Shown: piece by piece, positions 1 to 64,000 of the stretch
Layout: the number at the start of each line of letters is the position of its first letter
How positions within the stretch are numbered: position 1 is the stretch's first letter
Virus record (IMG/VR): IMGVR_UViG_3300045988_020586
DNA length: 64,000 bases
Source of the DNA: a virus
Reading direction: 5' to 3' (one strand)
Notes under the pieces: model-generated
Seen by the model: the letters and a program-made list of their open reading frames with translations, nothing else
The model's database searches: none
What the model was told of the DNA's origin: nothing
Translations under genes and position numbers: made by a program

Positions 1-1483
1 CTTTCTTTTCTATCAGTCTCGGATCTCCAGATTGAGAGTATCCTTTGCGAACACCAAAGTAATTGTTCACGTCGTACTGATAAAACGACTCGTAATCATC
101 GGATTCGAATGTCAACTGGGTTAATTGCTCAACTTCCTTAATTGCATCGGCTATTGCGAAGCGGGCGGATTTGTCAGCAATGTAGACGACACCATCTGTA
201 TTGACTTGTACAATCTTACAATTCAATTCTAGAAGCTTATCCACTAACATAAGTAGTATAAGTTGCCCATTTATACGTATCTTGTATACGTTAAGTGGAT
301 CATATGCCCAGCTACTTTCTTGTTGCATCTTTCCGGTAAGAGCATTAAGAGCCTGTTTGAACGCCTTAGACTTTAATAACTCTCCATTACGTTTGGCAGC
401 TAACCGCTCCTTGTATAGAGCGTTGTACACATTCCAAAAATCTTCTCCTAAGTGAACCGGAAACCAATGGTTTATAATGGCTAACGAAGGATACATAGAC
501 GTAACGTCGGAGTGTCCTATAAATTGTTCATCTGTAGGTTTGTAGACTCTAGGTTCGTTGATGGTGTGTATACCACCTTCTCCTATAGAGTAGCAAATGT
601 TTGAGAGAACGAACTTCTTCTCATAGTTTTCTTGTTTCTTATCAGACTTACTTGCGTTGCAAGTAGCATTCTTTACATCCAATAAGACTTCTTTCAACTT
701 TGGATTAGAATATTGTATGAATGGGAGTATAATGTCACCTAAACGAATGTTTCCGACTTTTCGAGTACGAGTTTTTAGCTCGTCTTTTGTTGTGTTGGTA
801 ATGTCTAAAACTGTGCGCAAGAGTATTTCCTCTCCAAATCGTACGCCACTCATTGACAGTGCATCAAACCCCCATTCTTTTTCAACTTCAAGACGTAGTT
901 CTACATCTTCTTTTACTTTGTTAAGCAAAGCTTCAGTAGCATCTACGTCGTTCACATTATACTCTATCATAGCATCGATATTGCATTCTTCTATCTGCAT
1001 ATCAAAGTTACCTTCGTACTCTTGCACATTTGGCATATGTAAAAGTATTTCGATTTCTTTTAAGCTTTTCTGTTGCTTAGCACTATAGAGCATCAACATA
1101 AGATCAAACGAATAAAAGTAATTTGCATATTTGTATTGTTTTATCTTATCAATATTTCCTGTTTTTTCCGAACTTATTATTTCTTTACTAAGATAATACA
1201 GAGAACTACAAATTCTCGAGTATCCTAGTCGCTTCATTCTATTATAGAAACAGATAATATAGTTTATGATTATATCATCATAGTGCTTATTGTTATATCC
1301 GCACATTATATGTTCTGTTCTATTTGTATAGAAGAAGTCAACTAATTCTTTTAGTTGATTTTTTCGACAGGATATCTCGAATTTATATAGGTTATGATTC
1401 TCTGAATCTTTACAAGTACAATGAAAACAGTTTGGAAAAACTTCTATGTCATATAGAACTACTGGTCTTTCCTTTACTATCAT
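1..1483 (-). CDS. Family B DNA polymerase, N-terminal ~494 codons (gene continues past window start)
   Basis: Reverse frame is open from ATG 1483..1481 to position 1; it is missing from the ORF track because it has no stop in the window. Own translation shows MIVKERPVVLYDIEVFPN (ExoI-like), GYNNKHYDD (ExoII-like), DVTSMYPS (motif A) and VQVNTDGV (motif C). Confidence 0.8.
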   Translation of the reverse strand, partial: MIVKERPVVLYDIEVFPNCFHCTCKDSENHNLYKFEISCRKNQLKELVDFFYTNRTEHIMCGYNNKHYDDIIINYIICFYNRMKRLGYSRICSSLYYLSKEIISSEKTGNIDKIKQYKYANYFYSFDLMLMLYSAKQQKSLKEIEILLHMPNVQEYEGNFDMQIEECNIDAMIEYNVNDVDATEALLNKVKEDVELRLEVEKEWGFDALSMSGVRFGEEILLRTVLDITNTTKDELKTRTRKVGNIRLGDIILPFIQYSNPKLKEVLLDVKNATCNASKSDKKQENYEKKFVLSNICYSIGEGGIHTINEPRVYKPTDEQFIGHSDVTSMYPSLAIINHWFPVHLGEDFWNVYNALYKERLAAKRNGELLKSKAFKQALNALTGKMQQESSWAYDPLNVYKIRINGQLILLMLVDKLLELNCKIVQVNTDGVVYIADKSARFAIADAIKEVEQLTQLTFESDDYESFYQYDVNNYFGVRKGYSQSGDPRLIEKK

Positions 1484-1485
1484 AG

Positions 1486-1558
1486 TAGTTCTAACCGGAT
1501 TCGAACCGATGACCTCCGGGTTATCTACCCGGTGCTCTGGCCACTGAGCTATAGAACT
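1486..1558 (-). tRNA. tRNA, nominal anticodon GAT (Ile), with non-canonical A at position 33
   Basis: Reverse complement folds as a cloverleaf: acceptor AGTTCTA/TAGAACT, D arm GCTC-AGTGGCCA-GAGC, anticodon arm CCGGG-TAGATAA-CCCGG, T arm ATCGG-TTCGAAT-CCGGT. 73 nt, no encoded CCA. Confidence 0.75.
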
Positions 1559-1767
1559 GACCCCGTCGGGTCTGCATGACATACACGATATGTGCGGACG
1601 CTGATTGATGTTTTACGTCTTTCGGTACCTTTCTCGCTGCCACATATCAGTACCACATGTTGTCCCTAGTGAGGGTTTGCACCTCGCAGTCATATCCTTT
1701 CGGAGCACACTAGGGTGACCAGTGGTGTCCTGGTCTATTCCATTAACAGTAGGGAAGTTCGTATAAT
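1559..1767. ncRNA. ORF-free structured spacer between CDS 1768..2430 and the tRNA
   Basis: No ORF. Nested complementarity: CCCTAGTG (1664-1671) with CACTAGGG (1708-1715), GACCAG-TGGTGTC-CTGGTC, GTCTGCA/TGCGGAC. Confidence 0.3.
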
Positions 1768-2430
1768 CTAAGCCGCCATTCGCATTTTATTTGCGTTTGG
1801 CAACAGAATACGTCCTGTCTTCTTGCGATGGTCTTTAAGGTTTGTACAAACAAGATTACTGCGTTTTGCCTTTACCTTATTTGTCTCTTTACGAGCCATC
1901 TTCATGACTTTACTGTGTTCTGGAAGTTTGTTTACGCCTCCATACTTAGCAGTTTCGCCATTATCTTTTATCTGAGCAATTTCTTGCTCGTGGAACAACT
2001 CGTCAGTAGAAGAGAACCTACCAATAAGTTGTAATTTGTCATATTTAGCGACAACTAAGTCTCTAATACGTTCTTCAGCCGCGACTCTCTCTGCCTCCCA
2101 AACCGGGAATTGCTGCGAGTAGAATAAGTCGTCTTTCTTAACCGGACATGGGTTCTTTCGTTCCCATTTCTGCAGCTTGTGCTGAACATAGCCTTCCATG
2201 AGCTCGATGCGGTTAAGCTTTGTAACCTTTCTGCGAGATTCAATTTTGATTGAATTACGCTTGAGCAGTACGAACCAAGGTCTCTTACGAGAAAGACCGT
2301 GGATGCAATGTTCTTTACAGAACTTAGAAGTAGTTCCGTGAGACTTGTTAAAGTCCTTAAGCCACTTCTCTTTAGTGTCACGATAAGTTTTAACATAATC
2401 GTCCAAATATTGATTATTCTGGGTATTCAT
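1768..2430 (-). CDS. hypothetical protein (220 aa)
   Basis: ORF track; ATG start checked; stop codon is TAG (plus-strand CTA at 1768-1770). Confidence 0.7.
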   Translation of the reverse strand: MNTQNNQYLDDYVKTYRDTKEKWLKDFNKSHGTTSKFCKEHCIHGLSRKRPWFVLLKRNSIKIESRRKVTKLNRIELMEGYVQHKLQKWERKNPCPVKKDDLFYSQQFPVWEAERVAAEERIRDLVVAKYDKLQLIGRFSSTDELFHEQEIAQIKDNGETAKYGGVNKLPEHSKVMKMARKETNKVKAKRSNLVCTNLKDHRKKTGRILLPNANKMRMAA

Positions 2431-2447
2431 AACGTTGTCTCCTATAA

Positions 2448-3437
2448 TTAAGCTGCCTGTTTAGCTGACTTTTGTTTAATTTCCTTAACCTGTGTAGGCT
2501 TCTTGTTTACAGCCTTAGCCTTAACCTTAAGCCCACGACGAAGCTTACGTCCCTCGGCCTTAGATCCGTGACTGAAGTTGTACGTGTTCTTCTCAAGGGT
2601 CTCCTTAGCCTTCTTCTTAGCTCTACGGAGATTATAGAAGTTAACACTAGCATTCTTAGAACACTCGATAGTATGAGGATCACCTCCATTCTTGTGCTTA
2701 TTGTGGTTGCTTGCAGATACGTCTATACTAGCCTCATTAAATGGAGACTTACTATCAGAACGATACTGATAGAACGTAGCGTTACCCACAAGGTCACGCA
2801 GTTTTTCTACCACGTTTGCTGGCACATCCTTAAAGAATGCTGTAGAATTGGTAATACATGCAGATTTAATTCCGCAGTCTTTTACCAACTTCTCAAGTTC
2901 TCCCTTCTTCTTCAGAACGGAGTCGCACACAACTGTTATATTGTATACAGTAGCGTTGTCCCACTGTTTCTTTGCGATGTCTACTACCTTCTTGGTGTCA
3001 GCATCATTGAGACGCATTCGCTTGCATCGACGGGTAATTGATGCGATATGACGAGCCTGAGCGACATTGCGACGCTCTTCCTGCTTCTTCAAACGCTCCT
3101 CCAGAGTGATTTTAACAGGTCCTGAAGCCTTTGTCTTCTTGGAGTCGATCAACTTATCCATGATGCTCTTTTTACGCGCCTGACGAGCCTCTGCGCGAGC
3201 CTTAGAAGCAGCATACTTAGCCTGCTCCTTCTCGGCTTTAGCCTTCTTCTTAGCTGCCTTGAGTTCAGCATGCTTCTTAGCCTTCTCTGCATCAGCAGCA
3301 CGACGCTTCTTAATGTTCTCTATTGTCTTATTAGCAGCATTAGACTCTTCCTTCTTAGCTGCCTCAGCCTTAACTGGTGTAGTTCCTATCTTAGCCTGAA
3401 CCTTCTTGAGGTTCTTCTTATTATTCTTCTTAGACAT
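2448..3437 (-). CDS. hypothetical Lys/Ala-rich basic protein (329 aa)
   Basis: ORF track; ATG start; TAA stop. Long KKAKAEK-type N-terminal half and basic C-terminal tail; visibly biased codon usage. Confidence 0.75.
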   Translation of the reverse strand: MSKKNNKKNLKKVQAKIGTTPVKAEAAKKEESNAANKTIENIKKRRAADAEKAKKHAELKAAKKKAKAEKEQAKYAASKARAEARQARKKSIMDKLIDSKKTKASGPVKITLEERLKKQEERRNVAQARHIASITRRCKRMRLNDADTKKVVDIAKKQWDNATVYNITVVCDSVLKKKGELEKLVKDCGIKSACITNSTAFFKDVPANVVEKLRDLVGNATFYQYRSDSKSPFNEASIDVSASNHNKHKNGGDPHTIECSKNASVNFYNLRRAKKKAKETLEKNTYNFSHGSKAEGRKLRRGLKVKAKAVNKKPTQVKEIKQKSAKQAA

Positions 3438-3562
3438 AATCTTGATAATTTAATGTGTTAATAATGTTGTTTTTAAGGCAAGGGATTCCTTATTTGTGGT
3501 TCGTGTAAGCCTCGATCTTACTCCTTTCGGCGACCCTTGTATTTGTCTCGAACCTATAGCAT

Positions 3563-4111
3563 TTAAACTGCGAGATCCATCTCGAACTTATCTGCAATAG
3601 TATCCTTAATCTCAATAGAAGTCTCATTGTTAAACTTCTCGAGATTGGCGTCAAACTTATTTGCTAGTAGCTGCTGCTCGTGAATAAGCTGTGCAATCTT
3701 AGCTGATGAGAACACCTCACGCTTAGGCATAGCCTTCAATCCCTTCTTTGCCTTAGTTGATGGATCAAGTGTCTTGATCATCTTGAGCTGAGCTATAGCC
3801 TCCTTTGCCTCACATGCTGCAAAAATGCTATAGTTATTTGTCTTCTTAAAATCCTCATAAGAGAATGTAGTAGTACCTGTGTTAAGAGCTACCAAAATAC
3901 CCTTAATCATAATACGCTTCTCACTAAGCTGTACAATCTGATTATACAAACTCTTGAGATCTAAGCCAGAACCCTGCTTTGCTGCAATTGCCTTCTTAGA
4001 CATCAGGTTCTCTGCTCGAATGATTCGCCAATACTTATTGATAGTAATATCAATGTTCTTGCGAATTGTAATAATGTTTGCTGAGTTCAATTTAATTGAT
4101 TTCTTATTCAT
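3563..4111 (-). CDS. hypothetical protein (182 aa)
   Basis: ORF track; ATG start; TAA stop; co-directional with neighbours. Confidence 0.7.
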   Translation of the reverse strand: MNKKSIKLNSANIITIRKNIDITINKYWRIIRAENLMSKKAIAAKQGSGLDLKSLYNQIVQLSEKRIMIKGILVALNTGTTTFSYEDFKKTNNYSIFAACEAKEAIAQLKMIKTLDPSTKAKKGLKAMPKREVFSSAKIAQLIHEQQLLANKFDANLEKFNNETSIEIKDTIADKFEMDLAV

Positions 4112-4193
4112 ATAGTTTGATTAAAATTAAACAATTTACTTGAATCAGCCACTTACCTAGCTCCTATACTACATATTACTGTAATAAAGGATA

Positions 4194-4270
4194 AAAGGGT
4201 ATCCATTGGTAATCCTACCCCGCAGGGCGGATTACCTATTCTCCGCAGAGAACTTTTAAGGATGCCCTTT
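4194..4270. ncRNA. Three-helix intergenic RNA/DNA structure
   Basis: 11-bp closing helix AAAGGGTATCC/GGATGCCCTTT (one T.G) encloses GGTAATCC..GGATTACC (tip CCC-CGCA-GGG) and TTCTC-CGCA-GAGAA. Confidence 0.4.
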
Positions 4271-4388
4271 AATATAAACTAATAATATTGTTATTGTATT
4301 TTCTTGCAAACAATAACGGTAACTTCATGCATGAATGTGTACTCTTCTGCGCACAGATTGTACACCATTCCCGCAGGAATGTTTCTGT

Positions 4389-4973
4389 TTATGGCATTAC
4401 TCGTTTAGCGTTTACAATTCCATACTCCAACTCAATCATTGGTTTACCAATGCAGTCTTTCACCTGCAAAACTTCTTTACGTCCGTTGATATTGATAACA
4501 ATTTTATCAGGAAACTCTTGCTGAGCGTTAAGCCTTGGCCCTGACACCCGGGACCCCGCAGGGTCCGCTCCTACGCCATCAGCAATGCTAGAATTCTGAC
4601 ATACTTTTGTCGCAACATCATACAGTCGTTCTACGACCCAGTTAAAGTTTTTGTCTTTAACTCCTTTCATCACAATTTCTTGCGATAGTCCTTCCATAAT
4701 GGCTTTTTGGTTAAGCCCTGTAGAAAGACTCACTAGTGCATCCCATACCTTAAGAGCGAAGCTCTCAAATGGTAAGGTTTGCTCACAGCCGATTATCTTG
4801 TTCCAAAAATGGAATCTAGTTGAACCAAGAGTAATACTACCATCATCGTTAATGGTATAGATCTTGTATTTCTCTGTATGGTCCAACTTTTCATAAACGG
4901 CTGCCTTAATTTTCGGTTCTGAGAGCATTACTGCTATAAGCTTAACGCTCTTTTCTGTTAAAACAGCCTCCAT
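4389..4973 (-). CDS. hypothetical protein (194 aa)
   Basis: ORF track; ATG; TAA. Contains an internal GC-rich hairpin GGACCC-CGCA-GGGTCC at 4551-4566. Confidence 0.7.
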   Translation of the reverse strand: MEAVLTEKSVKLIAVMLSEPKIKAAVYEKLDHTEKYKIYTINDDGSITLGSTRFHFWNKIIGCEQTLPFESFALKVWDALVSLSTGLNQKAIMEGLSQEIVMKGVKDKNFNWVVERLYDVATKVCQNSSIADGVGADPAGSRVSGPRLNAQQEFPDKIVININGRKEVLQVKDCIGKPMIELEYGIVNAKRVMP

Positions 4974-4977
4974 GAAC

Positions 4978-5571
4978 TTATGCTATCTTATCAGCTGGTT
5001 TAGAATCTGCCTTCTGACGCTCGTAGTCGGCAACGATCTTCTCGTTTGCTGCAATGGCAGACAAACACTGAGCCTTAGCCTTATTAGCCTGCTCAATAAT
5101 TGCCTCAAGGCGAGCGATCTCACCACGGTTAAGATCGTTAAGAATGCCACTCAAATCCTTAGGATCTGAGAACACAGCCTTAGAGTTCTTGTCCTTAAGA
5201 GCGTTCTGAACTGCCTCCTCTGTGGTCTCACCAAACTTGGTGCTGTTCTCACCGAGAGGGATATCAATCTGGTGCTCGGTGCCCTCATTGAGACGGCAAA
5301 CGACATCACCGATTGCATTCTGCTTGGTTGCCATAGACTCAATCGTAATATAGCCGATCGCAAAACGGCGAGGTGAACGATTGAGGACAAGGTTTACATT
5401 GGAGCCCTGCTTAGCCTGCTCCAAAACCTTATCATGATCTGGGTTGAACATACGGGTCTGAGGAATAAATACGTCCTGACCGAACATTCTGCCACCGAGC
5501 AAGCTCAGTGGGGTACGATTTGACTTAATTGTAGTTTCCACGATGTTTACATTAATTTCTGACATAATCAT
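4978..5571 (-). CDS. hypothetical protein (197 aa)
   Basis: ORF track; ATG; TAA; 4 nt from the downstream gene; biased codon usage. Confidence 0.75.
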   Translation of the reverse strand: MIMSEINVNIVETTIKSNRTPLSLLGGRMFGQDVFIPQTRMFNPDHDKVLEQAKQGSNVNLVLNRSPRRFAIGYITIESMATKQNAIGDVVCRLNEGTEHQIDIPLGENSTKFGETTEEAVQNALKDKNSKAVFSDPKDLSGILNDLNRGEIARLEAIIEQANKAKAQCLSAIAANEKIVADYERQKADSKPADKIA

Positions 5572-5581
5572 ATCCTTTTTG

Positions 5582-5608
5582 ATATCGTTATTGATTAACT
5601 AACGATAT
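5582..5608. promoter_or_regulatory. 9-bp perfect hairpin 11 nt upstream of the start of CDS 4978..5571
   Basis: ATATCGTTA-TTGATTAAC-TAACGATAT. Confidence 0.35.
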
Positions 5609-5666
5609 GATTTTTAAAATATGGTGTATTTTGGCTACACCTTTGCCGTTGTTTATTGAATAAAGC

Positions 5667-5691
5667 AACGCTGATACGAAGATACTCGGTT
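5667..5691. repeat. Family A conserved-loop hairpin, copy A0
   Basis: Loop CTGATACGAAGATACT is closed by a short bulged stem (AAC.G/C.GTT). The 15-mer TGATACGAAGATACT is shared with 13143, 13314 and 13412. Confidence 0.5.
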
Positions 5692-7101
5692 ACTACTTTG
5701 CTTACTTAGTTTTCTAAAGAAAGTTCTACTATTGTAGACGCTTTTCATAGACTTAGCTACACTATTTCTACTACAACAATAGGGTAGTAGACTTGTAGCA
5801 GGAATTACGTACGTATGACGTAATTAACATTTACTGGATTATCCAGGCCCATCGTCTAAAGCTTTGAATGCTTTCTTTGCATAATCAAATGCTGAACTAT
5901 TTTCTGCTATTTTGTTCACGTTTTTTCTAACTTAACTATTCTAATCTTCGTTGGTGAAATTTTGCAGAGCAACTAACACTCATAGAATCTTAGAATCCTT
6001 ATAACCCACGAAAATATGTAGAATCTCGGTCGTATTTCCCTTACTATACTTACAAGATATTCCTACACGATTGTTATTAAAGCAGATGATCTCTACTGCT
6101 AACTTAAAAGCGACTGTCAGCTAGGTCTCCTTACTGCGGTACTCGGCTTATGGCATGTACCCAGCGGTTGGTTATCGGAATGTCTCAGGATCAAACCCAT
6201 CACAGACTTTACGGCTTTTTACATCTTTGCTGATGTTTGCAATTTTTCTGTACCGGTATTACTACCTCCTATTTATAGTGCACGAATATTGGGAATTCAA
6301 CCCATACATTTCATCTTGTCACCCACTTATAAACGTAATATACATGTATAGAGACAGTATACACATATAATATACACAGTCGTTTTACAACATAGAATAT
6401 AAGCTGCCCATCAATTTCCTGTATTGCTTCGAACCTTTGTGTTTACATATACTGTTGCACAGTATACTTTAGCATGGTTGGCATATCGGTTGGCACTCGA
6501 TTTCTTTACCTCAAGTCCTTACTTACAACGTAAGATACACTCTATAAAGGGACATCAATTTTTTGTTAAACATGTTACATTTTAAACTTTCTAGATTTTC
6601 ATAGTCTATATCTTTTGCATACAACATACGCATATATAATATACCAGCTTACTACTCTGTAGAGACTATATAATATTGCATATCATAATACAAATAGACT
6701 ATTGGTCTAAATTGTTTTGGATGAAAGTGGAGGTCAAATGATCCTGGCTGGATATATCTCGAATCAACTTTCTACCTATTTTGCTATTTCTTATTCTAGG
6801 ATAGCTTTCCATCAATTTTCTTTGACTGTAACGGAGTCATCGATCATAGTCTCATGAACGATTTAATTTTCATGGAAATTGGCTGTAAGTTCGGATTGCC
6901 TAACATCCTAATTGCAACTGGAATAGATTTTCACCGCGATCTTCACCCGCGTACGATACTCCCGTAGAGCTTCGATTAAGGGACTGCCCAACCCTTGTGC
7001 TTGTTTTACTTTTATATACCGCATAAACAAGAAAAGCCTGGCGGTCTACCATGAACTCAGACGTCTTACACCTCATCCCTGGCACCCCTTCAATGGAGTT
7101 G

Positions 7102-7118
7102 TGACGAATCGAACGTCA
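7102..7118 (-). other. Orphan tRNA T-arm-like hairpin
   Basis: Reverse strand reads TGACG-TTCGATT-CGTCA. I could not build an acceptor, D arm or anticodon arm around it. Confidence 0.4.
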
Positions 7119-7731
7119 AGGACTATATGCCAACGTATTCACCATACGTCCCGTGAGTATTATCCTCACGATATTGCGTCTTAGATAAATTTTTCGGCCT
7201 TTATACTAGCTTTGGACACTAGAAACACTACCTACGGCTTAATAATACTTCTATATTGTTTGGGATATCCTCGGTTCTTCCAGCACCATGCACCATACCA
7301 TGTATGCAATTCTGTTCACCTACTGGGGACCAATATAGTTCATCTCGTGTAACGTTCGTGTATGCTTAGTATTATCACATACAATTCCGATACGGTTCAT
7401 TATGCCCTTCTTGGGACTTATGCGTTTTTAGATTACACAGCCTCATCCAGCTTGTCTCCAGACGGTTCTCACAAGTCCAGCTGTGTAATCTATAGGAGTT
7501 GATACAACGCTACTCCTACCTATATCAAACCGTTTCAATGTTTGATACATTTCATCCTACCTTTTGAGTGATCTCGCCCTGCAAGACAGGGTTAACATAT
7601 TCTCGGATCCAGTTTAATTTGATTGAGTTTTTCTTCTAGCTCCTTCGCGGGGGGATGTTCCAGAATAGTACGTAGACTAATGGGATCTACTATATGTACT
7701 TACCTAATTATAGCACATAGGGTTCTTATGT

Positions 7732-8133
7732 TTACTTATGTACATTAGAGGCGATTTGGATATAATCACGGAGCTCTCCCTTACGAATGGTAGAGTTGTG
7801 ATTAGTGGAGTCGACCTTTTCTCCAGGTTCCATAATATACAGAAGTGGTACATACGACGTATCTGTCTTCTTAATTATGGTGCGTTTAACAATTGCCTTT
7901 GCAGGCAACTGTTTATGATTACAAGGTACAGGCACTTTTACCTTAACGGTATCATGCACTGTATCAGGATTAGCACGATTCATCTGACCAAACAAATGGT
8001 CCATTGGTTGCGATACAGTAGATGCTGCTACTGTTTGCACTGTCGTCGGAAGGGGCACGTTCTTAAGATCTGCAATATTCATGCCGATCGCAAGAAATGC
8101 TGCACCTAGCAACGTTGTTACTAATTTTTTCAT
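7732..8133 (-). CDS. hypothetical secreted/membrane protein (133 aa)
   Basis: ORF track; ATG; TAA; N-terminal MKKLVTTLLGAAFLAIG looks like a signal peptide. Confidence 0.7.
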   Translation of the reverse strand: MKKLVTTLLGAAFLAIGMNIADLKNVPLPTTVQTVAASTVSQPMDHLFGQMNRANPDTVHDTVKVKVPVPCNHKQLPAKAIVKRTIIKKTDTSYVPLLYIMEPGEKVDSTNHNSTIRKGELRDYIQIASNVHK

Positions 8134-8234
8134 ACTTTGATAGTTAAATTATTTGCGTTCACTTTGCCATTGGATATCAAAGGCTCTTCTAACGCGACCA
8201 ACTAGTTGTGAACCAGCTTTCTTAATTGGCCGTA

Positions 8235-9746
8235 TTATTTTTTTACCTGAGCCTTAGCCTTACCCTTGGCTTCCTTCTTCTTGTTCTCTGCTGCCTTCTT
8301 ATCAGCTGCTTCCTTAGCAGCCTTGGCAACAGCCTCTTCCTCGGCCTTGATCTCTTCGTCGGTCTTAAATGCCAAGTCGATAATATTCTCCTTAGCATAA
8401 CCTACGAGCGGATCAGAAGGATTACGGAACAGATTAGAGATGATACCTGCATACTGAGTAGCGTTATCCAGCATAGAATCAGACTTAACCTTAGCCATCA
8501 TCTCTGGAACTACATCGCGATAGTATGCACGCTTAATAGAGATAACAGTCTTCTTAGCGAAGCTATTACCATCCAAGAAGTTCTTCTTCAGGTTCTCAAC
8601 AAACTCACCTGGAGCTGCAATAACTGCTGCAGTAGCCTTATCGGCAAATGCGATATTCTTGTTAGCTGTATCGATATGCGCCTGAACACGCTCCTTCTCA
8701 GGAAGCTTGTTCTCTTCCTCAATCATAATCTTGCCCTTAGAGCGAACCTCATCAGCACTGATAAGAACAAGACATCTTACAGCGTCTGCAATCTGATTAT
8801 CGGTATACTTACATACACCGGTGTTCTTGTCTGTAGAATGGTCAAGAAGCTCACAGAACGCAGATACAGGAGATCCTGACGTAGCGGTAACGTTGAAGAG
8901 GTGAGCGCCAATTCCATAAGTGAGAGTTCCGACACGACCCGTAAGGCTAACAACCTCACGAAACACGTCATGAAAATTCATGTTGTTGACACGCTCAAGA
9001 TTACTCTTAGCAGAAGCAAGAGCCTTCTCAGCGTTTTCCTTGTACTTCTTGTCCTTGGTGTCCTTAAGTGTCTTCTCGGCGGACTCGATCGCACGCTTAG
9101 CTTCGATAGAGCGATATGCCTTATAGAAGTTCACGCACTGCATAATGCTGTCCATAAGCTTAGAATCACGATTCATAGCCAGGAAACCAGACAACGCCTC
9201 CTTAAGCTCTTCCTCATCCTTGATCTTTGTAGGATCAAAGACCTTACCTGCTGTTGCAGCACGAGCCTGTGCGTCTTTGTCAAGATTCTTTGCAGTCTCT
9301 TCTGAAACTTGTACAGCTGCACCTGTAACCTCAACTGCTTCAGCGTCTTCGGTCGAAGGCAAGAGCTTAGCCTCGTCAAAGTTTACACCAATCTCTTTAA
9401 GAGCTTCCTTAAGCTCTGGGAGCGCAGACTTGCGAATTACTAACGCAAAGTCACTAGAACCATACTTAACCTCATTGCACATGCATACAGCAATGCCAAG
9501 AGCATTAATATGATTGATCTTGTCGATGGCTCCCTGCGGGATACCAGTATGCTCTGCAGCGTTCTCATCCAAGAAGAAACGATCATGAGCCATCTTCAAC
9601 AAGTCTACCTGATGGTTACGGTCCATGCTTGACCCACCTGTTGTTGTGAGCATAGCTGCAGCCTCAACAGCTGCATTTACACCGTTATCACCATTGTTGT
9701 TATTCTGGGCAACCTTAACGTTACCCTTGTTCTTTTTATTAGCCAT
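8235..9746 (-). CDS. hypothetical protein (503 aa) with Lys/Ala/Glu-rich C-terminal tail
   Basis: ORF track; ATG; TAA; strong codon bias. The antisense ORFs 8226..8879, 8901..9305 and 9145..9513 are mirror artefacts. Confidence 0.8.
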   Translation of the reverse strand: MANKKNKGNVKVAQNNNNGDNGVNAAVEAAAMLTTTGGSSMDRNHQVDLLKMAHDRFFLDENAAEHTGIPQGAIDKINHINALGIAVCMCNEVKYGSSDFALVIRKSALPELKEALKEIGVNFDEAKLLPSTEDAEAVEVTGAAVQVSEETAKNLDKDAQARAATAGKVFDPTKIKDEEELKEALSGFLAMNRDSKLMDSIMQCVNFYKAYRSIEAKRAIESAEKTLKDTKDKKYKENAEKALASAKSNLERVNNMNFHDVFREVVSLTGRVGTLTYGIGAHLFNVTATSGSPVSAFCELLDHSTDKNTGVCKYTDNQIADAVRCLVLISADEVRSKGKIMIEEENKLPEKERVQAHIDTANKNIAFADKATAAVIAAPGEFVENLKKNFLDGNSFAKKTVISIKRAYYRDVVPEMMAKVKSDSMLDNATQYAGIISNLFRNPSDPLVGYAKENIIDLAFKTDEEIKAEEEAVAKAAKEAADKKAAENKKKEAKGKAKAQVKK

Positions 9747-9814
9747 TTTGATAATGTTTTAAAAATGTTAAATACTAAAATTAATTAATAAAATCCTGGG
9801 CAACTAACTTAGAT

Positions 9815-10210
9815 TCAACTTGTGTCGAATATAAAGTTCGTTTTTAACCAATCTTGTGGAGGCTTAGTGAGCACTTTAATATGCCCATCTTCACTCAAGT
9901 TAAGCGCAGCGACAGTATCTGCTACAACTGTATCCTTACCTGCTGGTTTTATCTCATTACATGTACCAGCGCCCTCTGAGGGTTCCAAAGCCTGAAGTGA
10001 GCACGTCGGTGCCAGCATGGGAGTTGTAGAAGATTTAACTGTGCTGGCTTCACTTTTATGGTCAACAAAGGCACTGTTGACCATGCTCTTACCAGTAAAA
10101 CCAAGCAAGAGACTCACAAGAATGATCCAGAACAACTTGTTACTCTTGTTGTATCTTGCGAAACCAAGAGCGATAAAGATTGAGAGAATCAATAATAAAA
10201 GTGAAGTCAT
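9815..10210 (-). CDS. hypothetical membrane protein (131 aa, two N-terminal TM segments)
   Basis: ORF track; ATG; TGA; begins 4 nt after the sigma-factor stop. Confidence 0.65.
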   Translation of the reverse strand: MTSLLLLILSIFIALGFARYNKSNKLFWIILVSLLLGFTGKSMVNSAFVDHKSEASTVKSSTTPMLAPTCSLQALEPSEGAGTCNEIKPAGKDTVVADTVAALNLSEDGHIKVLTKPPQDWLKTNFIFDTS

Positions 10211-10214
10211 TTTG

Positions 10215-10772
10215 TTAAACTTTTAAGTTATTTTTAATTTTCCTACGAGTGCGGCTTAATGCTGCTTTTATAGTGCCTGTAGGAGTTTTTAGCACTTTGC
10301 TAATTTCGTCAACTGATAGATCCTCTACGTAAAACAAATTAAAAATCTTTTGTGTCTTTTTAGGGAGCTTTTCAAACTCCTTTAAAAGAAATTCGTGTTC
10401 AAGAAGATTGACAAGATCTTCTTCTTCCGAAGAACTAGTTAATTCTACGGGTAGTCGGCCCATATCTTCTCCTAATTCCATAGATTTCTCCTTTATCTTT
10501 CGTAAATAATCTATAGCCGTTCTATTAGCTATAATTCTCAGCCATCCGCCAAAAGACGAATAATCTGTGAATGTCGAGAGTTTCTGGTGAACCTTAAGAA
10601 ATACAACATTTGTAAGATCTTTAGCTTCATCCATATCATTCACGTAATGAAAGAGTACGTTGTCAACGAACTCCTTATAACGGTTAAACAATTTATTAAA
10701 CGCAAGCTCATTTCCCTTCTGAGCTTCTTTTATGGTCTCAATCTCAGATTGAGTGATACGCTGATACTCCAT
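10215..10772 (-). CDS. ECF-type sigma-70 family sigma factor
   Basis: 185 aa. Region 2-like DLTNVVFLKVHQKL...FGGWLRIIANRTAIDYLRK and region 4-like LSVDEISKVLKTPTGTIKAALSRTRRKIK. Confidence 0.75.
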   Translation of the reverse strand: MEYQRITQSEIETIKEAQKGNELAFNKLFNRYKEFVDNVLFHYVNDMDEAKDLTNVVFLKVHQKLSTFTDYSSFGGWLRIIANRTAIDYLRKIKEKSMELGEDMGRLPVELTSSSEEEDLVNLLEHEFLLKEFEKLPKKTQKIFNLFYVEDLSVDEISKVLKTPTGTIKAALSRTRRKIKNNLKV

Positions 10773-10801
10773 ATTGTGGAGTAGGGGAGATCTCTCTCAC
10801 C

Positions 10802-11218
10802 CTACCCCTGATAAAACGGAAGGTCATATACCATCTTTTGACGGTACAATGACCAAACGTTGTTGACGAAATTGTTGAAAAGAATCAATTTTAAATCCTT
10901 TCCGCCGGTCTTCATTTCTACTTTTTCAAGTAGTCCTGAACCAATACGCATACGAGTTGTAAGTGTTTTGAACTTCATAGAATTGGTTAGGACTATTGTT
11001 TTCATAATCCAATCACCAACTCTACGCAAATGTTCATTACAACAGTATTCGTATATACAATCTTCGTCTAGGCTATCTCCAGCACAGAATACGTGCGCTC
11101 CATCAGTGAAGCCCTTTTTAAGGCGATTGTGGAACCAGTTAATCACATCTTCTACGTTGTCACTTTCATAGCCTAACAGACTAGCTCTGTAAATTAGCAT
11201 TTTAGGGAAATACTCCAT
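10802..11218 (-). CDS. hypothetical protein (138 aa)
   Basis: ORF track; ATG; stop codon is TAG (CTA at 10802-10804). Confidence 0.7.
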   Translation of the reverse strand: MEYFPKMLIYRASLLGYESDNVEDVINWFHNRLKKGFTDGAHVFCAGDSLDEDCIYEYCCNEHLRRVGDWIMKTIVLTNSMKFKTLTTRMRIGSGLLEKVEMKTGGKDLKLILFNNFVNNVWSLYRQKMVYDLPFYQG

Positions 11219-11230
11219 TTTCTATTTTGT

Positions 11231-11752
11231 TTAATTAAATGTTTTCTTAATAAACTTAGAAAAATCTTCAAGATATTCATCTAGAAATCCAGCTTTCTCT
11301 GACAAGAAATTATCAAATAGTGCCATATTACCGCATTTACATGATATTTTGTAATAGTTATCTAGGAATTTATAGTTATTTTGAAACCATACAACCCAAC
11401 TATTAACCCATATCCAAAATGCGTATTCTCCAGCATTGAAAGTCTTGTTAATACATTCTAAGTTTATAGAGTCTGCAAAATTAAAATTTTGAGACCCCTC
11501 GTGGATTCCAAGAGCTTTTCTTATTGACGCATTCTTTTCATCTGTTCTAGGTCTCCCTTTTCCAGTGTTGTAGATTGCTATATTCTCTTGATATACACGG
11601 TCTATCCATCGCGTTTTAACGGCATACTTAATTCTTTCGTGTGGCTTCTTACCAATATTTGATAATCTACCAAACTCTGTACACCATTTAAACGCGAGGT
11701 CGACAACATAAGGACACCTGTCCTTTATCATCGCTTTGTATCCCTTTGTCAT
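11231..11752 (-). CDS. hypothetical protein (173 aa)
   Basis: ORF track; ATG; TAA. Confidence 0.7.
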   Translation of the reverse strand: MTKGYKAMIKDRCPYVVDLAFKWCTEFGRLSNIGKKPHERIKYAVKTRWIDRVYQENIAIYNTGKGRPRTDEKNASIRKALGIHEGSQNFNFADSINLECINKTFNAGEYAFWIWVNSWVVWFQNNYKFLDNYYKISCKCGNMALFDNFLSEKAGFLDEYLEDFSKFIKKTFN

Positions 11753-11761
11753 AACTAATAG

Positions 11762-11820
11762 GAAGAAGCTGGGGAATCGAACCCCAGACCCAAACCAAAA
11801 GGCGACGGTACCAACTTCTT
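11762..11820 (-). other. tRNA-like minihelix (acceptor + T arm only)
   Basis: Reverse strand has acceptor AAGAAGT/GCTTCTT and T arm TGGGG-TTCGATT-CCCCA. Only 27 nt lie between them and no D or anticodon arm can be drawn. Confidence 0.4.
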
Positions 11821-11967
11821 TCTTCTCTCCACTTAGGTAGGAAGCACCTAGACTAAACTTACGCTACGCAAGTATAGTCTACAATGTTATTTACATTGCC
11901 GTTTAATTTATAGTATAGTGCTTAATGTATTTATCTCCTCTGTCTGTCAAAACCAAACACGCCCGTG

Positions 11968-11990
11968 TAGGCAGTTTTACAACATGCCTA
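11968..11990. repeat. Family C conserved-loop hairpin, copy C1
   Basis: TAGGCA-GTTTTACAACA-TGCCTA followed by GGTTG. Confidence 0.55.
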
Positions 11991-12047
11991 GGTTGCCACG
12001 TTTTCGCGAACAAAAATGTGATCTGTCATACATAGACACAAACAGAA

Positions 12048-12070
12048 TAGACAGTTTTACAACATGTCTG
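12048..12070. repeat. Family C conserved-loop hairpin, copy C2
   Basis: TAGACA-GTTTTACAACA-TGTCTG followed by GGTTG. Stem differences from C1 are compensatory (G-C to A-T; T-A to T.G). Confidence 0.55.
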
Positions 12071-12180
12071 GGTTGTTGTTCAGATTGAACACTCTCTGCG
12101 GGAGGGTGTGGACGTGAGGGGAGTCGACAAAATCTTCAAGTTCATTGCAACTATTCCACTCTGCTCCACGTTATATTTAT

Positions 12181-12798
12181 ATGGAACAGATAAAGAAATA
12201 TATGCAAAACAGAAAGTTAATAACTTTCGTTTGTGATTGTTGTGGAAAAGAAGCTCAAAAACCTCTTTCCGAATACAACAGAAACAAGAAACTTGGTAGG
12301 AAGAATTTTTGTAGTAGAAGTTGTGCAATTCGTTATGCTAATAAAAATAAATTACATACATTTACAGATAAATGTAGAGAACATCTTTTAAGTATTTGCA
12401 ACAATCAAATAGACGAATATACCGATTTTAGATATATCCTTAGAAGTGTCTATAAAAGATTTAAAGAAGTAGATATAGATTTAGAGTATCTAAAACAACT
12501 TTGGGAGACACAAAAAGGAATTTGCCCTTATACTGGTATAAAATTAAAGCTTCCAACATATAAAAGCCATAACTTCTATTTTGATTGTGCATCTTTAGAC
12601 AGAATAGATTCTTCTAAAGGCTACGTTAAAGGAAATGTTCAATTCATATCATTACCTATAAATTATATGAAATCTACTAAATCAGATATTGAAATCAGAC
12701 AATTTCTTAAACAAATTTCTTCTTACACTTCACATTTCTGCGAAGATGAGACTATCTCTTCACCTAAAGAGGTGTTGGGCGCTCGAGCTGGTAATTAA
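12181..12798 (+). CDS. HNH-family homing endonuclease-like protein, free-standing and opposite to the surrounding operon
   Basis: First ATG inside track ORF 12145..12798 (which starts at TTG). N-terminal CxxC...C...C zinc-finger-like segment; C-terminal CPYTG...ASLDRIDSSKGYVKGNVQFISLPINYMK. Confidence 0.6.
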   Translation: MEQIKKYMQNRKLITFVCDCCGKEAQKPLSEYNRNKKLGRKNFCSRSCAIRYANKNKLHTFTDKCREHLLSICNNQIDEYTDFRYILRSVYKRFKEVDIDLEYLKQLWETQKGICPYTGIKLKLPTYKSHNFYFDCASLDRIDSSKGYVKGNVQFISLPINYMKSTKSDIEIRQFLKQISSYTSHFCEDETISSPKEVLGARAGN

Positions 12799-12832
12799 GA
12801 AGACTATACTTCTCCAGTAGTCGTTGCACTTT

Positions 12833-12850
12833 CTTGTGGTGTACCACAAG
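12833..12850 (+). terminator. Hairpin downstream of the HNH gene (weak terminator candidate)
   Basis: CTTGTGG-TGTA-CCACAAG, 7 bp, no U-tract. Confidence 0.25.
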
Positions 12851-13136
12851 CTTAGCTCAGGGTTAGCATGAACAATACTAGCTTTGAGCTATTATTGTTT
12901 TTAGCCTTCCTTGAATTCACCCAATATGGGCTCGGTAAGAACCCCTGTCCAAACAGATTATTTCATACACACTGTACATTTGTTTTGTAAATGTCCTGAT
13001 GATCAGTCAGAACATTTGATTTAAACCACTTTAGGTGCGTTCTAAGGCATTTTTGCGACACTTGTGGTTAATTACTCCACTCGGTGACATACTCTGCCTC
13101 AGAATGCATTAGAACATGGTTGAAAATATATAGGAA

Positions 13137-13164
13137 TCCTCATGATACGAAGATACTTAGAGGG
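13137..13164. repeat. Family A conserved-loop hairpin, copy A1
   Basis: Stem TCCTC/GAGGG (one T.G); loop A-TGATACGAAGATACT-TA. Confidence 0.55.
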
Positions 13165-13231
13165 CTATATTCAGCATTTTTGATACATTTTGCAGGGTTC
13201 GATTAACTTTCTCAGAGCAACCAAATCTCCC

Positions 13232-13246
13232 CGATACAAAGATACG
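13232..13246. repeat. Degenerate family A core, copy A2, without a clear stem
   Basis: CGATACAAAGATACG compared with TGATACGAAGATACT. Confidence 0.3.
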
Positions 13247-13304
13247 CACAAAACATATTGTTTGATCTACTGTCCCAATTTATTGTGTGGGTTCACATCT
13301 CTTC

Positions 13305-13337
13305 TTCTCATCGTGATACGAAGATACTTGATGAGAA
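13305..13337. repeat. Family A conserved-loop hairpin, copy A3
   Basis: 8-bp stem TTCTCATC/GATGAGAA; 17-nt loop GTGATACGAAGATACTT. Confidence 0.6.
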
Positions 13338-13406
13338 TGTTAATTCATTCTGAGATTCCTTCACTGTCTCGTCCCTCGGGACCTCCTGTAGTACTTGAGA
13401 ATCTGT

Positions 13407-13431
13407 GTACGTGATACGAAGATACTTGTAC
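13407..13431. repeat. Family A conserved-loop hairpin, copy A4
   Basis: 4-bp stem GTAC/GTAC; identical 17-nt loop GTGATACGAAGATACTT; 12 nt from the stop of CDS 13443..13937. Confidence 0.55.
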
Positions 13432-13442
13432 TAGAAGAAGAA

Positions 13443-13937
13443 TTAGAAGCGATCGAACTGATAGTTGGCATAATACCAGCTGTTTGGATACTTGTCGCGC
13501 AACTCACGGTCGTGCTTCTCGTACTCCTGGTTCAGTTCGGTCATCTGCTTACGCTGATCCTCATCGATCTTCTGAGACAGGTCACGGAACATATTTGGCG
13601 TGATCTTCTGGTCGTCAGGAACGACGGTACCATTCTCGTCCTTGCCCAGAAGACGGGCCAACAGCTCTGTACGCTTCTTCAGAATATCGAGGGTGATCTT
13701 TGCCTTCGCACGGTCCTTACGGACATTGAGAAGCTCCTTAATACGGAGATAGTCAGCACACTTAACGATCTCTTTGACCTGGGAGATCTTACGCTTCTCC
13801 TCATCCTGGCGGATCTCTTCTGCCGCCTTGTCTGCAATGTCGGTTACGAGGTTACCCTTAACCAACTTTTCAACAACGTTGTCTACTGACGCATTCTGCT
13901 GCTCTTTAGCAGCACCTTTTGTTTCTGCTTTTGCCAT
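13443..13937 (-). CDS. hypothetical charged coiled-coil-like protein (164 aa)
   Basis: ORF track; ATG; TAA; biased codons. The equal-length + ORF 13395..13889 is a Leu-rich mirror artefact. Confidence 0.75.
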   Translation of the reverse strand: MAKAETKGAAKEQQNASVDNVVEKLVKGNLVTDIADKAAEEIRQDEEKRKISQVKEIVKCADYLRIKELLNVRKDRAKAKITLDILKKRTELLARLLGKDENGTVVPDDQKITPNMFRDLSQKIDEDQRKQMTELNQEYEKHDRELRDKYPNSWYYANYQFDRF

Positions 13938-13970
13938 TTTGATAATGATTTAAAATGTTTGTAAATAAAA

Positions 13971-14204
13971 TTAATTAACACATGTTACTTCGCCCACACT
14001 CCATGATGGATTCTTAACCAATACTGCACCGTCGCTATTAACGGTGATATCACATGGAGCCTTGTGGGCGTAGTTAGCCAAATGAATGAGTGCGAATCTA
14101 GCTTTTTGAGCTTGACTCTCATCAGGGTATTTGGATTCGAATGCCAATGTCTTGACAATCTTACCCTTTACCTTCTTAGTCGTATACACTGGAATCTTCC
14201 ACAT
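13971..14204 (-). CDS. hypothetical protein (77 aa)
   Basis: ORF track; ATG; TAA. Confidence 0.6.
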   Translation of the reverse strand: MWKIPVYTTKKVKGKIVKTLAFESKYPDESQAQKARFALIHLANYAHKAPCDITVNSDGAVLVKNPSWSVGEVTCVN

Positions 14205-14316
14205 AATCGAGAGGATTTAATTTGTTCTGAAACTTGTCACGCTTATAAGCTTTTGCTTTAGCTTCTGCATGACGTTGACGATACACTTTCTTTGTATTAC
14301 GTTGTGTTCTACACAT
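14176..14316 (-). CDS. possible small basic protein (46 aa)
   Basis: Own translation MCRTQRNTKKVYRQRHAEAKAKAYKRDKFQNKLNPLDYVEDSSVYD. It fills the gap between 14319 and 14204 and overlaps the next start. Below the track's size cut-off. Confidence 0.35.
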   Translation of the reverse strand: MCRTQRNTKKVYRQRHAEAKAKAYKRDKFQNKLNPLDYVEDSSVYD

Positions 14317-14318
14317 AG

Positions 14319-14738
14319 TTACATATTATCTTGAACCATTTTGAATACACAAATAACATCGGTAGAAATACCATAAGAATCACGCATTCTCTTACTTACA
14401 CCACAAGATATAATCTTGATAGCGCTTGTGAGAGACTCGTTGTTAGGCTCGTCATTTACAGCCTCGGACAATGCAAGCAACAACTTCATTTTTGAGTTGA
14501 AGAACTTGCCAAACTTCTCTTTTGCGTAGATGCACGCAGACTCTGCGACAGACAATTCTGTAGCACTCTTGTTTTCTGCGTGGCGGATAACAATGGAACT
14601 GACTTCTCTTTCATCCATTGTAGATACATGCACATCCGTAACATCTGATTTAATAACCTTTAATTGTGAGGCTATCAACGCAACTTCAGATGGGCCCAAA
14701 TCTGAACCTTTGTAAGAGATAACGATGTACTGCTTCAT
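14319..14738 (-). CDS. hypothetical protein (139 aa)
   Basis: ORF track; ATG; TAA. Confidence 0.7.
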   Translation of the reverse strand: MKQYIVISYKGSDLGPSEVALIASQLKVIKSDVTDVHVSTMDEREVSSIVIRHAENKSATELSVAESACIYAKEKFGKFFNSKMKLLLALSEAVNDEPNNESLTSAIKIISCGVSKRMRDSYGISTDVICVFKMVQDNM

Positions 14739-14740
14739 AG

Positions 14741-15232
14741 CTAATCCTCCTTTGGTATTATGTTAGTACTGGAGGACTGCACAATCTGCACATGCTTACC
14801 ATCAATAATGGTATCAATTGTTTCCGTGTTAGGAATGTCTGGCGGAGTCAAGATATTGTATTGGTCTGATTTATCGGGCAAGTTCATATACACATGCTTG
14901 TTAACCTCGAACTCATGGGATATACTTCCCTTAGTTATTGGTTCCCCAGATTTCTCTAGGACCGATACAACGTCACGCATAACCTTTTCAGGTATGCTGA
15001 AGAATACAGAATCCTGATGTCTCCACTGACCTTCCGTCTTCTGATATGTCAATGCATCAGAATAGTCGGCGAATGTAGGATTGTCAATTTCCTGCATCAT
15101 CTTTGATACCATGAGCGAATCATCGTGTCTGATTTCGCTCTTTGTCTGCTTCACATAGTCACATGATGACACTGCGAAAGCTACAATAAGCACGATTAAG
15201 CACATGCTAAGCTTTTCAAATAATCTCTTCAT
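14741..15232 (-). CDS. hypothetical lipoprotein-like protein (163 aa)
   Basis: ORF track; N-terminus ...IVLIVAFAVSSC looks like a lipobox; stop codon is TAG (CTA at 14741-14743). Confidence 0.7.
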   Translation of the reverse strand: MKRLFEKLSMCLIVLIVAFAVSSCDYVKQTKSEIRHDDSLMVSKMMQEIDNPTFADYSDALTYQKTEGQWRHQDSVFFSIPEKVMRDVVSVLEKSGEPITKGSISHEFEVNKHVYMNLPDKSDQYNILTPPDIPNTETIDTIIDGKHVQIVQSSSTNIIPKED

Positions 15233-15303
15233 TTTGATAATTTATTAGAGATTTAACAAATGTTAACTATCCGGGTTTTAAAGATTCACGGAATCATCTA
15301 TTG

Positions 15304-15376
15304 TGATACATATGGGACTCGAACCCATGACCCATAGATTAAAAATCTATTGCTCTACCAACTGAGCTAATGTATC
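15304..15376 (-). tRNA. tRNA-Lys (anticodon TTT)
   Basis: Reverse complement: GATACAT-TA-GCTC AGTTGGTA GAGC-A-ATAGA TTTTTAA TCTAT-GGGTC-ATGGG TTCGAGT CCCAT-ATGTATC-A. Confidence 0.85.
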
Positions 15377-15378
15377 AA

Positions 15379-15467
15379 AAGAAGGAATACACACATACAC
15401 CTAGTATTCGTTTAAGTATGCCCTCCTACAGCGGTTACCAGGAACGCCGCACCACCTCTTCCTTCTT
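15379..15467 (-). ncRNA. Stem-closed ~89-nt element between two tRNAs (not a canonical tRNA)
   Basis: 9-bp terminal helix AAGAAGGAA/TTCCTTCTT with internal helices GCGG/CCGC and CATAC/GTATG. No T loop or anticodon arm. Confidence 0.35.
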
Positions 15468-15468
15468 G

Positions 15469-15542
15469 TGGACCAGCTAGGGTTTGAACCTAGGACCTCC
15501 AGATTATGAGTCTGTTGCTCTAACCGACTGAGCTACAAGTCC
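15469..15542 (-). tRNA. tRNA with anticodon CAT (Met, or Ile2 if lysidine-modified)
   Basis: Reverse complement: GGACTTG-TA-GCTC AGTCGGTTA GAGC-A-ACAGA CTCATAA TCTGG-AGGTC-CTAGG TTCAAAC CCTAG-CTGGTCC-A. One T.T mismatch in the acceptor stem. Confidence 0.8.
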
Positions 15543-15659
15543 AAATGGCAGTTTTTCGTCTTGTTTTTATCCCTTTCTTAGATACTGCCAAACTCTACCC
15601 AGGACGCTATAATGCGTGATTTTATGCAGACTTGAACTGCTATGTAGGCCTTTAACCTA

Positions 15660-15690
15660 ATAAATCTCGGGGACAGTATAAACTGCCCCC
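15660..15690 (-). terminator. Hairpin downstream of CDS 15702..15923
   Basis: Reverse strand GGGGCAGT-TTAT-ACTG(T)CCCC followed by GAGATTTATT. Confidence 0.45.
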
Positions 15691-15701
15691 TTGAAATGCA
15701 A

Positions 15702-15923
15702 CTAAATATATTTTTCCTCCTCCTCTTCTATTATATCATTCCACGTAAAGTAGAATAATAGAAGGCCAAAAATCAAAGCAACTACCAACCATATTATTAT
15801 AAGACCAATAGCAAGTGTACTTATCTCTCGCACATTACCTAATGCCTTTATAAGGCTAAGTAGCGGATAAAATGAAGCTAACATAATCAATAAGCTTCCA
15901 CCTAAATATATTAATCTACTCAT
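15702..15923 (-). CDS. small membrane protein (73 aa)
   Basis: ORF track; hydrophobic segments; stop codon is TAG. Confidence 0.6.
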   Translation of the reverse strand: MSRLIYLGGSLLIMLASFYPLLSLIKALGNVREISTLAIGLIIIWLVVALIFGLLLFYFTWNDIIEEEEEKYI

Positions 15924-16188
15924 GATCTAGTAATTGTTGAGTTCTACTAAAATTGAAGTCGTGCACAAAATAACTCTCTAGACTATTGCTAAGATATTCT
16001 TTTGTAGACCCAACTTCATATTCACTTTGAGACAATATACATACATCATCATTAAGGGCTTCATCAAACTCTAACAACGCGATATTATTATCTCTACATA
16101 CTTTCTTGAGCTTTCTTACGTCGCTATGAAAACGACGCAACTCAAGTTCAGATTCGGACATTTGTCCGTTCTTTCTACGTTTTGCCAT
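15916..16188 (-). CDS. hypothetical protein (90 aa)
   Basis: ORF track; ATG; overlaps the next gene by 8 nt. Confidence 0.6.
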   Translation of the reverse strand: MAKRRKNGQMSESELELRRFHSDVRKLKKVCRDNNIALLEFDEALNDDVCILSQSEYEVGSTKEYLSNSLESYFVHDFNFSRTQQLLDHE

Positions 16189-16190
16189 AA

Positions 16191-16385
16191 TTAAGGACTA
16201 ATAAAAATTATTCCGTCTTCAATGCAAGATGGTGATTCTTTATTATCCAAATTCTTTGAGTCGTTTATTCTTGGACAAGAAAAAGGATTATTAAAGACAC
16301 ATCCATTGCAATTGTATTGACGTTTAGCCCTAACAATAATGCCATTTATTTTGTAGATTCTGCCAGGACTAAGTTTTTTACTCAT
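16191..16385 (-). CDS. small Cys-containing protein (64 aa)
   Basis: ORF track; PGRIYKINGIIVRAKRQ..CNGC resembles PGQLITICKNVFRIVKNK..CYMC in CDS 18370..18618. Confidence 0.55.
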   Translation of the reverse strand: MSKKLSPGRIYKINGIIVRAKRQYNCNGCVFNNPFSCPRINDSKNLDNKESPSCIEDGIIFISP

Positions 16386-16834
16386 AGTTCATCAATCAAT
16401 TGTAGTTTATACATTGGCTTTTTGACTGGAACGATTTGATAATCTTTAATAGTTTCGCCAACTTTTCGTAGTACTCTAGATACTTCTCCAAGATGAAATG
16501 TTCTATGTACAGTTTCTCCATTCTTAGCTAGAATAAAGCATACAAATTTTGTAGGGTTTGCGTATAATTTATCATACACATAGGATACTTCGTGATAGAA
16601 CGAACCAACTCCTTTCATAGCGTCAATTTTATTCATATCACTTTCTCCAACCATAATTTTTGTAGTTTCTAGCTTTTCCAGACTGCTTGACTTATATATA
16701 CAACATTTCCCAGTTGATACATCTCTAACAGCTGTGCATTTACCACCAGCTCCAGTGATTACCACCATCAAACCACCTACCATTGTTCCACTTGGTAGAA
16801 CTCGGCGAACTACATCATTCTTCTGAAATTTCAT
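16382..16834 (-). CDS. hypothetical protein (150 aa)
   Basis: ORF track; ATGA start/stop overlaps on both sides. Confidence 0.7.
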   Translation of the reverse strand: MKFQKNDVVRRVLPSGTMVGGLMVVITGAGGKCTAVRDVSTGKCCIYKSSSLEKLETTKIMVGESDMNKIDAMKGVGSFYHEVSYVYDKLYANPTKFVCFILAKNGETVHRTFHLGEVSRVLRKVGETIKDYQIVPVKKPMYKLQLIDEL

Positions 16835-17211
16835 TTACGTACAAATTTAATTTTATAACGAACAATAGACGTAATTACGCCATTTCTCAATCTAATACCA
16901 AGTGTTGGCTCAATAGAGAATTGCTTGCACGTATTGATGTAATCAACAACACTCTTTGAGATTGGGATAATCTCTGAGAATCCTGCTGACTTATCAATGT
17001 ATGCAGCCATATACTTAACGGTTTTGCCGTTAGAACTAGGTTGTTGTACTATTTGCTTAATACATTCAACCTTACAGATCATAGTATCAATCGCTGCTTT
17101 TTGCTGCGCGTGACACTTTGAGGTCAGGAGTAGTAATAATATTATTACAACTACTGCTATCAGTGGGCCAGGATTGTTTTTGTCCGGCTTCTCGTATAAT
17201 CTTACAGCCAT
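16831..17211 (-). CDS. hypothetical membrane-anchored/secreted protein (126 aa)
   Basis: ORF track; hydrophobic segment LIAVVVIILLLLLTS. Confidence 0.65.
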   Translation of the reverse strand: MAVRLYEKPDKNNPGPLIAVVVIILLLLLTSKCHAQQKAAIDTMICKVECIKQIVQQPSSNGKTVKYMAAYIDKSAGFSEIIPISKSVVDYINTCKQFSIEPTLGIRLRNGVITSIVRYKIKFVRK

Positions 17212-17217
17212 TTTTTA

Positions 17218-17598
17218 TCATCCTTTAGTAATTTCACAAATACATCCTACAGATTCAAGATCGGCCTTCATATTATGAATGTAAGATTCGTCGAAGGACT
17301 GAGATAACAACACTTCTTCGCTTTCAACAGACGCATCCATAATAGCTTTTGCTTTTCCCAAAGAAATACTAAGCTGTGCTGATAACTCTCTTGCCGTACT
17401 CAATTTATTATCATTTTTTACTTTATTCAAGTATAAATAATAAGTGGTTCGTACAGGCCCTTTGTTGACTTTCTCTTCCATCTCCATAGATGATACTAAT
17501 GCTAACAACAAATTAACATTATGTCTCATCTCTTTTACACCAGAGCATTCTGTCTGAATCTTGATCTTTCCATCGTTCTGGATAGTAACATTCAACAT
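17218..17598 (-). CDS. hypothetical protein (126 aa)
   Basis: ORF track; ATG; TGA. Confidence 0.65.
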   Translation of the reverse strand: MLNVTIQNDGKIKIQTECSGVKEMRHNVNLLLALVSSMEMEEKVNKGPVRTTYYLYLNKVKNDNKLSTARELSAQLSISLGKAKAIMDASVESEEVLLSQSFDESYIHNMKADLESVGCICEITKG

Positions 17599-17602
17599 AA
17601 GT

Positions 17603-17860
17603 TCAATGAATCGTTAAAAATTTAACACTTGTCTTGCCAGCTCCTGGAACATTTGCATGCTTGTTATTAATATAACTTCTCAAAGTGTTCTCAAGGGACT
17701 TAGCATTGACCTTACTTAACCCAGAAGAGAGGATCATTGTAGATCCTCCCTCTTTAGCAACTACCTTGTAGTTAAGATACTCAGCATCAGGTTTCCCTTT
17801 TGCTGACTGTGGCTTAACTGCTTGGTTATGCGTCTGCTTGTGTTTCTTCTGACTCATCAT
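17603..17860 (-). CDS. hypothetical basic protein (85 aa)
   Basis: ORF track; ATG; TGA. Confidence 0.55.
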   Translation of the reverse strand: MMSQKKHKQTHNQAVKPQSAKGKPDAEYLNYKVVAKEGGSTMILSSGLSKVNAKSLENTLRSYINNKHANVPGAGKTSVKFLTIH

Positions 17861-18242
17861 CTACATGAATAAATGGTTTGCAATCCATTCCGATGTTCTT
17901 GATAGTCTCAGGCTCACTGAGCTTTTCTTCCGCAATGCTGCTGATAGCAGCGGCAATATGTACAAGATGGTTCAGATGAGTGATACCATTGAACTTTCCA
18001 GCTACTTCAACTGTCACATTAATACTCTGCTCCCCAGTCTCCTGGTTCTTCGTAACTCCAATCCCATTAAGAATTGGAACATACTTCTCGAACTTGGTCT
18101 CCACATAACTTGGAGAGTCAAGATCAACGTGGTTAGGAGACAGTATACAAGACACTGTCACAATTGTTGTAGCACCATCAGCAAAAATAGCTGTTTCAAA
18201 CTTTGGGTAATCATTATCCACCAACTTATTTAAAATGTTCAT
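17826..18242 (-). CDS. hypothetical protein (138 aa)
   Basis: ORF track; ATG preceded by the TTATCAAAATT leader; overlaps the next gene by 35 nt. Confidence 0.7.
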   Translation of the reverse strand: MNILNKLVDNDYPKFETAIFADGATTIVTVSCILSPNHVDLDSPSYVETKFEKYVPILNGIGVTKNQETGEQSINVTVEVAGKFNGITHLNHLVHIAAAISSIAEEKLSEPETIKNIGMDCKPFIHVDDESEETQADA

Positions 18243-18369
18243 AATTTTGATAATTTAAACATTATTTACTTGTATAGGACTACTTCTCACCTATACTTGA
18301 GTTTTGTGTTCCATCTGTAATTCGGTTTCCCTTTGGAGGCTTTGGACTCCCTACGGCTACATTAAACAC

Positions 18370-18618
18370 TTAGGGTTGATGCAACTCAACCCTTATGTTT
18401 TTAATTAATCTAAAATAGCACCAATGTAAGTTATGAAGACAATACTTACACCAGTCTTTTTGTTCATGAAAATTTAAATCGCACATGTAACAATCTGTAA
18501 AACTAGATTTATTTTTCACAATTCTAAATACATTCTTACAAATTGTAATCAATTGCCCTGGTTTATAATTCTTATGAGTACCAGATGTCTTCTGTGTGGT
18601 CTTCTTTTTCAAATTCAT
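18370..18618 (-). CDS. small Cys-rich protein (82 aa)
   Basis: ORF track; CxxC-type spacing; N-terminal half resembles CDS 16191..16385. Confidence 0.55.
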   Translation of the reverse strand: MNLKKKTTQKTSGTHKNYKPGQLITICKNVFRIVKNKSSFTDCYMCDLNFHEQKDWCKYCLHNLHWCYFRLIKNIRVELHQP

Positions 18619-18626
18619 TCATACAC

Positions 18627-18920
18627 TTACTTGTTAATTAAGTTGTCTACTTTGGATTTTGCTTCTAAGTAATCACTACCATAATCTGTTGCAAGATCTG
18701 TATCCATAAGATCAAGATTATGTGTTCCATTGAGAGAGTCAAGCAATGTTTCGACACATGTATAGTATCTTTCATATGCTTCTATCTTTTTCTCTGCTTT
18801 TTTGCCCTTACCTGTATGGTAATTTGACATAAAGCAGGCACCCACAAAGCAGCCTAATACTGCTCCTACTAACAATAAATTCATGTTGTCCATAAAACGA
18901 TGTACTTTATTCTTTTCCAT
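18627..18920 (-). CDS. small membrane protein (97 aa)
   Basis: ORF track; TM segment LLLVGAVLGCFVGACF. Confidence 0.6.
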   Translation of the reverse strand: MEKNKVHRFMDNMNLLLVGAVLGCFVGACFMSNYHTGKGKKAEKKIEAYERYYTCVETLLDSLNGTHNLDLMDTDLATDYGSDYLEAKSKVDNLINK

Positions 18921-18952
18921 ATATATAATTATTGATTAATATACATAATAAA

Positions 18953-18982
18953 AACGTGCCTATCTTCACAGACCAGCACGTT
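18953..18982. repeat. Family B conserved-loop hairpin, copy B1
   Basis: Stem AACGTGC/GCACGTT (7 bp); loop CTATCTTCACAGACCA (16 nt). Confidence 0.65.
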
Positions 18983-19460
18983 GAGCATCGAAATAAAACC
19001 TACGTCACTTAGTAAAAGATGATGTAAGAAAATCGGTATGGTAAAAAACAAATTGAAGTGGTTACTGGACTCGAACCGTCGCTATGTTGCGCTTTACTAT
19101 AGCCAAGTACAATATCCATATAATGCATTTGTACATAGTATACCCTCTTGCTTTAGCAAGTGTATAATAACCACTATCCGTCTCTCCAGATTGTCATAGA
19201 GACTGGGTCTACATTTGACAGATTGCACCTTTTGCAAATAGGCTGTAGTTACCGTATCTCAGTTTTACACGTAAACCTATTGCCTATAGACGACTCACCC
19301 TCTGTGTTCTACAATCGACATCTTATAGCTTTGCAAGTACCATAAGCACGTGTTGTAGTCATGGGCTTGGGACCATGAACGCCACATTACTGCCTACGAT
19401 TTATCACGTTAGCGTAGGCGCTCCGTCATCCTAGTTTATATACCGCATGAGATAACGGTT

Positions 19461-19492
19461 TAATACAACTATCTTCACAGACCATTGTATTA
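19461..19492. repeat. Family B conserved-loop hairpin, copy B2
   Basis: Stem TAATACAA/TTGTATTA (8 bp); identical 16-nt loop. Confidence 0.65.
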
Positions 19493-19609
19493 TGAGGTCT
19501 ATTCGCGCTTTGAGTAATGAATCAGACTACACCATGATGCAACATGTGTAGTTTCGTCTAGGTCTCATCAGTGATGATTTTAGACTCTCCCTAGCTGAGT
19601 TTAAATAAA

Positions 19610-19641
19610 ACATACCACTATCTTCACAGACCATGGTATGT
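19610..19641. repeat. Family B conserved-loop hairpin, copy B3
   Basis: Stem ACATACCA/TGGTATGT (8 bp); identical 16-nt loop. Confidence 0.65.
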
Positions 19642-19791
19642 GCCAAACCTATTGTTGTTACACTTAACAACTACAACCTACATCCTAACTAAAAAACCTG
19701 ACATTTATTTGATTATTATACGTCTTTATTTGTCTTTCCAAATGCCAACGCTTATTTATACTCTTGCGTATAGAGTTATGTTATTATACAT

Positions 19792-19980
19792 TTAATCAAA
19801 AATGTAATATACTAACACCTTGTTTGCAGCCTTTACATACGAAATACAAGGTATATTCAATGATGAAGCAAACTTGTCTGCTAAATCATTGCCATCAAAC
19901 ATTATCTCGACACCAAATTCTGTTATTAAACAGTTTTGGATATCTTTGTTTGCTGCTCCATTCTCAATTATTGCTTTCAT
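19792..19980 (-). CDS. hypothetical protein (62 aa)
   Basis: ORF track; ATG; TAA; isolated between two ORF-free tracts. Confidence 0.45.
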   Translation of the reverse strand: MKAIIENGAANKDIQNCLITEFGVEIMFDGNDLADKFASSLNIPCISYVKAANKVLVYYIFD

Positions 19981-20354
19981 ATTGATTATGTTTTTATTAC
20001 CGATTTAAAAGTGTTCGTCTGTTCCGAACTGCCAACACAAGTCTTGTCTTGTGATTAATTTACTTTCCAAGATGTCTGTTACTAATTTTTATGTGCTATA
20101 TGTAACAATATATACACAAGTATTTTTGTAGAAAAACACAAAACTATTTATCTCATACTATTTGCTCGGTTATGATAAATAGTTTACCGAACAAAGCTTC
20201 TATAATGATTACACAACTAATTTGTCCTTCGTAATAACTTGTATTACGAAATTAGTTTCCATGTTGTTATAGAAGCAATTAAGTTTACACATCTACGCAA
20301 TGTGCATAAAAGCTATATATTAAAACAGCCTATTTGAGCTGTTACGTAGAATTT

Positions 20355-20396
20355 TTCTGAAAAAAGGGGTTTGGGAGATTGTTTTACCAATCCCCA
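20355..20396 (-). terminator. Rho-independent-like terminator after CDS 20403..20921
   Basis: Reverse strand TGGGGATTG-GTAAAA-CAATC(T)CCCA followed by AACCCCTTTTTT. Confidence 0.55.
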
Positions 20397-20402
20397 TCCC
20401 CA

Positions 20403-20921
20403 CTAGTCTTCGTCGTCTGTTGAGTAGTCGAAATTGTCGCTTATCATATCAGCCAGGCGGACTTTTAGTTTCTTTACTTCTGCTTGCTCATCATCAACAT
20501 TGCCAAGGTAAGTATTGGCAAGGCTTGAGTAAGTGTGCTCCCCGTCAGTGATTGATTTTTCTTTTCCGTCAGTAAGTTCAGAAATTGTGTAATCAAACGT
20601 GCTAAAGCGCGCCTTTTTACCTACAAACTTTGCGGACAATTCTTTTAACGCTTCATCCTGTGCCTTTTCTGTATGCTTATTACCTTCTAGCACTCTATCA
20701 AAATTAAGAATGCAAGAATAAGACTTTCCGACAACTGCGCCGGCATCAGCGAAAGCCGCCAAAGAAAGGAAATCTTTATCCTCCTTATTATCGGAAGAAT
20801 TAGAAATTGCGTAAGTTACACGCAATGCTACTCTGAATGTTTCGTTATCCTCATTAAATGAGTATAACTTTTCATTGAGTGATACGCTGTTAATTACAGC
20901 GATTTCGTTAACTTTTTTCAT
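20403..20921 (-). CDS. hypothetical protein (172 aa) with acidic C-terminal tail (SSB-like tail; speculative)
   Basis: Track ORF 20403..21044 starts at TTG; trimmed to the first ATG (MKKVNEIAV...). Ends ...DNFDYSTDDED; stop codon is TAG. Confidence 0.65.
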   Translation of the reverse strand: MKKVNEIAVINSVSLNEKLYSFNEDNETFRVALRVTYAISNSSDNKEDKDFLSLAAFADAGAVVGKSYSCILNFDRVLEGNKHTEKAQDEALKELSAKFVGKKARFSTFDYTISELTDGKEKSITDGEHTYSSLANTYLGNVDDEQAEVKKLKVRLADMISDNFDYSTDDED

Positions 20922-21080
20922 GTGCTTTGAGTTTTTAATGTGAATAAATTGTGTTTTGTCTTGGGGGGATATCCCAATCCGAAAGTATATACCGGGGTGT
21001 GATTCATTGCTGTTTCTCGTCTTTACACATTTATCACAATTCAAAAAAAATCAAAAAAATATTTTTCTTACGTCCAAACA

Positions 21081-21109
21081 ACAAAAAAGCCGAGGCGTAA
21101 ACCCCGGCT
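21081..21109 (-). terminator. Rho-independent-like terminator
   Basis: Reverse strand AGCCGGGG-TTTACG-CC(T)CGGCT followed by TTTTTTGT. Confidence 0.55.
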
Positions 21110-21281
21110 AATTAGCTTTTGCATTTTACTTTATACGCACATATATATACGTTTTAACTGCTCTAAATCCTTGAATATATCCAGATGTTCTGCTTCTTTA
21201 ACTATCATGCCAACAAGGAAGAAATCAAATAATTTACACAGATGTAGTGTATAATCGTGATAAATTACGCACGGAAGACGC

Positions 21282-21701
21282 TTATTTTGCTATGTTGAAA
21301 TCTTCGTTGTTTTTAGAATCATCTTCTGCATAATCTTCGCATTCTACTTCTTTTACAAGTATTTGTCTACCTCCCTTATGGCCCCTAGGAACATATCCCG
21401 ATCCAAGCTGATCATGTATAATCTCTGTTACAGTCTTCTGTTTCTTAGGCTTTAAAGTATTTTGCATAGTAGGCGTAGAGTCTATCTCGCCATTCTCTAC
21501 TATAGATTCGTAATCGGTATATAAAGGAGAACTTACATCCTCAAACTTCTTAAAGAAATCCTTTACTTCGCGCATGTATTTGTGACCTTCTCTCTCATAT
21601 AATACCGAATCTATCCATGCGCCATCAAAATCGTTTTTAAATTTTCCAATTCCAAGGTATTTGTAGTCTTTACCTTTATATCTGTATATATAATCTTCCA
21701 T
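21282..21701 (-). CDS. hypothetical protein (139 aa)
   Basis: ORF track; ATG; TAA. Confidence 0.7.
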   Translation of the reverse strand: MEDYIYRYKGKDYKYLGIGKFKNDFDGAWIDSVLYEREGHKYMREVKDFFKKFEDVSSPLYTDYESIVENGEIDSTPTMQNTLKPKKQKTVTEIIHDQLGSGYVPRGHKGGRQILVKEVECEDYAEDDSKNNEDFNIAK

Positions 21702-21754
21702 TACCTTGTCTCCTTATTAGCAATTTTTAACCTATTTATCTATCTCTAGAAATA

Positions 21755-22030
21755 CTATTCTGCATCTGCAGTATTATGTTCGGCTTTATCTGGCTCAATA
21801 CCAGGAGTGCATCCAGTGCCAATAATGTCTCCGATTCTATCAAGTGTAGTAGATCTATCTGGCTCTGCGAGTCTTATAAACTCAGATGCTTCCATCATTT
21901 TGTATACTCCACGGTATTTGTAGAGTATGGTATCTACCAATTTTCCAGAAGCTAATTGAAATTGACCGGTGCCGATATATATTACTTTTACATCACTATT
22001 TCTATTTAATATAAATCTATCATTCTCCAT
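21755..22030 (-). CDS. hypothetical protein (91 aa)
   Basis: ORF track; the N-terminal region resembles that of 21282..21701 (KY.GIG.F / Y.GTGQF); stop codon is TAG. Confidence 0.6.
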   Translation of the reverse strand: MENDRFILNRNSDVKVIYIGTGQFQLASGKLVDTILYKYRGVYKMMEASEFIRLAEPDRSTTLDRIGDIIGTGCTPGIEPDKAEHNTADAE

Positions 22031-22035
22031 ACACG

Positions 22036-22356
22036 TTATTTCTTTAAATTAGCAATCTTTAATCTAATTGACAATAGCTTCTTATTAACATTCTTGTCGT
22101 TCTTGATCAATCTCTTTGCCACAGTTATGTATTTAATGATCTTTACGACAGGGATTGCAAGTTTTATTCCAATAAGAGAAATAGCTGCCCATAAAGGTAG
22201 AATTGCAAAGCATACGTACAATAGTATCGCCCAAAATGCCAAGTTTAGCATACTTACTGTAACACTTTTAGCATTCATAGCCTTACATACATTATCAAAT
22301 ATCTCCTTTTCATCTGCGTTTAATTCGTTTCTAATCTCATATATATCTACTAACAT
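22036..22356 (-). CDS. membrane protein (106 aa)
   Basis: ORF track; TM stretch AFWAILLYVCFAILPLWAAISLIGIKLAIPVV. Confidence 0.65.
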   Translation of the reverse strand: MLVDIYEIRNELNADEKEIFDNVCKAMNAKSVTVSMLNLAFWAILLYVCFAILPLWAAISLIGIKLAIPVVKIIKYITVAKRLIKNDKNVNKKLLSIRLKIANLKK

Positions 22357-22373
22357 ATTTTAATCTCCTATTT

Positions 22374-22637
22374 TTAAAATCTCCACCATCTAGTAGTCTC
22401 TTTCTTTAATTCATTGAGACACGTCTCATATTTGTCTTTCCAATAACTAGTGTGCTCTTCCTGGCGTGCCAACTGTCTCTGCAGCAGTGTTATCTGAGCA
22501 TCTCTAGCTTCTAACGCACTCTCATTATCTATTGACTTACTATTCTGTACAAGCTTTTCGTAATCTTTTCTATCTAGAATTACATAATCCCTAAGCTGTC
22601 TAATCAATTGAACTAAGTCTAATTCCTTCGTCTCCAT
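22374..22637 (-). CDS. hypothetical protein (87 aa)
   Basis: ORF track; ATG; TAA. Confidence 0.6.
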   Translation of the reverse strand: METKELDLVQLIRQLRDYVILDRKDYEKLVQNSKSIDNESALEARDAQITLLQRQLARQEEHTSYWKDKYETCLNELKKETTRWWRF

Positions 22638-22657
22638 ATATAATATCCAATAACATT

Positions 22658-22888
22658 TTAGTTGTTTCGGGATAATCCGAGAACATCTTTATCATCTATT
22701 CTGCTATCCCCGAACACTTCTTTAAATTTGTAGAACTCTCCTTTTTCATCAAGCTGCAGCGCTAATTGTAATATCTGTCTCGTTGGTGCTGCTTCCTCTC
22801 CTAGATTTTCTAGTTCCTTCAGTAATGTCTGATACGCATCCCTCTGTCCTGGATCCATCTTTTCCTGTCTCTTCATCTTCTGTGTCAT
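22658..22888 (-). CDS. hypothetical protein (76 aa)
   Basis: ORF track; helical-looking sequence; its 5' 140 nt overlap ORF 22749..23087 in another frame. Confidence 0.55.
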   Translation of the reverse strand: MTQKMKRQEKMDPGQRDAYQTLLKELENLGEEAAPTRQILQLALQLDEKGEFYKFKEVFGDSRIDDKDVLGLSRNN

Positions 22889-23087
22889 TTAAAGCGTTTG
22901 TACCCATTTTTACTTTCTTTTTGAAGTTGTCATATCTTTCAATAACTTCATCAGCTGCCACATCCTTATCCTTAGGATCGTTTGGGTTATATAATACTTC
23001 TACTGGCCCAAAGCTTTTTAATATCTCTAGAAGCTCTTTGAAGTCCTCTTCATCTGCTCCGTCATTAAGTACTTGCATTGTTTCCAT
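22749..23087 (-). CDS. hypothetical acidic protein (112 aa; C-terminal third doubtful)
   Basis: ORF track. The N-terminal 65 aa look protein-like; the tail overlapping 22658..22888 is low-complexity. Confidence 0.5.
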   Translation of the reverse strand: METMQVLNDGADEEDFKELLEILKSFGPVEVLYNPNDPKDKDVAADEVIERYDNFKKKVKMGTNALNDTEDEETGKDGSRTEGCVSDITEGTRKSRRGSSTNETDITISAAA

Positions 23088-23174
23088 CTTTTTGGATTAT
23101 TTTGTCTGTATTCTTTTATAGCTTTCCCTATAAAGGTACACGCTTCGATAGGCGTGAGTACAATTGGTTTTGGG

Positions 23175-23462
23175 TTAAGCTGCGATCGTCTCATTTGCTT
23201 CGTTTAAAGCGTTTACAACTTCAGCTTTGGTAGTCTTTGTTTTAGACTGCTCAATAAGCTTTTGTACAAGTTCGTCCTTATGAGGATTACCTTTTTGTGC
23301 ATACATGTGCATAAGGATTGCTGTAGCACTTGCAAACTCTCTAGAGTTTTTGTCAAGTGTGTCTATAAGTTCCTCAAGTTCTTCAATTGTATATTTTCCT
23401 GGCTTATGCAAGAACTTTCCATCTTTGTCGTACAGGTTACTATTTTTGCTAATTTTTCCCAT
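23175..23462 (-). CDS. hypothetical protein (95 aa)
   Basis: ORF track; ATG; TAA. Confidence 0.6.
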   Translation of the reverse strand: MGKISKNSNLYDKDGKFLHKPGKYTIEELEELIDTLDKNSREFASATAILMHMYAQKGNPHKDELVQKLIEQSKTKTTKAEVVNALNEANETIAA

Positions 23463-23556
23463 TATTACTTACTCCTTTAAGTATTACCCAACCAGCTGTA
23501 ACAGCTATTATTGGGATGATTAAAAATATAGTTATTATATCAAATGGATTCATCAT
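23449..23556 (-). CDS. possible 35-aa single-TM peptide
   Basis: Own translation MMNPFDIITIFLIIPIIAVTAGWVILKGVSNNGKN; stop is TAG; overlaps the start of 23175..23462. Confidence 0.3.
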   Translation of the reverse strand: MMNPFDIITIFLIIPIIAVTAGWVILKGVSNNGKN

Positions 23557-23633
23557 TGTCTGGTTCATAAAACCCTAATCTTCTTCCGTTTTTCTCGGCT
23601 CTTTCTATTATTTCCGCAGCTCTTAAAAAGTCT

Positions 23634-24089
23634 TTATCTTTTGCTATTTTGCTCAGCATGGGCTATGTATTTTGTGCACTCTTCCTCTATAATTTCACCA
23701 TCGTCGTTACGTGTTAAATGTGTGTATTTCATCTTTGATCTGTTGAATTTAAACGCTCTAAACGCCTTATCTCGCTCCTATTTGTCATCATATCTATGGA
23801 TGTATTTCATCATTTGTGTAGCATTTACAGATCCTGCTACCCCAAGATTACATAGGTTTTTAATAAAGCTCATAGCCCCGTCTTCTCCAAACTTATGCTT
23901 TAGCATACTATACTCTTTAAGGCTCTTCTAGAACCACTAATTGTCTATATCGTATACTGGATCTTGCTCAACAATATATGCTATATTTATTGGCACACCG
24001 TGCACAAAGAAGTATTTGCACTACTATGTACAAGGTTTATTTTGATATTGTAGAGATAAGAAGTCAGCGTAATATAGTACGGCGCTCAT
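23634..24089 (-). CDS. hypothetical protein (151 aa) readable only with TAG as sense (5 in-frame TAG)
   Basis: Codon-by-codon check from ATG 24089..24087 to TAA 23636..23634 gives 152 codons with no TAA or TGA. TAG at codons 22, 23, 51, 54 and 104. Not in the ORF track. Confidence 0.6.
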
Positions 24090-24100
24090 CTCAAACTAAT

Positions 24101-24496
24101 TCATACTTTACTTGCTGTTTTGTTTACACACTCTGTAAAGTATCCAATCAAGTATGCGAATACCTCGTTAGTATCTTCAGAGAGATTTATATGACACGAT
24201 TCTAGTATATCTACAGCCGCATGAAATGACTCGTGAGCAAACGTGTTTACATCATTATAATCATTCCAGATCTTGTTTACTACTATGATTTCGCAATCTT
24301 CGTCCGTTGATTTATCATATGCTCCATTTACTGTATAAGCCGTATATTTAGAATATTCACCATCGCATATAGATGATTCATCTTGTCTAAATGCAAATCT
24401 TTTATCTATTACAGACTTATCTGGGTTAACTATAACGAATAAACTAAACCCATATACTGTATTGTATTCGTCTATTATACACTTCTTTTTATCCAT
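24101..24496 (-). CDS. small HExxH-motif protein (putative Zn-metallopeptidase-like), first gene of the leftward arm
   Basis: ORF track; 131 aa; motif FAHESFHAAVDIL. Confidence 0.6.
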   Translation of the reverse strand: MDKKKCIIDEYNTVYGFSLFVIVNPDKSVIDKRFAFRQDESSICDGEYSKYTAYTVNGAYDKSTDEDCEIIVVNKIWNDYNDVNTFAHESFHAAVDILESCHINLSEDTNEVFAYLIGYFTECVNKTASKV

Positions 24497-24507
24497 ACTA
24501 TTCTTAT

Positions 24508-24597
24508 TAGTCTTACTATTATTGTTAAGCTTATATATAGCTCTACTATACTGTAATAGCTTATTATACTATATAGTCTTACTATACTGTAATAGCT
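24508..24597. repeat. Direct repeats in the divergent intergenic region
   Basis: ACTATACTGTAATAGCT at 24545-24561 and 24581-24597; TAGTCTTACTAT at 24508-24519 and 24574-24585. Confidence 0.6.
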
Positions 24598-24799
24598 GTA
24601 CTACTAAAGTAGATCTCCTAAAGAGAATATATAAGAGAAAGGGTTCTTAGTCTGACTAACCCCTACTATCCCCCTAACGCAAAAAAGCTAAAAAAGTTGC
24701 ATATTGAATAGAAAAGTGCAATTTATATAAAATTTTTATGCAGTTTGCAACCATTCTTACAAAAGTTTACGTTATGACGGCGTAAAACAATTAAATTTA

Positions 24800-25225
24800 A
24801 TGGATATGACAAAGATTTTAAAGGTTATTAAGCCTTTCTTCGTAATGGAGGTTGGCGATACATTTGAGTACAACGACAAAACAAAGGAGTACAAGAGTGT
24901 ATATAACGAAGAGCATAATAGTTCAAACGAAGAGAATTCTACAGTTGTTTCCTCATACAATTCAGTTTACACTATTTCTGAAGACTACGCAAAGATGCTG
25001 GTTGAAAACGGTTATCTTGAAGAGGTTATGCAAAACACAAACAATGACAAGCAGTTTGTTAACATATTTGATGAGATTGAACATTTGCTTATTCAGTATA
25101 ATACTGATTTGAATATTCTCTTAAACTCTGATGACGATACACCTCAGTGTTTGAAAGTCGAGAAAGAGACAGTTCTTCGCAATATGATCAAATTACTCAA
25201 ACACCTTAAGTCGTTGAAAAAGTAA
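24800..25225 (+). CDS. hypothetical protein (141 aa), first gene of the rightward arm
   Basis: ORF track; ATG; TAA. Confidence 0.7.
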   Translation: MDMTKILKVIKPFFVMEVGDTFEYNDKTKEYKSVYNEEHNSSNEENSTVVSSYNSVYTISEDYAKMLVENGYLEEVMQNTNNDKQFVNIFDEIEHLLIQYNTDLNILLNSDDDTPQCLKVEKETVLRNMIKLLKHLKSLKK

Positions 25226-25226
25226 T

Positions 25227-25658
25227 ATGGAAGAAGAGAAGATGATAGATCAGACTCAGCTGGCAGAGGACTTAAGCTCAAAGATAAAGTATGAGTTTAG
25301 ACAGATGTTCTTGGTAAAGCCGCTTGAGCCTGTTAAAGTTAAAAAGAAGATCTCCGAACCTGTGGCTAAGGACACTAAGCCAAAGAAGGATAAGGATGGG
25401 ATCGAAGCAGTTGATTACGATGATGTAAAGACAGAGATTAAGGAAGTTGATTCAGATTTCTCTAGAGCTGTTGTGCTTAAGTTGCCATATGAGTATACAC
25501 ACCCATACGACGATGAAAAGATTCAGCAGATGCCTATCAAGGTTGGTGATATTGTTATATACAGATCTGCTAGAGGAGCTATGTATTTCGACTTACTTAA
25601 AGATTCTCAACTTGTATCTCTTTACGATATTGTAGCAACGGAGACAGTAGAGAAGTAA
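25227..25658 (+). CDS. hypothetical protein (143 aa)
   Basis: ORF track; ATG 1 nt after the previous stop. Confidence 0.7.
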   Translation: MEEEKMIDQTQLAEDLSSKIKYEFRQMFLVKPLEPVKVKKKISEPVAKDTKPKKDKDGIEAVDYDDVKTEIKEVDSDFSRAVVLKLPYEYTHPYDDEKIQQMPIKVGDIVIYRSARGAMYFDLLKDSQLVSLYDIVATETVEK

Positions 25659-25888
25659 TGAATATAGATAAAGTTTGTAGATAGATCGGACGACAATTAA
25701 ACGAAGATCCAGAACTAGTAAAGCAAATAGTAATGCATTAGTTCTAGTTTGTAGTTGATGTTATGAAAGATCCAGATGACACTAGAGATGTGTTAATAAA
25801 CAAACTATTTAGATTCAAGCTTAAGAATAGATTTAAAGATAATAAGAATAAACCATTAAGTCCATATGAAGAAGATAATAAACATTGA
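25658..25888 (+). CDS. possible 76-aa protein with 3 in-frame TAG
   Basis: TAATG start overlap. With TAG=Q it reads MNIDKVCRQIGRQLNEDPELVKQIVMHQFQFVVDVMKDPDDTRDVLINKLFRFKLKNRFKDNKNKPLSPYEEDNKH; TGA stop. Confidence 0.45.
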
Positions 25889-26240
25889 TCGTAAGCCGAT
25901 TATGGTTGACACAGAGACGGCTTTTGTAACATCGATAGATAGATCTACAAGAGGAATTGATGATGTATACGTTATCCCAGAAGATGCTCATATCGAATGG
26001 AGATCAAGAATGTTCCCAGACAAAACAATTGAGGCGGATGTAAAGAAAGATGATATTCTTGTCACATTCTACGATAAGGATCTCGGTACAGATTTTGTAA
26101 TAATCAAGTCTGCTGATTGGTTAAACGCTCTTAATAATGCAGCAGATGCTGATCAGAAGAGAAAGGAAGAGTGGGCAGCTAAACAGAAAAGCTCAAATTC
26201 TGAAGCTCTTGATTGTGGAGATAATTGTAGACCATGTTAA
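25866..26240 (+). CDS. hypothetical protein (124 aa)
   Basis: ORF track; ATG; TAA. Confidence 0.65.
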   Translation: MKKIINIDRKPIMVDTETAFVTSIDRSTRGIDDVYVIPEDAHIEWRSRMFPDKTIEADVKKDDILVTFYDKDLGTDFVIIKSADWLNALNNAADADQKRKEEWAAKQKSSNSEALDCGDNCRPC

Positions 26241-26250
26241 TATTTAAGTT

Positions 26251-26574
26251 ATGAAGAAAGTTGTTAAAAAGACAGTTAAGGTAGCAAAGCCAAAGTACAC
26301 AATTTCTATGATTGATGCAGCTAATGTAAGTGATATTACAGCATACTTTATTGGCCAGAAGATTTTAAATGGCATGAAGCTCACTGATTCAGATATCAGT
26401 ACAATCGTATCAATTGTTACAGATATTGTACTTGAGGATCTTATGCCAGAGGATTGTGCAGCAATTGTAAACGATAATGGCACATACAGAAAGTGTACTG
26501 CTATTAGAGTTGAGAACAAGGTTAAGAAGCCTTGGTACAAGCGAGTATGGAATTGGATTACTCGTACTAAGTAA
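26251..26574 (+). CDS. hypothetical protein (107 aa)
   Basis: ORF track; ATG; TAA. Confidence 0.65.
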   Translation: MKKVVKKTVKVAKPKYTISMIDAANVSDITAYFIGQKILNGMKLTDSDISTIVSIVTDIVLEDLMPEDCAAIVNDNGTYRKCTAIRVENKVKKPWYKRVWNWITRTK

Positions 26575-26584
26575 TCACCTTTAG

Positions 26585-26658
26585 AGTCTATTAGTCAAAC
26601 GGTAAAGACAGCCCGATATAAAGGGAATAGTTAGCAGGTTCGACTCCTGCATAGACTC
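26585..26658 (+). tRNA. tRNA-like gene with aberrant anticodon arm (identity undetermined; possibly a pseudo-tRNA)
   Basis: Good acceptor AGTCTAT/ATAGACT, D arm GTC(A)..(A)GAC and T arm GCAGG-TTCGACT-CCTGC. The anticodon region gives only CCC/GGG with an 8-nt loop GATATAAA. Confidence 0.45.
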
Positions 26659-26689
26659 CGACTTTTTGAATTCATTTGTTATCATATAA

Positions 26690-27115
26690 AAAGAATTTAA
26701 GATTTATTTGAAATAGATTACGCCCGATTTTGTAATCTCGACCAGTTTGCTGGAATTAGTCGTTAAATATAGTAAACCAGCCGGTATTGCACCAGATGCC
26801 GTTATTTGTCTGGCGAAGACAAAGACACGAAGGAGGTCCAGCTTATTGGTGAGGCTAAACCAATCCCTTCCTGGTAGGGGTTAGATACCATTTGAGTGGC
26901 ATCCCTGTGTGTACACTATAAATAAAAGGCTTCCATTGTAAGCTGACACAGGGACCCAATACTGGTTCTGCGTAACTCCAGCTAAAGGTTACGTGCTTAT
27001 ATCGAATGGGGTGCAGGTGGCAATACCTCATTAGATATTTTCATCATAAAAATGAATTTATTTTAATAGGTCGCATGAGTTTTGCGAAATAGTTTTGTGT
27101 GTTTCTATAAAAAAT
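26690..27115 (+). ncRNA. ~0.4-kb structured RNA candidate between the two tRNA genes
   Basis: No ORF. Many helices, several with T.G pairs valid only in + sense: AGATTAC/GTAATCT, CGAC[CAG-TTTG-CTG]..GTCG, CGGTAT/ATGCCG, GTCT-GGCGA-AGAC, ATTGGT/ACCAAT, CCCTGTG/CACAGGG. Confidence 0.4.
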
Positions 27116-27124
27116 ACACAATAT

Positions 27125-27195
27125 CGCGGGATGGTGAAATGGTATCACGTGTGGCTCATAACCATAGATTGCTAGTTCGACTCTAGCTCCCGCAA
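27125..27195 (+). tRNA. tRNA with anticodon CAT (Met), with a C1.A72 mismatch
   Basis: CGCGGGA-TG-GTGA AATGGTA TCAC-G-TGTGG CTCATAA CCATA-GATT-GCTAG TTCGACT CTAGC-TCCCGCA-A. Confidence 0.75.
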
Positions 27196-27349
27196 CACTG
27201 AGCTTCGATTGTGTGGTGTTCTACATATTTGGCCACCAGGAGCGAAATTGATATCAGAAAAATATGTCGGCTACAATGGTTTAAAGTGTAGCAATGTAGT
27301 TTTAGGCAGATAAAAAGCTCGGTAGCCTAAGGTGAGCTTCTACAATATT
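27196..27349 (+). ncRNA. Structured spacer downstream of tRNA-Met
   Basis: AAGCTC-GGTAGCCTAAGGT-GAGCTT; CTACAT/ATGTAG long-range pair; shares the 11-mer GAGCTTCGATT with position 6967. Confidence 0.3.
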
Positions 27350-27387
27350 GCCCATTCGCGTACCAGCTAGCGCACCGGGCTCTTTTG
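27350..27387 (+). terminator. Candidate terminator of the tRNA/ncRNA cluster
   Basis: GCCC..GCG..CGC..GGGC interrupted hairpin followed by TCTTTTG. Confidence 0.35.
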
Positions 27388-27413
27388 TCCAATGAATAAT
27401 TGAATATATAATA

Positions 27414-28316
27414 ATGGAAAATAAAATATATAAACTCTCAGACGAACAGTTTGTTGAGTTACTCAAGAAAAGTTCAACAATATCTGAAGTGTTGTTTAAA
27501 CTTGGTTATACAGTTAAAGGAAACTCTTGGGGATATTCCCAAGTAAAAAGAAGAATGGATGATCTGAATTTAGACTATTCTATATTCAAAGGCAAATCAG
27601 CTGTTATAAAAACAACCAAGTTAAACAATGTAAAGAAGGAAGATATACTAAAGAAAAATTGTAGGCATCAGCGTACAGTACTAAGGAGATACGTTATTAA
27701 AAATAATTTAATCCCATACAAATGCGCGATATGCGGATGCACCGAATGGCAAGGAAAAACATTAAGCTTGGAACTTGATCATATAAATGGTGTAAACAAT
27801 GACAATAGATTAGAAAACCTTAGGTTTTTATGCCCTAATTGTCATAGTCAAACTTCAACGTATGGAAGCAGAAATCAGCAACTTAATAGTTCTGAATATG
27901 ATATCCCAGACGATTTAAGAAAGATGGTTGAAGAGAAGTATGATGAAGTTAAAAGTGTTAAAAGAGTATCATCAATACTTGGAATACGAAGATGCGTTGT
28001 TACAAAAATAGTTAATGAATCAGGTCAAAAACATTCTAATCAAAAGTATATAATAAGGTACGATAAAGATTGGAATGAGCTCGCAAGATACGGTTCTCTC
28101 GTAGAAGCTGCCAAAGCTTTAATAGAAGCTAATGAAGTTAAAACAAAGCGAGTAAAGACTTGTACTAGAACTATAATGTACAATAAAGATAATTTTTGGT
28201 TGAACAGTCATTGGAAAATATTGGATGGTAGCGGGATAATAAATAATCCGCTATTAGAACCTTCTCTAATTGACTCGGAAGACACTGTTGACGAGGCGCA
28301 AGCGAAAGCAGCGTGA
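27414..28316 (+). CDS. HNH homing endonuclease, free-standing
   Basis: 300 aa; CAICGCTEWQGKTLSLELDHINGVNNDNRLENLRFLCPNCH; no internal TAG; TGA stop. Confidence 0.8.
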   Translation: MENKIYKLSDEQFVELLKKSSTISEVLFKLGYTVKGNSWGYSQVKRRMDDLNLDYSIFKGKSAVIKTTKLNNVKKEDILKKNCRHQRTVLRRYVIKNNLIPYKCAICGCTEWQGKTLSLELDHINGVNNDNRLENLRFLCPNCHSQTSTYGSRNQQLNSSEYDIPDDLRKMVEEKYDEVKSVKRVSSILGIRRCVVTKIVNESGQKHSNQKYIIRYDKDWNELARYGSLVEAAKALIEANEVKTKRVKTCTRTIMYNKDNFWLNSHWKILDGSGIINNPLLEPSLIDSEDTVDEAQAKAA

Positions 28317-28433
28317 CAGACTAAACGAGAAGGCTGACCTTAGGGTTGGATGCAATAGTCGAGCTAATGAACCCCGGGGGAGTGGGGGCAGCACCTACAT
28401 GGGCGACAATAATTAAACAATATTATAAATACT

Positions 28434-29908
28434 ATGGAGTTAAAATTTAAGAGACTTGAGGACGAAGCGGTCCTCCCTATTCGTAGCACAGAAGGTGCTG
28501 CAGGAATTGATTTGACATGCATTAAGATTGATACAGCTCTTAATGAAGCAAATCAGCTAATGTTGGTTTACCATACAGGATTGGCAGTTGAGATTCCTGC
28601 CGGATATGTTGGTTTACTTATACCACGCTCTAGTATTTGGAAGAAATCATTATGGCTTACTGATAATGTTGGAGTGATTGACGCTAGAATATTGATACGT
28701 TATTGAGTATCAATGCAACCAACTCTATTCGCATATCGTTATGATGATATAACTAAACACAAAATATCATGATAACAAAAATTTGCAAACAATGTGGTAA
28801 GGAATTTGATGTACCAGAATACAGAAAGGATGCTAAATACTGCTGTGACGAATGTAAACACAAAGCACTGCATGGAGATTTAAATTGTGAGTGTGAGGTT
28901 TGTGGCAAGAAATTCCACTTAAAACCATACGCTCTTAAAAAGAGTAAACATCATACATGTAGCCGCGAGTGTTTAAACAAACTTAAAAGTACATTATATA
29001 AAGGTGAAGGAAATCATCAATATGGTCTAAAAGGCGATAAGAATTCATCTTTCAAAGGAAACGTAATCCTGCGTAAGAACAATGGACTAATCGAGAGAAT
29101 GATCTACAATCCTAGACACCCATACGCTGATCGTAATGGTAGGATTAAGGAACACAGATTAATAGTTGAGCAGAATTACAAAATGTTTGACGATAAATAC
29201 TTTGAAGTTATAAACGGAGAGCATTATTTAAAGAAGAATGTAGATGTACATCACATTAACTTTAATCATAACGATAATAGAATAGAAAACCTAATTCCCT
29301 TGACTAGAGCGGAACATACAAAGCTTCATAACCAAAATGAAGTTATATACAGAAATGAGAAGGGAATGATAATTGGTGTCTTAAAACAGGGTGAATTGCT
29401 GGAAAAGCCTGAAGAGGTCAATCAGCAGCCAAGCTTGGGTAGTGATACCCTTGAAGGTTCAGAGACTAACAGCCGAGTCTTACGAGACAGTAATGCTGAC
29501 ACGAGTGCCCTGCCCGGAAACGGTGAAGATATAGTCCGATCTACTGATAACAAAATAAACAGTAGAAATATAGAGATAAAGAGCTCTATAGATTAACAAC
29601 TCCTAATTTTGTTGGATTATAGAGGAGAGATTATAGCTATAATGAAAGCCACAACAGATGTGGTTCCTGCTATTTATAAGCAGGGCGAGCGCTTCTGTCA
29701 GTTGGTCATAGTTCCGGTGCCAGAATACGAGGTTACAGAAGTGTCTGAGCTTTCTGATACAAAACGAGGCGAGAATGGCTTTGGTTCAACTGGTACCGAT
29801 AATAAGGAAGTTAGCGCAGCTGCGGGAACTGAGGCACAGGCTAGCGAACAGCCACAGTCCGTACCAGAGCAAGCGGCGGCACAAGATGGTGCTGAGGTAG
29901 GTGAGTGA
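28434..29908 (+). CDS. dut: dUTPase, split gene: join(28434..28685, 29615..29908)
   Basis: Exon 1 ends ...NVGVIDA and exon 2 starts DYRGEIIAIM..., so joining restores the GVID.DYRGE motif. Other motifs: AAGIDL, IPRSS, KRGENGFGSTG. Confidence 0.8.
28686..29614 (+). mobile_element. Group I-like intron in dUTPase carrying an HNH ORF
   Basis: The junction is set by the protein motif. The 5' exon ends in T (28685) and the intron ends in G (29614), as expected for group I. Local helix ATTGATAC-GTTATTGA-GTATCAAT near the 5' end. Confidence 0.65.
28769..29596 (+). CDS. Intron-encoded HNH homing endonuclease
   Basis: 275 aa; N-terminal Cys clusters; VDVHHINFNHNDNRIENLIPLTRAEHTKLH; no internal TAG; TAA stop. 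Confidence 0.8.
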   Translation: MITKICKQCGKEFDVPEYRKDAKYCCDECKHKALHGDLNCECEVCGKKFHLKPYALKKSKHHTCSRECLNKLKSTLYKGEGNHQYGLKGDKNSSFKGNVILRKNNGLIERMIYNPRHPYADRNGRIKEHRLIVEQNYKMFDDKYFEVINGEHYLKKNVDVHHINFNHNDNRIENLIPLTRAEHTKLHNQNEVIYRNEKGMIIGVLKQGELLEKPEEVNQQPSLGSDTLEGSETNSRVLRDSNADTSALPGNGEDIVRSTDNKINSRNIEIKSSID

Positions 29909-29928
29909 CAAGCTTGACGATCCTACAT

Positions 29929-29965
29929 AAAGGGGATTACCGAAAGGTAGTTCCCTTTTACTGTT
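29929..29965 (+). terminator. Terminator-like hairpin after dUTPase
   Basis: AAAGGGGATTACC-GAAA-GGTAGTTCCCTTT (GNRA tip) followed by a T-rich stretch. Confidence 0.55.
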
Positions 29966-29994
29966 TATATATAAACAATATAGTATTAAATAAT

Positions 29995-31431
29995 ATGAAT
30001 TTTAAGAAACAACCATTAAAAGGTGTAGAGATACATGGCGCTCCACAAGTTGGTACGCGTACAGTAAATATCTTAATGGGCGAACACGCAAACGAATTTG
30101 TCCGTGGTGATATTATGGATGCTAATGCAGTATTGCAGGCATTTGATGAGCTTAAGGGTAATGTTGATACAGATCATGATACGCTTGAAGAGCTTGTTAA
30201 TGAAATCCATAAAAATGCTAATAATATTAGCAATAATAGCACATAGATACAAAAAGTTGATGCCGCATCAAAGGCTAGAGACGAAAAAGAAGCAAAGGAT
30301 AGAACCGATGCAGATAATGCTCTCGGGGTAAGAATTGACGAAGAGGCAGCTGCTCGTAAGGCAGCAGACGCAGCAGAGTTATCTAGAGCAACACAGGAAG
30401 AGGCTAGACTTGATGCAGCAATTAAAGCTGAGGCTAATACCAGAAAGCTTAACGATGATACTATTACAAGCGCATTAAATGCAGAGATTGCCCGTGCAAA
30501 GGCTGCTGAAAAAGATAATAGTAACTCAATTGCAGCAGAAGCTGCTACAAGAAAGTCAGAAGACGACGCTATTAAGAATCTTCTTCAGAATGAGGTAACT
30601 AGAGCTACTGCTGCAGAGACAACACTTCAGGGTAACATAGATAGAGAAGCTGAAGAAAGAAAGGCAAGCGATAACACTATTACAACTAATCTTAACAATG
30701 AAATAGCAAGAGCAAAAGCTGCCGAAAAAGACAACAAGGATAGGATTGATGTACTTGATGGAGATTCTAACACAGAAGGATCTTATAGAAAAGCTATTAA
30801 AGATCTTATCAACGGCGCTCCAGAAGCATATGACACACTTAAAGAAATTGCTGACAAGCTTGCAGAAAATGATGATCTTCATCAGGCTATTGAAGAAGCT
30901 ATTGCAACAAAAGCCTCTAAGGAAGAGCTTAAAGCAGAATCAAATAGAGCAAAGGCTGCTGAAGCTGATAATGCCGCTGCAATAACAGCAGAGAAGAATA
31001 GAGCTACACAGGCAGAAAGTAATATTACTTCAAATCTCAACAAAGAGATAGATAGAGCCAAGAAGGCAGAGTAGGCTAACACTACAGCTATTACAAGCGA
31101 GGTAACCAGAGCTACTGCTAAGGAGGCAGAGTTATCTAATTCTATCGCTGCCGAAGCTAGTACTGCTAGAGCTGCTGAAAAGGCAAACACAGATAAGATT
31201 AATACAGAAATTCAGGATAGAAAGAACGCTGATACAATACTTAATAACGCAATTAATAAAGAGGTAACAGATAGAACTACTGCAATCTCTAATGCTACAA
31301 CAACTCTGAATAATAGTATTAATCAGGTTAGTACAAATCTTGCTAATCTTACAGCTACTGTAAACAACATTAGTGCATCAGTATCAAATATCACAGCAAT
31401 TAGCACAGATTATATTAACGGTTTAAGCTAA
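29995..31431 (+). CDS. Tail fibre-like coiled-coil protein (478 aa; 2 in-frame TAG)
   Basis: ATG at 29995. Frame checked across TAG 30244 and 31072. Repeated ..EIARAKAAEKDN.., ..RATAAE.. heptad-like segments. TAA stop. Confidence 0.7.
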
Positions 31432-31437
31432 TAAGAT

Positions 31438-32709
31438 ATGAAAGAGAATATTGAAACAAAAGACGTACAGAGAACCGAGTATCTTGACAAGAATGGTCTT
31501 GATATGTTGTGGGCAAAGGTCAAGGAAAACACACATAATCAGGTTGAAGTAGAAAGAAATAGAGCTGTAGCTAAAGAGAATAGTATAATTGATACAAAAG
31601 CTGATAAATCTGCACTTGATAATTACGTTCTTAGCACCGCTCTTGCAGAATATGCAAAGAAGACAGATATTCCAGAAGTCGACACTAGTGATTTTGTAAG
31701 CAAAACTACTACCGACGCACAAATCATTAATTCTTCCTTAGGTATCGTTGGTGGTGATAAATATATACAAATTGTCGAATCTATTGTAGATGAAGACCCT
31801 GTATTTGCGACTTTATCCCCTGCTCTGTTAGAATTCAATGGTAGTGATAGATCTACTATAGAATTAAATGGTTACGATGTAGATTCTAATAAAAGAAGCA
31901 GGATTACAATAGACGCTTTTAACGAAAATCCGCAGATTTTGTTGAATAACACTTCAATTAGCGACACTACCTTTTAGAACTATCTAGAAATAACCAACAA
32001 AGGCATTTCTAGCCTTGATAATAACGCTAACCACGTTTATGCTACAGATGGTTCTATAGCTGATTTGACACAATATGCTAAGAAGAGCGAGATTTCTGCA
32101 AGTGGCAATGTTGACGATGTACAAGTTAATGGCGTAAGTGTTGTAGAAAACAAGATAGCTAATATTAAACCTGCTACTAAAGAAAGTCTTGGAGTTGTAA
32201 AGGTTGGTGATGGTCTTAATGTTGCTGATGGTACTATAAGTGTTGATAGTACTGCTATAGGTGCTGGCAACTATATTCCTTATGCGAGATATGAAAGCGG
32301 CGAGTATATTATGCTTAACAATATTTGTGTAGAAGGCGCCAGAACTAAATCACTTATAGGTGGTAACGGTTTGTCTGTGTTTAAAATTGCAAATAATGGT
32401 ATACATTCCAATATATAGTGTGCTGAAATAGAATTGCAAAGTGATAAAAATCGAGTACGTATTAACGACGACGGTATTGATATATGGAAACTTGATGTTC
32501 ATGCTGAGTTAGGCATTTCTGATCATCTGCTTGGTTTAAGCAATAGAGGCATAACATTACATGGTGGTGACAATAATCATGTATTAACTTCTAACGCTTC
32601 TACTATAGATATAACTCAATATGTATTGAAGTCAGTATACGATGAAAAGATTGCAGCACTTGAAGCACGTATTGCAGCACTTGAAGCTAAGCATACAGAA
32701 ACTGCTTAA
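31438..32709 (+). CDS. Tail fibre-like protein (423 aa; 2 in-frame TAG)
   Basis: Track pieces 31438.., 32065.. and 32434.. share one frame and are separated only by TAG (31975, 32416). C-terminal IAALEARIAALEAK. Confidence 0.7.
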
Positions 32710-32722
32710 TGAAATAAAAAAT

Positions 32723-32746
32723 AACGTTAAGAAAGATTTTAACGTT
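32723..32746 (+). terminator. Hairpin after the tail fibre gene
   Basis: AACGTTAA-GAAAGATT-TTAACGTT (8 bp). Confidence 0.35.
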
Positions 32747-32772
32747 TAAGCTAGGTCTTAATGAAAGCATGA

Positions 32773-32789
32773 CGGGGTTCGCTGCCCCG
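32773..32789 (+). other. T-arm-like hairpin in the 32710-32961 leader
   Basis: CGGGG-TTCGCTG-CCCCG. Nearby helix GGGACTAG/CTAGTTCC has a G.T pair valid in + sense. Confidence 0.3.
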
Positions 32790-32961
32790 CCTAGCACAAC
32801 AGATTCTACCACGACTCCTTCCAAATGCGTACCAGGGTAGGACTTTTATTACTCCTAGGTGGAATATACTAGGACACGCGTAGCAATACGCTTATATTTA
32901 ACGGGACTAGGATTAATCCAGTCCTAGTTCCATATTGTTTTACTTTTAAAACTTAAAGACT

Positions 32962-33774
32962 ATGGATACAATCGAGAAAGTTTATTGTACAGGACACGAC
33001 AATAACGACGCTTTAGTAGCCGCTTTGGCTTCTAAGAATAACTGTGATCCAATGGCTATGGCAGCCATGATGAATCAGAATGATTATATGAATAACCCAT
33101 TTGCTTACCTTATCTGGATGATCTTCGCTATGCGTATGTGGAACAACCAGGATGGTGGTAACCAGGGAAATGCAATTCAGAGTCAGCTCGACGCAATGCG
33201 CTCACAGATCGCTGACAATCAGAATAGTTCATTGGTAATGGATGCCATAAGAGGCAATAGTAATGCAATTACTCAGTTAGCCTCTAATCTGAATTGTGAT
33301 TTCAACGCATTGAATAACGCTATTTGCTGCGTTAAGTCAGGAATTCAGGAAGTAGCAGGTAATGTAAACTTCTCTGCAGAACGCGTTATTAACGCTATTA
33401 ATCTCGGAGACGCTAATATTACATCTGCATTGCAGAACTGCTGCTGCCAGACGCAATAGAACATTATCAAGATGGGCTACGAGAATCAACTTGGGCAGAA
33501 GGACATCGTTAACCAGATGCAGACAGGTTTCAGCTACACAAACGCAGGTTTGGAAAGAGCTGCAAGTAACCTTGGTTTCCAGATGAGTTAGATGGCTTGC
33601 GATCTTAAGACGAACGCAAATGCTAATACTCAGAGAATTGTAGATGTATTGAATAATCATTGGCAGTCAGATTTGCAGTAGAGATACAATGACGCACGCC
33701 TTGAATTATCACAGTAGAAACAGAATGCTACTCTTATAGCAGCACTCAAGACTACTCCAACAGCTGCAGCTTAA
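32962..33774 (+). CDS. hypothetical virion-module protein (270 aa; 4 in-frame TAG)
   Basis: Track ORF 32962..33459 continues in frame through 4 TAG to TAA at 33772. Confidence 0.65.
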
Positions 33775-33798
33775 TTAAGTTTTAAATTATGTGTAAGT

Positions 33799-33816
33799 GC
33801 TCCTTCGGGAGCCTTT
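33799..33816 (+). terminator. UUCG-tetraloop hairpin
   Basis: GCTCC-TTCG-GGAGC followed by CTTTG. Confidence 0.5.
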
Positions 33817-33837
33817 GCATGTTAAATATGACATAAT

Positions 33838-34341
33838 ATGGCATTTAAAGACGTAAAACAAAATTATTCAATCTACATATTGAATAAACAGGATATATCT
33901 ATTACCGACGGTAAGGTTATATCAGTTGGTTTTCCGCATATGGATTTAAACAATAAGCCAACTATTGGTTAGTCATAGATGGTTATAGATGTAACTATAG
34001 AATCTAATGACAAAACCGCAACATATACAATTCCTGAAAATCTTTCTGTTACATATGCTGGAGATATTGTGCTCTCTACAGATAAGCAAGGTCTTATAGC
34101 AGAAGTTGAATCTATGAAGAATACTGCTGAAAAGATTCTCGAGTCTGTTCCAAAATAGAAAGAGGTTGTTGAAAAAGCAACAACCCTTCTATCTGATCTT
34201 AATCCAATATATAAGGAAAAGAAAGAGACTGAGTAGAGATTTGCTAAGATAGAGGAAACTATTAACAGAATGGAATCAACTGTAACTAACTTTATTAATT
34301 CGTTTCACAATGGACAAGGTAATAGTAATACGGCACAGTGA
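33838..34341 (+). CDS. hypothetical protein (167 aa; 4 in-frame TAG)
   Basis: Own translation from ATG 33838 to TGA 34339; no TAA or TGA in between. Confidence 0.6.
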
Positions 34342-34795
34342 TGAAGAATTGCCAAATACAAAGTATACTGCTAATGTGAAAAAGAACGAAGATGGCAGCT
34401 ATACAGCTAGCTTAGATATTTAGAAGTAGAGCGATTATAAAGACTATGTGAATAAGAATGGATTACATTTTACAAAGTCATTACAAGAATACGCTAGCAA
34501 ACAGATGGTTAATTCAAATGGATTAGAACATACATGGACTCCAGAATAGGTTCAAAATGTATGCAATGTTCTCAATCTAAAGATACCAAGCACATCAACA
34601 ATATATGATGTTACATATACAGCAAACATGGCTTATGCTGATTTCTATCCAGAGTTGCTTACTGAGCACGAGTGTGTTAAGTATGCAATGGCAGTTGCAA
34701 ACGACGAAGATGGATACGAAGGAATATAGTTTTGTAGATGGATTGCTGATGTAATAGCAAAGAAAGAAAATATAGATTGGGAGAAATTTAAGTAA
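34310..34795 (+). CDS. hypothetical protein (161 aa; 4 in-frame TAG)
   Basis: Own translation MDKVIVIRHSDEELPNTKY...IDWEKFK; overlaps the previous gene by 32 nt; TAA stop. Confidence 0.55.
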
Positions 34796-34873
34796 TCTTT
34801 AACTGTGGCGTTTTAGACGTAGTCTTCAATGACACCACAGTACTATAATTAATAATAATTTAAACGAATTAAC

Positions 34874-37654
34874 ATGACTGAATTACTATCATAGAATGAT
34901 TAGGTTATCGAGAAGAAACCAAATCCAATCGAAGAACTTAATACAACGATGGCTTAGTATTATTCTGTATTACACTCGAAGATTTATAGTCACGAGAGCA
35001 ATAATGATATACACGTAACTTCAGATGATAAAAAGATCTGGAACAATAAAGCCAATTAGTCTGATTTAGAATCTGTTAAAGAATATGCTGATAGTTTAAA
35101 GTAGTCTTTAGATAAAGTTAAGCCAGATATAATTAAGGAAGTCGAGACTATGATAGATAATAGTAAAGACATTAATTTATCTGACTATGCCACAAAGGTT
35201 TATGTAGATGCCAAGATTGCAGCACTTAATATAAGTGATGACATTGCTACAAAAACATGGGTGTCAAATAACTTTGTAAACTCTACAAATTATCAAAGAT
35301 TTGACTCTACAAAGTATTATACAAAAGATGAAATTGATAATAAAATTGCAGGAGCAAATGTAGATAACTATCAGATAACAGAGTTTAGTTTGGCTAATGA
35401 TTATCTTAACCTTACATAGAATAATGGTATATCTACACAGGTAAAACTTTCTGATGTATCTGGCGGAGCAATAACCAGCGATAATTTGGATAGAAAGCTA
35501 TAGGACTATTTAAAGATATCTGCTATAGGAAATATTACATTTACTAGAGGCGGAAGAATAGTTAAAACATGGAATCCTGCTGCAGAAAATGCTACAGTAG
35601 AGCTTTCTGGAGGAAGCGGAGCAGATTCTTAGAGTGGTGGATATTATAAGCCGTACTTTAAGAATTATCCATCAGATGATAGCCTGCCTACATCACAATT
35701 ACCAATAGTTGGATAGGATCCTACAAATGCAGGATGGAGCTCTGTTAATGTAAATCCTGAACAAGGATATTTTACTTGGGAGATATGGGTATACATTAAA
35801 ACTGGTGGTGGCTTTGGTGATATCATAGGTCCAGTTTGTATTTCTGGAAAAGATGGAGATAACGGCTCAGATGTTACTGGAAAAGAATATATATATCAGT
35901 TAAATAATAATCAGCCTACAAAACCAACAACAAAACCAGCATGGGGTGATGTTCCGGCTGGATGGACAGATAATCCTACAGGTATAGATTCTACTCATCG
36001 TACAGAATGGATGATGTATAGAACATAGGATTCCAATGGAGTTATAAGTAATTGGCTCCCAGCTAAGGGCCCTGTGATTTGGGCGCATTGGGGTAAAGAT
36101 GGAACAGATGGCGATGGTGTACAATATATATTCTGTGCATTAAAACCTGGTGAAACCACATCTGTATTTACAGGTGTAAACGATCCTGCATCGTGGACAA
36201 ACGATTCAGGTTTTCAGAATGGAAAAGCTGGAGAATACATTAAACCAGGATCTAGATGGACAGATAACCCAATAGATATTAAAACAGCAATTGGTTACGG
36301 TTAGGGATCAAGTTAGTATGTAAGTATAAGAAGATATAGAGGGTCTACAGGAAGCGCTGAAGATAGCGATGGAAGATGGGAAGCTTATAGCGAGCCTAGC
36401 TTGTGGACATACATGGCAAAGGATGGAGAAAGTTCATCCCAGACATTAAAGGGATCTCCTTTAAGAAATAGAGGTGTATGGCAGGCTGGCGTACAATATT
36501 TTGATGGTACAACCTAGTCTGATGGAGGTCTATTTTACTAGGACTTTGTATCATATACTCATTCTGTAGTAGCTGATGGAACATCTAAGAATGTTACAGA
36601 TTTCTACGTTTGTAAAAGACAATGTGCAAGCATCGTTCCTACAAATACTGATTATTGGGACAAGCTTAGTGATATGGGCCCAATATACACCGACGTCCTT
36701 GTAGCTATGAAGGCATACATAAAAGAGCTTACAGCAGAAGAGGTTATAATCACAGATAACGAGAATATTGTAGCTGGTATGACTTCTGGTAATTCTGATA
36801 AAGTTTCATCTCAAGGAAATGTGAGAATATGGGCCGGCACAAATGATAAGAATGCTAGTAATATAGCAGAAGCTCCATTTACTGTTACAGATAAAGGTGT
36901 GTTAACCTGTAGAGGAAACGATGGAAACATCGTATTAAAAGATGGCACAATTTATTTCATAGTCGGCGGAGTAGAATATAAGTTGGGCATAACGCATGGT
37001 AAGCCGGATTGGATTAATAGCGCCGGAGCTGACTCAGTTGAACAATGGCATACTAAAATTGAAACAGAGCACAACGTTTCATTTAGCGCTATTGATTCTT
37101 TTAGTATCAAAGATAACATTTATTATACAAATGGTACGATGTCAGATATGGTAAATGGTACATATTATAAACGCGCATTAAAAATGACATGTTTGTATAA
37201 TATTAGTGAGGGTATTGTATTTACATTTAAAGATACATTCGGAATAGATATATATACTAAAGCAATATTTTCGAATGGTATTAAAACAGTAGAAGGCGTA
37301 GTTGCTATCAGTGGATATTCTACTACAATATCTATACCTACTTAGGATATTCCTGGAAAAATAAATATAGATACAACTAGCAAATAGTGGTGTTCTATAG
37401 AGAAAGAAAACAAAGATATTTTGCCAAGTATGTATTATACAAAGGACACTCCTGTAGGTAAATTACACGAAGCTAGTTATCGTTCAGTTGATGATAGAAA
37501 TATTACATATGGAAGTGGTACAGAAGATGGTATATATGTAATAAAGCCAGCGTCAAAAGAAACTGTAAGCACAGATAGAAAAATATCAATATTTGTCGAC
37601 GAGTCTTCTGAGTAGAATGTATTTAGACCAACAGTAACAACAGTATCATTATAA
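34874..37654 (+). CDS. Large tail/receptor-binding-like structural protein (926 aa; 17 in-frame TAG)
   Basis: Track pieces 35150.., 36074.., 36674.. and 37421.. share one frame. I read the whole frame from ATG 34874 to TAA 37652 with only TAG interruptions. Confidence 0.75.
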
Positions 37655-38163
37655 TGTTTGACATAGTACAGAATAAGATATAGTTAAGTACAGAAGATCT
37701 AGCTATACCACCATTTAAAGACTTCTATAATAATGCAAAAGATAAGCAAGACGCATTAAAGAAGATTGAATTCATAGTGTGGAGATACAAATGGAATAGT
37801 CCATATGAGGCTTATCCAGAGAAAGAACGCACATGGAGAGTAGCTAAAGATGTACTTAATGATGAGAATTACAAACCTGATGACGTTGTAAAAGAATTAG
37901 CAAAAAGGTTCCAGGAGTTCCAAGAGACTCCTGCTACCCGTCTGCTTAAATCTTCTAAGAGCGCAGCAGAGGGCATTATGAACACGATGGATAGCTATGC
38001 TGAAGAAGAACTTGATATAGATACAGCTAAGAAGCTTTCTGCCATATTGAAAGATGTTAGTGGTATTATCAAGTCGTTAGACATGGCTACGAAGTAGGCA
38101 AAAGCAGAACAAGCAGAAACCGGTAGAGTCAAGGGTGGTGGCGTTATTGGTATGTACGAATAA
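37654..38163 (+). CDS. hypothetical protein upstream of TerL (169 aa; 2 in-frame TAG); small-terminase role possible but unverified
   Basis: TAATG overlap start; includes track ORF 37777..38097 in frame; TAA stop 2 nt before the TerL ATG. Confidence 0.6.
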
Positions 38164-38165
38164 TT

Positions 38166-40229
38166 ATGATAGACTTTAATTAGAAGCTCCATAATACTGA
38201 TAAGTTCAGATAGGCAGCTATTTTTTTTGAAAAGCATGGGTGCTACACTTTAGCTCCAAGAGGTACTACTGATTATAAGAAATATTGGGACCAGGAAACA
38301 GAAAGGTGCCTAAATGGTTATACGGCTCCAGATGGAGAAGGTATAACAGGTTATAACTATTTTTATCTGAATTATAGTCCTATCTTTAAGCTTGTAGAAA
38401 CAGAGTACACTGACAGAAACGGAGATATAAGAAAAAGAAGAGAGCGTGTGCTTTAGTTCCCTAGTTTTTGGGATTACGATTATTATTATTTTTGTGCTAT
38501 AGAAGAAGCCGAGCAACAAGGCAAACATATGGCTGTTCTAAAATCAAGACAAAGAGGATACAGTTTCAAAGGAGCTTCTATGCTCGTAAGAAACTATATG
38601 CTTATTCCTGGATCAAAGAACTTTGCTGTAGCTTCGGAGTAGAAGTTTCTTGTAGGAGATGGATTGCTTACAAAAGCTTGGTAGATAATGGACTTCCTTG
38701 ACAAACATACAGAATGGGCGAAACAAAGACTTGTATCAACTCGTATGGAAAGAGTTTCTGGTTATAAAGTTACAGATGAATTTGGAAAACAAACTGAACA
38801 GGGATACCTTTCTAGTATAGTTGGAATAACACTTAAGAACGACCCTGAACGTATCCGTGGTACTCGTGGTAAACTTGTACTATGGGAGGAGGGAGGTAAG
38901 TTTCCGGACCTTCTTGATGCATGGCGTATTGAATAGCCTTCTGTAGAAACTGATGATGGTGTAGCATTTGGATTGATGATAGCGTTTGGAACTGGAGGTA
39001 CGATAGGTGCAAGTTTCGAAGGACTAAAAGAATTATTTTATAAGCCTAATGCTAATAATGTACTAGCATTCCCTAACATATGGGATGATGGTAGAGAGAA
39101 TACAGAATGCGGATTCTTTGTTCCAGCTTATTCAAATCTAGAATCATTTGATGATGACGGAAATCAAAGGTTCATGGACAAAGATGGTAATAGCCTAAAA
39201 GAGTTAGCTATACAAAATTTAATAGACCAAAGAAACAAAATAAAAGACGGTGGTGCTAGCTAGCAATCTATAGACCGTTTTATATCAGAACGTCCTATGA
39301 AGCCAGCAGAAGCAGTATTGGAGCTTGGTAAGAACATATTCCCTAGAAAACTATTAATGGACTAGTTGACCAGAATAAGGACAAACAAGAAGCTTCAAAG
39401 TATGAAGCATATAGTTGATCTAGAATGGGATGGAAATGGTCAAGTAAAGGCTACAGAAAAGCCTAGTGGGGATATAACTAACTACCCTCTTAAGAAAGGC
39501 GACAAACCTCATGGATCCGTAGTTATATGGGAGTACCCAGTAAAGGATCCTCCGCTTGGATTATATATAGGAGGATGTGATCCATACGACCACGATGACA
39601 GCTTTACAAACTCTCTTGGTTCTACATTTATATTTAAGCGTGTAAGAGCTGGAGAAGCTTGGACCGATGTAATAGTAGCAGAGTATTCTGGAAGACCAGA
39701 TACGGCAGAAGAATACTACGAGAATGTACGTAAACTACTTACGTTTTATAATGCTAGATTATTGTTTGAGAATGAAAGAAAAGGAATCTACCCTTACTTT
39801 ACGAATAAACACTGCGATTACCTCTTGGCTGATTAGCCAGATAAAATCATATCTGAAGTCTTCAAAGACAGTAAAGTACAAAGAAGAAAAGGATGCCACA
39901 TGACCAAATAGATTAGGGCATATGGCGAAGGATTAATATTAGAGTGGCTATTAGACGAGTTTGAAGAAGGCCACCCTAATGTAGAAAGAGTATACAGCGA
40001 ACCTCTAATAGAAGAGCTTATAGAGAACGATGGTGTACGAAATGTAGACCGTGTGATAGCTTTGTGTATGGTAATGATATACAGAGAGGAGCTCTATTAG
40101 GTAAAGGTGTCGTCTGCAAAAGAACAAAACAAATAGGTTGAACTCTTCGAGATGCCGTTATTTAGCAAACAATGGTTTGAAGAAGATAGCAGCACAAGTG
40201 AAGACGGTATGCCGATATTCACATTTTAA
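38166..40229 (+). CDS. terL: Terminase large subunit (687 aa; 12 in-frame TAG)
   Basis: Track pieces 38688.., 38973.. and 39366.. share one frame. Whole frame verified from ATG 38166 to TAA 40227. Walker A-like VLKSRQRGYSFKGA; the position before portal fits. Confidence 0.8.
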
Positions 40230-40232
40230 TAC

Positions 40233-43200
40233 ATGGAAGATAACTTATACAATTCAGCTTTCCCCAGACAAAAGCTCCCTCTTTCAAAGAAAGGAAAGAA
40301 GTGGCAGGAGGATTGCGTTAACTATATTATAGGTGAAGGTAACGTAACATCTGGAGGAAATAGTACATCATATTACGGAGAGCTGTAGACCTATTATAAC
40401 TTATATAACAGCATCTTCGACGAGAAGGATTTTAAATCAATTACAAACCCATTCAAGGTCGAGGATGGTTTTCCTGCTACTCCTCATGACTTTAATATTA
40501 TAAGACCTAAAGTAGACTTACTTATAGGCGAGGAGACAAAAAGACCTCTTAACTTCAGAGTTATCAGAACTTCATAGGAGGCCACATCAGAAATGCAGGA
40601 GAAAGAGAAGTAGATGATACTACAATATATAGAAGCAGCTATCACAGCTAGAATGAGCCCGGAAGAAGCTCAGTAGTTCCAGGAGCAGCTATAGTTTGGA
40701 GAGGTTATGCCGCCAGAATAGATAGCTAAGTATATGGATAAGGACTACAAAGATATTGTAGAGAATACTGCATATCATTCACTTACCTATCTGAGAGAAA
40801 AGCTTGATCTTGACAATGAGTTTATCAAAGGCTGGAAAGATGGATTGATCTCAGGTAGAGAAATTTATTACGTTGGTGTGCTTAATGCAGAGCCATATGC
40901 CGAAAGAGTTAATCCTATATGTTTCTCTTACGACAAGAGTCCAGACCTTGAGTTTATTGAGGATGGTTCATGGTGCTGTAGAAAGATGCGTATGCCTATA
41001 ACTGAAGTATACGACAGATATTACGATAAGCTTGAAGAGAAAGATCTTGATAAGCTTGAAGAAATGATTGGTTCTACTCCTGGTAGAAACCTTGGAGACA
41101 GAAGCCCTGTTGATATGGGTATACAGTTACGTATATACGACAACCCAATATTCGAAGGATCCGGCAAATCACTTGTAAACGTATGGCATTGCTGTTGGAA
41201 ATCTTTCAAAAAGATATTCTACGTAACTACTACAGATGAAGCAGGATAGCCTTAGATTAACATAGTTGATGAAACATATCAGCCTGTTGGTAATGAGGTT
41301 AGCGTAGAACCAGATTGGATTATAGAAGTATGGGAGGGATATAGAGCTGGTAGCGACTTATACTTTGGTATATAGCCTATTGAATACCAGCATGTAAGTA
41401 TTGATAATCCTAATAGTCAGAAGCTTCCTTATTGTGGAGCTATTTATAGCAATACAAATAGTAAGCCTAGATCATTGGTTAGCATTCTTAAGCCATTACA
41501 GTATATGTATATTGTACTGTGGTACAGACTTGAGTTAGCTATTGCTAGAGATAAAGGTAAGGTTGTTAATATGGATATTACATAGATTCCTAAGTCTATG
41601 AATATTAGCCCAGCTAAATGGATGCATTACTTATCTAGTGTCGGTGTTAACTTTATTAATCCATACGAAGAAGGCTGGTGTTTCGATCCAGAAACGCTTG
41701 TGGCTACACCTAGTGGTAATACTAAGATGAATGATATTAGATTAGGATAGTTTGTATATACTCCTGGTCACCATCTAGCTTAGGTTACAAATCTTTTCCA
41801 TGGAGAAGATGAGATGTACAACATAATACCATCTATAGGGTCTAATGTTTAGAAAGTTACAGCTAATCACTTGGTTAGGTATAGATATAGAATAAACGGA
41901 CATTCCGATTCTGAAGTAAGAGTAGATAAAGCTAAAGATCTTATGCTTAAATTTAAGCAAAATAAGTATTACGCACAGAGATGTTTCCTTGAGAGAGAAG
42001 ATAATTTCTTTGATCCTAAGGAACCTAGTAAATTTGGTGGAAGAGATATGTATTTGCTTGGGCTTTGGCTTGGAGGTGGTACAAAGAATACTCCTGAATT
42101 TGAATCTATGGATCCTGAAATAATACAGTATCTTGAGGATTATGCTTGTACGCACGGATTAAGATGTTCTTATAGACATAAGAATGGTAGCAGATCAATG
42201 ACAATTAGACTTAGCTCTGTTAACAACAAAAAGAAAGGATAGGCTTTCTTGAATCCATTTATAGAAGATCTTAGATATTTCGGCGTATACGATAACAAAG
42301 AAGTAAGCGGTTTGCATATAGATAATATTGATGACGCTTTAAACTTCTTAGCGGGATTAATAGATACTGATGGAAGCGTATTTAAAGGAAACGGAAATCA
42401 TAAAGGGTATGTAGAATTTACACAATGTGAATCACATAAAGATATATTTGATTTATTCGTTGACTTGGCGAGAAAATTAGGATATAGAGTATCTGTAAAG
42501 AGAAAAGAATCAGTTGTTAAGAAGATATACAAAAATAAGACTATAACTATTTATGAACCTTTCTATAAAGCTAGAATATTTGATGGGAACTATGATATAC
42601 CTACAAAGATAGAAAGAAAGAAATTTCATTTTACATAGGGTAGAGTATATAATAAGAACTATTCACATTTCAAGATAGAATACGCTGGCAGAGGTGAATA
42701 TTACGGATTTGCTATTGATGATCCAAAGCATGAATTCTTACTCTCTGATATGACAATAGTTCATAACTGTATCCCAGGAAGAGAAGGTGGTAAGCCTGCG
42801 CAGTTTAATCAGATAACGGCATTGGATCTTACAATGTCTAATGTCATAGCTGAATATATCCAGCTTATGGACAAGATAGAATAGCTTGCTGGAACTATCT
42901 CTGGTATTACAGCACAACGCGAAGGAGCTGTAAGCTCATCAGAAATGGTAGGTAACGTAGAGAGATCTGTAGTACAGAGCTCGCATATTACTGAGCCGTT
43001 GTTCTGGGTTCATAACCAGTGTAAGCGAAGAGTGCTTAATATGCTTCTCAATACAGCTAAAGGTGCTTGGGAAGAGACCGGTAAGCAGAAGCTTCAATAT
43101 ATCTTTGATAATGGAGAAAGAGCGTTCTTGGATATTACTCCTAAGTTCTACTACGAGGATATGGATGTATTCGTAAGTGATACATCTAAAGACCTTGAGA

Positions 43201-43793
43201 ATATACAGAAACTTCAGCAGCTTATACAGCCAGCTATGCAGAATGGCGCAAGCTTACTTGAAGCAGCAGAGGTTCTTACAAACGACAACTTCAATATCAT
43301 TAAGCAGAAGCTTAAGGATATGTAGACTAGACAGTAGCAGATGTAGCAACAGCAGCAGGAGGCAGAAGCTCAGCAGCAACAGCAGTTACAGCAGATGCAG
43401 AACGAAGCTAAACAGCAGGAGCTTATGTTGCAGGAAGCTCAGATGGATCTTCAGAGATACCAGATTGACCAAGATAATCAGACTAAGATAGCTGTAGCAC
43501 AGATTAACGCTTATCGTGGAACAGAGGAATTAGATCAGGATCAAAACGGAATCCCAGACCCAATCGAAATCGGAAAGCAAGCTATTGAGCAGCAGAAGAT
43601 TAATCAGGAGGCTTACAACAAGCGTTACGAAGCAAAACAGAAGCGCGAGATAGAAGACTAGAAGATTTAGCTTGAGAAGGATAAGATGAAGCATGAGACA
43701 GAGCTATAGAAGGCAAAGGACGATGCTGCTTACGAACGCGAGAAACTTAAGGCAAAGACAGCTATCAAAAATAGGGTTCCGGGAGAGAAGTAA
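40233..43793 (+). CDS. Portal protein interrupted by an intein (1186 codons; 17 TAG in exteins, 5 in the intein)
   Basis: Frame verified codon by codon across every gap between track pieces (40734.., 41871.., 42249.., 42945.., 43395..). Follows TerL. C-terminal poly-Q tract. Confidence 0.75.
41679..42767 (+). mobile_element. Intein with LAGLIDADG homing endonuclease domain (363 aa) inside portal
   Basis: Starts ..EEGW|CFDPETLVATPSG and ends ..DMTIVHN|CIPGREGG. LAGLIDADG-type motifs LLGLWLGGGTK and FLAGLIDTDGSV. Confidence 0.8.
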
Positions 43794-43795
43794 TC

Positions 43796-44818
43796 ATGAA
43801 GTTCGACAACAAGACATTTCAATAGAAGTATGAAGCGTGGAAGAATGGCGCTGATTACTGGAAGGACATTAGAGGAATCAACTTTGGTGGAGACACCCAG
43901 GCTGAGGAACCTAGTCCAGAAGAGCAGTAGTAGCTTGATTAGAGTGTATAGTCTATACTTAATGCTTACAATGAAGGTAAAGATGTTAATATAGCTGAAG
44001 ATATTATTAAGCCATTACCTTTTGATACCCCATTAAATGAAGAGCATCCAATACTGCATAAATATAAAGGAGGCAAGAATGATTCTATTAATACTTTTGT
44101 TCACCGAATGGGCCCTCTTGTAGGACAATAGTTAAATAGATACGGTTATGGTGATACTGCATTTTACAATGTAATGCGTTAGCTTGCATACGAATCAAAT
44201 TACGGTAGATCAAGAGTTGCTAGACAACAGCATAATTATGGCGGAGTAGGATGGAATGGCAAGACTTATACAACATATAAGAGTGATGCAGATTTTGTTA
44301 AGGACTATGTAAGGCTTATGCACACTAGGTACGGAGCAGCACTTAGAGCCAAATCTACACAGGATTATGCAAGAGCGCTTAAACAGAAGGGATATTATAC
44401 AGATTCTCTCGAGAATTATTCTAGAAACCTTAGGAGTATGGATAGCTTAGTAAAGGCGGCCCACTATCACAGGAATGCACATAAAGACGCTTACAACTAT
44501 AATGTTAAGTTTGATGATCTTGTGTAGGATTATGAAGATGCAAAGAATGCTAGCCCTATAATTATTAATTCTCCTTCTACGAAACAGCCTAAAACTATTA
44601 GAACTGATGTTCCAACAACGTTGATTGGTCCTACTTAGGAAGAGATTAAAGCTTAGCAATAGCGCGATCTTGATCTGTATAAACAATAGATGTATAATAA
44701 TATAACTTAGCCTTCACTTCCGAACATACTTAATCTACTTCCTTAGAATAACTTTGGTAAAGATTCTTATGGCTAGAAGTTCTGGTGGAGAAAAGGCAAC
44801 AATCTTAAACTGATGTAA
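43796..44818 (+). CDS. Virion-module protein with glucosaminidase/muramidase-like domain (340 aa; 15 in-frame TAG)
   Basis: LAYESNYGRSRVARQQHNYGGVGWNGKTYTTYKSDADFVKDYVRLMHTRYGAALRA...KQKGYYTD resembles FlgJ/LytD-type glucosaminidase domains. Confidence 0.6.
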
Positions 44819-44820
44819 TT

Positions 44821-45000
44821 ATGACACAGATGGAAAGTCCTAAGCGAAAGATGTAGAAGAAGAACGACTATCAGCGTCATAAGCTCTTTCGTAAGATTAA
44901 ACGTAGAAGAAAAGTATAGGCTGAAGCAGAGTAGTAGGTAGCTATGAAGCAGCTTAGAAAGAAATTAAGGAAACCATAGAGAGGAGGTGCTTATGCCTAA
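44821..45000 (+). CDS. possible small basic protein (59 aa; 5 in-frame TAG)
   Basis: Own translation MTQMESPKRKM*KKNDYQRHKLFRKIKRRRKV*AEAE**VAMKQLRKKLRKP*RGGAYA (* = TAG). Confidence 0.4.
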
Positions 45001-46489
45001 GCGTTTAAATAAGCCTGTACTTGTTAGAACAAGAGATGAGAATGGTAATTATGTTACTTTAAATATGACTACTGGTTCTCGCAAAATAAATTAGTAGACA
45101 AAACAATCTACCAGTATAAATAAGCCTAGACGCAAACAAAATGTAAAGCGAACTTTAAAGCAAGGAGAACAAATATTTACAGATTGGAGGACAGGAAAGA
45201 AAACTGTATTTACTCCTAGGAGAGCTGAAGTCAAAAGTGATAATCGTAGTGAATATCAAAAGCAAGAAGATTAGAAGACTGCTGATATTTTGCATTAGAA
45301 ATATTCTCAACAAAAAACAACTAAAGAGGGATTAAAAAACCTTGAAGCTATTGGTAAAGTAATTAGCCCTTCTACATATTTTGGACCATTGGCAAACAAA
45401 TTTGTCGCTTCGGTTTAGGGTGATAAGCAAGATCATAGATCTATTGGCGAGTAGATTTTGTCTGGAGAAGGAACTGGTGATACTGCTGGTAATTTGTTGC
45501 TAGATTTTGCTAGTCCATATGTATTCTCAAAATTACCAAATGCTACTAAATAGTTATATAAAGCCGCTAGATATGCTAACAATAAAGTTTTAGATAATCT
45601 TGGTTCTGCAGCTATATATGCGAATGGATTAGGATTTGATGGAACTGTTGGTAAATCATTCTTTAGAGATCCAAACAAAGCTTATAGAATTACAGAGTTT
45701 CCGGAAGTTGAAGGTATACGTGAAGCCGGTAAAAATGTAACAACAATAGATGCAAGACCAGGTATTGACAGAGCCAATGATTGGAGATTGGCCGCATTTG
45801 ATAATTATGCATATTCTAAAGATGGTAGTTGGTATAAACTCCCATAGAGTGTTAGTTCGTATGAAGAAGAAAACCCTTTTATGTTTACTGATATTGTAGG
45901 AGATGACATAATGTCTAAACGAATGGGGATTAAAACTGGATCTGCTCATGGTAATAGAACATAGGCGTCTCTTGGTAAGATATGGAATGGCAGCACATCA
46001 ACTTCGGATGGATTATTTCCTGGTGGCATATTAGAAATACAGGGAGGCAACAAAGTCTCATATGGTGTTGGTAATAATAGAAAATTTTTTAAATTATCTG
46101 ATTGGGAAGATGTTCCAATAGGGAACAGAGTTGGGTACAAAACGGGCGAAATGCCACTAGATAATCTTACTTGGTATTAGAGACTACCTAATGGTAGGTA
46201 CACTATGGGCGAACCTGTTCTTCCAAATAAAACAATAAAATATACGACTAATCTTTCTCCAGGATATGACAATAAAATGTTTTGGGTAACAGATCATTAT
46301 AATTACAATTCTGGTAAAGATATTCATATAAAGAAATCTAAACGTGGAACATTTACCAAAGCAGCTAAATAGCATGGCATGAGCGTACAAGGTTTTGCTA
46401 ATAAGGTTTTAAGGAATCCAAGTAATTATAGTGCAGCTATGAGAAAGAAAGCCAACTTTGCGCGCAATGCATCAAAGTGGAATAAATAA
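44993..46489 (+). CDS. hypothetical structural protein (498 aa; 11 in-frame TAG)
   Basis: Continuous frame read from ATG 44993 to TAA 46487. The track shows only antisense ORFs here because every TAG-delimited piece is under 60 aa. Confidence 0.65.
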
Positions 46490-46495
46490 TAACAT

Positions 46496-46518
46496 TACAC
46501 GGGTTCGAATCCCGTGTA
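46496..46518 (+). other. Orphan T-arm-like hairpin
   Basis: TACACGGG-TTCGAAT-CCCGTGTA: 8 bp with a canonical T-loop sequence, and no other tRNA parts. Confidence 0.45.
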
Positions 46519-46561
46519 GCGTACAACAATTAAAAATATTAACTTAGTTATAATTTAAATT

Positions 46562-47758
46562 ATGGCAAGAAAGAAGAAAAATCCATTAGGTGATTTTGAA
46601 GACGCTTTGAGCTCTCTCGGGTTCGGTGGCCAGGAAGGTGGCGATAGCGTTACAGACATCGATAACCAGGATGTGGCTAATCAGGTGTTAGACGACCCTA
46701 ATGATGATGTTGAAAATTTAGACAATCCAGATGACGATAAGTCTTCTGAGGATAATAAAGATAATAAGAATGTAACTGGCGATCCTAATGCTCATGATGA
46801 CGAGACACAGATCCCAGATAATATTTTAAATAATAATACGTCCGACACAACTATAGTTGACAACGAATAGGATAATGACAATGATGATAATGATCAGTAG
46901 ACTGACACTGATGTCGTAGATCCTGGAGAGGCAGAACAGATTGGTGCCTTCTTTGACGCATTCGCCGAAGCTAATGGTTGGAGTGTTGATGAAGACGAGA
47001 AACCTAAGACAATTGAGGGTATCGTAGAATACATCAAAGATGTCGTAGATGAGAATTCAACCCCACAGTACGCCGATGATCGTATTGCTAAACTTGATCA
47101 GTACGTAAAGAATGGTGGTAGATTTGAAGACTTCTATCAGACACAACAGAAATCTATGTCTTATGATAGTATAGATTTGGAGGACGAATCTAATCAGAAA
47201 GCAGCTGTTCGTGAGTTCTATAGATTACAAGGAATGAACGACGAACAGATTAGTCGCAAGATTGAGCGCTATGAAGATGCTGATATGCTGGAAGACGAAG
47301 CAGCTGATGCTGTTAATTATCTTAAGGCGTACGAGCAGCAACAGCAAGAATATATGGCTCAGCAATAGGAAGCTCAAAGACAAAAACAGGAGCAGCAAGC
47401 TGCATAGTTCATGAATGATCTTACATCTAGTATTAATGGTCTTACTAATATTAGAGGTATTAATATCCCAAAGGAGGATAGAAAAGCGTTGTTCGATTAT
47501 ATTACGAGAACTGATGCAGATGGCTTAACAGAGTATCAGAAGGCTTTTAACGATAACCTTGTTAACAATTTGATAGAATCAGCCTACTTCACAATGAAGG
47601 GTGATGCTCTACTGGGCGAAGCACAGCGCAATGGTCAGACATCTGCTGCGAGTAAACTTAGACAAATGCTCAAACATCAAACAAAAAATCATACATCATA
47701 CAATGTTGGGCATGAAAAACAACCTCAGGCATGGGATATCGCGTCAAAATACCTATGA
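46562..47758 (+). CDS. Acidic protein upstream of the capsid gene (398 aa; 4 in-frame TAG); scaffold-like by position only
   Basis: Track pieces 46562.., 47156.. and 47411.. share one frame. D/N-rich N-terminus; Q-rich segment with TAG embedded. Confidence 0.65.
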
Positions 47759-47776
47759 TGAGACAATTAACATATT

Positions 47777-50190
47777 ATGAATAATTCAAGTTCTTTATTA
47801 AATAATCTTCAGCTCTACCGTGGTAAGCGTTTTGCTGACTTGGTAGACGAAAACATGATTGCTAATGCAATGCTTACAAAGCCTCATGAAGTAGCAGGCT
47901 TGTTGTCATTGGTTTTTGGTACAAAGGATGATGGTATTTCAACTACCATCGACTTGTTAACTGGTGGTCTTGGTTCAACCATGACTATCGAAAACAGAGA
48001 GTATGAGTGGTCTGTAATGATTGATGCTGACCACGCTGTTAATATCCGCTATGCTAAGTGGAATGGCAAGGAGATCACTCCTAAGTCAATTACAGACGGT
48101 TTGACCCCAGGTATTAATAATACTCCTATTTATCTTGGTCTTGAGGAGAAATGGTTCGGTGGGTTCTATAGCGCATAACCTGTGCCGCCTTTTATAGTAA
48201 TATAAATTGAAAAATCCAGAGAATTGCTGGAAACTCCTAAAGAATTTTATACCCTAGAGTTATAAATAAAATTATAGATATATGAATAATATAAAAAATG
48301 GACAATCAGCAGCCGAGCAAGGCTACTAGATGAAAGACATACCGGGATGGGAAGGTCTTTACGCATGTACAACACATGGTGATATTTGGTCATATAGAAG
48401 TGATAAGTTTTTATCGCCAAGTAAAAATAAAAGAGGTTATCTACACGTTACTTTTACAAAAGATGGCAAAAGATACGATTATAGAGTCAATAGACTTGTA
48501 GCTATGACATTTCTAGATAACCCAAACAATTTGCCACAAGTAAACCATATAGATGGAAACAAATTGAATAATTATCTATCTAATCTAGAATGGTGCACAC
48601 CAGAATATAATATACAACACGGAAAGGAACACGGATTGTTTAAAGGACATTGCTTTAATCCTCCAATACATACAAAAGATGGTCCACAAGTTGCATATGT
48701 ATTTACTAATGTTTATAATGGGGCGCAGTTCACCATATATGGTTTTAAAGCTTTGAGGAAGCAATTTAGAATAAGTGGTTATACTTATGGGTTGATTCAA
48801 AAACATGCGAACACAGGAGACTATATTAAAGCTGGATTGCTTAAAGGTCTTCGTGTTGACAAAGTAGACTTGAAGGTTCATCGACTAACCGCTAACCACG
48901 GTGTAGGGTCAAGTGACCCGAAGTACTGGAAACCCTTTCTTTAGGGTTGTGATATAGTCAATTCTTCATCGAAAGATGAAGCTGCTAGCGAGAATGCCAT
49001 AGCTAGCGATTCGGAATTAACGACTCCGAGTGAATAAAAAGCCAGGCGCTATTTTGGCATTTGACAACGTAAACTTCCAGGTACGTGTAAACGGTACTCC
49101 ATATCAGGATGGTAGCACATGGGTATATGAGTGCTACGTAGCAGAAGGCTTCCAGGGTTCTTATATTCCTTGTGAGTATTTGCTCCCAGGTCGTCAGGTA
49201 GATCGTATCGGTTCTGCATACGAGGAGTACAGTGATGAGGCAGATATCATCAACTATCAGACTCCATTTAAGATGCGTAATAGCTTGATGACTATGCGTC
49301 TTACTTACGATATCACCGGTGATGCTTACTCTACAGTATTGGCTATCGCTTTGACTGATCCTGAGACAGGCAAGAAGTCTTATTTGTGGTCTGACTATCA
49401 GTATTGGAAGGCTCTTCGTGAGTGGAAGAAGAGAGAGGAGAAGCAGTTGCTGTTCGCTCACTCTAACCGTAATGCAGATGGTACTTATAATCTGAAGGGT
49501 ACTAATGGTCGTTTCGTTCCAATCTCTGCAGGTTTGTTCGAGCAGATTGCTCCAGCTAACGTACGTTACTATACAAAGCTGACTACAGAGTTGTTTGAGG
49601 ATTACCTGTTCGACCTCTGCTATAATATCATCGGTACTAACGAGCGTAAGTTTGTTGCCTTGACTGGTGAGATGGGTATCCGTGAGTTCGACCGTATCTT
49701 GAAGGAGAAGGCAGCTAGCTTCAATATGATTGACACACACTTCATTACAGGTTCTGGTCAGGATCTGAAGTTGGGTGGTCAGTTCACAACTTACACTATG
49801 ACTAATGGTATTGAGTTGACAGTTAAGCGTTGCGCTATGTTTGATAACATGGAGATGTTCCGTCAGCTTCACCCATTGACAGGTAAGCCATTGATGTCTT
49901 ACACATTCTTGTTCGTTGATCTTGGTCGTCGTGATGGTCAGGCTAACATCGTTAAGGTATGTCGTAAGGGTCGTGAGTTCGTACAGTGGTGTACTGGTGG
50001 TTCTGTATTGCCAAATGGTTATGCAAACAACATCAATACTATGCGTTCTAACAGCCGTGATGGTTACCAGGTACACTTCCTTGGTGAAGAGGGTATCATG
50101 TTGAGAAACCCATTGTCATGTGGTATCTTGTACTGTGATGCTGAAGACCAGGAGTCTATTGCAGTTGAGAATAGAGCAGCAGAGCTCTAA
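47777..50190 (+). CDS. Major capsid protein, split gene: approx. join(47777..48160, 49033..50190); no TAG codons
   Basis: Two long, strongly codon-biased ORFs flank an HNH ORF, at the expected position after portal/scaffold. The combined ~513 aa is capsid-sized. The junction is inferred from a P1-like helix with T48160.G48182 and from frame continuity. Confidence 0.7.
48161..49032 (+). mobile_element. Group I-like intron in the capsid gene (boundaries +/- ~10 nt)
   Basis: Exon frames differ and are separated by stops. P1-like pairing GT|GGGTT..AACCTGT; 3' hairpins TCATC-GAAA-GATGA and TCGGA..TCCGA; the intron would end in G49032. Confidence 0.6.
48330..48944 (+). CDS. Intron-encoded HNH homing endonuclease (NUMOD4-like N-terminus)
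   Basis: IPGWEGLYACTTHGDIWS...QVNHIDGNKLNNYLSNLEWCTPEYNIQH; no internal TAG, but the stop codon itself is TAG (48942-48944). Confidence 0.8.
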   Translation: MKDIPGWEGLYACTTHGDIWSYRSDKFLSPSKNKRGYLHVTFTKDGKRYDYRVNRLVAMTFLDNPNNLPQVNHIDGNKLNNYLSNLEWCTPEYNIQHGKEHGLFKGHCFNPPIHTKDGPQVAYVFTNVYNGAQFTIYGFKALRKQFRISGYTYGLIQKHANTGDYIKAGLLKGLRVDKVDLKVHRLTANHGVGSSDPKYWKPFL

Positions 50191-50217
50191 TTAATTAAAT
50201 AATATACAATGTTCAAC

Positions 50218-50237
50218 CCCACCCAAAATCGGGTGGG
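50218..50237 (+). terminator. Hairpin after the capsid gene
   Basis: CCCACCC-AAAATC-GGGTGGG (7 bp, GC-rich), no clear U-tract. Confidence 0.4.
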
Positions 50238-50269
50238 AGCTTGGCATTGCAACAACTAATTGAAAAATT

Positions 50270-51022
50270 ATGGTAGTTGAATTAAAGATCAGAAAGAAAA
50301 ATCCCTGGGCTGGATTGTTAAAGTACAAACATTGTTTTGATTATATTGCACCTTACTTTACCAGATCTGGGTCGATATACACAGGTTTAACACCTGAGGA
50401 CGAAAAGAAATTTGAAAAGGAGCTTGGCTATCCAGAAGGCCATCTCGCTAAGAATTCACCATTCTGGAATACATTCTGTGTTAAGGTTGGCTCTAAGAGC
50501 ACAATTCTCGACGATTCGTTCCCACGATAGGCTATGATTATTAAGTTCCTTGAGGGACATAAGAGAGTAGCTACATCGCTTGATAAGCTTAATGCTGGTA
50601 AGGATTATCTGCTTATTAATAGGCAGGCTGAAGCTATTGAGAAGAATAAGATTAATAAGCTTCGTAGAGACGCTATTATTGCCTTTGGCAAGCTTTCTCT
50701 TGAAGAGATGCGTAAGTGTCTCAGACTGTTCGGTGTTAGCGCTGATACAATGTCTAATGAGCTTGTAGAGTCTACATTGTTCTCATTGGTTGACAAGTAG
50801 CCATAGAACTTCTTTACTAAGTGGGTTAATAACAAGACAAAGGAAACAGAGTTCTTGATCGAGAGTGCTATTGCCAAGGGTATTATCCGCAAGGATAGAA
50901 CACAGTACTATTATGGTTCTGAGATGCTTGCAGACTCATTGTAGGATTGTATTGCATACTTGGACGCAAAGAAGAATCAAGACTTAAAGATCTCGATCAT
51001 TAATCAGGTTGAGAATAAATAA
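50270..51022 (+). CDS. hypothetical head-module protein (250 aa; 4 in-frame TAG)
   Basis: Track pieces 50270.. and 50534.. share one frame; continues to TAA at 51020. Confidence 0.65.
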
Positions 51023-51036
51023 TAAACTAACGACGT

Positions 51037-51753
51037 ATGACGCACAGTGATATTTATATTAAGTTTATGATTGAATATGACAAGGCAAATATAACTTCGT
51101 CATATCCGTCGCTAACTGAATATGAAATTGCAACAATATTAGATAAAGCGTACTTAGCTTTAATAGCTCAAAAATTAACAGGGAACAATCCAAGAAGATC
51201 TGCTTTTGAATCTGATGTTAAAGCAATTGAAGATTTAAGACCGCTAATAAAACAAGCTTCATTACATGGAGAACATAGCAATATTGTTACAAATGAATAC
51301 ATTTATTCATTAAATATACAAGACTATCTATATTACATTTCTAGCACAATATCATTAAATGCTAATAATAGTTCTATAGATAATCAGAAGCATATAATTC
51401 AGTCTATTAGTCTTATCTCTCATGAAAATGCAAATAAATTTAAGTCCACATCAACAAATTTACCTTGGGTTAAGAACCCAGTATGTTACATAGATAATAA
51501 GCGTATACATGTTTTAATTGATCCGTATGACGTTAAAAACAACAGCGGTGATATGGTGTTAGATGTAACATATATAAAGACTCCTAACAAGTTTGTAAAA
51601 GGCACAAGTTTAGTTGATTTTGGAGATACAGAATTAGAGATAAATGATGCTATGGCTGAAGAGCTTGTTAATTTAGCAATTATAATGTCTACTGAGATTG
51701 TAGAATCCAGTAGATTATCTACTAAAGTAAATACTAGACCACTAGAATCATGA
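51037..51753 (+). CDS. hypothetical structural protein (238 aa; no TAG)
   Basis: ORF track; ATG; TGA overlapping the next ATG. Confidence 0.7.
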   Translation: MTHSDIYIKFMIEYDKANITSSYPSLTEYEIATILDKAYLALIAQKLTGNNPRRSAFESDVKAIEDLRPLIKQASLHGEHSNIVTNEYIYSLNIQDYLYYISSTISLNANNSSIDNQKHIIQSISLISHENANKFKSTSTNLPWVKNPVCYIDNKRIHVLIDPYDVKNNSGDMVLDVTYIKTPNKFVKGTSLVDFGDTELEINDAMAEELVNLAIIMSTEIVESSRLSTKVNTRPLES

Positions 51754-52508
51754 CGCAAGAACAAACTAGAAAGCTTGGTATTGAGTTTGAAAGAAGGATA
51801 ACAGAAATGTATCCACAGTTCGCAATAGAAGATAAACTTGATACCGATACAATATATTCTTTTTTAAGTGAATATCAATCCTAGTATGTAAAGACTTTAT
51901 ATGTAGCCGAAGGTTAGACACAAAGTGGTACTAGGCAAGATAATAAAATTCACGACATATTGTCTAATCTTATTAGACATGAAGATATCAAACCTTCAAA
52001 TGAAGTAGATAACTGCTAGTTAGAGTTTGACTTACCTGCAGACTATTCTATGTATATTACTTCATATAGTGTCGTAGATAGAACTTATAAAAGTAACAAA
52101 ACCTTAGACACGCCTGTGTATCTTGATAATGTAAACGTTAAGCAAGATTTGGCTGTTAGGTTTTTAGATGTAGCCTATAACTAGAAAGGGGTTCTGTAGA
52201 AACCATTGGTAGTATTAGATCAGAATAATCAAAATACCACAATCAGACTTATACATGATACTTATACGCATATATCTAGTATAAATCTTACATACTATTG
52301 TTACCCATACGCATTCAATGTGATGAAGTTTAATGATTAGGATAAATCAACTGGAGCTGTACATAGTTATTGTGAATTACCTTATAGCTGCTTTGAAGAC
52401 ATAGTTTCAGGAGCTGTAGATATGTATATAACTTAGTATAAATTCAGATTATAGCTTGGAGGTAAACAGCAATAGTAGAAACCACAACAAGAATAGGAGG
52501 ATAAGTAA
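51750..52508 (+). CDS. hypothetical structural protein (252 aa; 11 in-frame TAG)
   Basis: ATGA overlap start; own translation through to TAA 52506; C-terminal ..GGKQQ**KPQQE*EDK (* = TAG). Confidence 0.6.
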
Positions 52509-53203
52509 TGAGATATATAGATATATTAGTAAGCCTCGAAAGAGAAATTAATAAGTTTGACGACCCAGTACAGAAGCCTTCTACAGACGAATCATTATTC
52601 TGGCTTAATCAGGCTGTAGCCAAGTTTGTTAAAACTAGGTTTAATGGAGATATCGTTCACGGTACGTCATACGAACAGAATGAGAAGCGTAGAAACGATT
52701 TAATTAAGCTGTATCAAACAATTGTCTATCAAAGTGACAATATGTAGGTAGACGAATCAGAACCGTCTTATACTTCATACTATGCGCAATATCCTAATGA
52801 TTTTATGTTCGCTCTTAACGAAGATGTTGTTATATCTGATTTGCAAAACCACAATAAGATTAACACTTGTATGTTTGAGTGTACTTAGGATAGTTTTATG
52901 TATAGAGTCAATAATAGTTTAACCGACTTCCATTATAGATACCACAGAGCTAGACCATTAAGAGTTCGTGTTAATGATGGATGTAAACTATTAACTGACA
53001 AATAGTACAAAATATATAAATATTCTTTAGGTTATTTGCGCAAGCCTAAAGAGATAACCCTCGAAAAACCATATGATGAGTACAATGATTTCGAGGATAT
53101 TATAATGCCTGAGATAATTAAAATAGCAGCACAAATGTATCTTGAAAACAAGAAGGACGAAAGATACCGCACTATTACTCAGGAAGTTAGTACTCAAGAA
53201 TAA
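52508..53203 (+). CDS. hypothetical structural protein (231 aa; 3 in-frame TAG)
   Basis: TAATG overlap start; track ORF 52508..52747 extended in frame to TAA 53201. Confidence 0.65.
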
Positions 53204-53275
53204 TTTTAACGCGGAAAGCCCAGCTGGTTAGGTCCAGTGTAACTAATTAGGGTGAGTAGAAAAAATTAATATATT

Positions 53276-54400
53276 ATGATTACATATGTAAATACCGTAT
53301 TGGTATCAAATAAGGGTGGTGATACACTCGCTACAAAGGAAGAGCTTGCAGGCAAGCAGAAGAAGGGTGATCTTAAAGAGTTGGTTGGTAAGTTCGTATT
53401 TATGAATTGCGACGCAGCTGCTCAGGATGGCTCAAATATCGAGGATATTTATGCAGTTGATGAGAACTGCGATAGATTTAAGATTGGTGTTGTAACTAGT
53501 GATAGTTTCCAGAAGGCTGACAAGATGGGTAATGTAACATACATCCCTGTTGTTAAGTGGTCTAATATCATCAATGCAGCAGACATTAAGTCTATTACAA
53601 AGCTCGATTATAAGGAGGATACAGAGGATACAATTTCAATTGATTTCTCTACAATTCCTGCAGAGACTTTGGATATTCTTTCAGCAGGTGGTTGTCCTGT
53701 AGTACTTCGCCTTACTTTCAAGGATATGCCTATGCGTTATCGTAAGTGGACTGAGTCTTATAGCTATGTAACAATGCCTGGCGATGGTATTCAGAATATT
53801 ATGCAGGGCCTTGTTAAGGATATCGTACGTGCTTCTAAGCGTCAGCGTGTATACGCAAAGATTGATGGCACTAAGCTCGTGCTTGAGGCAATGAAGTATG
53901 ACGATGATGAGCAGGCTGTAACAGAGAACGTTTATGCAAAGGTTCGCTTTGATGCAAATGCTTATTGGATGAATCCACAGGCTCCAGGTTGGGCGGCTAA
54001 TAACAAGTATGACCTTGGTGTTAAGTTTGTTAAGAAGGAGGGTGTAACTTACCCTGCATCTGCAAAGCTTGTACGTGATCGCGAGCGTTCAGCATTTGAC
54101 TATCAGGGTGTACTCCATCGTAGCTGCTGGTATGACCCACAGCCTAATATGGTTACAAATATTGATAACCATTACGGTGGTATTACTATCGAGTTCGAGA
54201 ACCAGTATCGTACAGCTGACGATCTCTGGCGTAGAACAAAGCAGACAGTAGAAATCTATGCTTCTAACAATGGTACCGAGATTGGTGCTGCAGAGATCGG
54301 TGATGGTCTCTTGGCTAAGTTTGGCAAGATGGTTGCTACTCGTCAGAACATCGCTAACCCAGTTAGCAATTCAACTGCGTACGACGGTACAAAGTATTAA
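53276..54400 (+). CDS. Abundant-looking structural protein (374 aa; no TAG)
   Basis: ORF track; capsid-like codon bias; followed by the strongest terminator in the window. Confidence 0.75.
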   Translation: MITYVNTVLVSNKGGDTLATKEELAGKQKKGDLKELVGKFVFMNCDAAAQDGSNIEDIYAVDENCDRFKIGVVTSDSFQKADKMGNVTYIPVVKWSNIINAADIKSITKLDYKEDTEDTISIDFSTIPAETLDILSAGGCPVVLRLTFKDMPMRYRKWTESYSYVTMPGDGIQNIMQGLVKDIVRASKRQRVYAKIDGTKLVLEAMKYDDDEQAVTENVYAKVRFDANAYWMNPQAPGWAANNKYDLGVKFVKKEGVTYPASAKLVRDRERSAFDYQGVLHRSCWYDPQPNMVTNIDNHYGGITIEFENQYRTADDLWRRTKQTVEIYASNNGTEIGAAEIGDGLLAKFGKMVATRQNIANPVSNSTAYDGTKY

Positions 54401-54407
54401 TTTAAAT

Positions 54408-54448
54408 ACCGGGGTGGGGTTCTTACCCTATCTCGGTTTTTTGTTTTT
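54408..54448 (+). terminator. Rho-independent terminator
   Basis: ~30-nt imperfect hairpin ACCGGGGTGGGGT-TCTT-ACCCTATCTCGGT followed by TTTTTTGTTTTT. Confidence 0.7.
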
Positions 54449-54462
54449 AAACATATTATAAT

Positions 54463-55815
54463 ATGCAAAAGATTAGAATTGGAAACGATATTAGATTAAA
54501 TCTAACTCTTCGTGGTCCTAGAACATACGATTAGGCTAGTATTAAGAAATTAGCTTGTTATTTAATAAATACATCTGTAGCAGACTTTTATACTGGTGAG
54601 ACATGTTGCAATGACCCACATATGTATGGCCATCCTTGCTTTAATAGATGCGGTTGCCATTCATATCATGTAGAGCCACGTTGCTGCAGACCATATCATC
54701 ACGACTGTAGATTAAGTGGTAGAGGATGCAATCCTTGCGCAGGAGCTTCTTGTATTCCACCTGCATATTGCAAGCCGTTTGATAGAGTACTTGCTGGCTA
54801 TGATGATAAGTTCTGCTATACAGCATATTCTAAGGTTCTTCCTAAGGCTAACAGTATTCAGTGCTATTTCCCTGCTAAGGATCAGCTTTTCTGCGGAGTA
54901 TATAAACTTGTAGTTGTAGCAGAGATGTATGAACCAGGTTGGGGTAAGACCGACCTTCATACATACACAATGGATTACGGTGAAGTACTTATGCTTGTAA
55001 ATGACAATACTGGAGCAAGTGGCGACATTACTCTTGATGTAGATAAGGACGATATTCTTAATAAGAATATTATTGATATAAGAGTAAAGACTCACGACTT
55101 GTATTTGTATGGTGGTAATCAGATTAGACTTGGTGAACAGGATAAGAAAGACCATTATTATATCATAGAGGTAGAGCTTGAAAATGGTTCTGTACTTGAA
55201 TATACTCCTGGCAATTGGCCTTACGAGAAGCTTCAGTTTGTTGCTACAAAGTCTAGTGTTATATCAATCGAGGAAGAGACTGGTATAATTAGAGCTATTA
55301 ATCAGGAGAATACAAACAGTACTTACGTAACTGTAAAAGCTAAGAACAACGATATTACAACCGGATTTAATGTAACTGTAGTTGGTGGTGATTACGATTA
55401 TATTGGTTATCTCCCAGTTAGACCATTTGCTGCTAATGTTGAAGATGATACAGAAGTAGGATTTAATAGAACTGATCAGTCGTACGAAGACAGTAGCCAG
55501 GAGTATTATACAGCTACAGGTGTAGAAGCTGTTAATACAGACGATCTTAAGAGAGTTGATGATCTTACAAAGCCTGTACAGGTAGAGAATACAAGAGATG
55601 GACAGTATCTTTGGATTGTTACACGTAGACCTATTGCTTATGCTGCAAACATCACAGATAATGGTACAACGGATCTTAACTCAGCTATATATGTACCTCT
55701 CACAAAGTATCAGTAGAAATTGAACGATAGCAAGTATTATTATTGCTGTCCTAACCCAATGAGCGCTAATACTAAGTCTGGTGGAGATATTTTCTATATT
55801 AAACTTGAAGCTTAA
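54463..55815 (+). CDS. Cys-rich / Ig-like domain structural protein (450 aa; 2 in-frame TAG)
   Basis: ATG 54463; TAG at 54532 and 55714. Cys cluster CCNDPHMYGHPCFNRCGCH...RCCRPYHHDCRLSGRGCNPCAGASCIPPAYC; Big_2-like VISIEEETGIIRAINQ...VTVKAKNNDITTGFNVTVV. Confidence 0.65.
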
Positions 55816-55820
55816 TAACT

Positions 55821-56852
55821 ATGGAAGCAAAGAAAGAAGATATTAAAATATATGGTAAGCTTGTAAATGTTACCACAGAGAATGTTGTTGCAGATGCTGA
55901 GCAAATCTGGGACTCTTATTACAAAAAGAACCAGACAGCTGTAAACAGATCTATGCGTGATGACTTTACAAAGTTTGCTAAGAATCCTACATTTGAATCT
56001 GCCGTATTTACAGGAGACTCTACATTCCAGGGCAATATGGCTGTAGAGAAATCTCTTTCTGTAAAAGGCTCTTCAAAATTCTAGGATTAGGCTACATTTA
56101 ACAGTACTATTAGAGCTCATGGAACTCCTAATGGATTGGTTGTAGACCATAAGATTATTACAAACGATATTGAGGTTATGGGTACATTCTAGGCACTTAA
56201 TATTGACACAAATAACCTTGTAGTTCATAATTTGTTAAAGGTAGAGAATGGTGGCTCATTTAGAGTTGATGGAGATACTATCCTTAATAATCTTTCGGTT
56301 AGTGGTACTCTTGATGTTCCTAATGCTACTACAGCTAAATACGGAAGCGTTAGACTTGCTACATCACCATCAGGTTAGGCTAGTACAGATGTCCTTACAG
56401 TTGGCCTTGTAAAGAATATGTTACAGTATGTTCTCCCTGCCTCATCTGAGAACAATATACTTATCTACAGTAATGGCAAGTGGGTTACATCTGCTATTGA
56501 CTAGGTTATTAATAGCAATGCAACTATTAATGAGCATATTAAAAGTATTACTAAGAATACATCTTATACAAAGAATGAGGTATATACCAAGGGAGATGTA
56601 TATAACAAATCTGAAGTAGACAATAAGATTTCTAGCAATATGAATACAGTATATACTAAACAAGAGGTATATACAAAGAGCTAGACGTATAGCAAGGCAG
56701 AAGTAACATAGCTGTTGCAGGATCTTAAAGAGTCAATTCTTAGAGAATACAAGAACAGCTGTTTATGGGAGACTAGCGGAACTGAATTTATTGTTCCTAA
56801 AGATAATAAGAAGATCAAGGTTAACGCAGCTTATAAAAATGCAACATCTTAA
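55821..56852 (+). CDS. Tail fibre/spike-like protein (343 aa; 7 in-frame TAG)
   Basis: Track ORF 55821..56084 extended in frame to TAA 56850. Repeated ..YTK.EVY.K.. motifs. Confidence 0.6.
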
Positions 56853-56866
56853 TAGAGGAGGTATTT

Positions 56867-58426
56867 ATGGAAGAATCAAGTTATAAACATAATTATGAAT
56901 ACCTCTCTATTGAAGAGGCTAAGGCAATTGTAAACGGAACATTTGTACAAGGAACTACAAATATTGGAGGCGAGCTTGCTACTAAGGCTGATATTGACAA
57001 ATTGCTTACAGCTGCTGATAAAAAGTTAACCTCTATTGTTCCTTCTACTGAGGTAAGTAATGAGTTTGTGTGTTTCTTTGAATGCGTTGATAATAGAGTA
57101 GACCCAACTGGTGTTCATGTTACAAATGTTATTATACAGGTTGGTCAGAACCAGAAAATACAATACGAATTAACTCCATCTAATGCTACTGTAGATACAT
57201 GTACATATGAAGTAACAAGTGGATCAGAATACGTTCATATAGCAGATGGTGTAGTTTACGCCGATGCTATTGGAGAAGCTACATGCAAGATAACTATAAA
57301 TGGAAATATTGTTGCTACATTTGTAGTTACTGTTACAAATAATCAGACTGTAAGGTTTGTTGGAAATATATATTTATTAACAAACAAATGGCAATTTGAT
57401 GCGAAGATTCTTTTTTATCATAAAGACTATTTGTATCAATTATCAGACGATCTATAGGATAATGATTATATGATTCATCCAACTTGTTATGTAAAAGGAT
57501 TGCCTGCGTCAATTTGGACTGGAGTTCCTAGAACCATGCTTATAGATTTGCAAGAAATTAAAAATGTGTATCAAAAAATTAAAGATGAACCATCTTTAAT
57601 TAGGGGTAAAACTGTAGAATAGGCCTGTGAGATAAATGGTGGACATTATGTAAAGATAGAGTTTGTTTGTTGGAATAATAATAACGGAGTAGAATACCCG
57701 TTTGTAGTTGATAATTTTGATATAGAGTCTTACTCTTTTGAGAAATATTCAAATTCTTCTATTGTTGCTACAGATAGACTAAATAGACGATTAACATTGG
57801 TTAATTGTAAACAGATGAGTGAAAAAGTTAGTTTTTCTGCTGGTACTATTTATGGAAAATTTGAAGAATACAGTAATGAATTTGACGGAGAGCGCTATAG
57901 TTATACAGATGATAAAAAATAGGATTTGCTTATAACAGATTCTGCTACTTGTATTGGATATATACTTGTAGATCTTGATGCAGAAAATCAAAGTATATAT
58001 ACATTAGTCAAAAATAATGGATCATATATTAGAAAAGGATACCCTTTGTATGGAAATACTATAAAAGAACCAAATATAAGTATAACTACAAATAGTGTGG
58101 ACTCAACTGGTGATACTGTAAAAATAAATGCAACTATAAATAGTGTTAATGGAAAAACGGACATTACTAGCATTAGAGGTGGAATATATGCGTTGTGTGT
58201 TAAAGACGGGAAAACTAATGGAAAGAGATTATTTGGATATGATGACAACGGAGCGTACTGTTGGTTTAATCAGATAGATACCTTACCTTATACTACGTAG
58301 ATAAATATACCTAAAGAAGATTATAAAAAAATACAATTAAAGGCAATGTATTATGACACATCTGAAGAAAAGCCTGTAAGATATGCAAGCAAGGATACCC
58401 CTTTAATTGACGAAATTACATTATAA
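56867..58426 (+). CDS. Structural protein with Ig-like domain (519 aa; 4 in-frame TAG)
   Basis: Track pieces 56867.. and 57926.. share one frame; the link region was read through. Confidence 0.65.
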
Positions 58427-58671
58427 TGGAAGTACTTAGTAAAACTGGACTAGATACGCTCTGGTCTAAAATAAAGGCTAAATTTGCTCTGATATCTGAT
58501 CTCAATGCCTTATCAACAAGAGTTTCAACATTAGAGGCATCATTAAGATCTCTAACTACAACCGTCAATAATCTTCCAACAGCAGTAACTAACGACTAGA
58601 AATATCTTCGTAAGGATAGAAATGATTCTACAAGTTACACCATAACAGCAAAAGGTGTTTATAAAGCTTAA
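58426..58671 (+). CDS. hypothetical protein (81 aa; 1 in-frame TAG)
   Basis: TAATG overlap start; MEVLSKTGLDTLWSKIKAKF resembles the N-terminus of 31438.. (GLDMLWAKVKE). Confidence 0.5.
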
Positions 58672-58676
58672 TTACT

Positions 58677-59102
58677 ATGAAGTTAACATTAAAGAGAATG
58701 GCTTTAAAACCAACATATACAATTGGTAAGCTATACATAGACGATAATTATTTCTGTGACACATTGGAGGATACCGTAAGAGATCTTAATAAAGACGGTA
58801 AGTTTGATAACGGAGAGAAAAAGATTAAAGGTAAAACTGCTATTCCGTACGGTACGTACGAGATTAAGTGGACGTATTCACCTAGGTTCAAGAAATATAC
58901 ACCACAACTTATGAATGTTCCTTCGTTTGAAGGTATCCGTATACACGCAGGAAATACTAATGCATCAACATCAGGGTGCTTACTGCTTGGTGAGAATAAA
59001 AAGGTTGGAATGGTCCTTAACTCAAAAGCTACCATAGCGAAGTTTTGTCCAATTATAAAGGACGCTTGCGCCAAAGGAAAGGTAACAATTGAGATTAAAT
59101 GA
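58677..59102 (+). CDS. Endolysin candidate (His..Cys, YkuD/L,D-peptidase-like signature; no TAG)
   Basis: 141 aa; ..VPSFEGIRIHAGNTNASTSGCLLLG..; lies immediately upstream of holin-like and spanin-like ORFs. Confidence 0.45.
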   Translation: MKLTLKRMALKPTYTIGKLYIDDNYFCDTLEDTVRDLNKDGKFDNGEKKIKGKTAIPYGTYEIKWTYSPRFKKYTPQLMNVPSFEGIRIHAGNTNASTSGCLLLGENKKVGMVLNSKATIAKFCPIIKDACAKGKVTIEIK

Positions 59103-59389
59103 GCAAGATAACAGGAACGTGGCGTGAGAAAATTTAGTACACAACCGCATGTCTCGCGTTTTTAAGCGGTCAAGCTCTAACTTGGATATAGTATTTACAA
59201 TATGGTGAAATCTCCACAGGAGTACTAGGGTTTGTAGCCCAAACATTAGTTTATTCTGCTAGTATCTATGGAGTATCTATTTATATACAGGGCAAGTTTG
59301 GAGAAATGAGAACATATTTAAAAGAATATTTAACAAACAATGAAGCAGCTAATTCAAACAATAAAGAAGAACTACAAGCTGCTGCTTAA
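59099..59389 (+). CDS. Holin-like two-TM protein (96 aa; 2 in-frame TAG)
   Basis: Frame verified codon by codon. TM-like TTACLAFLSGQALTWI and GVLGFVAQTLVYSASIYGVSIYI; start overlaps the previous stop (ATGA). Confidence 0.5.
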
Positions 59390-59990
59390 CGCTGTTTTAG
59401 GGCTTCTAACGGCCTTTTGCTTAGCATCTGGTATATTCTACCACAACAAAGCTAATAGGCTCTCAGAGGAGCTTAAAATGGCTAATAACAACATCGAAGC
59501 CTATTAGGATGCCTTATATGGTGCCTAGTAGGCTTCTGGTGTTTTAAGACTAGATGTAAAAAAGTTGTCAGAATATAATGATAAACTTGTATAGTAGATA
59601 GACTCTATTAGAAAGATACAGAAGGTCAAAAAGAACGAAATACAGGTAGCAGCAACTCAAAAGTAGATATTAAACGTTAATAAAAGTAAGGGGGTAGGGG
59701 GTGATATTATAGCAATTATTAAATACTCTACTTATAAAGATAGTTTATAGTATAACCCTTTAACTAAAGTATACTATACAATCGGTAAAGATAGTGTTAA
59801 TATTAAGCTTGATGTATAGAATACGTAGTACCTCTACGTCTATAAACATAGAGAATATAAGAATAAGAAGAACTTCTTTAAGAGACTTATAACATTCGAT
59901 TGGAAGAAGAAGGATGTATACAAATATAAGATACACAATACAAATGATTTACTTAAAGAAGATAGTATTAAAATAATAGAAGCAATATGA
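59340..59990 (+). CDS. Spanin/Rz-like protein: N-terminal TM plus coiled coil (216 aa; 9 in-frame TAG)
   Basis: MKQLIQTIKKNYKLLLNAVLGLLTAFCLASGIFY...; overlaps the holin-like gene in another frame; TGA stop. Confidence 0.45.
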
Positions 59991-60673
59991 ATTACTTTTC
60001 ACTTAGAACATTAATAGATGATATTCTCCTTATTGTCCGCAATAACAATATAAGTGAAAGTGAGGATCTTTCAAGGGATTAGGTAGCGTCTTGGATAATA
60101 CAATATAAGACTTATTTACAAAAGAAGAAAGAGGAGCAAGATAAAGAAAACGACGAAAGTGAACCAGATGATTCATTATAGTCAACTGTTGGTCCGATTG
60201 AACTTATTGTAGATAAAACAGAAAAGAACGTAGATTGTGAAGATTGCTGCTGTGATACTATTAAGCGTACAAAAGATAAAATATACACAGTAAACAAAAG
60301 TGCTGATGATATAGTTAGTGTATGTGATAAGAATGGTTGTGTTATACAATATATGCATAAGCTTAGAAAGCATTATCATAACTTTAGAAGATACACTTAC
60401 GCAGAGCCTGTATGCTGGTTTGATGATGGATATATTTACGTAGAAGGGGATGTTGATTCAATAAACTCTGTATACATTACAGGATATATAGATGAATCTA
60501 AAACCGCTGATACCGAAGATGATATAACAATACCAGGCTGGATGATCCCTGACATAAAGAAAGCTATACTTACAAATGAGCTTGCATTTATGATTAAGAG
60601 ACCTAGTGATGATAGTAACAATTCAACATTAGCTAGTGTAAAACCAAATGGTCCTCAAGATAAGGAAGAATAA
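59987..60673 (+). CDS. hypothetical protein (228 aa; 2 in-frame TAG)
   Basis: ATGA overlap start; track ORF 60353..60673 lies in the same frame. Confidence 0.6.
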
Positions 60674-61115
60674 AAAGAGTTATACGATCTTAGACATATA
60701 TAGAGCGTATAATAAAATCAATGAGAACGTCCCATATTTGCGATATAAGCGCATATTGGACGAGTTTAATAAAGTTGTAAAGGATGAGATTTTAGAGCGC
60801 TCACAGCTATTTAAAATGCCATATGGACTAGGTAGTATATGTATAGTAAAATACAAACCAAAGTCATATACACCAAAGTCGTTATCTGTAGATTATAAAA
60901 CATCTAAAGAAGAAGGTAAGAAGATATATCACCTAAACGAGCATTCTAATGGATACAAATACAGATTATACTGGACAAAGATACCTAGAACATTTCCAAA
61001 AAGATATATGTATCAGATACAGTTTGTAAGAGATAATAAAAGGCATCTAGCACAACTTATATTCAATAAACAAGATTATATAAACATAAATGATATTCAA
61101 GTATACAAAATGTGA
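60648..61115 (+). CDS. hypothetical basic protein (155 aa; no TAG)
   Basis: ORF track; ATG; TGA. Confidence 0.65.
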   Translation: MVLKIRKNKKSYTILDIYRAYNKINENVPYLRYKRILDEFNKVVKDEILERSQLFKMPYGLGSICIVKYKPKSYTPKSLSVDYKTSKEEGKKIYHLNEHSNGYKYRLYWTKIPRTFPKRYMYQIQFVRDNKRHLAQLIFNKQDYININDIQVYKM

Positions 61116-61953
61116 ATCTGTTATAGCCAAAATAATGGCTGATGCAGACATGTCTGAAAAGAATATTCGGGTCACAGATATACGTGAATGGATATTCGAA
61201 GCTGTTGAAAAAATAGGTGCACCAGTATAGTATGTATAGAAGGAATCTGGAGATGATTGCGTTCCTATATTTGAGATACATGAGAACCAAATATCTATAC
61301 CAGATGATCTAGAATCTCTTACGTCTGTAGCGTATTCTGTAGACGGTACAAATTGGATGTAGGCAAGGAAGGATGAAAGTTCATTTAAACTGAAAGCAAA
61401 CGCTCATAAGAATCCTAGTTATACTCCACAATAGCCACCTAGATAGCCTTTAATAACACATAGATCTTAGCTGTTAGGTATTAATGGTTCAACAGCTGTA
61501 TTAAACGTATTAAACAACAAAAATGTTAACGAGCCAACATACTGGATTAAACCTGGTTGGATAGTATTTAACAAAGATAAGGGATTTGTAAAGCTTTCGT
61601 ACAAAGCAATTGCTACTGATGAAAGAGGTTATCCTCTTATCCCAGATTTAGCTTCATATCAAGAAGCTATATATTGGTACGTAATGATGAAGCTTAACTT
61701 TCCTAAGTTCTTAAAAGGTTAGCTTGGAGGTAAAGTAAGATTTAACTAGAATACTTATTTTTACATGCAATAGCAGTGGAACTTTTATAGAAACCAAGCA
61801 TATGCAGAAGCTATGATGCCTAATGAAAGTGAAATGTCTTCAATAAAGAACGAGTGGACAAAACTTATTCCAGACTGGGATTCTGATGACACGCTGTTTA
61901 ATAACGTCGGAAAGAGATAGTTAAACTTTAATGATTACTACTATGGCTACTGA
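61090..61953 (+). CDS. hypothetical tail-module protein (287 aa; 10 in-frame TAG)
   Basis: ATG 61090; frame spot-checked at 61201-61260; TGA at 61951. Confidence 0.55.
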
Positions 61954-64000
61954 TAATAATACATTCGTAAATAGCTTTGTAACAGGAATAGATAGTGATA
62001 GCTCTTTAGATAGAGTAAAAAATACCAGTTACTTAGAGGCTAAGAATATTAGGGTGCTATCATTCGATTCTACAAACCAACACGGATCCATTAAACCTAT
62101 AAATGGAATAAAGCAGGTTGGATCAATAATTGACGAAAAGGTAGAAAGAATATTAGCTACAGGAGCAGTACGAGATAGAGGCGTAATTATATACATATCA
62201 GAGAAAAGAAATAAGCCAGAGTTCTGTATATCCTGCTTTGATAATAAAATTGGTCAAGATAGTGATACTGACAGCTCTGTAAAAGAAATATAGAATATAT
62301 CTAATATATTTAGATCAGAACTTATAGATTGGCCTACAGATAGATCAAAGTGGCCTAAGAATGTATCAATTACATTCAAATATGAAGGCGATGATAATAT
62401 TAAATTATATGTTGCTACAGGATTCAATCCTATAATGGTTTTTAATATAGCGAAATTATACAGCTATAATAATACATCATTCAACACAGTATAGTCTTAC
62501 CCAAAGATTATATTTCAGAAACCTAAGTTTGTTAAATATGTAGATGGAACACTTAAGACATCTTACGTAAGCTACTCGTACTAGATATACAGCAATCACG
62601 GAGTATCTACAGATATATCTCCAGCTTGTTAGTCTATACCTGTTATTAATGTACCATCAGATAGAACAGACGTATTAGGAATAAAGACTGATTAGTTTGA
62701 TAAGAAAACTAACTGCGGTGTTTAGATTTTAATTAAACCAGAGACAGATTATTCTTTTCTTAACAGAATAAAGATATATAGAATCTCAGTATAGATTAAT
62801 GGTTAGTTGCCAACAATTGAAGTTATATATGACTCTGCGTACGAACCAAACAGAAATGGAGATTTCTTTGTAAATGATACAGGCCAACAGGCTTTGGACA
62901 CCATAACAATAGAAGAATACAACAGTATGTCTGGTGTACACATTATTCCAAAGGTTATAGAAAGCAAGGATAATATATTGTTTGCTGCAAACATATAGGA
63001 AAGATCAACTTTCATTGATACAGACCTGTTTAAAAAATGGGACGCTAGATCGTTTAGAGCAAATGGACAAGGATAGATAGTTCTGTAGAATACATCCGGA
63101 GATCAAAAGGTAACATATAAATGGTCTGAGCTTAACGAATTGTCTATAAGTAACGGGTATATTGAAAGAGACTCTTATAATCCATATAATGATATAAATA
63201 AGCAATACTATCTTAGTGACTCGTACTGTATATATGACAAAGATAATTTCTATGGAGGAACTGGAGTAAACGTTTCCTGGAGATTTACAGTTACGTATAT
63301 TCCTATTGATACTTGTAGTACTACTGGATCAAAGGAGATTGGAACGATGTGGAACGTTCTCAAGGTTAAGAACACACAGGACAGGCCAACTCTTTATTTT
63401 GTTAACAAGAACGGCCTTTAGAAAGCCGACATTGAGATATCTACAGAAGAGGGTAGAATTAATAACTCATGGGTAACAAAGTCTCTTAAACGAAACGAAT
63501 TGTATAGATATGGTATTATACTATACGACTCTACAGGAAGCCCTAGCCCTGTAAAATGGATAGCAGATATTCGTACACCAAATTTATATGATAAGTATTT
63601 CAATACTTTCATATCGCATTATAACAATATGTACGATCTAGCATCAATTCCTCTTGGTGTAGCATTCAATGTTAAAAACTTACCAGAAGGATGTACTGGA
63701 TATGAAATCGTAAGATGTTAGAGAAGAGAGTAGGATATAGCCTCAATAGCATAGGGTGTTATTAGTAAGCCAATAGTTGGATATAGCACACCTGAATGCC
63801 ATAGACCAGATAGAACTACATACTTCCCTACAGGATTACTTACAACCGCAATGGTGGCCCAAGGATCAGTATTTAAGTATTTTACAGAGAACTACAATCC
63901 TGCTAACGATGGTAAAGTAGATGCGATACAAGCCGCTGGTAGAGTATGCGCATCAAATTTTGGTAATACATAGATATTCTAGTTTGTATCAGCAGAAACT
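61931..64000 (+). CDS. Large tail protein, 5' part (continues beyond window end; about 20 in-frame TAG so far)
   Basis: Track pieces 61931.., 62807.., 63140.. and 63500.. share one frame and are separated only by TAG. Confidence 0.7.

Follow-up and report, generated by a model that had tools for sequence, protein, structure and literature searches.

The tract described here lies at positions 5572-7731 of a 64,000-nucleotide stretch of viral DNA (IMG/VR record IMGVR_UViG_3300045988_020586, hereafter the window), where 2.16 kb of gene-free sequence separate two complete ORFs. The genes around it are read on the minus strand and form part of an early/replication-module block with a sigma factor upstream; in cr7_1 the DNA polymerase is found downstream of the tract, a few kb away. 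The GC content of the tract is 37.5%, and that of its neighbours 37-44%. The flanking genes are listed with the other features in Table 1; for the downstream one, most database calls place the start at Met3, which gives a protein of 195 aa. Comparison of the flanking proteins with PHROGs, Pfam and PDB sequences provided no functional clue, and a search of the downstream protein against 5.8 billion proteins returned only "hypothetical" close relatives.

A preliminary description of this DNA, made from the sequence alone, had proposed that the tract lacks coding capacity, and this was borne out. The longest open stretch in the six frames under the standard code was 85 codons, compared with a mean of 92 (5-95% range 67-130) in mononucleotide shuffles of the tract, indicating that its coding capacity is that of random sequence. 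When TAG was read through, the reverse frames reached maxima of 64, 84 and 69 codons, within the ceiling of 85 given previously. TAG read-through on the plus strand, which that description had left out, opens stretches of up to 146 and 136 codons, and these match annotated "hypothetical proteins" in cr7_1 and a Bohxovirus. As genes, these stretches were rejected: the frame is lost among relatives that are 92-97% identical, there is no period-3 substitution pattern and the gaps are not multiples of three. On the sense strand of 31 diverse homologs, no conserved ORF of at least 60 codons was found, whether under the standard code or with TAG or TGA read-through. Spurious "hypothetical proteins" are annotated within the tract in cr7_1 (gp52), Bohxovirus (_00150) and Dulem virus 42 (about ten tiny ORFs).

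The loci of relatives were gathered using a 503-aa neighbour protein as the query, the alignment of the 197-aa downstream protein showing no conserved stretch. All of the Oafivirinae loci retrieved (n = 80/80) carried a full-length, gene-free homolog of 2014-2353 nt at the same syntenic position. The tract was also present in a second subfamily of Suoliviridae, Loutivirinae (three reference genomes, and 75 contigs in which it measured 2082-2152 nt), for which syntenic gaps of 2125-2152 nt yielded colinear profile matches (E = 1e-21 and 8e-15). The order of the conserved blocks was invariant and the length was held at 2.0-2.35 kb across very divergent lineages. The preliminary description had reserved the reading of a decayed pseudogene for the case that relatives encode a protein at this position; no protein gene was found there in relatives from the two subfamilies. 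A pattern derived from the block at 6999-7046 found homologs in genome and metagenome scans, and public metagenomes contain hundreds of natural variants of the tract. In the bacterial genome scan, real matches were restricted to contigs of phage size (about 100 kb) that had been assigned to Segatella, Prevotella or Bacteroidaceae MAGs; no bacterial chromosomal homolog was found, the remaining matches being at chance level.

Substitution patterns were compared among 36 close Burzaovirus variants. Variable sites made up 17% of the tract; the corresponding figures were 30% and 21% for the two flanking genes and 62% for third codon positions. The least variable part of the tract was 6292-6411 (6.7%). 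Codon-phase variability was flat in the tract (0.18/0.16/0.17) and strongly periodic in the adjacent gene (0.21/0.08/0.62), and 30 of the 34 indels in the tract, mostly of 1-2 nt, were not multiples of three. Between genera, the tract retained 50-61% nucleotide identity and the downstream protein 25-36% amino-acid identity. Conservation along the tract was blocky, with poorly conserved linkers (e.g. 6772-6811, 6092-6131 and 5612-5651) and its lowest level at 5612-5850, while the last 40 nt (5572-5611, 81% column identity) were the most conserved block across genera. The tract is therefore under purifying selection without codon structure, and it has no protein-coding function, since neither a conserved frame, nor a period-3 pattern, nor indels in multiples of three were found. 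The idea that the tract is a pseudogene in decay, or a genuine gene masked by recoding, frameshifts or introns, would find some encouragement in the group I introns elsewhere in the window, in the TAG recoding and introns for which delta-group crAss-like phages are known (PMC7886860) and in the long plus-strand stretches opened by TAG read-through. Against it stand the missing periodicity, the frame switching of those stretches among near-identical relatives, the gene-free position in two subfamilies, the failure to match any intron family with E up to 10 and, contrary to what decay would produce, a tract that varies less than its coding neighbours. We regard this explanation as extremely improbable.

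The structure was analyzed with RNAalifold on an alignment of 31 diverse sequences. The consensus energy was -237.5 kcal/mol, compared with -75.4 +/- 7.2 kcal/mol in column shuffles (z about -22), and the fold contained 138 compensatory pairs, compared with about 11 in the shuffles. Folding without constraints yielded about 56 helices; of their 260 pairs, 147 showed compensatory double changes. The consensus fold of a plain MAFFT alignment had 26 pairs, and 87 once gappy columns were removed; on this 87-pair fold, counts were made for the 5' third, where 90.1% of cells were paired versus 38-44% with slid partners, double-change cells numbered 409 versus 60-106, and none of 500 shuffles attained any of five measures. 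A structure derived from Oafivirinae was then applied to the held-out Loutivirinae, in which 60.7% of cells were canonical, versus 38-44% with slid partners, with 183 double-change cells. The loss of structure in relatives, which the preliminary description had named as a refutation, was not what the comparison showed. Mutual information with APC over 2 million column pairs of the 31 sequences was dominated by phylogenetic noise; the weak signal in its top 50 pairs included 8 antiparallel-stacked and no parallel-stacked pairs, with a canonical fraction of 0.70 versus 0.37 for random pairs.

Conservation and covariation delimit a core between about 7689 and about 5583. Selection maintains the pairing of about 50-60 helices and, in addition, many near-invariant motifs that stay unpaired; this combination is typical of RNAs that adopt an elaborate tertiary fold. 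As in ornate ncRNAs, more than 500 nt of non-coding sequence are conserved across many genomes, and complex covariation-supported structure coexists with conserved unpaired nucleotides. G-U outnumbered A-C by 816 to 228 in the sense structure and by 241 to 125 among the 144 pairs that were predicted for both strands, an asymmetry in favour of the minus strand, on which the flanking genes also lie. The elements of the tract are collected in Table 1.

Table 1. Positions of the flanking genes, RNA elements and perfect hairpins at the locus.
Feature	Position	Strand	Details
Downstream flanking gene	4978..5571	-	197 aa; always directly after the tract
Whole tract, candidate gene for a ~2.1-kb structured ncRNA	5572..7731	-	Homologs, covariation, G-U asymmetry
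Hairpin, 9 bp	5582-5590/5600-5608		
Highly conserved hairpin UAUCGUUAGUUAAUCAAUAACGAUA, then UCAAAAAGGAU	5583..5607	-	Directly before the downstream start codon
"Family A" 15-mer AGUAUCUUCGUAUCA	5672..5686	-	Repeated loop motif, in the poorly conserved stretch between RNA core and next gene
3' domain	5713..5892	-	Multi-helix junction and hairpin 5892-5879
Hairpin, 8 bp	5803-5810/5818-5825		
Central domain	6277..6572	-	Hairpins 6548-6505, 6534-6518, 6467-6447, 6363-6345, 6327-6277
Hairpin, 8 bp	6448-6455/6459-6466		
Near-invariant GACCGCCAGGC (7046-7036), then 11-bp helix	6999..7046	-	Helix 7032-7021/7009-6999, loop CGGUAUAUAAAAGU
T-loop-like hairpin GACG-UUCGAUU-CGUC	7102..7118	-	Helix 7118-7114/7106-7102, 4 compensatory pairs
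Two adjacent, strongly covarying hairpins	7132..7171	-	7171-7151; 7150-7132 (GGACGUAUGGUGAAUACGUU)
13-bp perfect helix	7429..7492	-	Encloses near-invariant GAGAACCGUCUGG (7470-7458)
Hairpin, 13 bp	7429-7441/7480-7492		
Hairpin GGAGU/ACUCC	7493..7518	-	Conserved 12-nt loop AGCGUUGUAUCA
Hairpin, 7 bp	7493-7499/7512-7518		
Hairpin, 8 bp	7523-7530/7540-7547		
Long hairpin closed by ACUUGAUCC / GGUAGGAUG	7554..7608	-	Encloses covarying hairpin 7573-7595 (CCCUG/CAGGG in the window)
CCCTG/CAGGG hairpin	about 7576-7595		Visible in the sequence
5' hairpin, near-invariant 7-nt loop	7673..7689	-	Consensus GGUCUCAUUAGCC; window UAGAU-CCCAUUA-GUCUA
Upstream flanking gene	7732..8133	-	133 aa, hydrophobic N-terminus; syntenic small gene(s) in all relatives

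Around the 5' hairpin lies an outer stem that covaries (in the window, AGUAC/GUACU), and the helix of the hairpin itself (7689-7683/7678-7673) was paired in 92% of cells, with 3 compensatory pairs; in the held-out Loutivirinae it was 97% canonical with 16 double-change cells, and its loop was invariant in alignment A3. The long hairpin at 7554-7608, with its conserved unpaired GAGAAUAUGU and CAAAAGGUAGGAUG, includes the helices 7608-7605/7557-7554 (99% paired, 3 compensatory pairs) and 7595-7588/7580-7573, and was 100% canonical in Loutivirinae. The stem at 7493-7518 covaries as GGAGU, GGAUC, GGGUU and GGGUA. The 13-bp outer helix is a lineage-specific extension of Burzaovirus and a few relatives, aligned only in the window and in three other sequences (L088, L109 and L059). 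For the paired hairpins at 7132-7171 (helices 24 and 26), 88.7% and 99.5% of cells were paired, with 5 and 4 pairs changed on both sides; the loop consensus at 7102-7118, GtTcgAtTC, was conserved, and helix 7032-7021/7009-6999 was 93% paired with 4 compensatory pairs (Loutivirinae, 85% canonical, 10 double changes). The central domain includes the least variable part of the tract among the Burzaovirus variants, the near-invariant unpaired GAGUGCCAACCGU (6498-6486) and GUGGGUGACAAG, and the candidate long-range helices 6572-6567/6275-6270 and 6556-6550/6409-6402. In the 3' domain, the junction helices 5875-5871/5717-5713, 5862-5859/5743-5740, 5840-5836/5807-5803 and 5799-5793/5762-5756 showed 5, 2, 5 and 6 compensatory pairs, and hairpin 5892-5879 showed 4, being 100% canonical in Loutivirinae with 18 double changes. 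The hairpin at 5583-5607 either forms the 3' terminus of the RNA or serves the downstream gene as its translation-initiation region.

The perfect hairpins reported earlier were found at their sites in the tract. The helix previously placed within 7431-7490 is present, with a stem of 13 bp rather than 11, and the T-arm-like hairpin at 7102-7118 (sense GACGTTCGATTCGTC) proved to be real and conserved. The repeats noted at 6601-6702 correspond to a ATAGTCTAT/TAGAGACTAT inverted repeat at 6601-6669. The hairpin load, which had served as an argument in the preliminary description, was within chance when taken alone: in a shuffle test covering 971 nt of the tract (6650-7620), the MFE z was -1.81 for the minus strand (1 of 20 shuffles equally good) and -0.43 for the plus strand, the two strands differing in the same direction as in the G-U comparison. 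The family A copy announced at 5672 was also present, and this 15-mer has four exact copies in the window (also at 13143, 13314 and 13412) versus 0.26 expected, each flanked by short complementary arms that differ between copies; it may be a processing or regulatory site.

Known RNA families were searched with the 4227 models of Rfam 15, which include GOLLD, ROOL, OLE, HEARO, raiA, group I and II introns, rRNA, tmRNA, RNase P and riboswitches. At the gathering threshold, cmscan gave seven matches in the window and none in 5572-7731, so that the membership in a known family envisaged earlier (GOLLD, ROOL, HEARO, introns or tRNA-like) found no backing in the tract. A permissive search of 5300-8000 (E up to 10) returned chance-level matches only, the best being CRISPR-DR65 (23.8 bits, gathering 43, E = 0.87) and the other three having E of at least 4. 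No description of the element was found by full-text literature searches or in the crAss genomics paper of Yutin 2021 (PMC7886860), and the tract was judged to represent a new family of giant structured phage RNA.

Two of the known classes share particular features with the tract. Group I and II introns are likewise large structured RNAs, such introns are common in delta-group crAss-like phages, and the window has two group I introns elsewhere (12728-13020 and 29316-29557, Rfam). The tract, by contrast, lies between two complete ORFs, carries no endonuclease or maturase ORF and is much larger than ORF-less introns; an intron identity was discarded, as there was no match to the Intron_gpI, group II domain V/VI or D1-D4 models with E up to 10. 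The 5' hairpin, with its 5-bp stem and 7-nt loop CUCAUUA, resembles the anticodon arm of tRNA-Met/Ile2; the anticodon loop of tRNA-Met is CUCAUAA. The T-loop hairpin is a second tRNA-like feature, and some relatives have an inserted GGGGUUCGAYUCCCC hairpin beside the 5' hairpin. Unlike a tRNA, the tract has no cloverleaf, and position 37 of the 5' hairpin loop is U. A tRNA or tmRNA identity was also rejected, nothing being detected in the tract by ARAGORN (window and 14 relatives, including those with T-arm-like insertions) or by the Rfam models.

The inverted repeats could also work as extruded DNA hairpins, in which case the tract would be an origin of replication, a packaging site or an array of hairpin promoters used by the virion RNA polymerase. 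In favour of this, the tract belongs to the replication module, with the DNA polymerase a few kb away, and contains many perfect inverted repeats, and the crAss virion RNA polymerase uses single-stranded or denatured DNA, with early promoters that have no recognisable motif. The GC-skew analysis recommended when an origin was first suggested spoke against it, since the cumulative skew turns (minimum) at about 24-25 kb, away from the tract, in which there are no iterons or tandem repeats and no AT-rich dip, the GC content being like that of the neighbours. The strand asymmetry of the G-U pairs, the multi-helix junctions and the invariant motifs left unpaired along 2 kb agree with a folded RNA and not with an origin, and a DNA-level element is accordingly considered very unlikely.

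Taken with the conservation of position and length, the purifying selection without codons, the covariation and its recovery in a held-out subfamily, these results strongly support the earlier suggestion of one or more large ncRNAs, for which synteny and covariation in relatives had been proposed as a check. The tract is very probably the gene for a structured ncRNA of about 2.0-2.3 kb encoded on the minus strand. A scan for sigma-70-type promoters within the tract gave 12 promoter-like sites versus 9.5 expected, and terminator-like sites numbered 3 versus 2.3 expected, neither beyond chance; no conserved promoter was found for the tract. At its 3' end, no conserved intrinsic terminator was found, a terminator-like hairpin being present in 4 of 31 homologs, and the ends of the RNA are thus likely set by processing. 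The RNA would probably be transcribed together with the rest of the operon, or else start at a promoter that immediately follows the upstream gene.

A giant structured 5' leader, that is, a cis-regulatory region for the downstream genes (4978-5571 onward) or a stabiliser of the operon mRNA with no function in trans, would agree with the shared strand, with the direct abutment on the downstream gene, with the lack of a conserved terminator between the two, and with the high conservation of the last 40 nt, which hold the hairpin and the UCAAAAAGGAU before the AUG. We consider it improbable. To our knowledge, no bacterial or phage leader approaches 2 kb with some 50 conserved helices and dozens of invariant unpaired motifs; moreover, the tract is maintained next to a fast-evolving downstream protein, and the poor conservation of 5612-5850 suggests that the RNA core is set apart from an initiation region belonging to the gene itself.

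The closest systems to the proposed ncRNA are GOLLD, ROOL and OLE, for which cryo-EM structures are available (PMC12286853). The tract shares with them a long ncRNA with an intricate covariation-supported multi-helix architecture, many conserved unpaired nucleotides, and T-loop-like and tRNA-like sub-motifs; like GOLLD and ROOL, which are often phage-borne, it resides on a phage genome. It differs in having no sequence or structure match to them (cmscan), in its size (about 2.1 kb versus roughly 0.6-0.8 kb) and in its hosts, being found in Crassvirales of Bacteroidota, whereas the GOLLD/ROOL/OLE group occurs in Firmicutes or rumen phages. GOLLD and ROOL form homo-oligomeric cages. They are also often tRNA-adjacent, whereas the tRNAs nearest to the tract (1485-1558; 15303-15542) are more than 4 kb off, the closer one by about 4 kb.

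A parallel within Crassvirales is the crAss-like phage phi14:2. Ahead of its replication genes lie long intergenic regions whose transcription begins early, persists and exceeds that of most genes; its long ncRNA regions are two transcribed stretches, the g004-g005 and g005-g006 intergenic regions (Drobysheva et al., bioRxiv 10.1101/2020.03.07.982082). The gene-free stretch of phi14:2 covers 2905-4601 (1697 nt, between g004 and g006), with PolB at 9636. Like the tract, it is kb-scale, belongs to the early/replication module, runs in the same direction as the genes and precedes the DNA polymerase. Unlike the tract, which belongs to Suoliviridae, phi14:2 is a member of Steigviridae with a marine Cellulophaga host, and no conserved structure has been reported for its region. 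Searches of phi14:2 (1-12000) with three Suoliviridae profiles (nhmmer --max) detected no homology (all E about 8), and none of 15 conserved tract motifs was shared in order; the analogy in expression is therefore positional only.

The two stretches of phi14:2 also bear on whether the tract produces one RNA or a head-to-tail cluster of several independent structured small or medium RNAs or processed domains. Most of the supported helices are local, and those spanning more than 300 nt (5/56) are nearly invariant in sequence, with 0-1 compensatory pairs, so that the helices that would tie the tract into one molecule do not decide between one 2-kb RNA and several neighbouring ones. The blocky conservation with its poor linkers would also suit a cluster, as would the family A hairpin-loop motif inside the tract, which could mark processing sites. 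Conversely, total length and block order are kept in very divergent lineages, internal promoter- and terminator-like sites do not exceed chance, and the candidate long-range helices are 85-92% paired in the 31 sequences. The long-range helices also include 7394-7386/6179-6170 and 7045-7041/6215-6211. A cluster is thus a less favoured explanation, albeit one with a real chance of being correct. Tentatively, and with somewhat less confidence than would make it our expectation, we propose that the tract yields one RNA of about 2.1 kb, which would have a defined architecture in three dimensions. It would be universal in Suoliviridae and required for infection, as a ribozyme, a self-assembling particle, or a mimic or decoy of a host tRNA or RNA-processing target.

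By analogy with phi14:2, the large ncRNA would be transcribed early and accumulate as a stable RNA. It might act in trans as a folded particle, in the manner of GOLLD, ROOL and OLE; one could imagine that phage or host factors are bound by it in the course of infection and that it serves as a scaffold or a decoy, with its tRNA-like elements (the anticodon-arm-like 5' hairpin and the T-loop hairpins) as possible sites of contact or mimicry.

CrAss-like phages dominate the human gut virome, and the Suoliviridae (delta crAss-like) are among its most abundant viruses. An RNA of 2 kb is a major investment, about 2% of a 100-kb phage genome, and the maintenance of one locus across subfamilies whose flanking proteins retain no more than 25-30% identity implies an important function. 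The rich alignments, with hundreds of variants, make the tract an unusually good target for covariation-guided modelling and cryo-EM, and a covariance model would correct the spurious annotations in the tract and provide a marker for Suoliviridae. The very large structured ncRNAs (OLE, GOLLD, ROOL) would gain a member 2.5-4 times larger and, if the single fold is true, it would be the largest non-ribosomal structured RNA known from a bacteriophage. Together with the unrelated RNAs of phi14:2, it would then indicate that giant ncRNAs are a general, overlooked part of the crassvirus early programme.

The window was assigned by megablast and blastn to the genus Burzaovirus (Crassvirales, Suoliviridae, Oafivirinae), and the gene-free tract at 5572-7731 (-), a candidate gene for a giant structured non-coding RNA, showed 94.5% nucleotide identity to cr7_1 and 92% to cr124_1. 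The tract sits within a long minus-strand gene block, with further small genes beyond its downstream neighbour and, in the near-identical phage cr7_1, the DNA polymerase beyond these. No PHROGs, Pfam or PDB sequence match was obtained for the proteins encoded immediately next to it. In databases the downstream protein (4978-5571) is mostly called from its third residue onward (195 aa, MSEINV...), so that the non-coding tract may end at 5565 rather than 5571.

Features of the window and of related phage loci (L numbers; positions are those of each locus)
Feature	Position	Strand	Remark
ECF-type sigma factor	10215-10772	-	upstream of the tract by transcription direction
131-aa and 503-aa genes			upstream, between sigma factor and 133-aa gene
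133-aa gene	7732-8133	-	upstream neighbour
197-aa gene	4978-5571	-	downstream neighbour
Group I intron	12728-13020	-	Rfam; the two introns score 81 and 65 bits
Group I intron	29316-29557	+	Rfam; as above
RAGATH-1 hammerhead ribozyme	19520-19601	-	Rfam, 72 bits
Repeated 15-mer, exact	5672-5686, 13143-13157, 13314-13328, 13412-13426	-
Repeated 15-mer, 2 mismatches	10754-10768, 57397-57411
Permuted tmRNA, L066	2427-2736
Permuted tmRNA, L070	2152-2520
Permuted tmRNA, L116	1818-2250
Permuted tmRNA, L105	2648-3060
Permuted tmRNA, L088	2515-2878
Permuted tmRNA, L120	1489-1798
Permuted tmRNA, cr7_1 (L001)	12201-12557		PGAP-annotated
Permuted tmRNA, cr131_1 (L002)	10530-10893		PGAP-annotated

The preliminary description had found no coding capacity in the tract, and this was upheld: the longest standard-code open stretch, 85 codons, is at the level of random sequence (shuffle mean 92), and the reverse-frame maxima with TAG read-through were reproduced at 64, 84 and 69 codons. 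The plus strand, not tried with read-through at that stage, yielded 146 and 136 open codons, and 'hypothetical proteins' are annotated in these stretches in cr7_1 and a Bohxovirus; they were rejected as genes, the frame being lost among relatives 92-97% identical. On the sense (minus) strand no conserved open frame of at least 60 codons was found, either in the standard code or with TAG/TGA read-through, and short antisense overlaps showed neither period-3 variation nor gaps in multiples of three. Among 36 Burzaovirus variants, 17% of the tract sites were variable, versus 30% and 21% in the flanking genes and 62% at third codon positions; variability by codon phase was 0.18/0.16/0.17 in the tract versus 0.21/0.08/0.62 in the adjacent gene. 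Of the 34 tract indels, 30 had lengths not divisible by three. Fewer variable sites, together with the lack of codon phase, conserved frame, period-3 variation or 3n gaps, indicate a non-coding tract under purifying selection; a hidden gene is contradicted by these tests. Spurious public CDS lie inside the tract in cr7_1 (gp52, 7306-7788 of locus L001, +, with in-frame TAG codons), a Bohxovirus (ECCNAKDA_00150, 3327-3833 of L005, +) and Dulem virus 42 (about 11 tiny CDS, 3163-5171 of L008).

A gene-free gap of 2.0-2.2 kb was present between the same two genes in every annotated Oafivirinae genome of the phage collection (Burzaovirus, Cacepaovirus, Chuhaivirus, Bohxovirus, Buhlduvirus and the unclassified Dulem virus 42). 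The tract could still be detected by blastn in genera where the flanking coding DNA is beyond detection; between genera its identity was 50-61% overall, with some blocks above 80%, and the flanking proteins were 25-36% and 23-30% identical. The tract profile matched at full length all 80 IMG/VR loci fetched with the 503-aa neighbour as bait, and clustering at 90% identity left 31 representatives (2014-2353 nt).

All the hairpins listed in the preliminary description exist, the helix at 7429-7492 having 13 bp instead of 11, but their single-sequence stability is unremarkable (for 6650-7620, MFE z = -1.81 on the minus and -0.43 on the plus strand). An RNAalifold analysis of the 31 representatives (E-INS-i alignment, gappy columns taken out) gave a consensus energy of -237.5 kcal/mol for the gene-sense strand (-205.4 for the opposite one), versus -75.4 +/- 7.2 kcal/mol in twelve column shuffles that kept conservation and gap classes; compensatory double changes supported 138 predicted pairs, versus about 11 in shuffles. 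With no span limit, 260 pairs in 56 helices were predicted from 7689 to 5583, 147 of the pairs being compensatory. That the tract holds several adjacent RNAs, not one, is somewhat unlikely; this reading stands because the long-range helices, being nearly invariant, lack covariation.

For the 5' third (MAFFT alignment of 7695-7047), the supplied structure comprised 30 helices with 87 pairs; standard pairs occupied 90.1% of the cells, versus 38-44% when the 3' partners were slid by 1-3 columns, and both sides had changed in 60 pairs and 409 cells (slid, 26-37 pairs and 60-106 cells); none of 500 shuffles reached the observed value on any of five measures. Near-invariant unpaired motifs lie between the helices (GGUCUCAUUAGCC, GAGAAUAUGU, CAAAAGGUAGGAUG, GAGAACCGUCUGG, GACCGCCAGGC, CGGUAUAUAAAAGU, GAGUGCCAACCGU, GUGGGUGACAAG, AGCCGUAG and UUCGAUAA), a pattern typical of tertiary-folded RNAs. 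G-U outnumbered A-C cells (A-C becomes G-U when the opposite strand is read) 816 to 228 in the sense-strand structure, 582 to 332 in the antisense-predicted one and 241 to 125 for the 144 pairs that both strand predictions share. This excess and the agreeing single-sequence z-scores indicate an RNA read from the minus strand, as are its neighbours. The large non-coding RNA proposed earlier is strongly supported, selection keeping about 50-60 helices and many unpaired motifs on that strand.

By tblastn the 503-aa neighbour also reached the Loutivirinae phages cr4_1, cr56_1 and cr53_1, which share the gene order and an unannotated gap (2147, 2152 and 2125 nt, respectively). The Oafivirinae profile matched these gaps in sense orientation and colinear order (E = 1e-21, 8e-15, 2e-11 and 9e-7), with five conserved motifs in identical order. 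The three reference genomes together with IMG/VR contigs yielded 75 Loutivirinae tracts, 2082-2152 nt in length. When the Oafivirinae-derived structure was transferred onto six held-out Loutivirinae representatives, 60.7% of the cells were canonical versus 38-44% for slid partners, 183 cells differed from the Oafivirinae consensus on both sides, and pairing reached at least 80% in 11 helices, implying that the RNA dates back at least to the divergence of the subfamilies.

Against Rfam 15 the tract had no match at gathering threshold and only chance-level hits at E up to 10, and ARAGORN called no tRNA or tmRNA there; with relatives also tested by ARAGORN, a tRNA or tmRNA identity was rejected. 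So was an intron, the tract lying between complete ORFs without an intron model match. A replication origin, suggested in the preliminary description, did not hold: the cumulative GC skew has its turning point near 24-25 kb, and no iterons, tandem repeats or AT-rich dip were seen. With these features absent and the G-U asymmetry, a DNA-level element is highly improbable.

Elsewhere in the window Rfam 15 matched four tRNAs as well as a RAGATH-1 hammerhead and two group I introns; with the last three, the genome is rich in predicted catalytic RNAs. Other ORF-free stretches of 375-553 nt (no open frame of at least 100 codons, TAG read-through included) occur at 18255-18629, 18936-19406, 23131-23523, 26595-27147 and 28314-28756, some adjoining the hammerhead or tRNAs.

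Parts of the tract RNA do look tRNA-like: the 7-nt loop of a 5' hairpin, CUCAUUA, resembles a tRNA-Met anticodon loop, a T-loop hairpin lies at 7102-7118, and some relatives have a GGGGUUCGAYUCCCC hairpin inserted. In L066, L070, L116 and L105 an insertion of 60-150 nt lies just 3' of the GGTCTCATTAGCC hairpin (columns about 100-250 of A3, an alignment of tract homologs) and contains an acceptor-like strand preceded by a T-arm-like hairpin (GGGGTTCGACTCCCC or GAGGAGTTCGATTCTCCTC). No tRNA was called there by ARAGORN, and the insertion could represent either a tRNA-like module or what is left of an inserted tRNA gene. A permuted tmRNA, made of two pieces and encoding tag peptides such as GNSYIADYTKLAA, is present in many Oafivirinae phages, a few kb upstream of the tract; neither ARAGORN nor Rfam found one in the window, though cr7_1 is about 88% identical over the region.

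A promoter-like site at 7734-7707 (-) (TAAACA, 16-nt spacer, TATAAT, with TG) lies just past the upstream gene's stop codon, but such sites are not above chance number in the region and this one is unconserved between genera. A terminator-like hairpin near the 3' end was present in only 4 of 31 homologs. The last 40 nt are highly conserved, forming a hairpin plus UCAAAAAGGAU, then the AUG of the next gene; a giant cis-acting leader is nevertheless an unlikely reading. The least conserved stretch, 5612-5850, holds one copy of the 15-mer AGUAUCUUCGUAUCA. This repeat ('family A', AGTATCTTCGTATCA) has four exact copies in the window versus 0.26 expected; flanking short complementary arms differ per copy, giving the repeat the look of a conserved hairpin loop on covarying stems, and it may be a processing or protein-binding signal. 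Three copies cluster in an ORF-poor stretch adjoining a group I intron.

Full-text literature searches, including the main crAss comparative-genomics paper (PMC7886860), returned no description of the element. The nearest parallel comes from phi14:2, a crAss-like phage of Cellulophaga, in which long intergenic regions ahead of the replication genes were reported to be transcribed early, persistently and more strongly than most genes (bioRxiv 10.1101/2020.03.07.982082). In its database record a 1697-nt stretch at 2905-4601, upstream of the replication genes, is gene-free, curators having deleted many spurious ORFs there; the place of this stretch is analogous, without detectable homology to the Suoliviridae RNA. 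The phi14:2 replication module is transcribed by a virion-packaged RNA polymerase without a recognisable promoter motif, which would explain the lack of a conserved promoter at the tract. The RNA is comparable in kind to the 'large ornate non-coding RNAs' GOLLD, ROOL and OLE, whose functions are unknown (PMC12286853), but it is two to four times larger than any member of that kind and belongs to no known family.

A 24-nt degenerate pattern of the most conserved block placed the element in at least 120 metagenome contigs; among the matches listed, most were assemblies of 95-105 kb, several named human-gut. In GTDB species representatives, real homologs occurred only on phage-sized contigs of about 100 kb, in bins of Segatella copri, Bacteroidaceae and unclassified MAGs, other matches being due to chance; no sign of a chromosomal bacterial homolog was seen there. 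The hosts are likely Segatella or Prevotella, as also suggested by the UniRef name of a relative of the downstream protein. Whole Suoliviridae genomes binned in GTDB MAGs (L123 and L135, Segatella copri, 101.5 and 101.0 kb; also L128, L132 and L134) hint at the host and, at the same time, pose a contamination problem for the MAGs concerned.

Genome comparison shows a tract that is non-coding and conserved across at least two Suoliviridae subfamilies, with base pairing maintained by selection. The RNA would be made inside the operon transcript, or from a promoter past the upstream gene, and then trimmed by processing; as an abundant early transcript it would fold into a large tertiary structure and may act in trans, serving phage or host factors as a scaffold or decoy. 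The observation is real, and its interest exceeds what the preliminary description could establish: the predicted RNA is a new, very large structured RNA family, and it belongs to one of the most abundant phage groups of the human gut.

Follow-up and report, generated by a model that had tools for sequence, protein, structure and literature searches.

A conserved tandem-pentamer element, putatively acting as RNA, in the tmRNA leader and at translation starts of crAss-like phages

The Csr/Rsm system of γ-proteobacteria (CsrA/RsmA with the sponge RNAs CsrB/RsmZ) relies on a single-stranded motif with a GGA core, A(N)GGA, which is present at the starts of target mRNAs and is repeated in the hairpin loops of a non-coding RNA that titrates the dimeric RNA-binding protein. 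Bacteriophages T4 (RegA, gp43 and gp32) and MS2, Qβ and PP7 (coat operators) control replication or early genes with repressors of their own, which act at RNA sites on or next to the AUG; in the latter three the site lies on a hairpin, and its specificity differs between related phages. The boxB hairpin of the lambda N/nut system is small, has a phage-specific loop with several specificity classes and sits in a long early transcript just past a stop codon. Bacillus TRAP, HutP and PyrR recognize short words that recur in single-stranded RNA with a constant and short period. Next to nothing is known of how crAss-like phages, which are the most abundant human gut viruses, time their gene expression, and to our knowledge their hosts have no Shine–Dalgarno-led initiation, classical Hfq or CsrA.

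Here we describe a motif in a 64,000-nucleotide stretch of DNA (the window) of a Burzaovirus, a crAss-like phage. It has a strong strand bias, covarying stems, a conserved four-copy array, pentamers specific to lineages, and copies placed at start codons. As in the Csr/Rsm systems, the loop motif is also the start-site motif: each array has four loop copies, and the same lineage-specific pentamer pair is found at the starts of sigma factor, RecA-like and DNA polymerase genes. Unlike the Csr/Rsm motif, it is a tandem pentamer, GNNNC-N3-GNNNC, with no GGA core in the loops; the system would putatively be phage-encoded, the array is fused to a tmRNA/tRNA precursor, the pentamer switches between lineages, and no CsrA-like protein is present among 10 neighbouring proteins. 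The T4- and MS2-type operators have no sequence or structure similarity to the element, which has a doubled pentamer in a large loop and a four-copy non-coding array. BoxB has a 5-nt GNRA-like loop, is paired with boxA and occurs at two sites per genome, whereas the loops here are tandem repeats of 17–19 nt, different from the GNRA-like pentaloop in both size and sequence, with further copies at start codons. TRAP, HutP and PyrR use 3-nt words in 3–11 repeats, located in leaders and controlling termination; each site here has two words of 5 nt, and most of the sites are in hairpin loops, some at start codons. The array is also unlike a CRISPR array or solitary repeat, as only the loop is common to the copies while the stems differ, and the inter-hairpin segments are conserved rather than variable. 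Literature searches returned no previous description of the element, and no Rfam family matches it: the array had no match in Rfam 15 at the gathering threshold or at E ≤ 1, and an E-value scan of positions 11500–14500 gave the adjacent group I intron as the only significant match. The array and its outlying copies appear to be the local form of a conserved cis-acting element, probably acting as RNA, of the Suoliviridae/Oafivirinae crAss-like phages.

Core motif, strand and genomic setting

The 15-mer TGATACGAAGATACT occurs exactly at positions 5672, 13143, 13314 and 13412 of the + strand, with a degenerate, one-mismatch core at 13233, which bears out the first-pass annotation's report of a repeated 15-mer array with an outlying copy at 5672. 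The five copies it listed stand, but it missed a sixth, at 10755–10767 on the − strand, in codons 2–6 of an ECF sigma factor gene (CDS 10215..10772). With up to two mismatches allowed, the core has 8 matches against 1.9 expected, a number reached in 0 of 100 shuffles. The spacing within the array, start to start, is 89, 82 and 98 nt.

The loop had been read on the + strand; the element in fact sits on the gene-sense (−) strand, where its core is GTATC-NNN-GTATC. This core occurs six times on the − strand of the window and never on the + strand (0.07 expected per strand). The same bias was observed in relatives: the complete cr124_1 genome has 7 copies, all of them on the − strand, and there are 8 sense (2.6 ± 1.7 expected) and 0 antisense copies in cr131_1 and 128 sense versus 11 antisense pentamer pairs in 30 lineage variants. 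A search for tandem pentamers of whatever sequence, in hairpins of any kind, did not discriminate between strands (388 sense versus 385 antisense) and was dropped.

On the sense strand the invariant core reads A-GUAUC-N3-GUAUC-A, and the middle three bases differ among relatives (TTC, TTT, TTA, ATC, ATA and ATT). Because of this variation, neither the 15-mer as such, nor the heptamer GAAGATA through which the element had been tied to a second repeat family (family B), nor the likeness to the promoter sequence TAnnTTTG is conserved; the heptamer falls in the non-conserved spacer. We rejected a kissing interaction between the two families through this heptamer for the same reason, its inclusion of the variable spacer. 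Across lineages the general form is A-[GNNNC]-N3-[GNNNC]-A, of which GUAUC-N3-GUAUC is the form in this genus; A is found at −1 in 68% and at +1 in 77%, and in the copies that we regard as putative operators the +1 A is the A of the AUG.

Every gene near the array is encoded on the − strand. On one side the array is bounded by the stop of CDS 13443..13937, which encodes protein X (164 aa) and directly precedes the array wherever checked, and on the other by a permuted (two-piece) tmRNA gene at 11769..13011, immediately downstream on the same strand. The latter consists of exon 1 (about 13011–12941), a group I intron (12940–12128) that interrupts the T-loop (GGGGU / UCGACUCCCC), and exon 2 (12127 to about 11769); antisense inside the intron, on the + strand, is an HNH / endonuclease VII-like ORF (12145..12798; PHROG 3322, E = 4e-23). 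The region is rich in RNA elements, with a hammerhead besides the permuted tmRNA and the T-loop group I intron. A position between convergent genes, as originally described, is correct for this isolate but does not hold elsewhere: the + strand ORF is that of the intron, the intron is missing from most relatives and the HNH ORF from the intron-less ones, and in every relative both neighbours of the array, a gene and the tmRNA gene, are on the − strand.

The untranslated leader from gene X to the tmRNA/tRNA gene is 430 nt long and holds all four array copies. About 30 lineage variants have a four-hairpin array at this position, and the stable-RNA gene right after the leader is in all cases one for tmRNA, tRNA-Arg or tRNA-Ile. 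The whole 430-nt interval is conserved blockwise, with several covarying helices besides the four hairpins; the inter-hairpin segments are conserved among relatives and structured, and the leader blocks are homologous across genera. Between A1 and the tmRNA lies a conserved helix domain (13037..13108, − strand), in which a 12-bp closing helix, GCAUUCUGAGGC/GCCUUAGAACGC, surrounds the hairpin GUGGAGUAAUUAACCAC. Its pairs 400–465 and 410–456 are doubly changed in 15 and 9 sequences, respectively, and cr131_1 has a 21-bp equivalent.

Individual copies and comparative evidence for the hairpins

We confirmed that the copies carry differing stems. All lie on the − strand. Hairpin A4 (13407..13431; sense RNA GUAC-AA-GUAUC UUC GUAUC-AC-GUAC) is the first element past the stop of CDS 13443..13937, 11–12 nt after it. 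Its GTAC/GTAC stem appears across lineages as GUAC/GUAC, AGAC/GUCU, GGAC/GUCC, GGGC/GCCC and GUGC/GCAU, with both sides changed in three of the four pairs. Hairpin A3 (13305..13337; sense RNA UUCUCAUC-AA-GUAUC UUC GUAUC-AC-GAUGAGAA) has the stem TTCTCATC/GATGAGAA when written as DNA; in relatives the stem CUCAUC/GAUGAG of this phage is replaced by CCUAUC/GAUAGG or CCUGUC/GAUAGG. Every cell is paired, and two pairs show both-sided change. Copy A2 (13233..13245; GUAUC UUU GUAUC) has no local stem, as had been noted, and its context, GUGC-motif-GGGGAG, is invariant and kept in 38 of 38 aligned relatives; a short stem, GUGC/GCAC, is present in one relative only (L158).

Hairpin A1 extends over 13128..13170. 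Its inner stem is CCUC/GAGG (CCTC/GAGG as DNA), around UAA-GUAUC UUC GUAUC-AU. The extent first given was too short, as a covarying outer helix, AUAUA/UAUAU, is formed by 13128–13132 and 13166–13170; L158 and L159 show two compensatory pairs in it. The inner stem of L158 includes G.U pairs, which are possible on the sense strand only. Copy A0 (5663..5703) has GUAUC UUC GUAUC at 5673–5685 within the stem AAGCAA/UUGCUU. It lies where a non-coding stretch of 2.1 kb reaches its 3′ end, and CDS 4978..5571 starts about 100 nt further downstream; it is kept in relatives, and its stem in one of them (L010) is AAGCAUCG/CGUUGCUU. The 2.1 kb of non-coding sequence that precede A0 were scanned against Rfam, with no match.

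In the 38-sequence alignment, 94.9% of cells are paired, versus 22–65% for slid controls, and seven pairs are changed on both sides, the observed score being reached in 0 of 500 shuffles. Among 130 distinct instances across lineages, 58% can form at least four Watson–Crick pairs, versus 11% at random positions, and 51 different stems are represented. The covariation and the variety of stems go against the condition under which the first-pass annotation would have given up the element, namely no conservation of the loop with variable stems in relatives. Single-sequence folding energies were weak, not significant (z 0 to −1.2) and the same on both strands; the predicted hairpins are supported by comparative evidence. 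Among the one-sided stem changes, counted from the per-pair table, about 9 produce G.U and about 2 A.C, as read on the sense strand; a cruder wobble count, in which the invariant A...C flanks were scored as a pair, gave 32 G.U versus 28 A.C. Self-pairing of the pentamers (GUAU/GUAU with a CNNN tetraloop), suggested by RNAalifold, was rejected as a general principle, since it is impossible for GAGCC-type loops.

Lineage variants and copies at translation starts

The array pentamers of the lineage variants are mostly different from those of this genus (GAGCC, GAGUC or GAACC). For a GAUAC-type array probe, AAGATACNTNGATACA, the matches listed were chance singletons only, with no clusters. Co-switching of array and putative operator pentamers was documented in a few lineages.

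At the sigma factor gene of the window, the start reads AUG GA-GUAUC AGC GUAUC-A CU CAAUC (i.e. AUG GAGUAUCAGCGUAUC...), and a conserved hairpin, CUCAAUC-UGA-GAUUGAG, follows. Other lineages have GAAUC ACA GAAUC, GAAUC UUA GAAUC or GAAUC CNA GAAUC at the same codons, and the N-terminus of the protein is recoded from K-N-P-R-I to E-Y-Q-R-I between lineages. This copy is missing from the cr131 group and L459. At the RecA-like gene, just outside the window, the motif abuts the start codon (A GUAUC AUU GUAUC AUG); elsewhere the same start reads GAACC AAA GAGUC AUG, GAGCC AUU GAGCC AUG or GAUAC N2-3 GAUAC AUG. GAUAC is the pentamer of this start in IMGVR_UViG_3300045988_082615, _062669 and _076504; in _074833 it is GAACC/GAGUC, although the RecA identity to Burzaovirus is 93%. 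The DNA polymerase gene of cr131_1 starts with A GAACC UUU GAGUC AUG, a 13-mer identical to copy 1 of the cr131_1 array, and in gp46 of the same phage the AUG falls inside the motif. As a control, the tandem-pentamer motif was found at only 2 of 184 ORF starts, both among those given above, and, in the leftward module of cr124_1, at 1 of 41.

Possible roles of the element

We suggest, with a probability of about one half, that the copies are putative binding sites for a probably dimeric RNA-binding regulator, the single copies being translational operators and the array a decoy or sink, in a Csr/Rsm-like logic. The element would be a single-stranded tandem pentamer on the gene-sense transcript, mostly held in the loop of a freely varying stem, and a trans-acting RNA-binding regulator, probably dimeric or with two domains, would bind the tandem pentamer; because the pentamer changes between lineages, this regulator is most likely phage-encoded. 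Single copies at start codons (sigma factor, RecA-like protein and, in another genus, DNA polymerase) would be translational operators whose occupancy may block or modulate 30S loading. The array, displaying the site four times on what would be an abundant non-coding transcript, may act as a high-affinity sink or decoy, a role that we argue from the architecture only. Such a sink would set the level of free regulator and hence the timing of sigma factor and replication-gene translation. The existence and nature of the binding factor, and the direction of regulation, we infer. Against this model count the incomplete distribution of the sigma-start copy over lineages, the distance of about 100 nt between A0 and the nearest start codon, and the stemless A2.

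More tentatively, and with distinct doubt, one may imagine a self-contained post-transcriptional timing circuit, in which a dimeric phage protein, bound to the tandem pentamers at the starts, represses translation of sigma factor and replication/recombination genes, a four-hairpin decoy co-transcribed with tmRNA/tRNA titrates the protein, and the co-evolution of protein and RNA word has passed through three to four specificity switches or more (GARYC, GUAUC, GAUAC). If true, it would be the first sponge system of the Csr type known from a phage, and likewise from the Bacteroidetes world, which is without CsrA. A conserved RNA word that marks the starts of sigma factor, RecA-like and DNA polymerase genes, together with its four-copy display in the leader, offers a testable handle on post-transcriptional control, with an RNA bait for pull-downs, operators to mutate and natural specificity variants for swaps; the compact hairpin could eventually become an orthogonal RNA tag or regulator in Bacteroides.

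The hairpins might instead be transcript-handling signals, either nut/boxB-like loading sites for antitermination, carrying the polymerase through the 430-nt leader with the tmRNA/tRNA and through the 2.1-kb non-coding region that ends at A0, or endonuclease processing sites that free the tmRNA/tRNA. We consider this rather unlikely. In every case the array is part of an untranslated leader with a stable-RNA gene immediately downstream, A4 starts 11–12 nt past a stop codon, a placement shared by lambda nutR, and A0 ends a long non-coding stretch; a lineage-specific loop on a conserved hairpin design also resembles the N–boxB specificity classes, and the segments between the hairpins are conserved and structured. 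However, copies that end at the AUG of the RecA-like and DNA polymerase genes or lie in sigma codons 2–9 are left unexplained, as they are by the earlier idea of processing into RNAs of about 90 nt: ribosomes would clear a nut-like complex from a start codon, and cleavage there would destroy the mRNA, though that could itself be regulatory. Those copies also bear on the decidedly unlikely reading of the array as a structural module of a larger non-coding RNA (an extension of the tmRNA/tRNA precursor or an ornate phage RNA), with the pentamers making tertiary or quaternary contacts and the start-codon copies being separate or coincidental. The blockwise conservation of the 430-nt interval, its extra covarying helices and the persistence of the blocks across genera would suit such an RNA, for which the phage-associated GOLLD and ROOL RNAs, adjoining tRNA genes, provide a precedent. 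Yet the array matches no Rfam family, GOLLD and ROOL included, loop–loop contacts of the pentamers with each other are impossible in most lineages because the pentamers are not self-complementary there, and each lineage's own pentamer is found at start codons far beyond chance.

Covariation fits single-stranded DNA as well as RNA, and hairpins extruded on the − strand, or on the lagging-strand template, could be N4-like promoters or priming/assembly sites, which we regard as very unlikely; with an origin at the GC-skew minimum, near 24 kb, the left replichore would have the − strand as its lagging-strand template, and the phage encodes its own ECF sigma factor. N4-type hairpin promoters have a 5–7 bp stem and a 3-nt loop and lie upstream of early genes, with initiation just downstream, in contrast to the loops of 17–19 nt and the several copies that end at or inside start codons here. 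The virion RNA polymerase of the crAss-like phage phi14:2 transcribes denatured DNA, and no early promoter motif was found for it (10.1101/2020.03.07.982082), which would also agree with action as DNA; the same paper reports intergenic regions with high transcription. A promoter that ends at an AUG or lies in codons 2–9 cannot express that gene, however; 5-nt words 3 nt apart are unlike known sigma promoter geometry, and the one-sided changes show a preference for G.U, a pair that RNA tolerates better. The active form is probably RNA rather than single-stranded DNA. An ECF-sigma promoter made of GAAC and GTC words was rejected on spacing (3 nt versus 16–17) and on location at start codons. An origin role is disfavoured: the minimum of GC skew coincides with the switch in gene orientation near 24 kb, far from the array at 13 kb, where iterons would not be expected, and stem covariation is not expected for double-stranded sites. 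If the + strand transcript were the functional RNA, its GAUAC-N3-GAUAC loops could pair with GUAUC-N3-GUAUC on the sigma factor, RecA-like and gp68 mRNAs, as a four-loop antisense regulator. The + strand loops are complementary to the putative operator pentamers, the A1, A3 and A4 loops have in A0 a perfect complement over 13 nt, folding is equally good on the two strands, and in this isolate the HNH ORF gives + strand transcription toward the array. This arrangement is highly improbable nonetheless, as one-sided stem changes favour the − strand, spacer mismatches at the sigma and RecA-like sites would leave two isolated 5-bp helices, most relatives have no + strand gene nearby, and + strand promoter-like sites are no commoner than chance. 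Stacked intrinsic terminators or host (Bacteroidetes) promoters, both proposed earlier, have next to no chance, and comparison appears to have largely refuted them already. A position downstream of a stop codon would suit either; but the stems are short and A+U-rich (4–8 bp), the loops have 17–19 nt, no G+C-rich stem is followed by a T run, and 12900–13500 holds 0 intrinsic terminator sites (G+C-rich stem of at least 5 bp, loop of 3–8 nt, U tract). Bacteroidetes housekeeping promoters have TAnnTTTG at −7 and TTTG at −33, 19–21 nt upstream. Although TATCTTCG is one mismatch from TAnnTTTG and its A-variant TATCTTTG is exact, the likeness hinges on the variable middle bases (the deciding base, the seventh of the box, is C, T or A) and is gone in sister lineages with GAGCC-N3-GAGCC loops, which are unlike a −7 box; in the sequence, read directly, no −33 TTTG lies at the right spacing, 19–21 nt upstream.

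For the operator and decoy model, a binding partner was sought among the 10 neighbouring proteins. Pfam and PHROG gave no match to an RNA-binding family, the CsrA family included, and the model of protein Y (pLDDT 59) was too poor for a structure search. Protein X belongs to no Pfam or PHROG family, and its model had no significant match in Foldseek (all E > 1); it is a candidate partner, with support neither for nor against. The AlphaFold2 model of protein X is a long helical hairpin (pLDDT 81).

The doubled pentamer and its genomic setting

The window derives from a crAss-like phage of the genus Burzaovirus (Crassvirales, Suoliviridae, Oafivirinae), with 87–90% identity to the reference genomes cr124_1 and cr7_1. 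Between ~1.7 kb and 22 kb all transcription runs leftward (− strand), and a GC-skew minimum and a switch in gene orientation lie near 24 kb. The 15-mer TGATACGAAGATACT matches exactly at 5672, 13143, 13314 and 13412 on the + strand, and its core recurs at 13233 with one mismatch. When up to two mismatches are allowed, the 13-nt core matches at 8 sites against 1.9 expected, a number that 0 of 100 shuffles reached. These counts bear out the array described in the first-pass annotation, with inverted repeats flanking the 15-mer at A1 (13128–13170), A3 (13305–13337) and A4 (13407–13431); A2 (13233–13245) indeed lacks a local stem. Single-sequence folding of the hairpins was weak (−2.8 to −9 kcal/mol, z-scores 0 to −1.2) and about equal on the + and − strands, so that thermodynamics alone does not establish them.

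In relatives, the middle three bases of the 15-mer vary (sense UUC, UUU, UUA, AUC, AUA or AUU), while both pentamers are constant. The element, read on the − strand, is (A)A-GUAUC-NNN-GUAUC-A(C/U). In the window the − strand carries six copies of GTATC-N3-GTATC and the + strand none (0.07 expected per strand); the sixth copy (10755–10767, −) lies in codons 2–6 of the ECF sigma factor gene. The heptamer thought to be common to this family and family B, another hairpin family, and the likeness to the Bacteroidetes −7 box both rest on spacer bases that vary, and neither is conserved.

In both reference genomes the array interval is bordered by a homologue of protein X (CDS 13443..13937, −) and by a permuted two-piece tmRNA gene (ARAGORN call tmRNA*, tag peptide GNVNNIVDYTNVA; Rfam RF04321, 63 bits against a gathering score of 47). 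In this isolate the tmRNA gene (11769–13011, −) is split. Comparison with a 99%-identical intron-less relative (L122) places an 813-nt group I intron (12940–12128, −) inside the T-loop (GGGGU / UCGACUCCCC), with U as the final base of the 5′ exon and G as that of the intron; ARAGORN missed the split gene. The array had been placed between convergent genes, but the + strand ORF concerned (12145..12798) is an HNH/endonuclease VII-type homing endonuclease gene, antisense within the intron and absent from most relatives. Since this ORF sits inside the tmRNA intron, the order on the transcribed strand is gene X, A4, A3, A2, A1, a conserved helix domain, tmRNA, two small genes (Y and Z) and the sigma gene (CDS 10215..10772). 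In three close relatives (L123, L150, L154) tmRNA* measures 422–432 nt, 70–80 nt above the usual ~355 nt, and in a fourth (L124) ARAGORN calls no tmRNA, which suggests that insertions or introns have arisen in this gene in other isolates too. Other genera carry tRNA-Arg(UCU) or tRNA-Ile(UAU) in the tmRNA slot (L166–L170, 3426–3522; L165, 1429–1509), and L158 and L166 also have tRNA-like genes with a 2-nt anticodon according to ARAGORN. The rightward module contains a second group I intron (29316–29557, +; Rfam 65 bits).

Covariation and changes of word among relatives

We aligned the full interval from gene X to the tmRNA in 38 distinct relatives, with protein X identity down to 65% (amino acids). 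The three stems and the outer A1 helix form standard pairs in 94.9% of cells, compared with 22–65% when the 3′ partners were slid; seven pairs changed on both sides, and 0 of 500 shuffles reached the observed covariation score. The A4 stem, for example, appears as GUAC/GUAC, AGAC/GUCU, GGAC/GUCC, GGGC/GCCC and GUGC/GCAU. By our own count from the per-pair table, one-sided stem changes on the sense strand gave G.U in ~9 events and A.C in ~2, which mildly favours the − strand as the folded one. A cruder wobble count (32 G.U versus 28 A.C) is uninformative, because it scores the invariant A...C flanks as a pair. The segments between the hairpins show block conservation and further covarying helices, so the interval is a single conserved structured leader of ~430 nt, more than four repeats. 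The clearest of these helices forms a domain between A1 and the tmRNA (13037–13108, −), with a 12-bp helix carrying compensatory changes around the invariant hairpin GUGGAGUAAUUAACCAC; it may be part of the tmRNA acceptor piece or of its precursor. Its cr131_1 counterpart has 21 bp. The 3′ flank of A2 (13225–13232, sense GGGGAGAU) has an invariant GGGGAG(A) complementary to a pyrimidine block (10784–10791, sense AUCUCCCC) 12–19 nt upstream of the sigma AUG. The pairing would hold in L157–L159 with G.U wobbles; it may reflect a long-range contact or mere chance.

The same design occurs with other pentamers (words). The reference phage cr131_1, of another genus (Cacepaovirus), has a partly homologous leader ahead of its tmRNA, with the loops GAACC-UUU-GAGUC, GAGCC-UA-GAGCC, GAGUC-AUUG-GAGCC and GAGUC-UUA-GAGCC. 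Further loci, found via protein X homologues, the probe AAGAGCCTTTGAGCCA and the sigma factor, share an arrangement of ~4 hairpins, 80–110 nt apart, on the sense strand and 1.2–2.7 kb upstream of the sigma gene; the gene after the array is a permuted tmRNA, tRNA-Arg(UCU), tRNA-Ile or none that ARAGORN recognises. Pentamer pairs numbered 128 sense against 11 antisense in 30 distinct lineage variants. At least four contiguous Watson–Crick pairs surround the motif in 58% of 130 distinct hairpin instances, compared with 11% of random positions in the same loci. These instances use 51 different stem sequences, which, together with the stem covariation, upholds the earlier proposal of a conserved loop on variable stems. 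The 130 instances yield the consensus A(−1, 68%)-[pentamer]-(U/A)-U-N-[pentamer]-A(+1, 77%); in 89 of them the spacer measures 3 nt. GAGCC, GAGUC and GAACC are the common classes; GUAUC is a minority specificity class, found in Burzaovirus and the L458/L459 lineage. A GUAU/GUAU mini-helix, suggested by RNAalifold, was ruled out as the conserved principle because GAGCC-type loops cannot self-pair. What is conserved is a doubled word in a single-stranded loop, and the overall design is older than its sequence.

Another doubled pentamer occurs in L457–L459, in the hairpin (U)AUAA-GACGU UG GACGU AC-UUAU(A) ~282 nt upstream of the sigma start, and in L245, L247 and L287 the RecA-like start likewise has GACGU-like words ahead of it; GACGU may be a further specificity class. 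Unrelated-looking viral contigs (L176, L178, L186, L187, L194, L196–L198, L201, L202) carry four words in a run, GAGCC AA GAGCC TTT GAGCC AA GAGCC.

Single copies at translation starts

The placement of the single copies is the most informative result of the analysis. The sigma gene of the window begins AUG GA-GUAUC AGC GUAUC-A. The corresponding start reads AUG AAA AAU CCA A-GAAUC ACA GAAUC in L166–L170, within the stem AAAAUC/GAUUUU, GAAUC UUA GAAUC in L165, and GAAUC CNA GAAUC, encoding K-N-P-R-I, in several further lineages. In Burzaovirus this N-terminus is recoded to E-Y-Q-R-I and the Arg codon changed from AGA to CGU, yielding the genus's own GUAUC pair. The sigma-start copy is missing in the cr131 group and L459.

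The complete cr124_1 genome has seven copies, all on the − strand. The seventh, ...UUUUA GUAUC AUU GUAUC AUG, directly precedes the AUG of gp77, the RecA-like gene, just beyond the left end of the window. The 80 loci of this gene gave 35 distinct upstream sequences. In 10 of these, which represent at least five lineages, a tandem G...C pentamer runs up to the AUG. The words are lineage-specific: GUAUC AUU GUAUC, GUAUC ACA GUAUC, GAACC AAA GAGUC, GAGCC AUU GAGCC, GAUAC (N2–3) GAUAC and GAUGC AUU GACAC, with a degenerate version, GAGCU AU AAGCC AUG, in cr131_1. In the latter genome the 13-mer of array copy 1, GAACCUUUGAGUC, recurs exactly ahead of the DNA polymerase AUG, and the start codon of gp46 lies within GAACC-U-AUG-AGUC. 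As controls, the motif was found at 2 of 184 ORF starts of two genomes, only the two known sites, and at 1 of 41 annotated starts in the leftward module of cr124_1, that of the RecA-like gene. In each of these operators (single copies at translation starts) the conserved 3′-flanking A is the A of the AUG. Array and operator words switch together, as shown for a few lineages only.

A candidate regulator and other readings

Any account has to explain jointly a single-stranded word doubled at an 8-nt period, its strict restriction to the sense strand, loops on freely varying stems, start-codon sites in regulatory and replication genes, the identical word rather than its complement on a multi-hairpin non-coding leader, and words that switch while the design stays. 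The simplest account of these features would be a regulator that acts in trans, binds RNA and has two equivalent binding units for the doubled word; this regulator is probably a phage product that evolves along with the word. The single sites would then serve as translational operators, and the array, with identical sites, would compete for the same regulator as a sink or decoy. We give this overall account a probability of about 0.5. On the sequence comparisons, the element is likely an RNA-level site for a trans-acting factor, and the decoy role of the array is a tentative proposal. The logic would resemble that of the CsrA system with CsrB/RsmZ, as well as that of phage translational repressors, among them T4 RegA and MS2-type coat proteins. 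Protein X (164 aa) adjoins the array in every locus checked and is confidently predicted to form a long antiparallel helical hairpin, whose model gave no significant match in a structural neighbour search. Protein Y is basic, and its predicted model was unusable. No RNA-binding family matches were found among the neighbouring proteins.

The untranslated position of the array ahead of stable-RNA genes would also suit transcript handling, by nut-like antitermination or endonucleolytic processing, but this does not fit the start-codon copies and we consider it unlikely. The operators also speak against a role that is purely architectural, within a large non-coding RNA associated with tRNA genes, a role that the conserved, structured leader would suit; Rfam has no match for the array, and we regard this role as quite unlikely. 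In favour of DNA-level roles (N4-like hairpin promoters, sigma promoters or priming sites) is the crAss-like virion polymerase, which acts on single-stranded templates and for which no promoter motif is known (10.1101/2020.03.07.982082). However, no gene could be expressed from a promoter that runs up to its own AUG, and the array lies a long way from the GC-skew switch, making such roles decidedly improbable. An antisense RNA from the + strand, with loops pairing with the operators, is very improbable given the one-sided stem changes, the mismatched spacers and the lack of a nearby + strand gene in most relatives. The stacked terminators or host promoters proposed at first are essentially excluded, as there are no terminator-like sites and sister lineages have GAGCC-type loops.

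Operator hairpins and sponge RNAs are well known as kinds, and full-text literature searches turned up no account of such elements from crAss-like phages. The element would be a new family, with an unusual site design, a fusion to a tmRNA/tRNA precursor and natural specificity classes. Elsewhere in the window, a RAGATH-1 hammerhead ribozyme (19520–19601, −; Rfam 71.9 bits) is flanked by family B hairpins. These hairpins (near 18950–18985, 19460–19495 and 19610–19645) differ in their stems and show UGGUCUGUGAAGAUAG as the loop on the sense strand; this loop could fold into GUCU-GUGA-AGAU, with a tetraloop of GNRA type. Long intergenic regions are reported to be very highly transcribed in the crAss-like phage phi14:2 (10.1101/2020.03.07.982082). 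In the window, 2.1 kb without a notable ORF (5572–7731), also without an Rfam match, is kept non-coding in cr124_1 and cr131_1; it ends at the single copy A0 (5663–5703, −) and holds three CATCAATTT(T/C)C-like words on the + strand, at 6409, 6553 and 6810.

What the first reader, a model, noticed from the sequence alone, without database searches (positions are those of the whole stretch)
18953..19641. Family B: three hairpins share an identical 16-nt loop but have completely different stems
B1 is AACGTGC-[CTATCTTCACAGACCA]-GCACGTT, B2 is TAATACAA-[same loop]-TTGTATTA and B3 is ACATACCA-[same loop]-TGGTATGT. The loop is 16/16 identical in all three, while no stem position is conserved and every stem is a perfect 7-8 bp helix. 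This implies selection for pairing plus a sequence-specific single-stranded loop, as expected for a stem-loop recognised by a protein or RNA. They are not classical terminators (AT-rich stems, large loop, no U-tract) and are the opposite of CRISPR repeats. All three lie in an 870-nt ORF-free tract, and B1 ends 33 nt upstream of the start of CDS 18627..18920. An ATCTTCAC 8-mer also occurs in a CGCG-closed loop at 6935-6951. Possible roles: promoter or terminator for a phage-encoded RNA polymerase (phage N4 uses hairpin promoters, and crAss-like phages package an RNAP), RNA processing or packaging sites, or replication-origin elements.
Basis: seen in the sequence. Interest (0 to 1): 0.78.

Follow-up and report, generated by a model that had tools for sequence, protein, structure and literature searches.

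The report
Conserved-cap RNA hairpin of Bacteroidales phages
The three hairpins are real copies of a widespread, apparently uncatalogued RNA hairpin of gut Bacteroidales phages that sits at the boundaries of tRNA and ribozyme genes; what it does is still inferred, not shown.

Summary
The exact 16-mer occurs three times (18960, 19469, 19618), each flanked by perfect, unrelated 7-8 bp inverted repeats.

The functional strand is the minus (coding) strand. There the "loop" is not single-stranded. It reads UGG-UCU-GUGA-AGA-UAG, meaning a GNRA tetraloop on a covarying 3-bp helix above three non-Watson-Crick pairs (U.G, G.A, G.U). B1 and B3 are followed by U-tracts. B2 is not.

The same element occurs in at least 120 viral contigs with more than 70 different stems. 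It is also in prophages of Bacteroides, Prevotella and Parabacteroides, and in cultured phage crAss001. It lies on the transcribed strand and almost never inside ORFs. It typically sits 2-9 nt upstream of a tRNA, just upstream of hammerhead, hatchet or twister ribozymes, or is followed by a U-tract.

In the window the copies punctuate a non-coding island: B3, RAGATH-1 hammerhead, B2, twister-like element, a roughly 330-nt structured RNA, then B1.

No Rfam 15 family matches, and no paper in the searchable library carries the sequence.

The best reading is an RNA boundary hairpin that acts as a terminator or 3'-end element, with a cap recognised by a trans-factor. An N4-like hairpin promoter is disfavoured. 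The function is inferred only.

The parts
19610..19641 (-). Hairpin B3: stem ACAUACCA/UGGUAUGU around the conserved cap UGGUCUGUGAAGAUAG
   Evidence: CM R1 scores it 42.3 bits. MFE -15.7 kcal/mol. Orthologous copies in L023, L051, L240 and L167 carry compensatory stem changes.
19603..19609 (-). U-rich tail (UUUAUUU) directly 3' of B3, giving a terminator-like architecture; the hammerhead starts at 19601
   Evidence: Read from the sequence. Across the family, 126 of 227 copies have a T-rich tail.
19644..19651 (-). TAGGTTTG, a perfect match to the Bacteroides -7 promoter consensus TAnnTTTG, 2 nt upstream of the B3 stem (weak hint only)
   Evidence: The orthologous position in L051/L240 reads TAGATTTG. 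Family-wide enrichment is weak.
19520..19601 (-). RAGATH-1 type hammerhead ribozyme between B3 and B2; cleavage predicted after GUC, between 19525 and 19524
   Evidence: Rfam RF03152, 71.9 bits against a gathering score of 56.3. Also present in cr7_1 at 68.6 bits. The cleavage site is inferred from the hammerhead consensus.
19461..19492 (-). Hairpin B2: stem UAAUACAA/UUGUAUUA around the same cap; no U-tract; embedded between the hammerhead and the twister-like element
   Evidence: CM 43.8 bits. MFE -11.4 kcal/mol.
19361..19427 (-). Twister-like element (type P5), below Rfam threshold but carrying the conserved GUAAUG...GGUCCCAAGCCC core
   Evidence: RF02684, 23.6 bits against a gathering score of 37.6, E = 0.026. 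Same hit in cr7_1. Nearly invariant in six relatives.
19058..19360 (-). Conserved structured RNA of unknown class downstream of the twister-like element; its 3' domain (19058-19174) folds as a multi-arm cloverleaf-like structure with a GGUUCGAGUCC T-loop
   Evidence: Alignment of six relatives with compensatory changes. RNAalifold consensus. Not called by ARAGORN or Rfam.
18953..18982 (-). Hairpin B1: stem AACGUGC/GCACGUU around the same cap
   Evidence: CM 44.0 bits. MFE -15.3 kcal/mol. In cr7_1-type relatives this position holds a different family member (stem GGUAUAU/AUAUACC, cap CGGUUCGUGAGGAUAG).
18944..18952 (-). U-rich tail of B1 (with the stem end it reads GUUUUUAUUAU); the AUG of CDS 18920..18627 follows 32 nt after the stem

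Best explanation
What it is (shown). The three hairpins are members of a previously uncatalogued RNA hairpin family of phages and prophages of Bacteroidales. Each member has a basal stem of 6-8 bp of any sequence. Above it sits a conserved 16-nt apical module that folds as Y.G / G.A / G.U, then a covarying 3-bp helix, then a GUGA (rarely GCGA) tetraloop. The element lies on the transcribed strand of non-coding RNA-gene islands.

How it most likely works (inferred). It acts in the transcript as a boundary or punctuation element that ends up at the 3' end of an RNA unit.
- When a U-tract follows, as for B1 and B3, where stems across this class are more GC-rich, it acts as an intrinsic terminator or attenuator.
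- When a tRNA or a 5'-cleaving ribozyme follows within a few nucleotides, RNase P or the ribozyme would cut just downstream. That leaves the hairpin as the 3' cap of the upstream fragment and insulates the folding of the downstream structured RNA.

The invariant cap cannot be explained by termination or stability alone. It is most simply explained as the docking site of a trans-acting factor. Because no partner gene travels with the hairpin and the phages are unrelated, that factor is probably a host (Bacteroidales) protein or RNA. Its identity is unknown.

In the window the hairpins delimit the units of an island: [B3 + U-tail] - hammerhead - [B2] - twister-like element - roughly 330-nt structured RNA - [B1 + U-tail] - next CDS.
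For: Structure:
- 117 of 126 exact-16-mer copies in viral loci have 5-10 bp paired flanks.
- 76 distinct 6-bp stems are seen, and all four Watson-Crick pairs occur at every stem position.
- On 96 distinct members, 96.2% of cells are paired against 58.5% in shuffles. All 12 pairs show double changes. The covariation score is 1.00 against 0.23, reached by 0 of 500 shuffles.
- Cap variants found without requiring inner pairing are compensatory: UCU/AGA, UUC/GAA, CCU/AGG, UAU/AUA, UAC/GUA.

RNA on the sense strand:
- G.U 45 against A.C 11 in stems.
- G.U at p3/p14 in 204 of 227 copies.
- A generic scan gives 268 hits on the motif strand against 12 on the other strand in 1.17 Mb.
- The coding strand equals the hairpin strand in 102 distinct copies, is opposite in 3 and is ambiguous in 16.
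- Only 3 of 121 copies lie inside an ORF.

Boundary position:
- The hairpin's 3' end lies 2-11 nt before a tRNA's 5' end in 40 cases (39 of them 2-9 nt) and is never closer than 24 nt to a preceding tRNA.
- It directly abuts a hatchet ribozyme in L115.
- It precedes a hammerhead core in L090 and twister-like starts in L072 and the window.

Terminator subclass:
- 126 of 227 copies have a T-rich tail.
- Stem GC is 0.54 in that class against 0.36-0.39 in the others.

Selection at orthologous sites: compensatory changes occur in B3 orthologues, and B1 is replaced by another family member.

Host or clade restriction:
- 35 paired copies were found in 185,579 species genomes. Nearly all are in Bacteroidales, and those inspected lie in prophage or mis-binned phage context.
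- The other 84 hits are unpaired chance 16-mers.

No linked partner gene: the most widely shared protein family within roughly 5-10 kb of the hairpins covers 9 of 53 stem groups.
Against: - No transcript ends, cleavage or binding data exist. Every functional step is inference.
- B3 sits 7 nt before the hammerhead and B1 sits 32 nt before a start codon. If they terminated efficiently, the downstream units would need read-through, so they may be leader elements rather than terminators.
- TTTG and TAnnTTTG-like boxes are somewhat enriched just upstream (64 against 40 +/- 5.6, and 54 against 43.7 +/- 4.6). That would fit a hairpin at the 5' end of primary transcripts instead.
- B2 has neither a U-tract nor an adjacent cleavage site.
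- A host factor is postulated only by exclusion. A partner gene elsewhere in the phage genomes was not tested.
- Members in alignment A1 were picked by a scan that demands pairing, so the percentage paired is inflated.
Confidence: 0.42

Rival explanations
1. Plain intrinsic terminators. The hairpins only stop host RNA polymerase. The shared cap is a fast-folding, stable nucleation module spread by descent or gene conversion, with no trans-factor involved.
For: B1 and B3 have the hairpin-plus-U-tract form, at -15.3 and -15.7 kcal/mol. 126 of 227 family members have T-rich tails, and those have more GC-rich stems. GNRA tetraloops are common in terminators (own knowledge).
Against: B2 and 32 of the 40 tRNA-adjacent copies lack a U-tract and have AT-rich stems. 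A conserved G.A mismatch flanked by two wobble pairs weakens rather than strengthens the helix. Loops normally evolve faster than stems, but here the reverse holds, with compensatory changes that preserve cap geometry. The motif is not the general terminator of the hosts, since only about 35 paired copies were found in 185,579 species genomes.
Confidence: 0.2
2. A promoter-proximal cis-acting leader element. The hairpin is the first structure of a primary transcript. It either protects the 5' end or acts on the transcribing polymerase, giving boxB/N-like, put-like or NusG-paralogue-like antitermination. That would keep untranslated RNA-gene arrays from being terminated by Rho.
For: A perfect TAnnTTTG box lies 2 nt upstream of B3, and the box is conserved in the cr7_1 lineage. 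Near-consensus boxes cluster 0-8 nt upstream of many copies. TTTG is enriched over shuffles. The 24-98 nt between a preceding tRNA and the hairpin is about the size of a promoter. The GNRA-capped hairpin resembles lambda boxB (own knowledge). The hairpin sits in non-coding arrays that would be Rho-sensitive (inference).
Against: Enrichment of the full box is weak, at about z = 2.2. B2 lies inside the hammerhead-to-twister transcript with no box. No conserved boxA-like flanking motif was found. No N-like or other partner gene is linked. A U-tract right after a 5' hairpin would abort transcripts.
Confidence: 0.15
3. A free small hairpin RNA that acts as a decoy or sponge. The roughly 35-75-nt RNA is released by termination, or by RNase P or ribozyme cleavage. 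It is itself the product and titrates a host protein, such as a defence nuclease or RNA-binding regulator. This would resemble the repeated loop motifs of CsrB/RsmZ or phage RNA decoys.
For: Several copies per genome share an identical cap but have different stems: 3 in the window, 4 in cr7_1 and 6-7 in L020. The layout of promoter-like box + hairpin + U-tract forms a minimal gene. Restriction to one host order suggests a host target.
Against: Many phages, including crAss001, have a single copy. No candidate target is known. This reading is purely architectural inference.
Confidence: 0.1
4. A DNA-level element. This could be a hairpin promoter for a phage RNA polymerase (N4-like, the first reader's idea), a recombination site for shuffling RNA-gene cassettes, or a replication-origin element.
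For: The pattern of conserved core with variable arms resembles ssDNA hairpin sites such as CRESS-virus origins (own knowledge). The hairpin precedes tRNA and ribozyme 'cassettes'. B1 has been swapped for another family member in a relative.
Against: The wobble bias and the conserved G.U and U.G pairs place the fold on the sense strand, whereas N4 promoters fold on the template strand (own knowledge). Strict co-orientation with transcription is seen, 102 against 3. The element occurs in integrated prophages and beside a tyrosine integrase, and across contigs of 13-253 kb, so no single phage polymerase or recombinase is shared. The GNRA tetraloop and the covarying 3-bp helix are typical RNA features.
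Confidence: 0.05

Closest known systems
Rho-independent (intrinsic) terminators
   Same: B1, B3 and about half of the family are stable hairpins with a tetraloop followed directly by a U-tract on the transcribed strand. Stems in that subclass are GC-richer.
   Different: An invariant 16-nt apical module with a conserved G.A mismatch and two wobble pairs is not a terminator feature. Many members, including B2 and the tRNA-adjacent copies, have no U-tract.
Phage T7 RNase III processing sites and the mitochondrial 'tRNA punctuation' principle
   Same: Repeated structured elements between RNA units of a phage transcript, with an internal irregularity. After cutting, they would stay as a 3' hairpin on the upstream RNA. 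The position resembles a punctuation mark next to tRNAs.
   Different: The helix is only 12-14 bp, and T7 sites are about two helical turns (own knowledge). No cleavage has been shown. Conservation lies in the cap sequence rather than in overall shape.
Lambda boxB/nut hairpins, and hairpins bound by NusG paralogues such as LoaP
   Same: A short hairpin whose GNRA-type loop and closing pairs carry the specificity. It lies in leaders of transcription units.
   Different: No boxA-like partner motif and no N-like gene were found. The lower stem varies freely. The element is spread across unrelated phage types of a different host phylum.
Hatchet ribozyme P0 hairpin and the RAGATH neighbourhoods
   Same: [quoted passage not shown] The family studied here lives in the same ribozyme-rich islands, with RAGATH-1, -7, -9, -20 and hatchet.
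   Different: In L115 the hairpin lies immediately upstream of the Rfam hatchet hit, which already contains its own small P0. P0 is reported to lack sequence conservation, whereas this cap is conserved.
Theta (minimal HDV-like) ribozymes next to phage tRNAs
   Same: Same ecological niche: gut phages, about 90% with predicted Bacteroidota hosts. Both are small RNA elements placed at a tRNA boundary (PMC10879173).
   Different: Theta ribozymes sit at the tRNA 3' end and self-cleave. This hairpin sits 2-9 nt before the tRNA 5' end. It has no HDV-like core, and the spacers upstream are too short or too AU-rich to hold one.
N4 virion-RNAP hairpin promoters
   Same: A small hairpin with sequence-specific apical nucleotides in a phage genome.
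   Different: N4 hairpins have a 3-nt loop and form on the template DNA strand (own knowledge). Here the cap is a structured 16-nt module, the wobble pairs require the sense strand, and the element also occurs in prophages.

Membership tests
Intrinsic terminator | Stable stem-loop immediately followed by a U-tract on the transcribed strand | tested here: inconclusive
   Met for B1 (GUUUUUAUUAU) and B3 (UUUUAUUU). Not met for B2 (AAACCG). Family-wide, 126 of 227 copies have T-rich tails, but only 8 of the 40 tRNA-adjacent copies do.
Intrinsic terminator | Actual release of transcripts at the U-tract | not testable with these tools
   Needs Term-seq or in vitro transcription.
N4-type hairpin promoter | Hairpin with a 5-7 bp stem and 3-nt loop extruded on the template strand | tested here: not met
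   The cap is a 16-nt structured module. G.U 45 against A.C 11, plus conserved G.U and U.G pairs, put the fold on the sense strand.
N4-type hairpin promoter | Restricted to phages encoding the cognate virion RNA polymerase | tested here: not met
   Present in integrated Bacteroides prophages, next to a tyrosine integrase, and in contigs of 13-253 kb.
Lambda-type nut site (boxA + boxB) | GNRA-like loop on a short stem | tested here: met
   GUGA in 215 of 268 scan hits and GCGA in 12, with a covarying closing helix.
Lambda-type nut site (boxA + boxB) | Conserved boxA-like linear motif next to the hairpin, and an N-like protein | tested here: not met
   No positionally fixed flanking motif was found, only general T-richness and TTTG. 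No shared neighbouring protein family was found. Genes elsewhere in the genomes were not examined.
Any Rfam 15 family (including the RAGATH motifs) | Covariance-model match | tested here: not met
   cmscan of 18700-20100 at E <= 10 returns only the hammerhead, a twister-like hit and two chance hits. Nothing covers the hairpins.
CRISPR repeat / RNA anti-CRISPR (solitary repeat) | Repeat copies share the stem sequence | tested here: not met
   Stems differ completely between copies, with 76 distinct 6-bp stems.
Hatchet P0 hairpin | Hairpin a few nt 5' of the hatchet cleavage site, inside the hatchet model | tested here: not met
   In L115 the hairpin ends where the Rfam hatchet hit, which contains its own P0, begins. 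There is no hatchet in the window.
Theta / HDV-like ribozyme | Nested double-pseudoknot core starting at a tRNA 3' end | tested here: not met
   The hairpin is never closer than 24 nt to a preceding tRNA. Spacers such as the 24-nt one in L034 cannot hold a core. No HDV-family Rfam hit was found.
RNase III processing site (T7 type) | About 20 bp of dsRNA with an internal loop, cleaved by RNase III | tested here: inconclusive
   The helix is 12-14 bp including three non-canonical pairs. Cleavage is not testable here.

The most novel reading that the evidence does not exclude
The conserved cap is the handle of an undescribed RNA-recognition system of the Bacteroidales phage-host interface. A single, probably host-encoded, factor would read UGG-UCU-GUGA-AGA-UAG-type caps on otherwise arbitrary hairpins. 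Through that it would organise the maturation, termination or antitermination, or protection of phage non-coding RNA arrays (tRNAs, hammerhead, twister and hatchet ribozymes). Alternatively the hairpins are released as small decoy RNAs against that factor. Either way it would amount to a shared 'punctuation code' used by unrelated gut phages, including crAss-like phages.
Probability: 0.3. Interest if true: 0.82.

Novelty: new variant of a known kind. Interest (0 to 1): 0.66.

Why it matters
Ribozyme- and tRNA-rich non-coding islands of gut phages have no explained biology. Reviews state that the reason hammerhead and twister ribozymes cluster there is unknown (PMC6765202).

A short element with very strong covariation support recurs at the boundaries of these RNA genes in crAss-like phages, jumbo phages and Bacteroides prophages. 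That gives a concrete, mutable handle on how these arrays are transcribed and processed.

The element is also present in crAss001, a cultured phage with a culturable host. The question is therefore directly testable.

If a host factor reads the cap, it would be a new point of phage dependence on, or interference with, Bacteroidales RNA metabolism. It may also bear on tRNA supply in stop-codon-recoded phages such as this one.

Tried and rejected
1. Part of a theta/HDV-like ribozyme, with the hairpin as P4. Rejected: upstream spacers are as short as 24 nt and AU-rich, and there are no Rfam HDV hits.
2. Identical to the hatchet P0 hairpin. Rejected: in L115 the hairpin lies outside the hatchet model, which has its own P0.
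3. SRP domain IV, Y-RNA (Ro-binding helix) or T-loop mimicry of the cap. These were considered from memory only. The registers do not match, the closing pair covaries (C-G replaces U-A, which excludes a T-loop), and Rfam gives no SRP or Y-RNA hit.
4. Tgt or anticodon-loop mimic. Rejected: the base before the tetraloop G is not conserved.
5. A linked protein partner. All-against-all BLASTP of 2,737 ORFs from the loci found no family shared beyond 9 of 53 stem groups. An ECF sigma factor is encoded in the window (10215..10772, minus strand) but is shared by only 5 groups.
6. A conserved motif upstream or downstream. Only T-richness, TTTG enrichment and a weak TAnnTTTG signal were found. 'TTCAT' and 'TAAAGA' have no fixed position.
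7. Stem complementarity to the downstream tRNA. None was seen by inspection.
8. Literature searches by sequence and by keywords returned nothing relevant. The Weinberg 2015 paper that defined the RAGATH motifs is not held, so its supplement could not be checked.
9. Pfam and PHROGs on the ORFs flanking the island gave no function.
Full report
1. THE OBSERVATION

The 16-mer CTATCTTCACAGACCA is exact at 18960, 19469 and 19618 on the + strand. Allowing three mismatches adds only one unrelated site, against 0.69 expected, and 0 of 100 shuffles reached four matches. Each copy is flanked by a perfect inverted repeat of 7, 8 and 8 bp, and the stem sequences are unrelated.

The genes on both sides are on the minus strand. 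So are the RNA elements between the hairpins. The element should therefore be read as stem-UGGUCUGUGAAGAUAG-stem'. Read that way, B1 continues GUUUUUAUUAU and B3 continues UUUUAUUU. The statement 'no U-tract' is thus wrong for two of the three copies. B2 continues AAACCG. The 8-mer in a CGCG hairpin at 6935-6951 does not belong to the family.

2. THE 'LOOP' IS STRUCTURED

In these loci, 117 of 126 copies have 5-10 contiguous paired flanking positions, mostly 6-8.

I then searched the same loci for copies with up to four mismatches that still had paired flanks. I did not require any pairing inside the 16 nt. This turned up variants such as UGG-UUC-GUGA-GAA-UAG, CGG-CCU-GUGA-AGG-UAU, UGG-UAU-GUGA-AUA-UAG, UGG-UAC-GUGA-GUA-UAG and CCG-UCU-GCGA-AGA-UCG. 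Positions 4-6 and 11-13 therefore change in a compensatory way around a GYGA tetraloop.

Across 227 scan hits:
- p3/p14 is G.U in 204 copies and the isosteric A.C in 3.
- p2/p15 is mostly G.A.
- p1/p16 is U.G or C-G.

A gapless alignment of 96 distinct members (A1) gives 96.2% paired cells against 58.5% in shuffles. All 12 pairs show double-sided changes. The covariation score is 1.00 against 0.23, reached by 0 of 500 shuffles, and slid registers fall to 36-47% paired. The members of A1 were picked by a scan that demands pairing, so the percentage paired is inflated.

ViennaRNA predicts exactly this fold for B1-B3, at -11.4 to -15.7 kcal/mol.

3. RNA, SENSE STRAND

- In the outer stems of 104 distinct copies, G.U pairs outnumber A.C 45 to 11. 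The conserved G.U and U.G in the cap would be A.C mismatches on the other strand.
- A generic structural scan finds 268 hits on the motif strand against 12 on the opposite strand in 1.17 Mb. It finds none on the opposite strand in the genome loci.
- The hairpin strand is the coding strand around 102 distinct copies, the opposite strand around 3, and ambiguous around 16.
- Only 3 of 121 copies lie inside an ORF of 70 aa or more.
- All neighbouring tRNA genes point the same way.

4. WHERE IT LIVES

The window is a crAss-like phage. It is about 81% identical over 62% of a 10-kb query to cr7_1 (Suoliviridae, Burzaovirus).

cr7_1 has the same island in an unannotated 1.26-kb gap. Its order is: hairpin (UUG variant), hairpin, RAGATH-1 hammerhead, hairpin, twister-like element, structured RNA, hairpin with cap CGGUUCGUGAGGAUAG plus Us.

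An alignment of six relatives shows compensatory substitutions in the B3 orthologues (C-G to U-A, and A-U to G-C). It also shows wholesale replacement of B1 by another family member in an otherwise homologous context.

Beyond this lineage the motif occurs in contigs of 13 to 253 kb. It occurs next to a tyrosine integrase. It also occurs in chromosomes of cultured Bacteroides and Parabacteroides; where I inspected the surroundings these contexts look like prophage, with a KilA-N protein, a long coiled-coil tail-type protein, an HTH-type protein and arrays of odd tRNA-like genes.

The genome-collection scan is a useful control. Of 119 exact 16-mers in 596 Gb, 84 have unpaired flanks, are scattered over all phyla, and score at most 33.7 bits with the model. 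The 35 paired copies are almost all from Bacteroidales or from mis-binned phage contigs.

The cultured phage crAss001 has one copy at 1877-1910, scoring 40.5 bits. Its stem ends 6 nt before tRNA-Glu and 45 nt after tRNA-Arg.

5. POSITION RULES

- The 3' end of the hairpin lies 2-11 nt before the 5' end of a tRNA in 40 cases, 39 of them 2-9 nt. That matches the usual tRNA-tRNA spacing in these arrays.
- The distance from a preceding tRNA is never below 24 nt, and its median is about 40 nt.
- Several further copies precede tRNA-like genes that ARAGORN does not call.
- Other copies abut a hatchet ribozyme (L115), a hammerhead core (L090) or twister-like starts (L072 and the window).
- About half (126 of 227) are followed by a T-rich tail. 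These have stem GC of 0.54, against 0.36-0.39 for the rest, and only 8 of the 40 tRNA-adjacent copies have such a tail.

There are thus two sub-populations sharing one cap: terminator-like and non-terminator.

The copies sit in long non-coding tracts. The median distance is 344 nt from the previous stop codon and 208 nt to the next start. A subset lies 16-64 nt after a stop codon, and a subset lies 5-33 nt before a start codon.

6. THE WINDOW'S ISLAND

On the minus strand the order is:
- a TAGGTTTG box (19651-19644);
- B3 (19641-19610) plus U-tail;
- RAGATH-1 hammerhead (19601-19520; 71.9 bits), with cleavage predicted between 19525 and 19524;
- B2 (19492-19461);
- a twister-like element (19427-19361; 23.6 bits, below threshold but with the conserved core and nearly invariant in relatives);
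- a conserved structured RNA down to about 19058, whose 3' domain folds into a cloverleaf-like multi-arm structure with a GGUUCGAGUCC T-loop;
- B1 (18982-18953) plus U-tail;
- 32 nt later, the AUG of CDS 18920..18627.

The model finds no further copy in the 64 kb.

7. WHAT IT DOES

Nothing here measures function. The structure, strand, distribution and position rules are shown. The rest is inference.

The common denominator of the contexts is that an RNA 3' end is expected just downstream of the hairpin. That end would arise by termination at a U-tract, by RNase P at a tRNA 5' end, or by a 5'-cleaving ribozyme. I therefore favour a boundary element that caps the upstream RNA and insulates the downstream fold.

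The invariance of a cap that contains a destabilising G.A mismatch and two wobble pairs calls for specific recognition. No protein family accompanies the hairpins; the best covers 9 of 53 stem groups. The phages carrying them are unrelated, while the hosts belong to one order. A host factor is therefore the economical guess, but no more than a guess.

A competing reading is a promoter-proximal leader element, either a 5' protective hairpin or a boxB/put-like antiterminator. It has some support from TTTG and TAnnTTTG-like boxes just upstream. Those include a perfect box before B3 that is conserved in the cr7_1 lineage. The statistics are weak, however, and B2 has no box.

A decoy small RNA and a plain terminator are further rivals. 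DNA-level roles, including the N4-type promoter, fit worst.

8. COMPARISON WITH WHAT IS KNOWN

- Rfam 15 has no matching family, even at E <= 10 over 1.4 kb.
- No paper in the searchable library contains the sequence or describes such a motif.
- The hatchet paper describes a dispensable P0 hairpin 5' of the cleavage site without sequence conservation (PMC4604424). The present hairpin lies outside that P0.
- Theta ribozymes mark the 3' ends of tRNAs in the same kind of phages (PMC10879173). This hairpin marks the other side.
- I could not read the RAGATH supplement of Weinberg et al. 2015. An unnamed equivalent there cannot be excluded.

9. VERDICT

This is a real, strongly supported and apparently undescribed RNA hairpin family of Bacteroidales phages. 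The function remains open but is testable in crAss001.

Noticed in passing
window 19520-19601 (-): RAGATH-1 type hammerhead ribozyme (RF03152, 71.9 bits) between hairpins B3 and B2. The same arrangement is present in cr7_1 (L240 4834-4915).
   Followed up: partly
window 19361-19427 (-): Twister-like element (type P5, 23.6 bits, below the gathering score of 37.6) with the conserved GUAAUG...GGUCCCAAGCCC core. It is almost invariant in six related phages. It may be a divergent twister that the Rfam model under-scores.
   Followed up: partly
window ~19058-19360 (-): Conserved structured RNA of unknown class following the twister-like element. It has a variable insertion region and two hairpin loops that both carry the self-complementary UUGCAA, which could form a kissing interaction. 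Its 3' domain (19058-19174) folds as a 9-bp acceptor-like stem plus several arms with a GGUUCGAGUCC T-loop. Compensatory changes occur between relatives. It is not called by ARAGORN or Rfam.
   Followed up: partly
window 27000-64000 (+): The + strand (late) gene block is TAG-recoded. Reading TAG as sense raises the number of stop-free frames of 300 codons or more from 4 to 14, with the longest at 1187, 931 and 732 codons. The minus-strand block (1-27 kb) uses the standard code. No CUA suppressor tRNA was called within the window, whereas a relative (L167) has one about 5.7 kb from the island.
   Followed up: partly
window 10215-10772 (-): Phage-encoded ECF-type sigma factor (Sigma70_r2, r4_2 and ECF Pfam domains). 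Homologues are present in a few other hairpin-bearing loci (L024, L051, L056, L117).
   Followed up: partly
window 12728-13020 (-) and 29316-29557 (+): Two group I introns (RF00028, 81 and 65 bits).
   Followed up: no
L189 4590-5420 (Bacteroides congonensis); same element in L200, L206, L229 and many IMG/VR loci: Prophage-borne array of unusual tRNA-like genes, several immediately preceded by hairpins of this family. ARAGORN reports 2-base 'anticodons', meaning 6-nt anticodon loops, and some genes have shortened anticodon arms.
   Followed up: no
L096 ~2450-2530 (oriented): The gene after the hairpin is a chimera: the 5' half of tRNA-Glu(UUC) fused to the 3' half of tRNA-Asp(GUC). In L101 the Glu gene is missing and the hairpin abuts tRNA-Asp. 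This points to recombination between neighbouring tRNA genes in crAss001-like arrays.
   Followed up: no
L115 (IMGVR_UViG_3300045988_030976): One 8-kb stretch holds RAGATH-7, RAGATH-9, RAGATH-20 and a hatchet ribozyme on the same strand as two hairpins of this family.
   Followed up: partly
L020 1950-3250 (oriented): Six to seven hairpins of the family lie within 1.3 kb next to a tyrosine integrase. They are interleaved with a twice-repeated unit, UUUUGAAAGA..GGACGAAAGUCCUAUCAAGAUAUU, and a tRNA with a long insertion.
   Followed up: no
L242 46870-48288 and 19478-20349 (crAss001): As annotated in GenBank, crAss001 encodes a TROVE (Ro60-like) protein with a roughly 900-nt unannotated gap beside it, plus polynucleotide kinase/phosphatase genes. 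These are possible RNA-quality-control or repair partners for ribozyme- and tRNA-rich transcripts. No link to the hairpin was tested.
   Followed up: no

Follow-up and report, generated by a model that had tools for sequence, protein, structure and literature searches.

In crAss-like phages, stop-codon recoding is mostly confined to late genes (Yutin et al. 2021, PMC7886860), and stops in frame have been proposed to hold back translation until the code is switched (Borges et al., 10.1101/2021.08.26.457843). A preference for TAG was reported in four crAss-like families, among them one whose function is unknown, and the TGA-recoded Agate phages have an early gene that harbors a recoded homing-endonuclease gene, which has been read as a case of delayed translation (10.1101/2021.08.26.457843). 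The idea that stop recoding serves timing rests almost entirely on the genome placement of the recoded genes. The gene described here, which lies in a 64-kb stretch of viral DNA (hereafter, the window), displays the same pattern of TAG at Gln positions as the code-15 late genes of crAss-like phages (PMC7886860; 10.1101/2021.08.26.457843; Peters et al. 2022, PMC9523058), and with the code-15 crAss-like genomes it shares both the division into low-TAG and high-TAG blocks and a product proposed to await suppression. Unlike those late genes, it is located in the low-TAG arm, overlaps a TAG-free gene and lies outside the structural/lysis block; none of the tests run marks it as structural or as a lysis gene, and the 64 kb contain no CUA tRNA. 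The Agate homing endonuclease is similar in being a single strongly recoded gene within a standard-code early region, but it is mobile, intron-borne and reads TGA as Trp, whereas the present gene is conserved and core-like, reads TAG as Gln and bears no sign of mobility. Its closest described counterparts are cr124_1 gp45 and cr7_1 gp71, which share 85–86% amino acid identity with it, occupy the same place after a gene for an HExxH-motif protein with the same ATGA overlap, have four of the six TAG positions in common with the window (codons 3, 28, 59, and 109), and carry no functional or regulatory annotation. Already known, therefore, are the gene itself, annotated as a hypothetical protein, and the delayed-translation strategy as described for crAss-like phages.

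The 4 kb around the gene are 82% identical at the DNA level to the RefSeq crAss-like phages cr124_1 and cr7_1 (Crassvirales, Suoliviridae, Oafivirinae, genus Burzaovirus). The window consists of two divergent arms that meet at ~24.5–24.8 kb, with an intergenic region at 24497..24799 as the presumed promoter site. From ~29.6 kb onwards the right arm is heavily TAG-recoded, with ORFs of 340–1186 codons that each hold 11–22 in-frame TAGs and no TAA or TGA, so that in-frame TAG is present in the hallmark structural genes of the same genome. The recoded gene occupies 23634..24104 on the (-) strand and encodes, with TAG read as Gln, a protein of 156 aa (MNQFEMSAVLYYADFLSLQYQNKPCTQQCKYFFVHGVPINIAYIVEQDPVYDIDNQWFQKSLKEYSMLKHKFGEDGAMSFIKNLCNLGVAGSVNATQMMKYIHRYDDKQERDKAFRAFKFNRSKMKYTHLTRNDDGEIIEEECTKYIAHAEQNSKR) that is the orthologue of cr124_1 gp45 (YP_010113117.1). 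It is a genuine, strongly constrained gene of genetic code 15 (TAG = Gln) and comes second in a leftward operon whose other genes are compatible with the host code.

The original prediction had the gene run from ATG 24089 to TAA 23634 on the reverse strand, i.e., 152 codons with TAG at codons 22, 23, 51, 54, and 104 and with zero TAA or TGA, which is what the DNA contains. The frame, the TAGs and the 11-nt gap after the TGA of the HExxH gene were thus read correctly, but ATG 24089 is 15 nt too short as a start. Upstream of 24089 the frame stays open, and ATG 24104 overlaps the HExxH-gene TGA as ATGA (gtATGAatTAG). An alignment of 33 family members has the N-terminus MNxxE(L/M)(S/N)A(I/V)LYYAD in every lineage, with N2 and E5 nearly invariant, and the five codons added by ATG 24104 are conserved at the protein level inside the close clade. 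We place the start at ATG 24104 because this N-terminus, MNxxE(L/M)SAILYYAD, is conserved family-wide. Consequently, while 21 codons ending at the TAG-TAG pair would indeed be translated in the host code from ATG 24089, only two codons would be translated from the family-wide start.

Counted from ATG 24104, the gene has six TAGs, at codons 3, 27, 28, 56, 59, and 109. Codon 3 (24096..24098, (-) strand, as are the others) is TAG in 29/30 sequences of the Burzaovirus clade and TAT in the remaining one. In the tandem TAG TAG of codons 27–28 (24021..24026), most relatives have GAA or GAG at the first position, and the second is TAG in 29/30 and CAA in one. Codon 56 (23937..23939) is CAA in 22/30 relatives; codon 59 (23928..23930) is TAG in 30/30 and also in the independent lineage L195; and codon 109 (23778..23780) is TAG in 28/30, CAG in one and GCA in one. 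A metagenomic variant (P0001; 99% identical, corresponding to window 23540-24104) has a frameshift near the C-terminus that fuses the recoded gene to an overlapping downstream ORF of 39 aa (MLSKIAKDKDF...; window 23540-23659).

The length of the open frame, put forward originally as a sign of coding, is weak as sole evidence: the chance of 157 TAA/TGA-free codons is ~1e-3 per start, and several antisense ORFs of comparable length exist within the window, so that comparative evidence has to decide the status of the gene. Homologues were found at >40 loci of Oafivirinae crAss-like phages, including 28 IMG/VR loci (85–97% identity) and 8 GenBank phages, and six GenBank phages of other genera have proteins with 42–47% identity to the recoded protein. 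A search of 5.8 billion proteins yielded 121 homologous protein clusters, and the RefSeq hypothetical proteins cr124_1 gp45 (YP_010113117.1) and cr7_1 gp71 are annotated through six in-frame TAGs. Over the whole ORF, dN/dS is 0.02–0.06 at a dS of 0.7–1.3 or more, and by segment it is 0.01–0.38, including every segment downstream of TAGs; the constraint is strong purifying selection throughout. None of the 30 distinct Burzaovirus-clade sequences has TAA or TGA in frame. Structure prediction of the Gln-substituted protein, which had been suggested together with the survey of relatives, gave a confident AlphaFold2 model on the family alignment (pLDDT 91.3, pTM 0.83) with an alpha/beta fold. Low dN/dS, homologues, TAG/Gln swaps and this model agree with the protein-like translation noted at the outset and establish a real coding gene.

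That the frame is open by chance, or is a pseudogene decaying through nonsense mutations, has next to no probability in our estimate. In its favor are the TAA/TGA-free frames of similar length that occur by chance on antisense strands of the window and the Bohxovirus PV686213 homologue with an in-frame TAA, the single such codon in the relatives' frames. However, a frame under a dN/dS of 0.02–0.06 along its full extent, with >120 homologous clusters and a confidently modeled product, in which TAG is the sole stop codon to accumulate and does so at Gln columns, is not a decaying one, and we rule this reading out on these four lines of evidence. In the Bohxovirus homologue (locus L031, 3486-3990), codon 97, which belongs to a Gln column, is the TAA, and codon 125 is TAG. 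Its frame is conserved for 70 more codons past the TAA, and the record annotates the first 96 aa only; the TAA may have arisen through a recent nonsense mutation or a sequencing error, or it may be read through.

TAG is present in at least one sequence at 13 alignment columns. It swaps with CAA or CAG among the 30 clade sequences in seven of these (21, 28, 47, 56, 97, 109, and 152), and in the other TAG columns it alternates with the single-step neighbors GAA/GAG, AAA, and TAT. Only one Gln column never shows TAG. Since TAG alternates with CAA/CAG in this way, it is most likely a sense codon for glutamine in the recoded gene; it stands at the Gln positions of homologues, and the frame is conserved downstream. 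The earlier claim that a full-length product needs TAG as an amino acid is borne out by the same column swaps; its synthesis would then probably depend on suppression. Conservation of the individual TAGs is another matter. The load is kept within the clade (5–8 TAGs), but single TAGs are no more conserved than synonymous codons, with a major codon at ≥0.93 in 4/9 Gln columns versus 64/121 degenerate columns overall. Special selection on the TAG positions themselves is thus not suggested by the alignment, in which the load, not the positions, appears as the stable feature, and selection for gating is inseparable on these grounds from tolerance of TAG.

The description of the left arm as otherwise standard in code and using TAG as a stop is accurate. 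Its 29 other credible genes contain 0 internal TAGs against 135 CAA/CAG codons, and 5/29 terminate with TAG. The RefSeq annotation of cr124_1 agrees, as the TAGs of its left arm outside gp45 are all at the extreme C-terminus and are real stops that were read through by the code-15 gene caller. The recoded gene, with 6 TAG to 5 CAA/CAG, differs from the left arm (Fisher p=3.8e-8) and does not differ in TAG load from the late genes of the right arm (145 to 241; p=0.35); its TAG fraction is 0.55, compared to 0.38 on average and up to 0.64 in late genes. Among the left-arm genes it alone contains internal TAGs. Six other left-arm ORFs with internal TAGs (15567-16064, 19404-19634, 6582-6812, 7239-7400, 7443-7598, and 12080-12361) were rejected as genes because their translations do not resemble proteins, because they overlap a ribozyme or fall in unannotated conserved DNA, or because relatives match them only in part.

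The upstream neighbor (24101..24496, (-) strand) encodes a putative small zincin-type metallopeptidase of 131 aa without any TAG, which matches phrog_1365 (unknown function). Residues H88, E89, H92, D96, and E111 are conserved without exception across 7 diverse sequences, and all zincin-family matches (DUF5700, Peptidase_M78, SprT-like, and Tox-MPTase2) are sub-threshold. A profile search of PDB sequences returned nothing relevant, and a single-sequence AlphaFold2 prediction reached a pLDDT of 52, which makes the model unusable and its Foldseek matches meaningless. Wherever this gene is directly upstream, it overlaps the recoded ORF by 4–13 nt, and wherever it is present it has 0 TAGs; as it has just 1–7 Gln codons, this absence is weak evidence alone.

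In most lineages the recoded gene is physically coupled to the HExxH gene, as had been claimed, and the two, far from never co-occurring, are paired in Burzaovirus, Bohxovirus, Buhlduvirus, Dulem virus 42 and three more metagenomic lineages. With the HExxH gene directly upstream, the ORF holds 5–8 TAGs in the Burzaovirus clade, 6 in L195 (45% identity), mostly at other positions, about 6 in Dulem virus 42, 2 in L194, 1 in cr273_1 (Buhlduvirus), 1 plus the one in-frame TAA in Bohxovirus PV686213, and 0 in L192. The partner is lacking in L193 (3 TAGs), in cr130_1 (Chuhaivirus) and cr131_1 (Cacepaovirus) with 1 TAG each, and in a distant subfamily (L037 and L196) with 0. TAGs have, judging from these alignments, built up at different positions in several independent lineages, and the presence of 0–1 TAG in L192, cr273_1, cr130_1, cr131_1, L037, and L196 means that gating is neither ancestral nor obligatory in the family.

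We lean towards a functional gating of the recoded gene by the code switch at the level of translation, a reading drawn from codon content and gene arrangement. Under the standard code a ribosome that starts at ATG 24104 would halt after two codons, so the full-length protein of 156 aa would probably accumulate only under active amber suppression. Its mRNA is probably made together with that of the HExxH gene, which is itself translatable from the start; the shared transcript is argued from the overlap with this TAG-free gene. Translation would then be deferred to the phase of the heavily recoded structural genes, a timing deduced from codon content, and the gene would be “late-by-translation” inside an early or standard-code arm. 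The TAGs would act as ordinary Gln codons of which the load matters, and the product may be either dispensable before the switch or harmful if made early. Such delayed translation is a reasonable proposal that matches published models, and the isolation of the gene in a standard-code arm is statistically strong. The gene had originally been suggested to be a built-in timer or a sensor of the recoding state. A sensor needs a regulatory output, of which there is no indication; the hypothetical timer would be the general scheme of the literature (Yutin 2021, Borges 2021/22) carried over to an individual gene, and it is compatible with that scheme.

Overlapping TAG-free and TAG-loaded genes, probably on one mRNA at the head of a standard-code arm, are an arrangement that recurs in independent lineages. 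The probable shared mRNA and the contrasting TAG loads make the pair a natural internal reporter of the code switch, and the ratio of HExxH protein to recoded protein would directly measure whether and when the switch gates translation.

Two other readings accept the gene and its code and explain the TAGs differently. If the protein were simply unneeded before suppression, CAA and CAG could drift to TAG unselected, and the TAGs would be without regulatory role. The turnover of TAG columns at the pace of synonymous sites (the 4/9 and 64/121 given above) is what such drift predicts, and so is a TAG load that ranges from 0 to 8 among lineages. It accounts less easily for the retention of 5–8 TAGs in 30/30 clade sequences despite near-saturated synonymous sites, for high loads that arose independently at least three times, and for 29 neighbors with none; moreover, the translational delay would persist as a consequence even then. 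We consider this tolerance a possible but rather unlikely explanation. Alternatively, the gene could be transcribed late from its own promoter, located within the HExxH gene or immediately behind it, the TAGs being nothing other than late codon usage. Its TAG fraction is in line with that of late genes, and in Chuhaivirus, Cacepaovirus and L193 it follows the divergent region directly, with no HExxH gene in between; in most lineages, however, the start/stop overlap of 4–13 nt is the usual mark of co-transcription and coupling. A scan with consensus promoters, which does not cover those of Bacteroidota or phage RNA polymerases, scored no better than shuffles. A late promoter is improbable in our view.

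A third and quite doubtful reading, resting on sequence comparison, adds a function to the preferred gating: an early, potentially harmful HExxH zinc peptidase would be neutralized after the switch by a Panacea-like recoded partner. The Panacea fold is rich in helices and includes a small sheet; it carries a GPV motif and lacks a solved-structure homologue, and Panacea antitoxins neutralize unrelated adjacent toxins through direct binding (Kurata et al. 2022, PMC8832971). The commonest weak Pfam match of the recoded family, obtained for 17/52 members, is PF13274 (SocA_Panacea), which covers the N-terminal helix and the H-G-x-P strand. Its best match has 18.6 bits (E=0.0037) and stays below the gathering score of 25.7 bits, and the window protein itself has no match to PF13274. 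Using hhalign, two alignments of the recoded family were compared to 29 DUF4065 proteins, relatives of Salmonella phage Emek YP_006560565.1 that were found via the supplement of Kurata et al. and form a narrow subfamily; against this narrow set the probabilities were 0.8% and 0.1% over 27–37 columns. Membership in Panacea/DUF4065 was consequently not assigned, the Pfam matches being sub-threshold and the hhalign probability <1%.

Some features do recall PanA and Panacea proteins: a length of ~150 aa, an N-terminal helix LxxxLYYA(D/Q)xxSL followed by an H-G-x-P strand, a helix and small-sheet fold without a PDB homologue, and a tight two-gene unit. The family motif (H)-G-x-P, with an invariant P38 in a predicted strand, is positioned like the Panacea GPV, but the order of residues is different (G-x-P, not GPV), and the partner of the recoded gene, located upstream, encodes a putative zincin and is not among the documented PanT toxins. 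The antidote reading would accommodate the conserved overlapping two-gene arrangement, the PF13274 matches and the empty Foldseek result, given that Panacea lacks a solved-structure homologue (PMC8832971). It sits poorly with scores that all fall below gathering, with hhalign values of 0.1–0.8%, with the lineages in which the recoded gene has no HExxH partner, and with a peptidase assignment made from a motif and weak matches. If true, it would describe a toxin/antidote-style module timed by codon reassignment instead of transcription or proteolysis, in which the TAG-free zincin would be made from the first translation round and its coupled, TAG-loaded partner would later switch off or redirect the enzyme, and it would work in a lineage that has lost its own suppressor tRNA from the usual locus.

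Whichever role the recoded protein plays, it adds to phage proteomes an uncharacterized family, absent from Pfam and PHROGs, with a confident model and no match among solved structures. The Gln-substituted protein was assigned to no family in Pfam, PHROGs, NCBIfam, or PADLOC, and a profile search of PDB sequences gave chance matches only (E>0.1). In Foldseek searches of the pLDDT-91 model against PDB and BFVD, the only match at E<0.001 was a 32-residue fragment from the family itself. When 1.84 billion representative proteins were searched with the profile, 88 matches were obtained, all of them family members or fragments apart from one spurious repeat protein, and word-indexed protein searches with the family alignments added nothing further. 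Many of the matches are fragments, which is to be expected if gene callers using the standard code split the gene at its TAGs.

A suppressor tRNA is presupposed by the gating model, and ARAGORN and Rfam detected none with a CUA anticodon in the 64-kb window, outside of which ~38 kb of the genome lies. The tRNAs of the window are tRNA-Ile(GAT), tRNA-Lys(TTT), and two tRNA-Met(CAT). In most relatives, a tRNA-Sup(CUA) gene lies rightward of the divergent region at a distance of ~3 kb; that of cr124_1 is at 47896-47967 of NC_055899. At the equivalent site (27125-27196, (+) strand), an unrelated tRNA-Met(CAT) takes its place in the window and its nearest relatives, and exact-pattern scans for the relatives' suppressor had no match in the nearest complete genomes. 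A TAG-reassigned Crassvirales genome of 101 kb with the same four tRNAs likewise has no CUA suppressor genome-wide (preprint 10.64898/2026.08.21.746148); a Segatella/Prevotella host is predicted in the same preprint. These results weaken any detailed “timer” scenario.

A tRNA-like RNA at 26585-26658 (+) scored 37.9 bits on the Rfam tRNA model, above the gathering score, and had been missed by ARAGORN and by the whole-window Rfam scan. It has a short anticodon stem and an 8-nt loop (GAUAUAAA) without CUA. In all Burzaovirus-clade loci it is 95–100% identical, far above nearby synonymous sites, and its few differences are located in the anticodon arm.

Upstream of the HExxH gene, the divergent intergenic region contains a 28-nt direct repeat in two copies (24534-24561 and 24570-24597, 36 nt apart), the core of which, AGCTATTACAGTATAGTA on the (-) strand, is not repeated elsewhere in the window. 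The 18-nt core is not a genome-wide motif, and a scan for sigma-70 consensus promoters and terminators gave nothing above shuffle expectation, the consensus being unsuited to Bacteroidota and phage RNA polymerases.

Further elements were observed in both arms. Group I introns (Rfam RF00028) are found at 12728-13020 (-) and 29316-29557 (+), with 81 and 65 bits, respectively; the latter is at the end of ORF 28769-29596, where relatives have a dUTPase, and an HNH endonuclease gene (27414-28316) lies nearby. The left arm has a RAGATH-1 hammerhead ribozyme (RF03152, 71.9 bits) at 19520-19601 (-). From ~5600 to 7700 (-) it contains no credible ORF, yet it is conserved in cr124_1, where the corresponding 2 kb (28218-30381) are an annotation gap; the short TAG ORFs of this stretch have 82–92% identity, which is probably nucleotide conservation, and it may represent a non-coding RNA or a fragmented gene. 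Finally, a second isolated recoded gene is present at 25658-25888 (+), among the TAG-free genes that start the right arm. This gene codes for 76 aa and has its TAGs at codons 9, 28, and 30, positions that it shares with cr124_1 gp41; what is likely its counterpart in the distant locus L037 is free of TAG and matches Bac_DNA_binding weakly.
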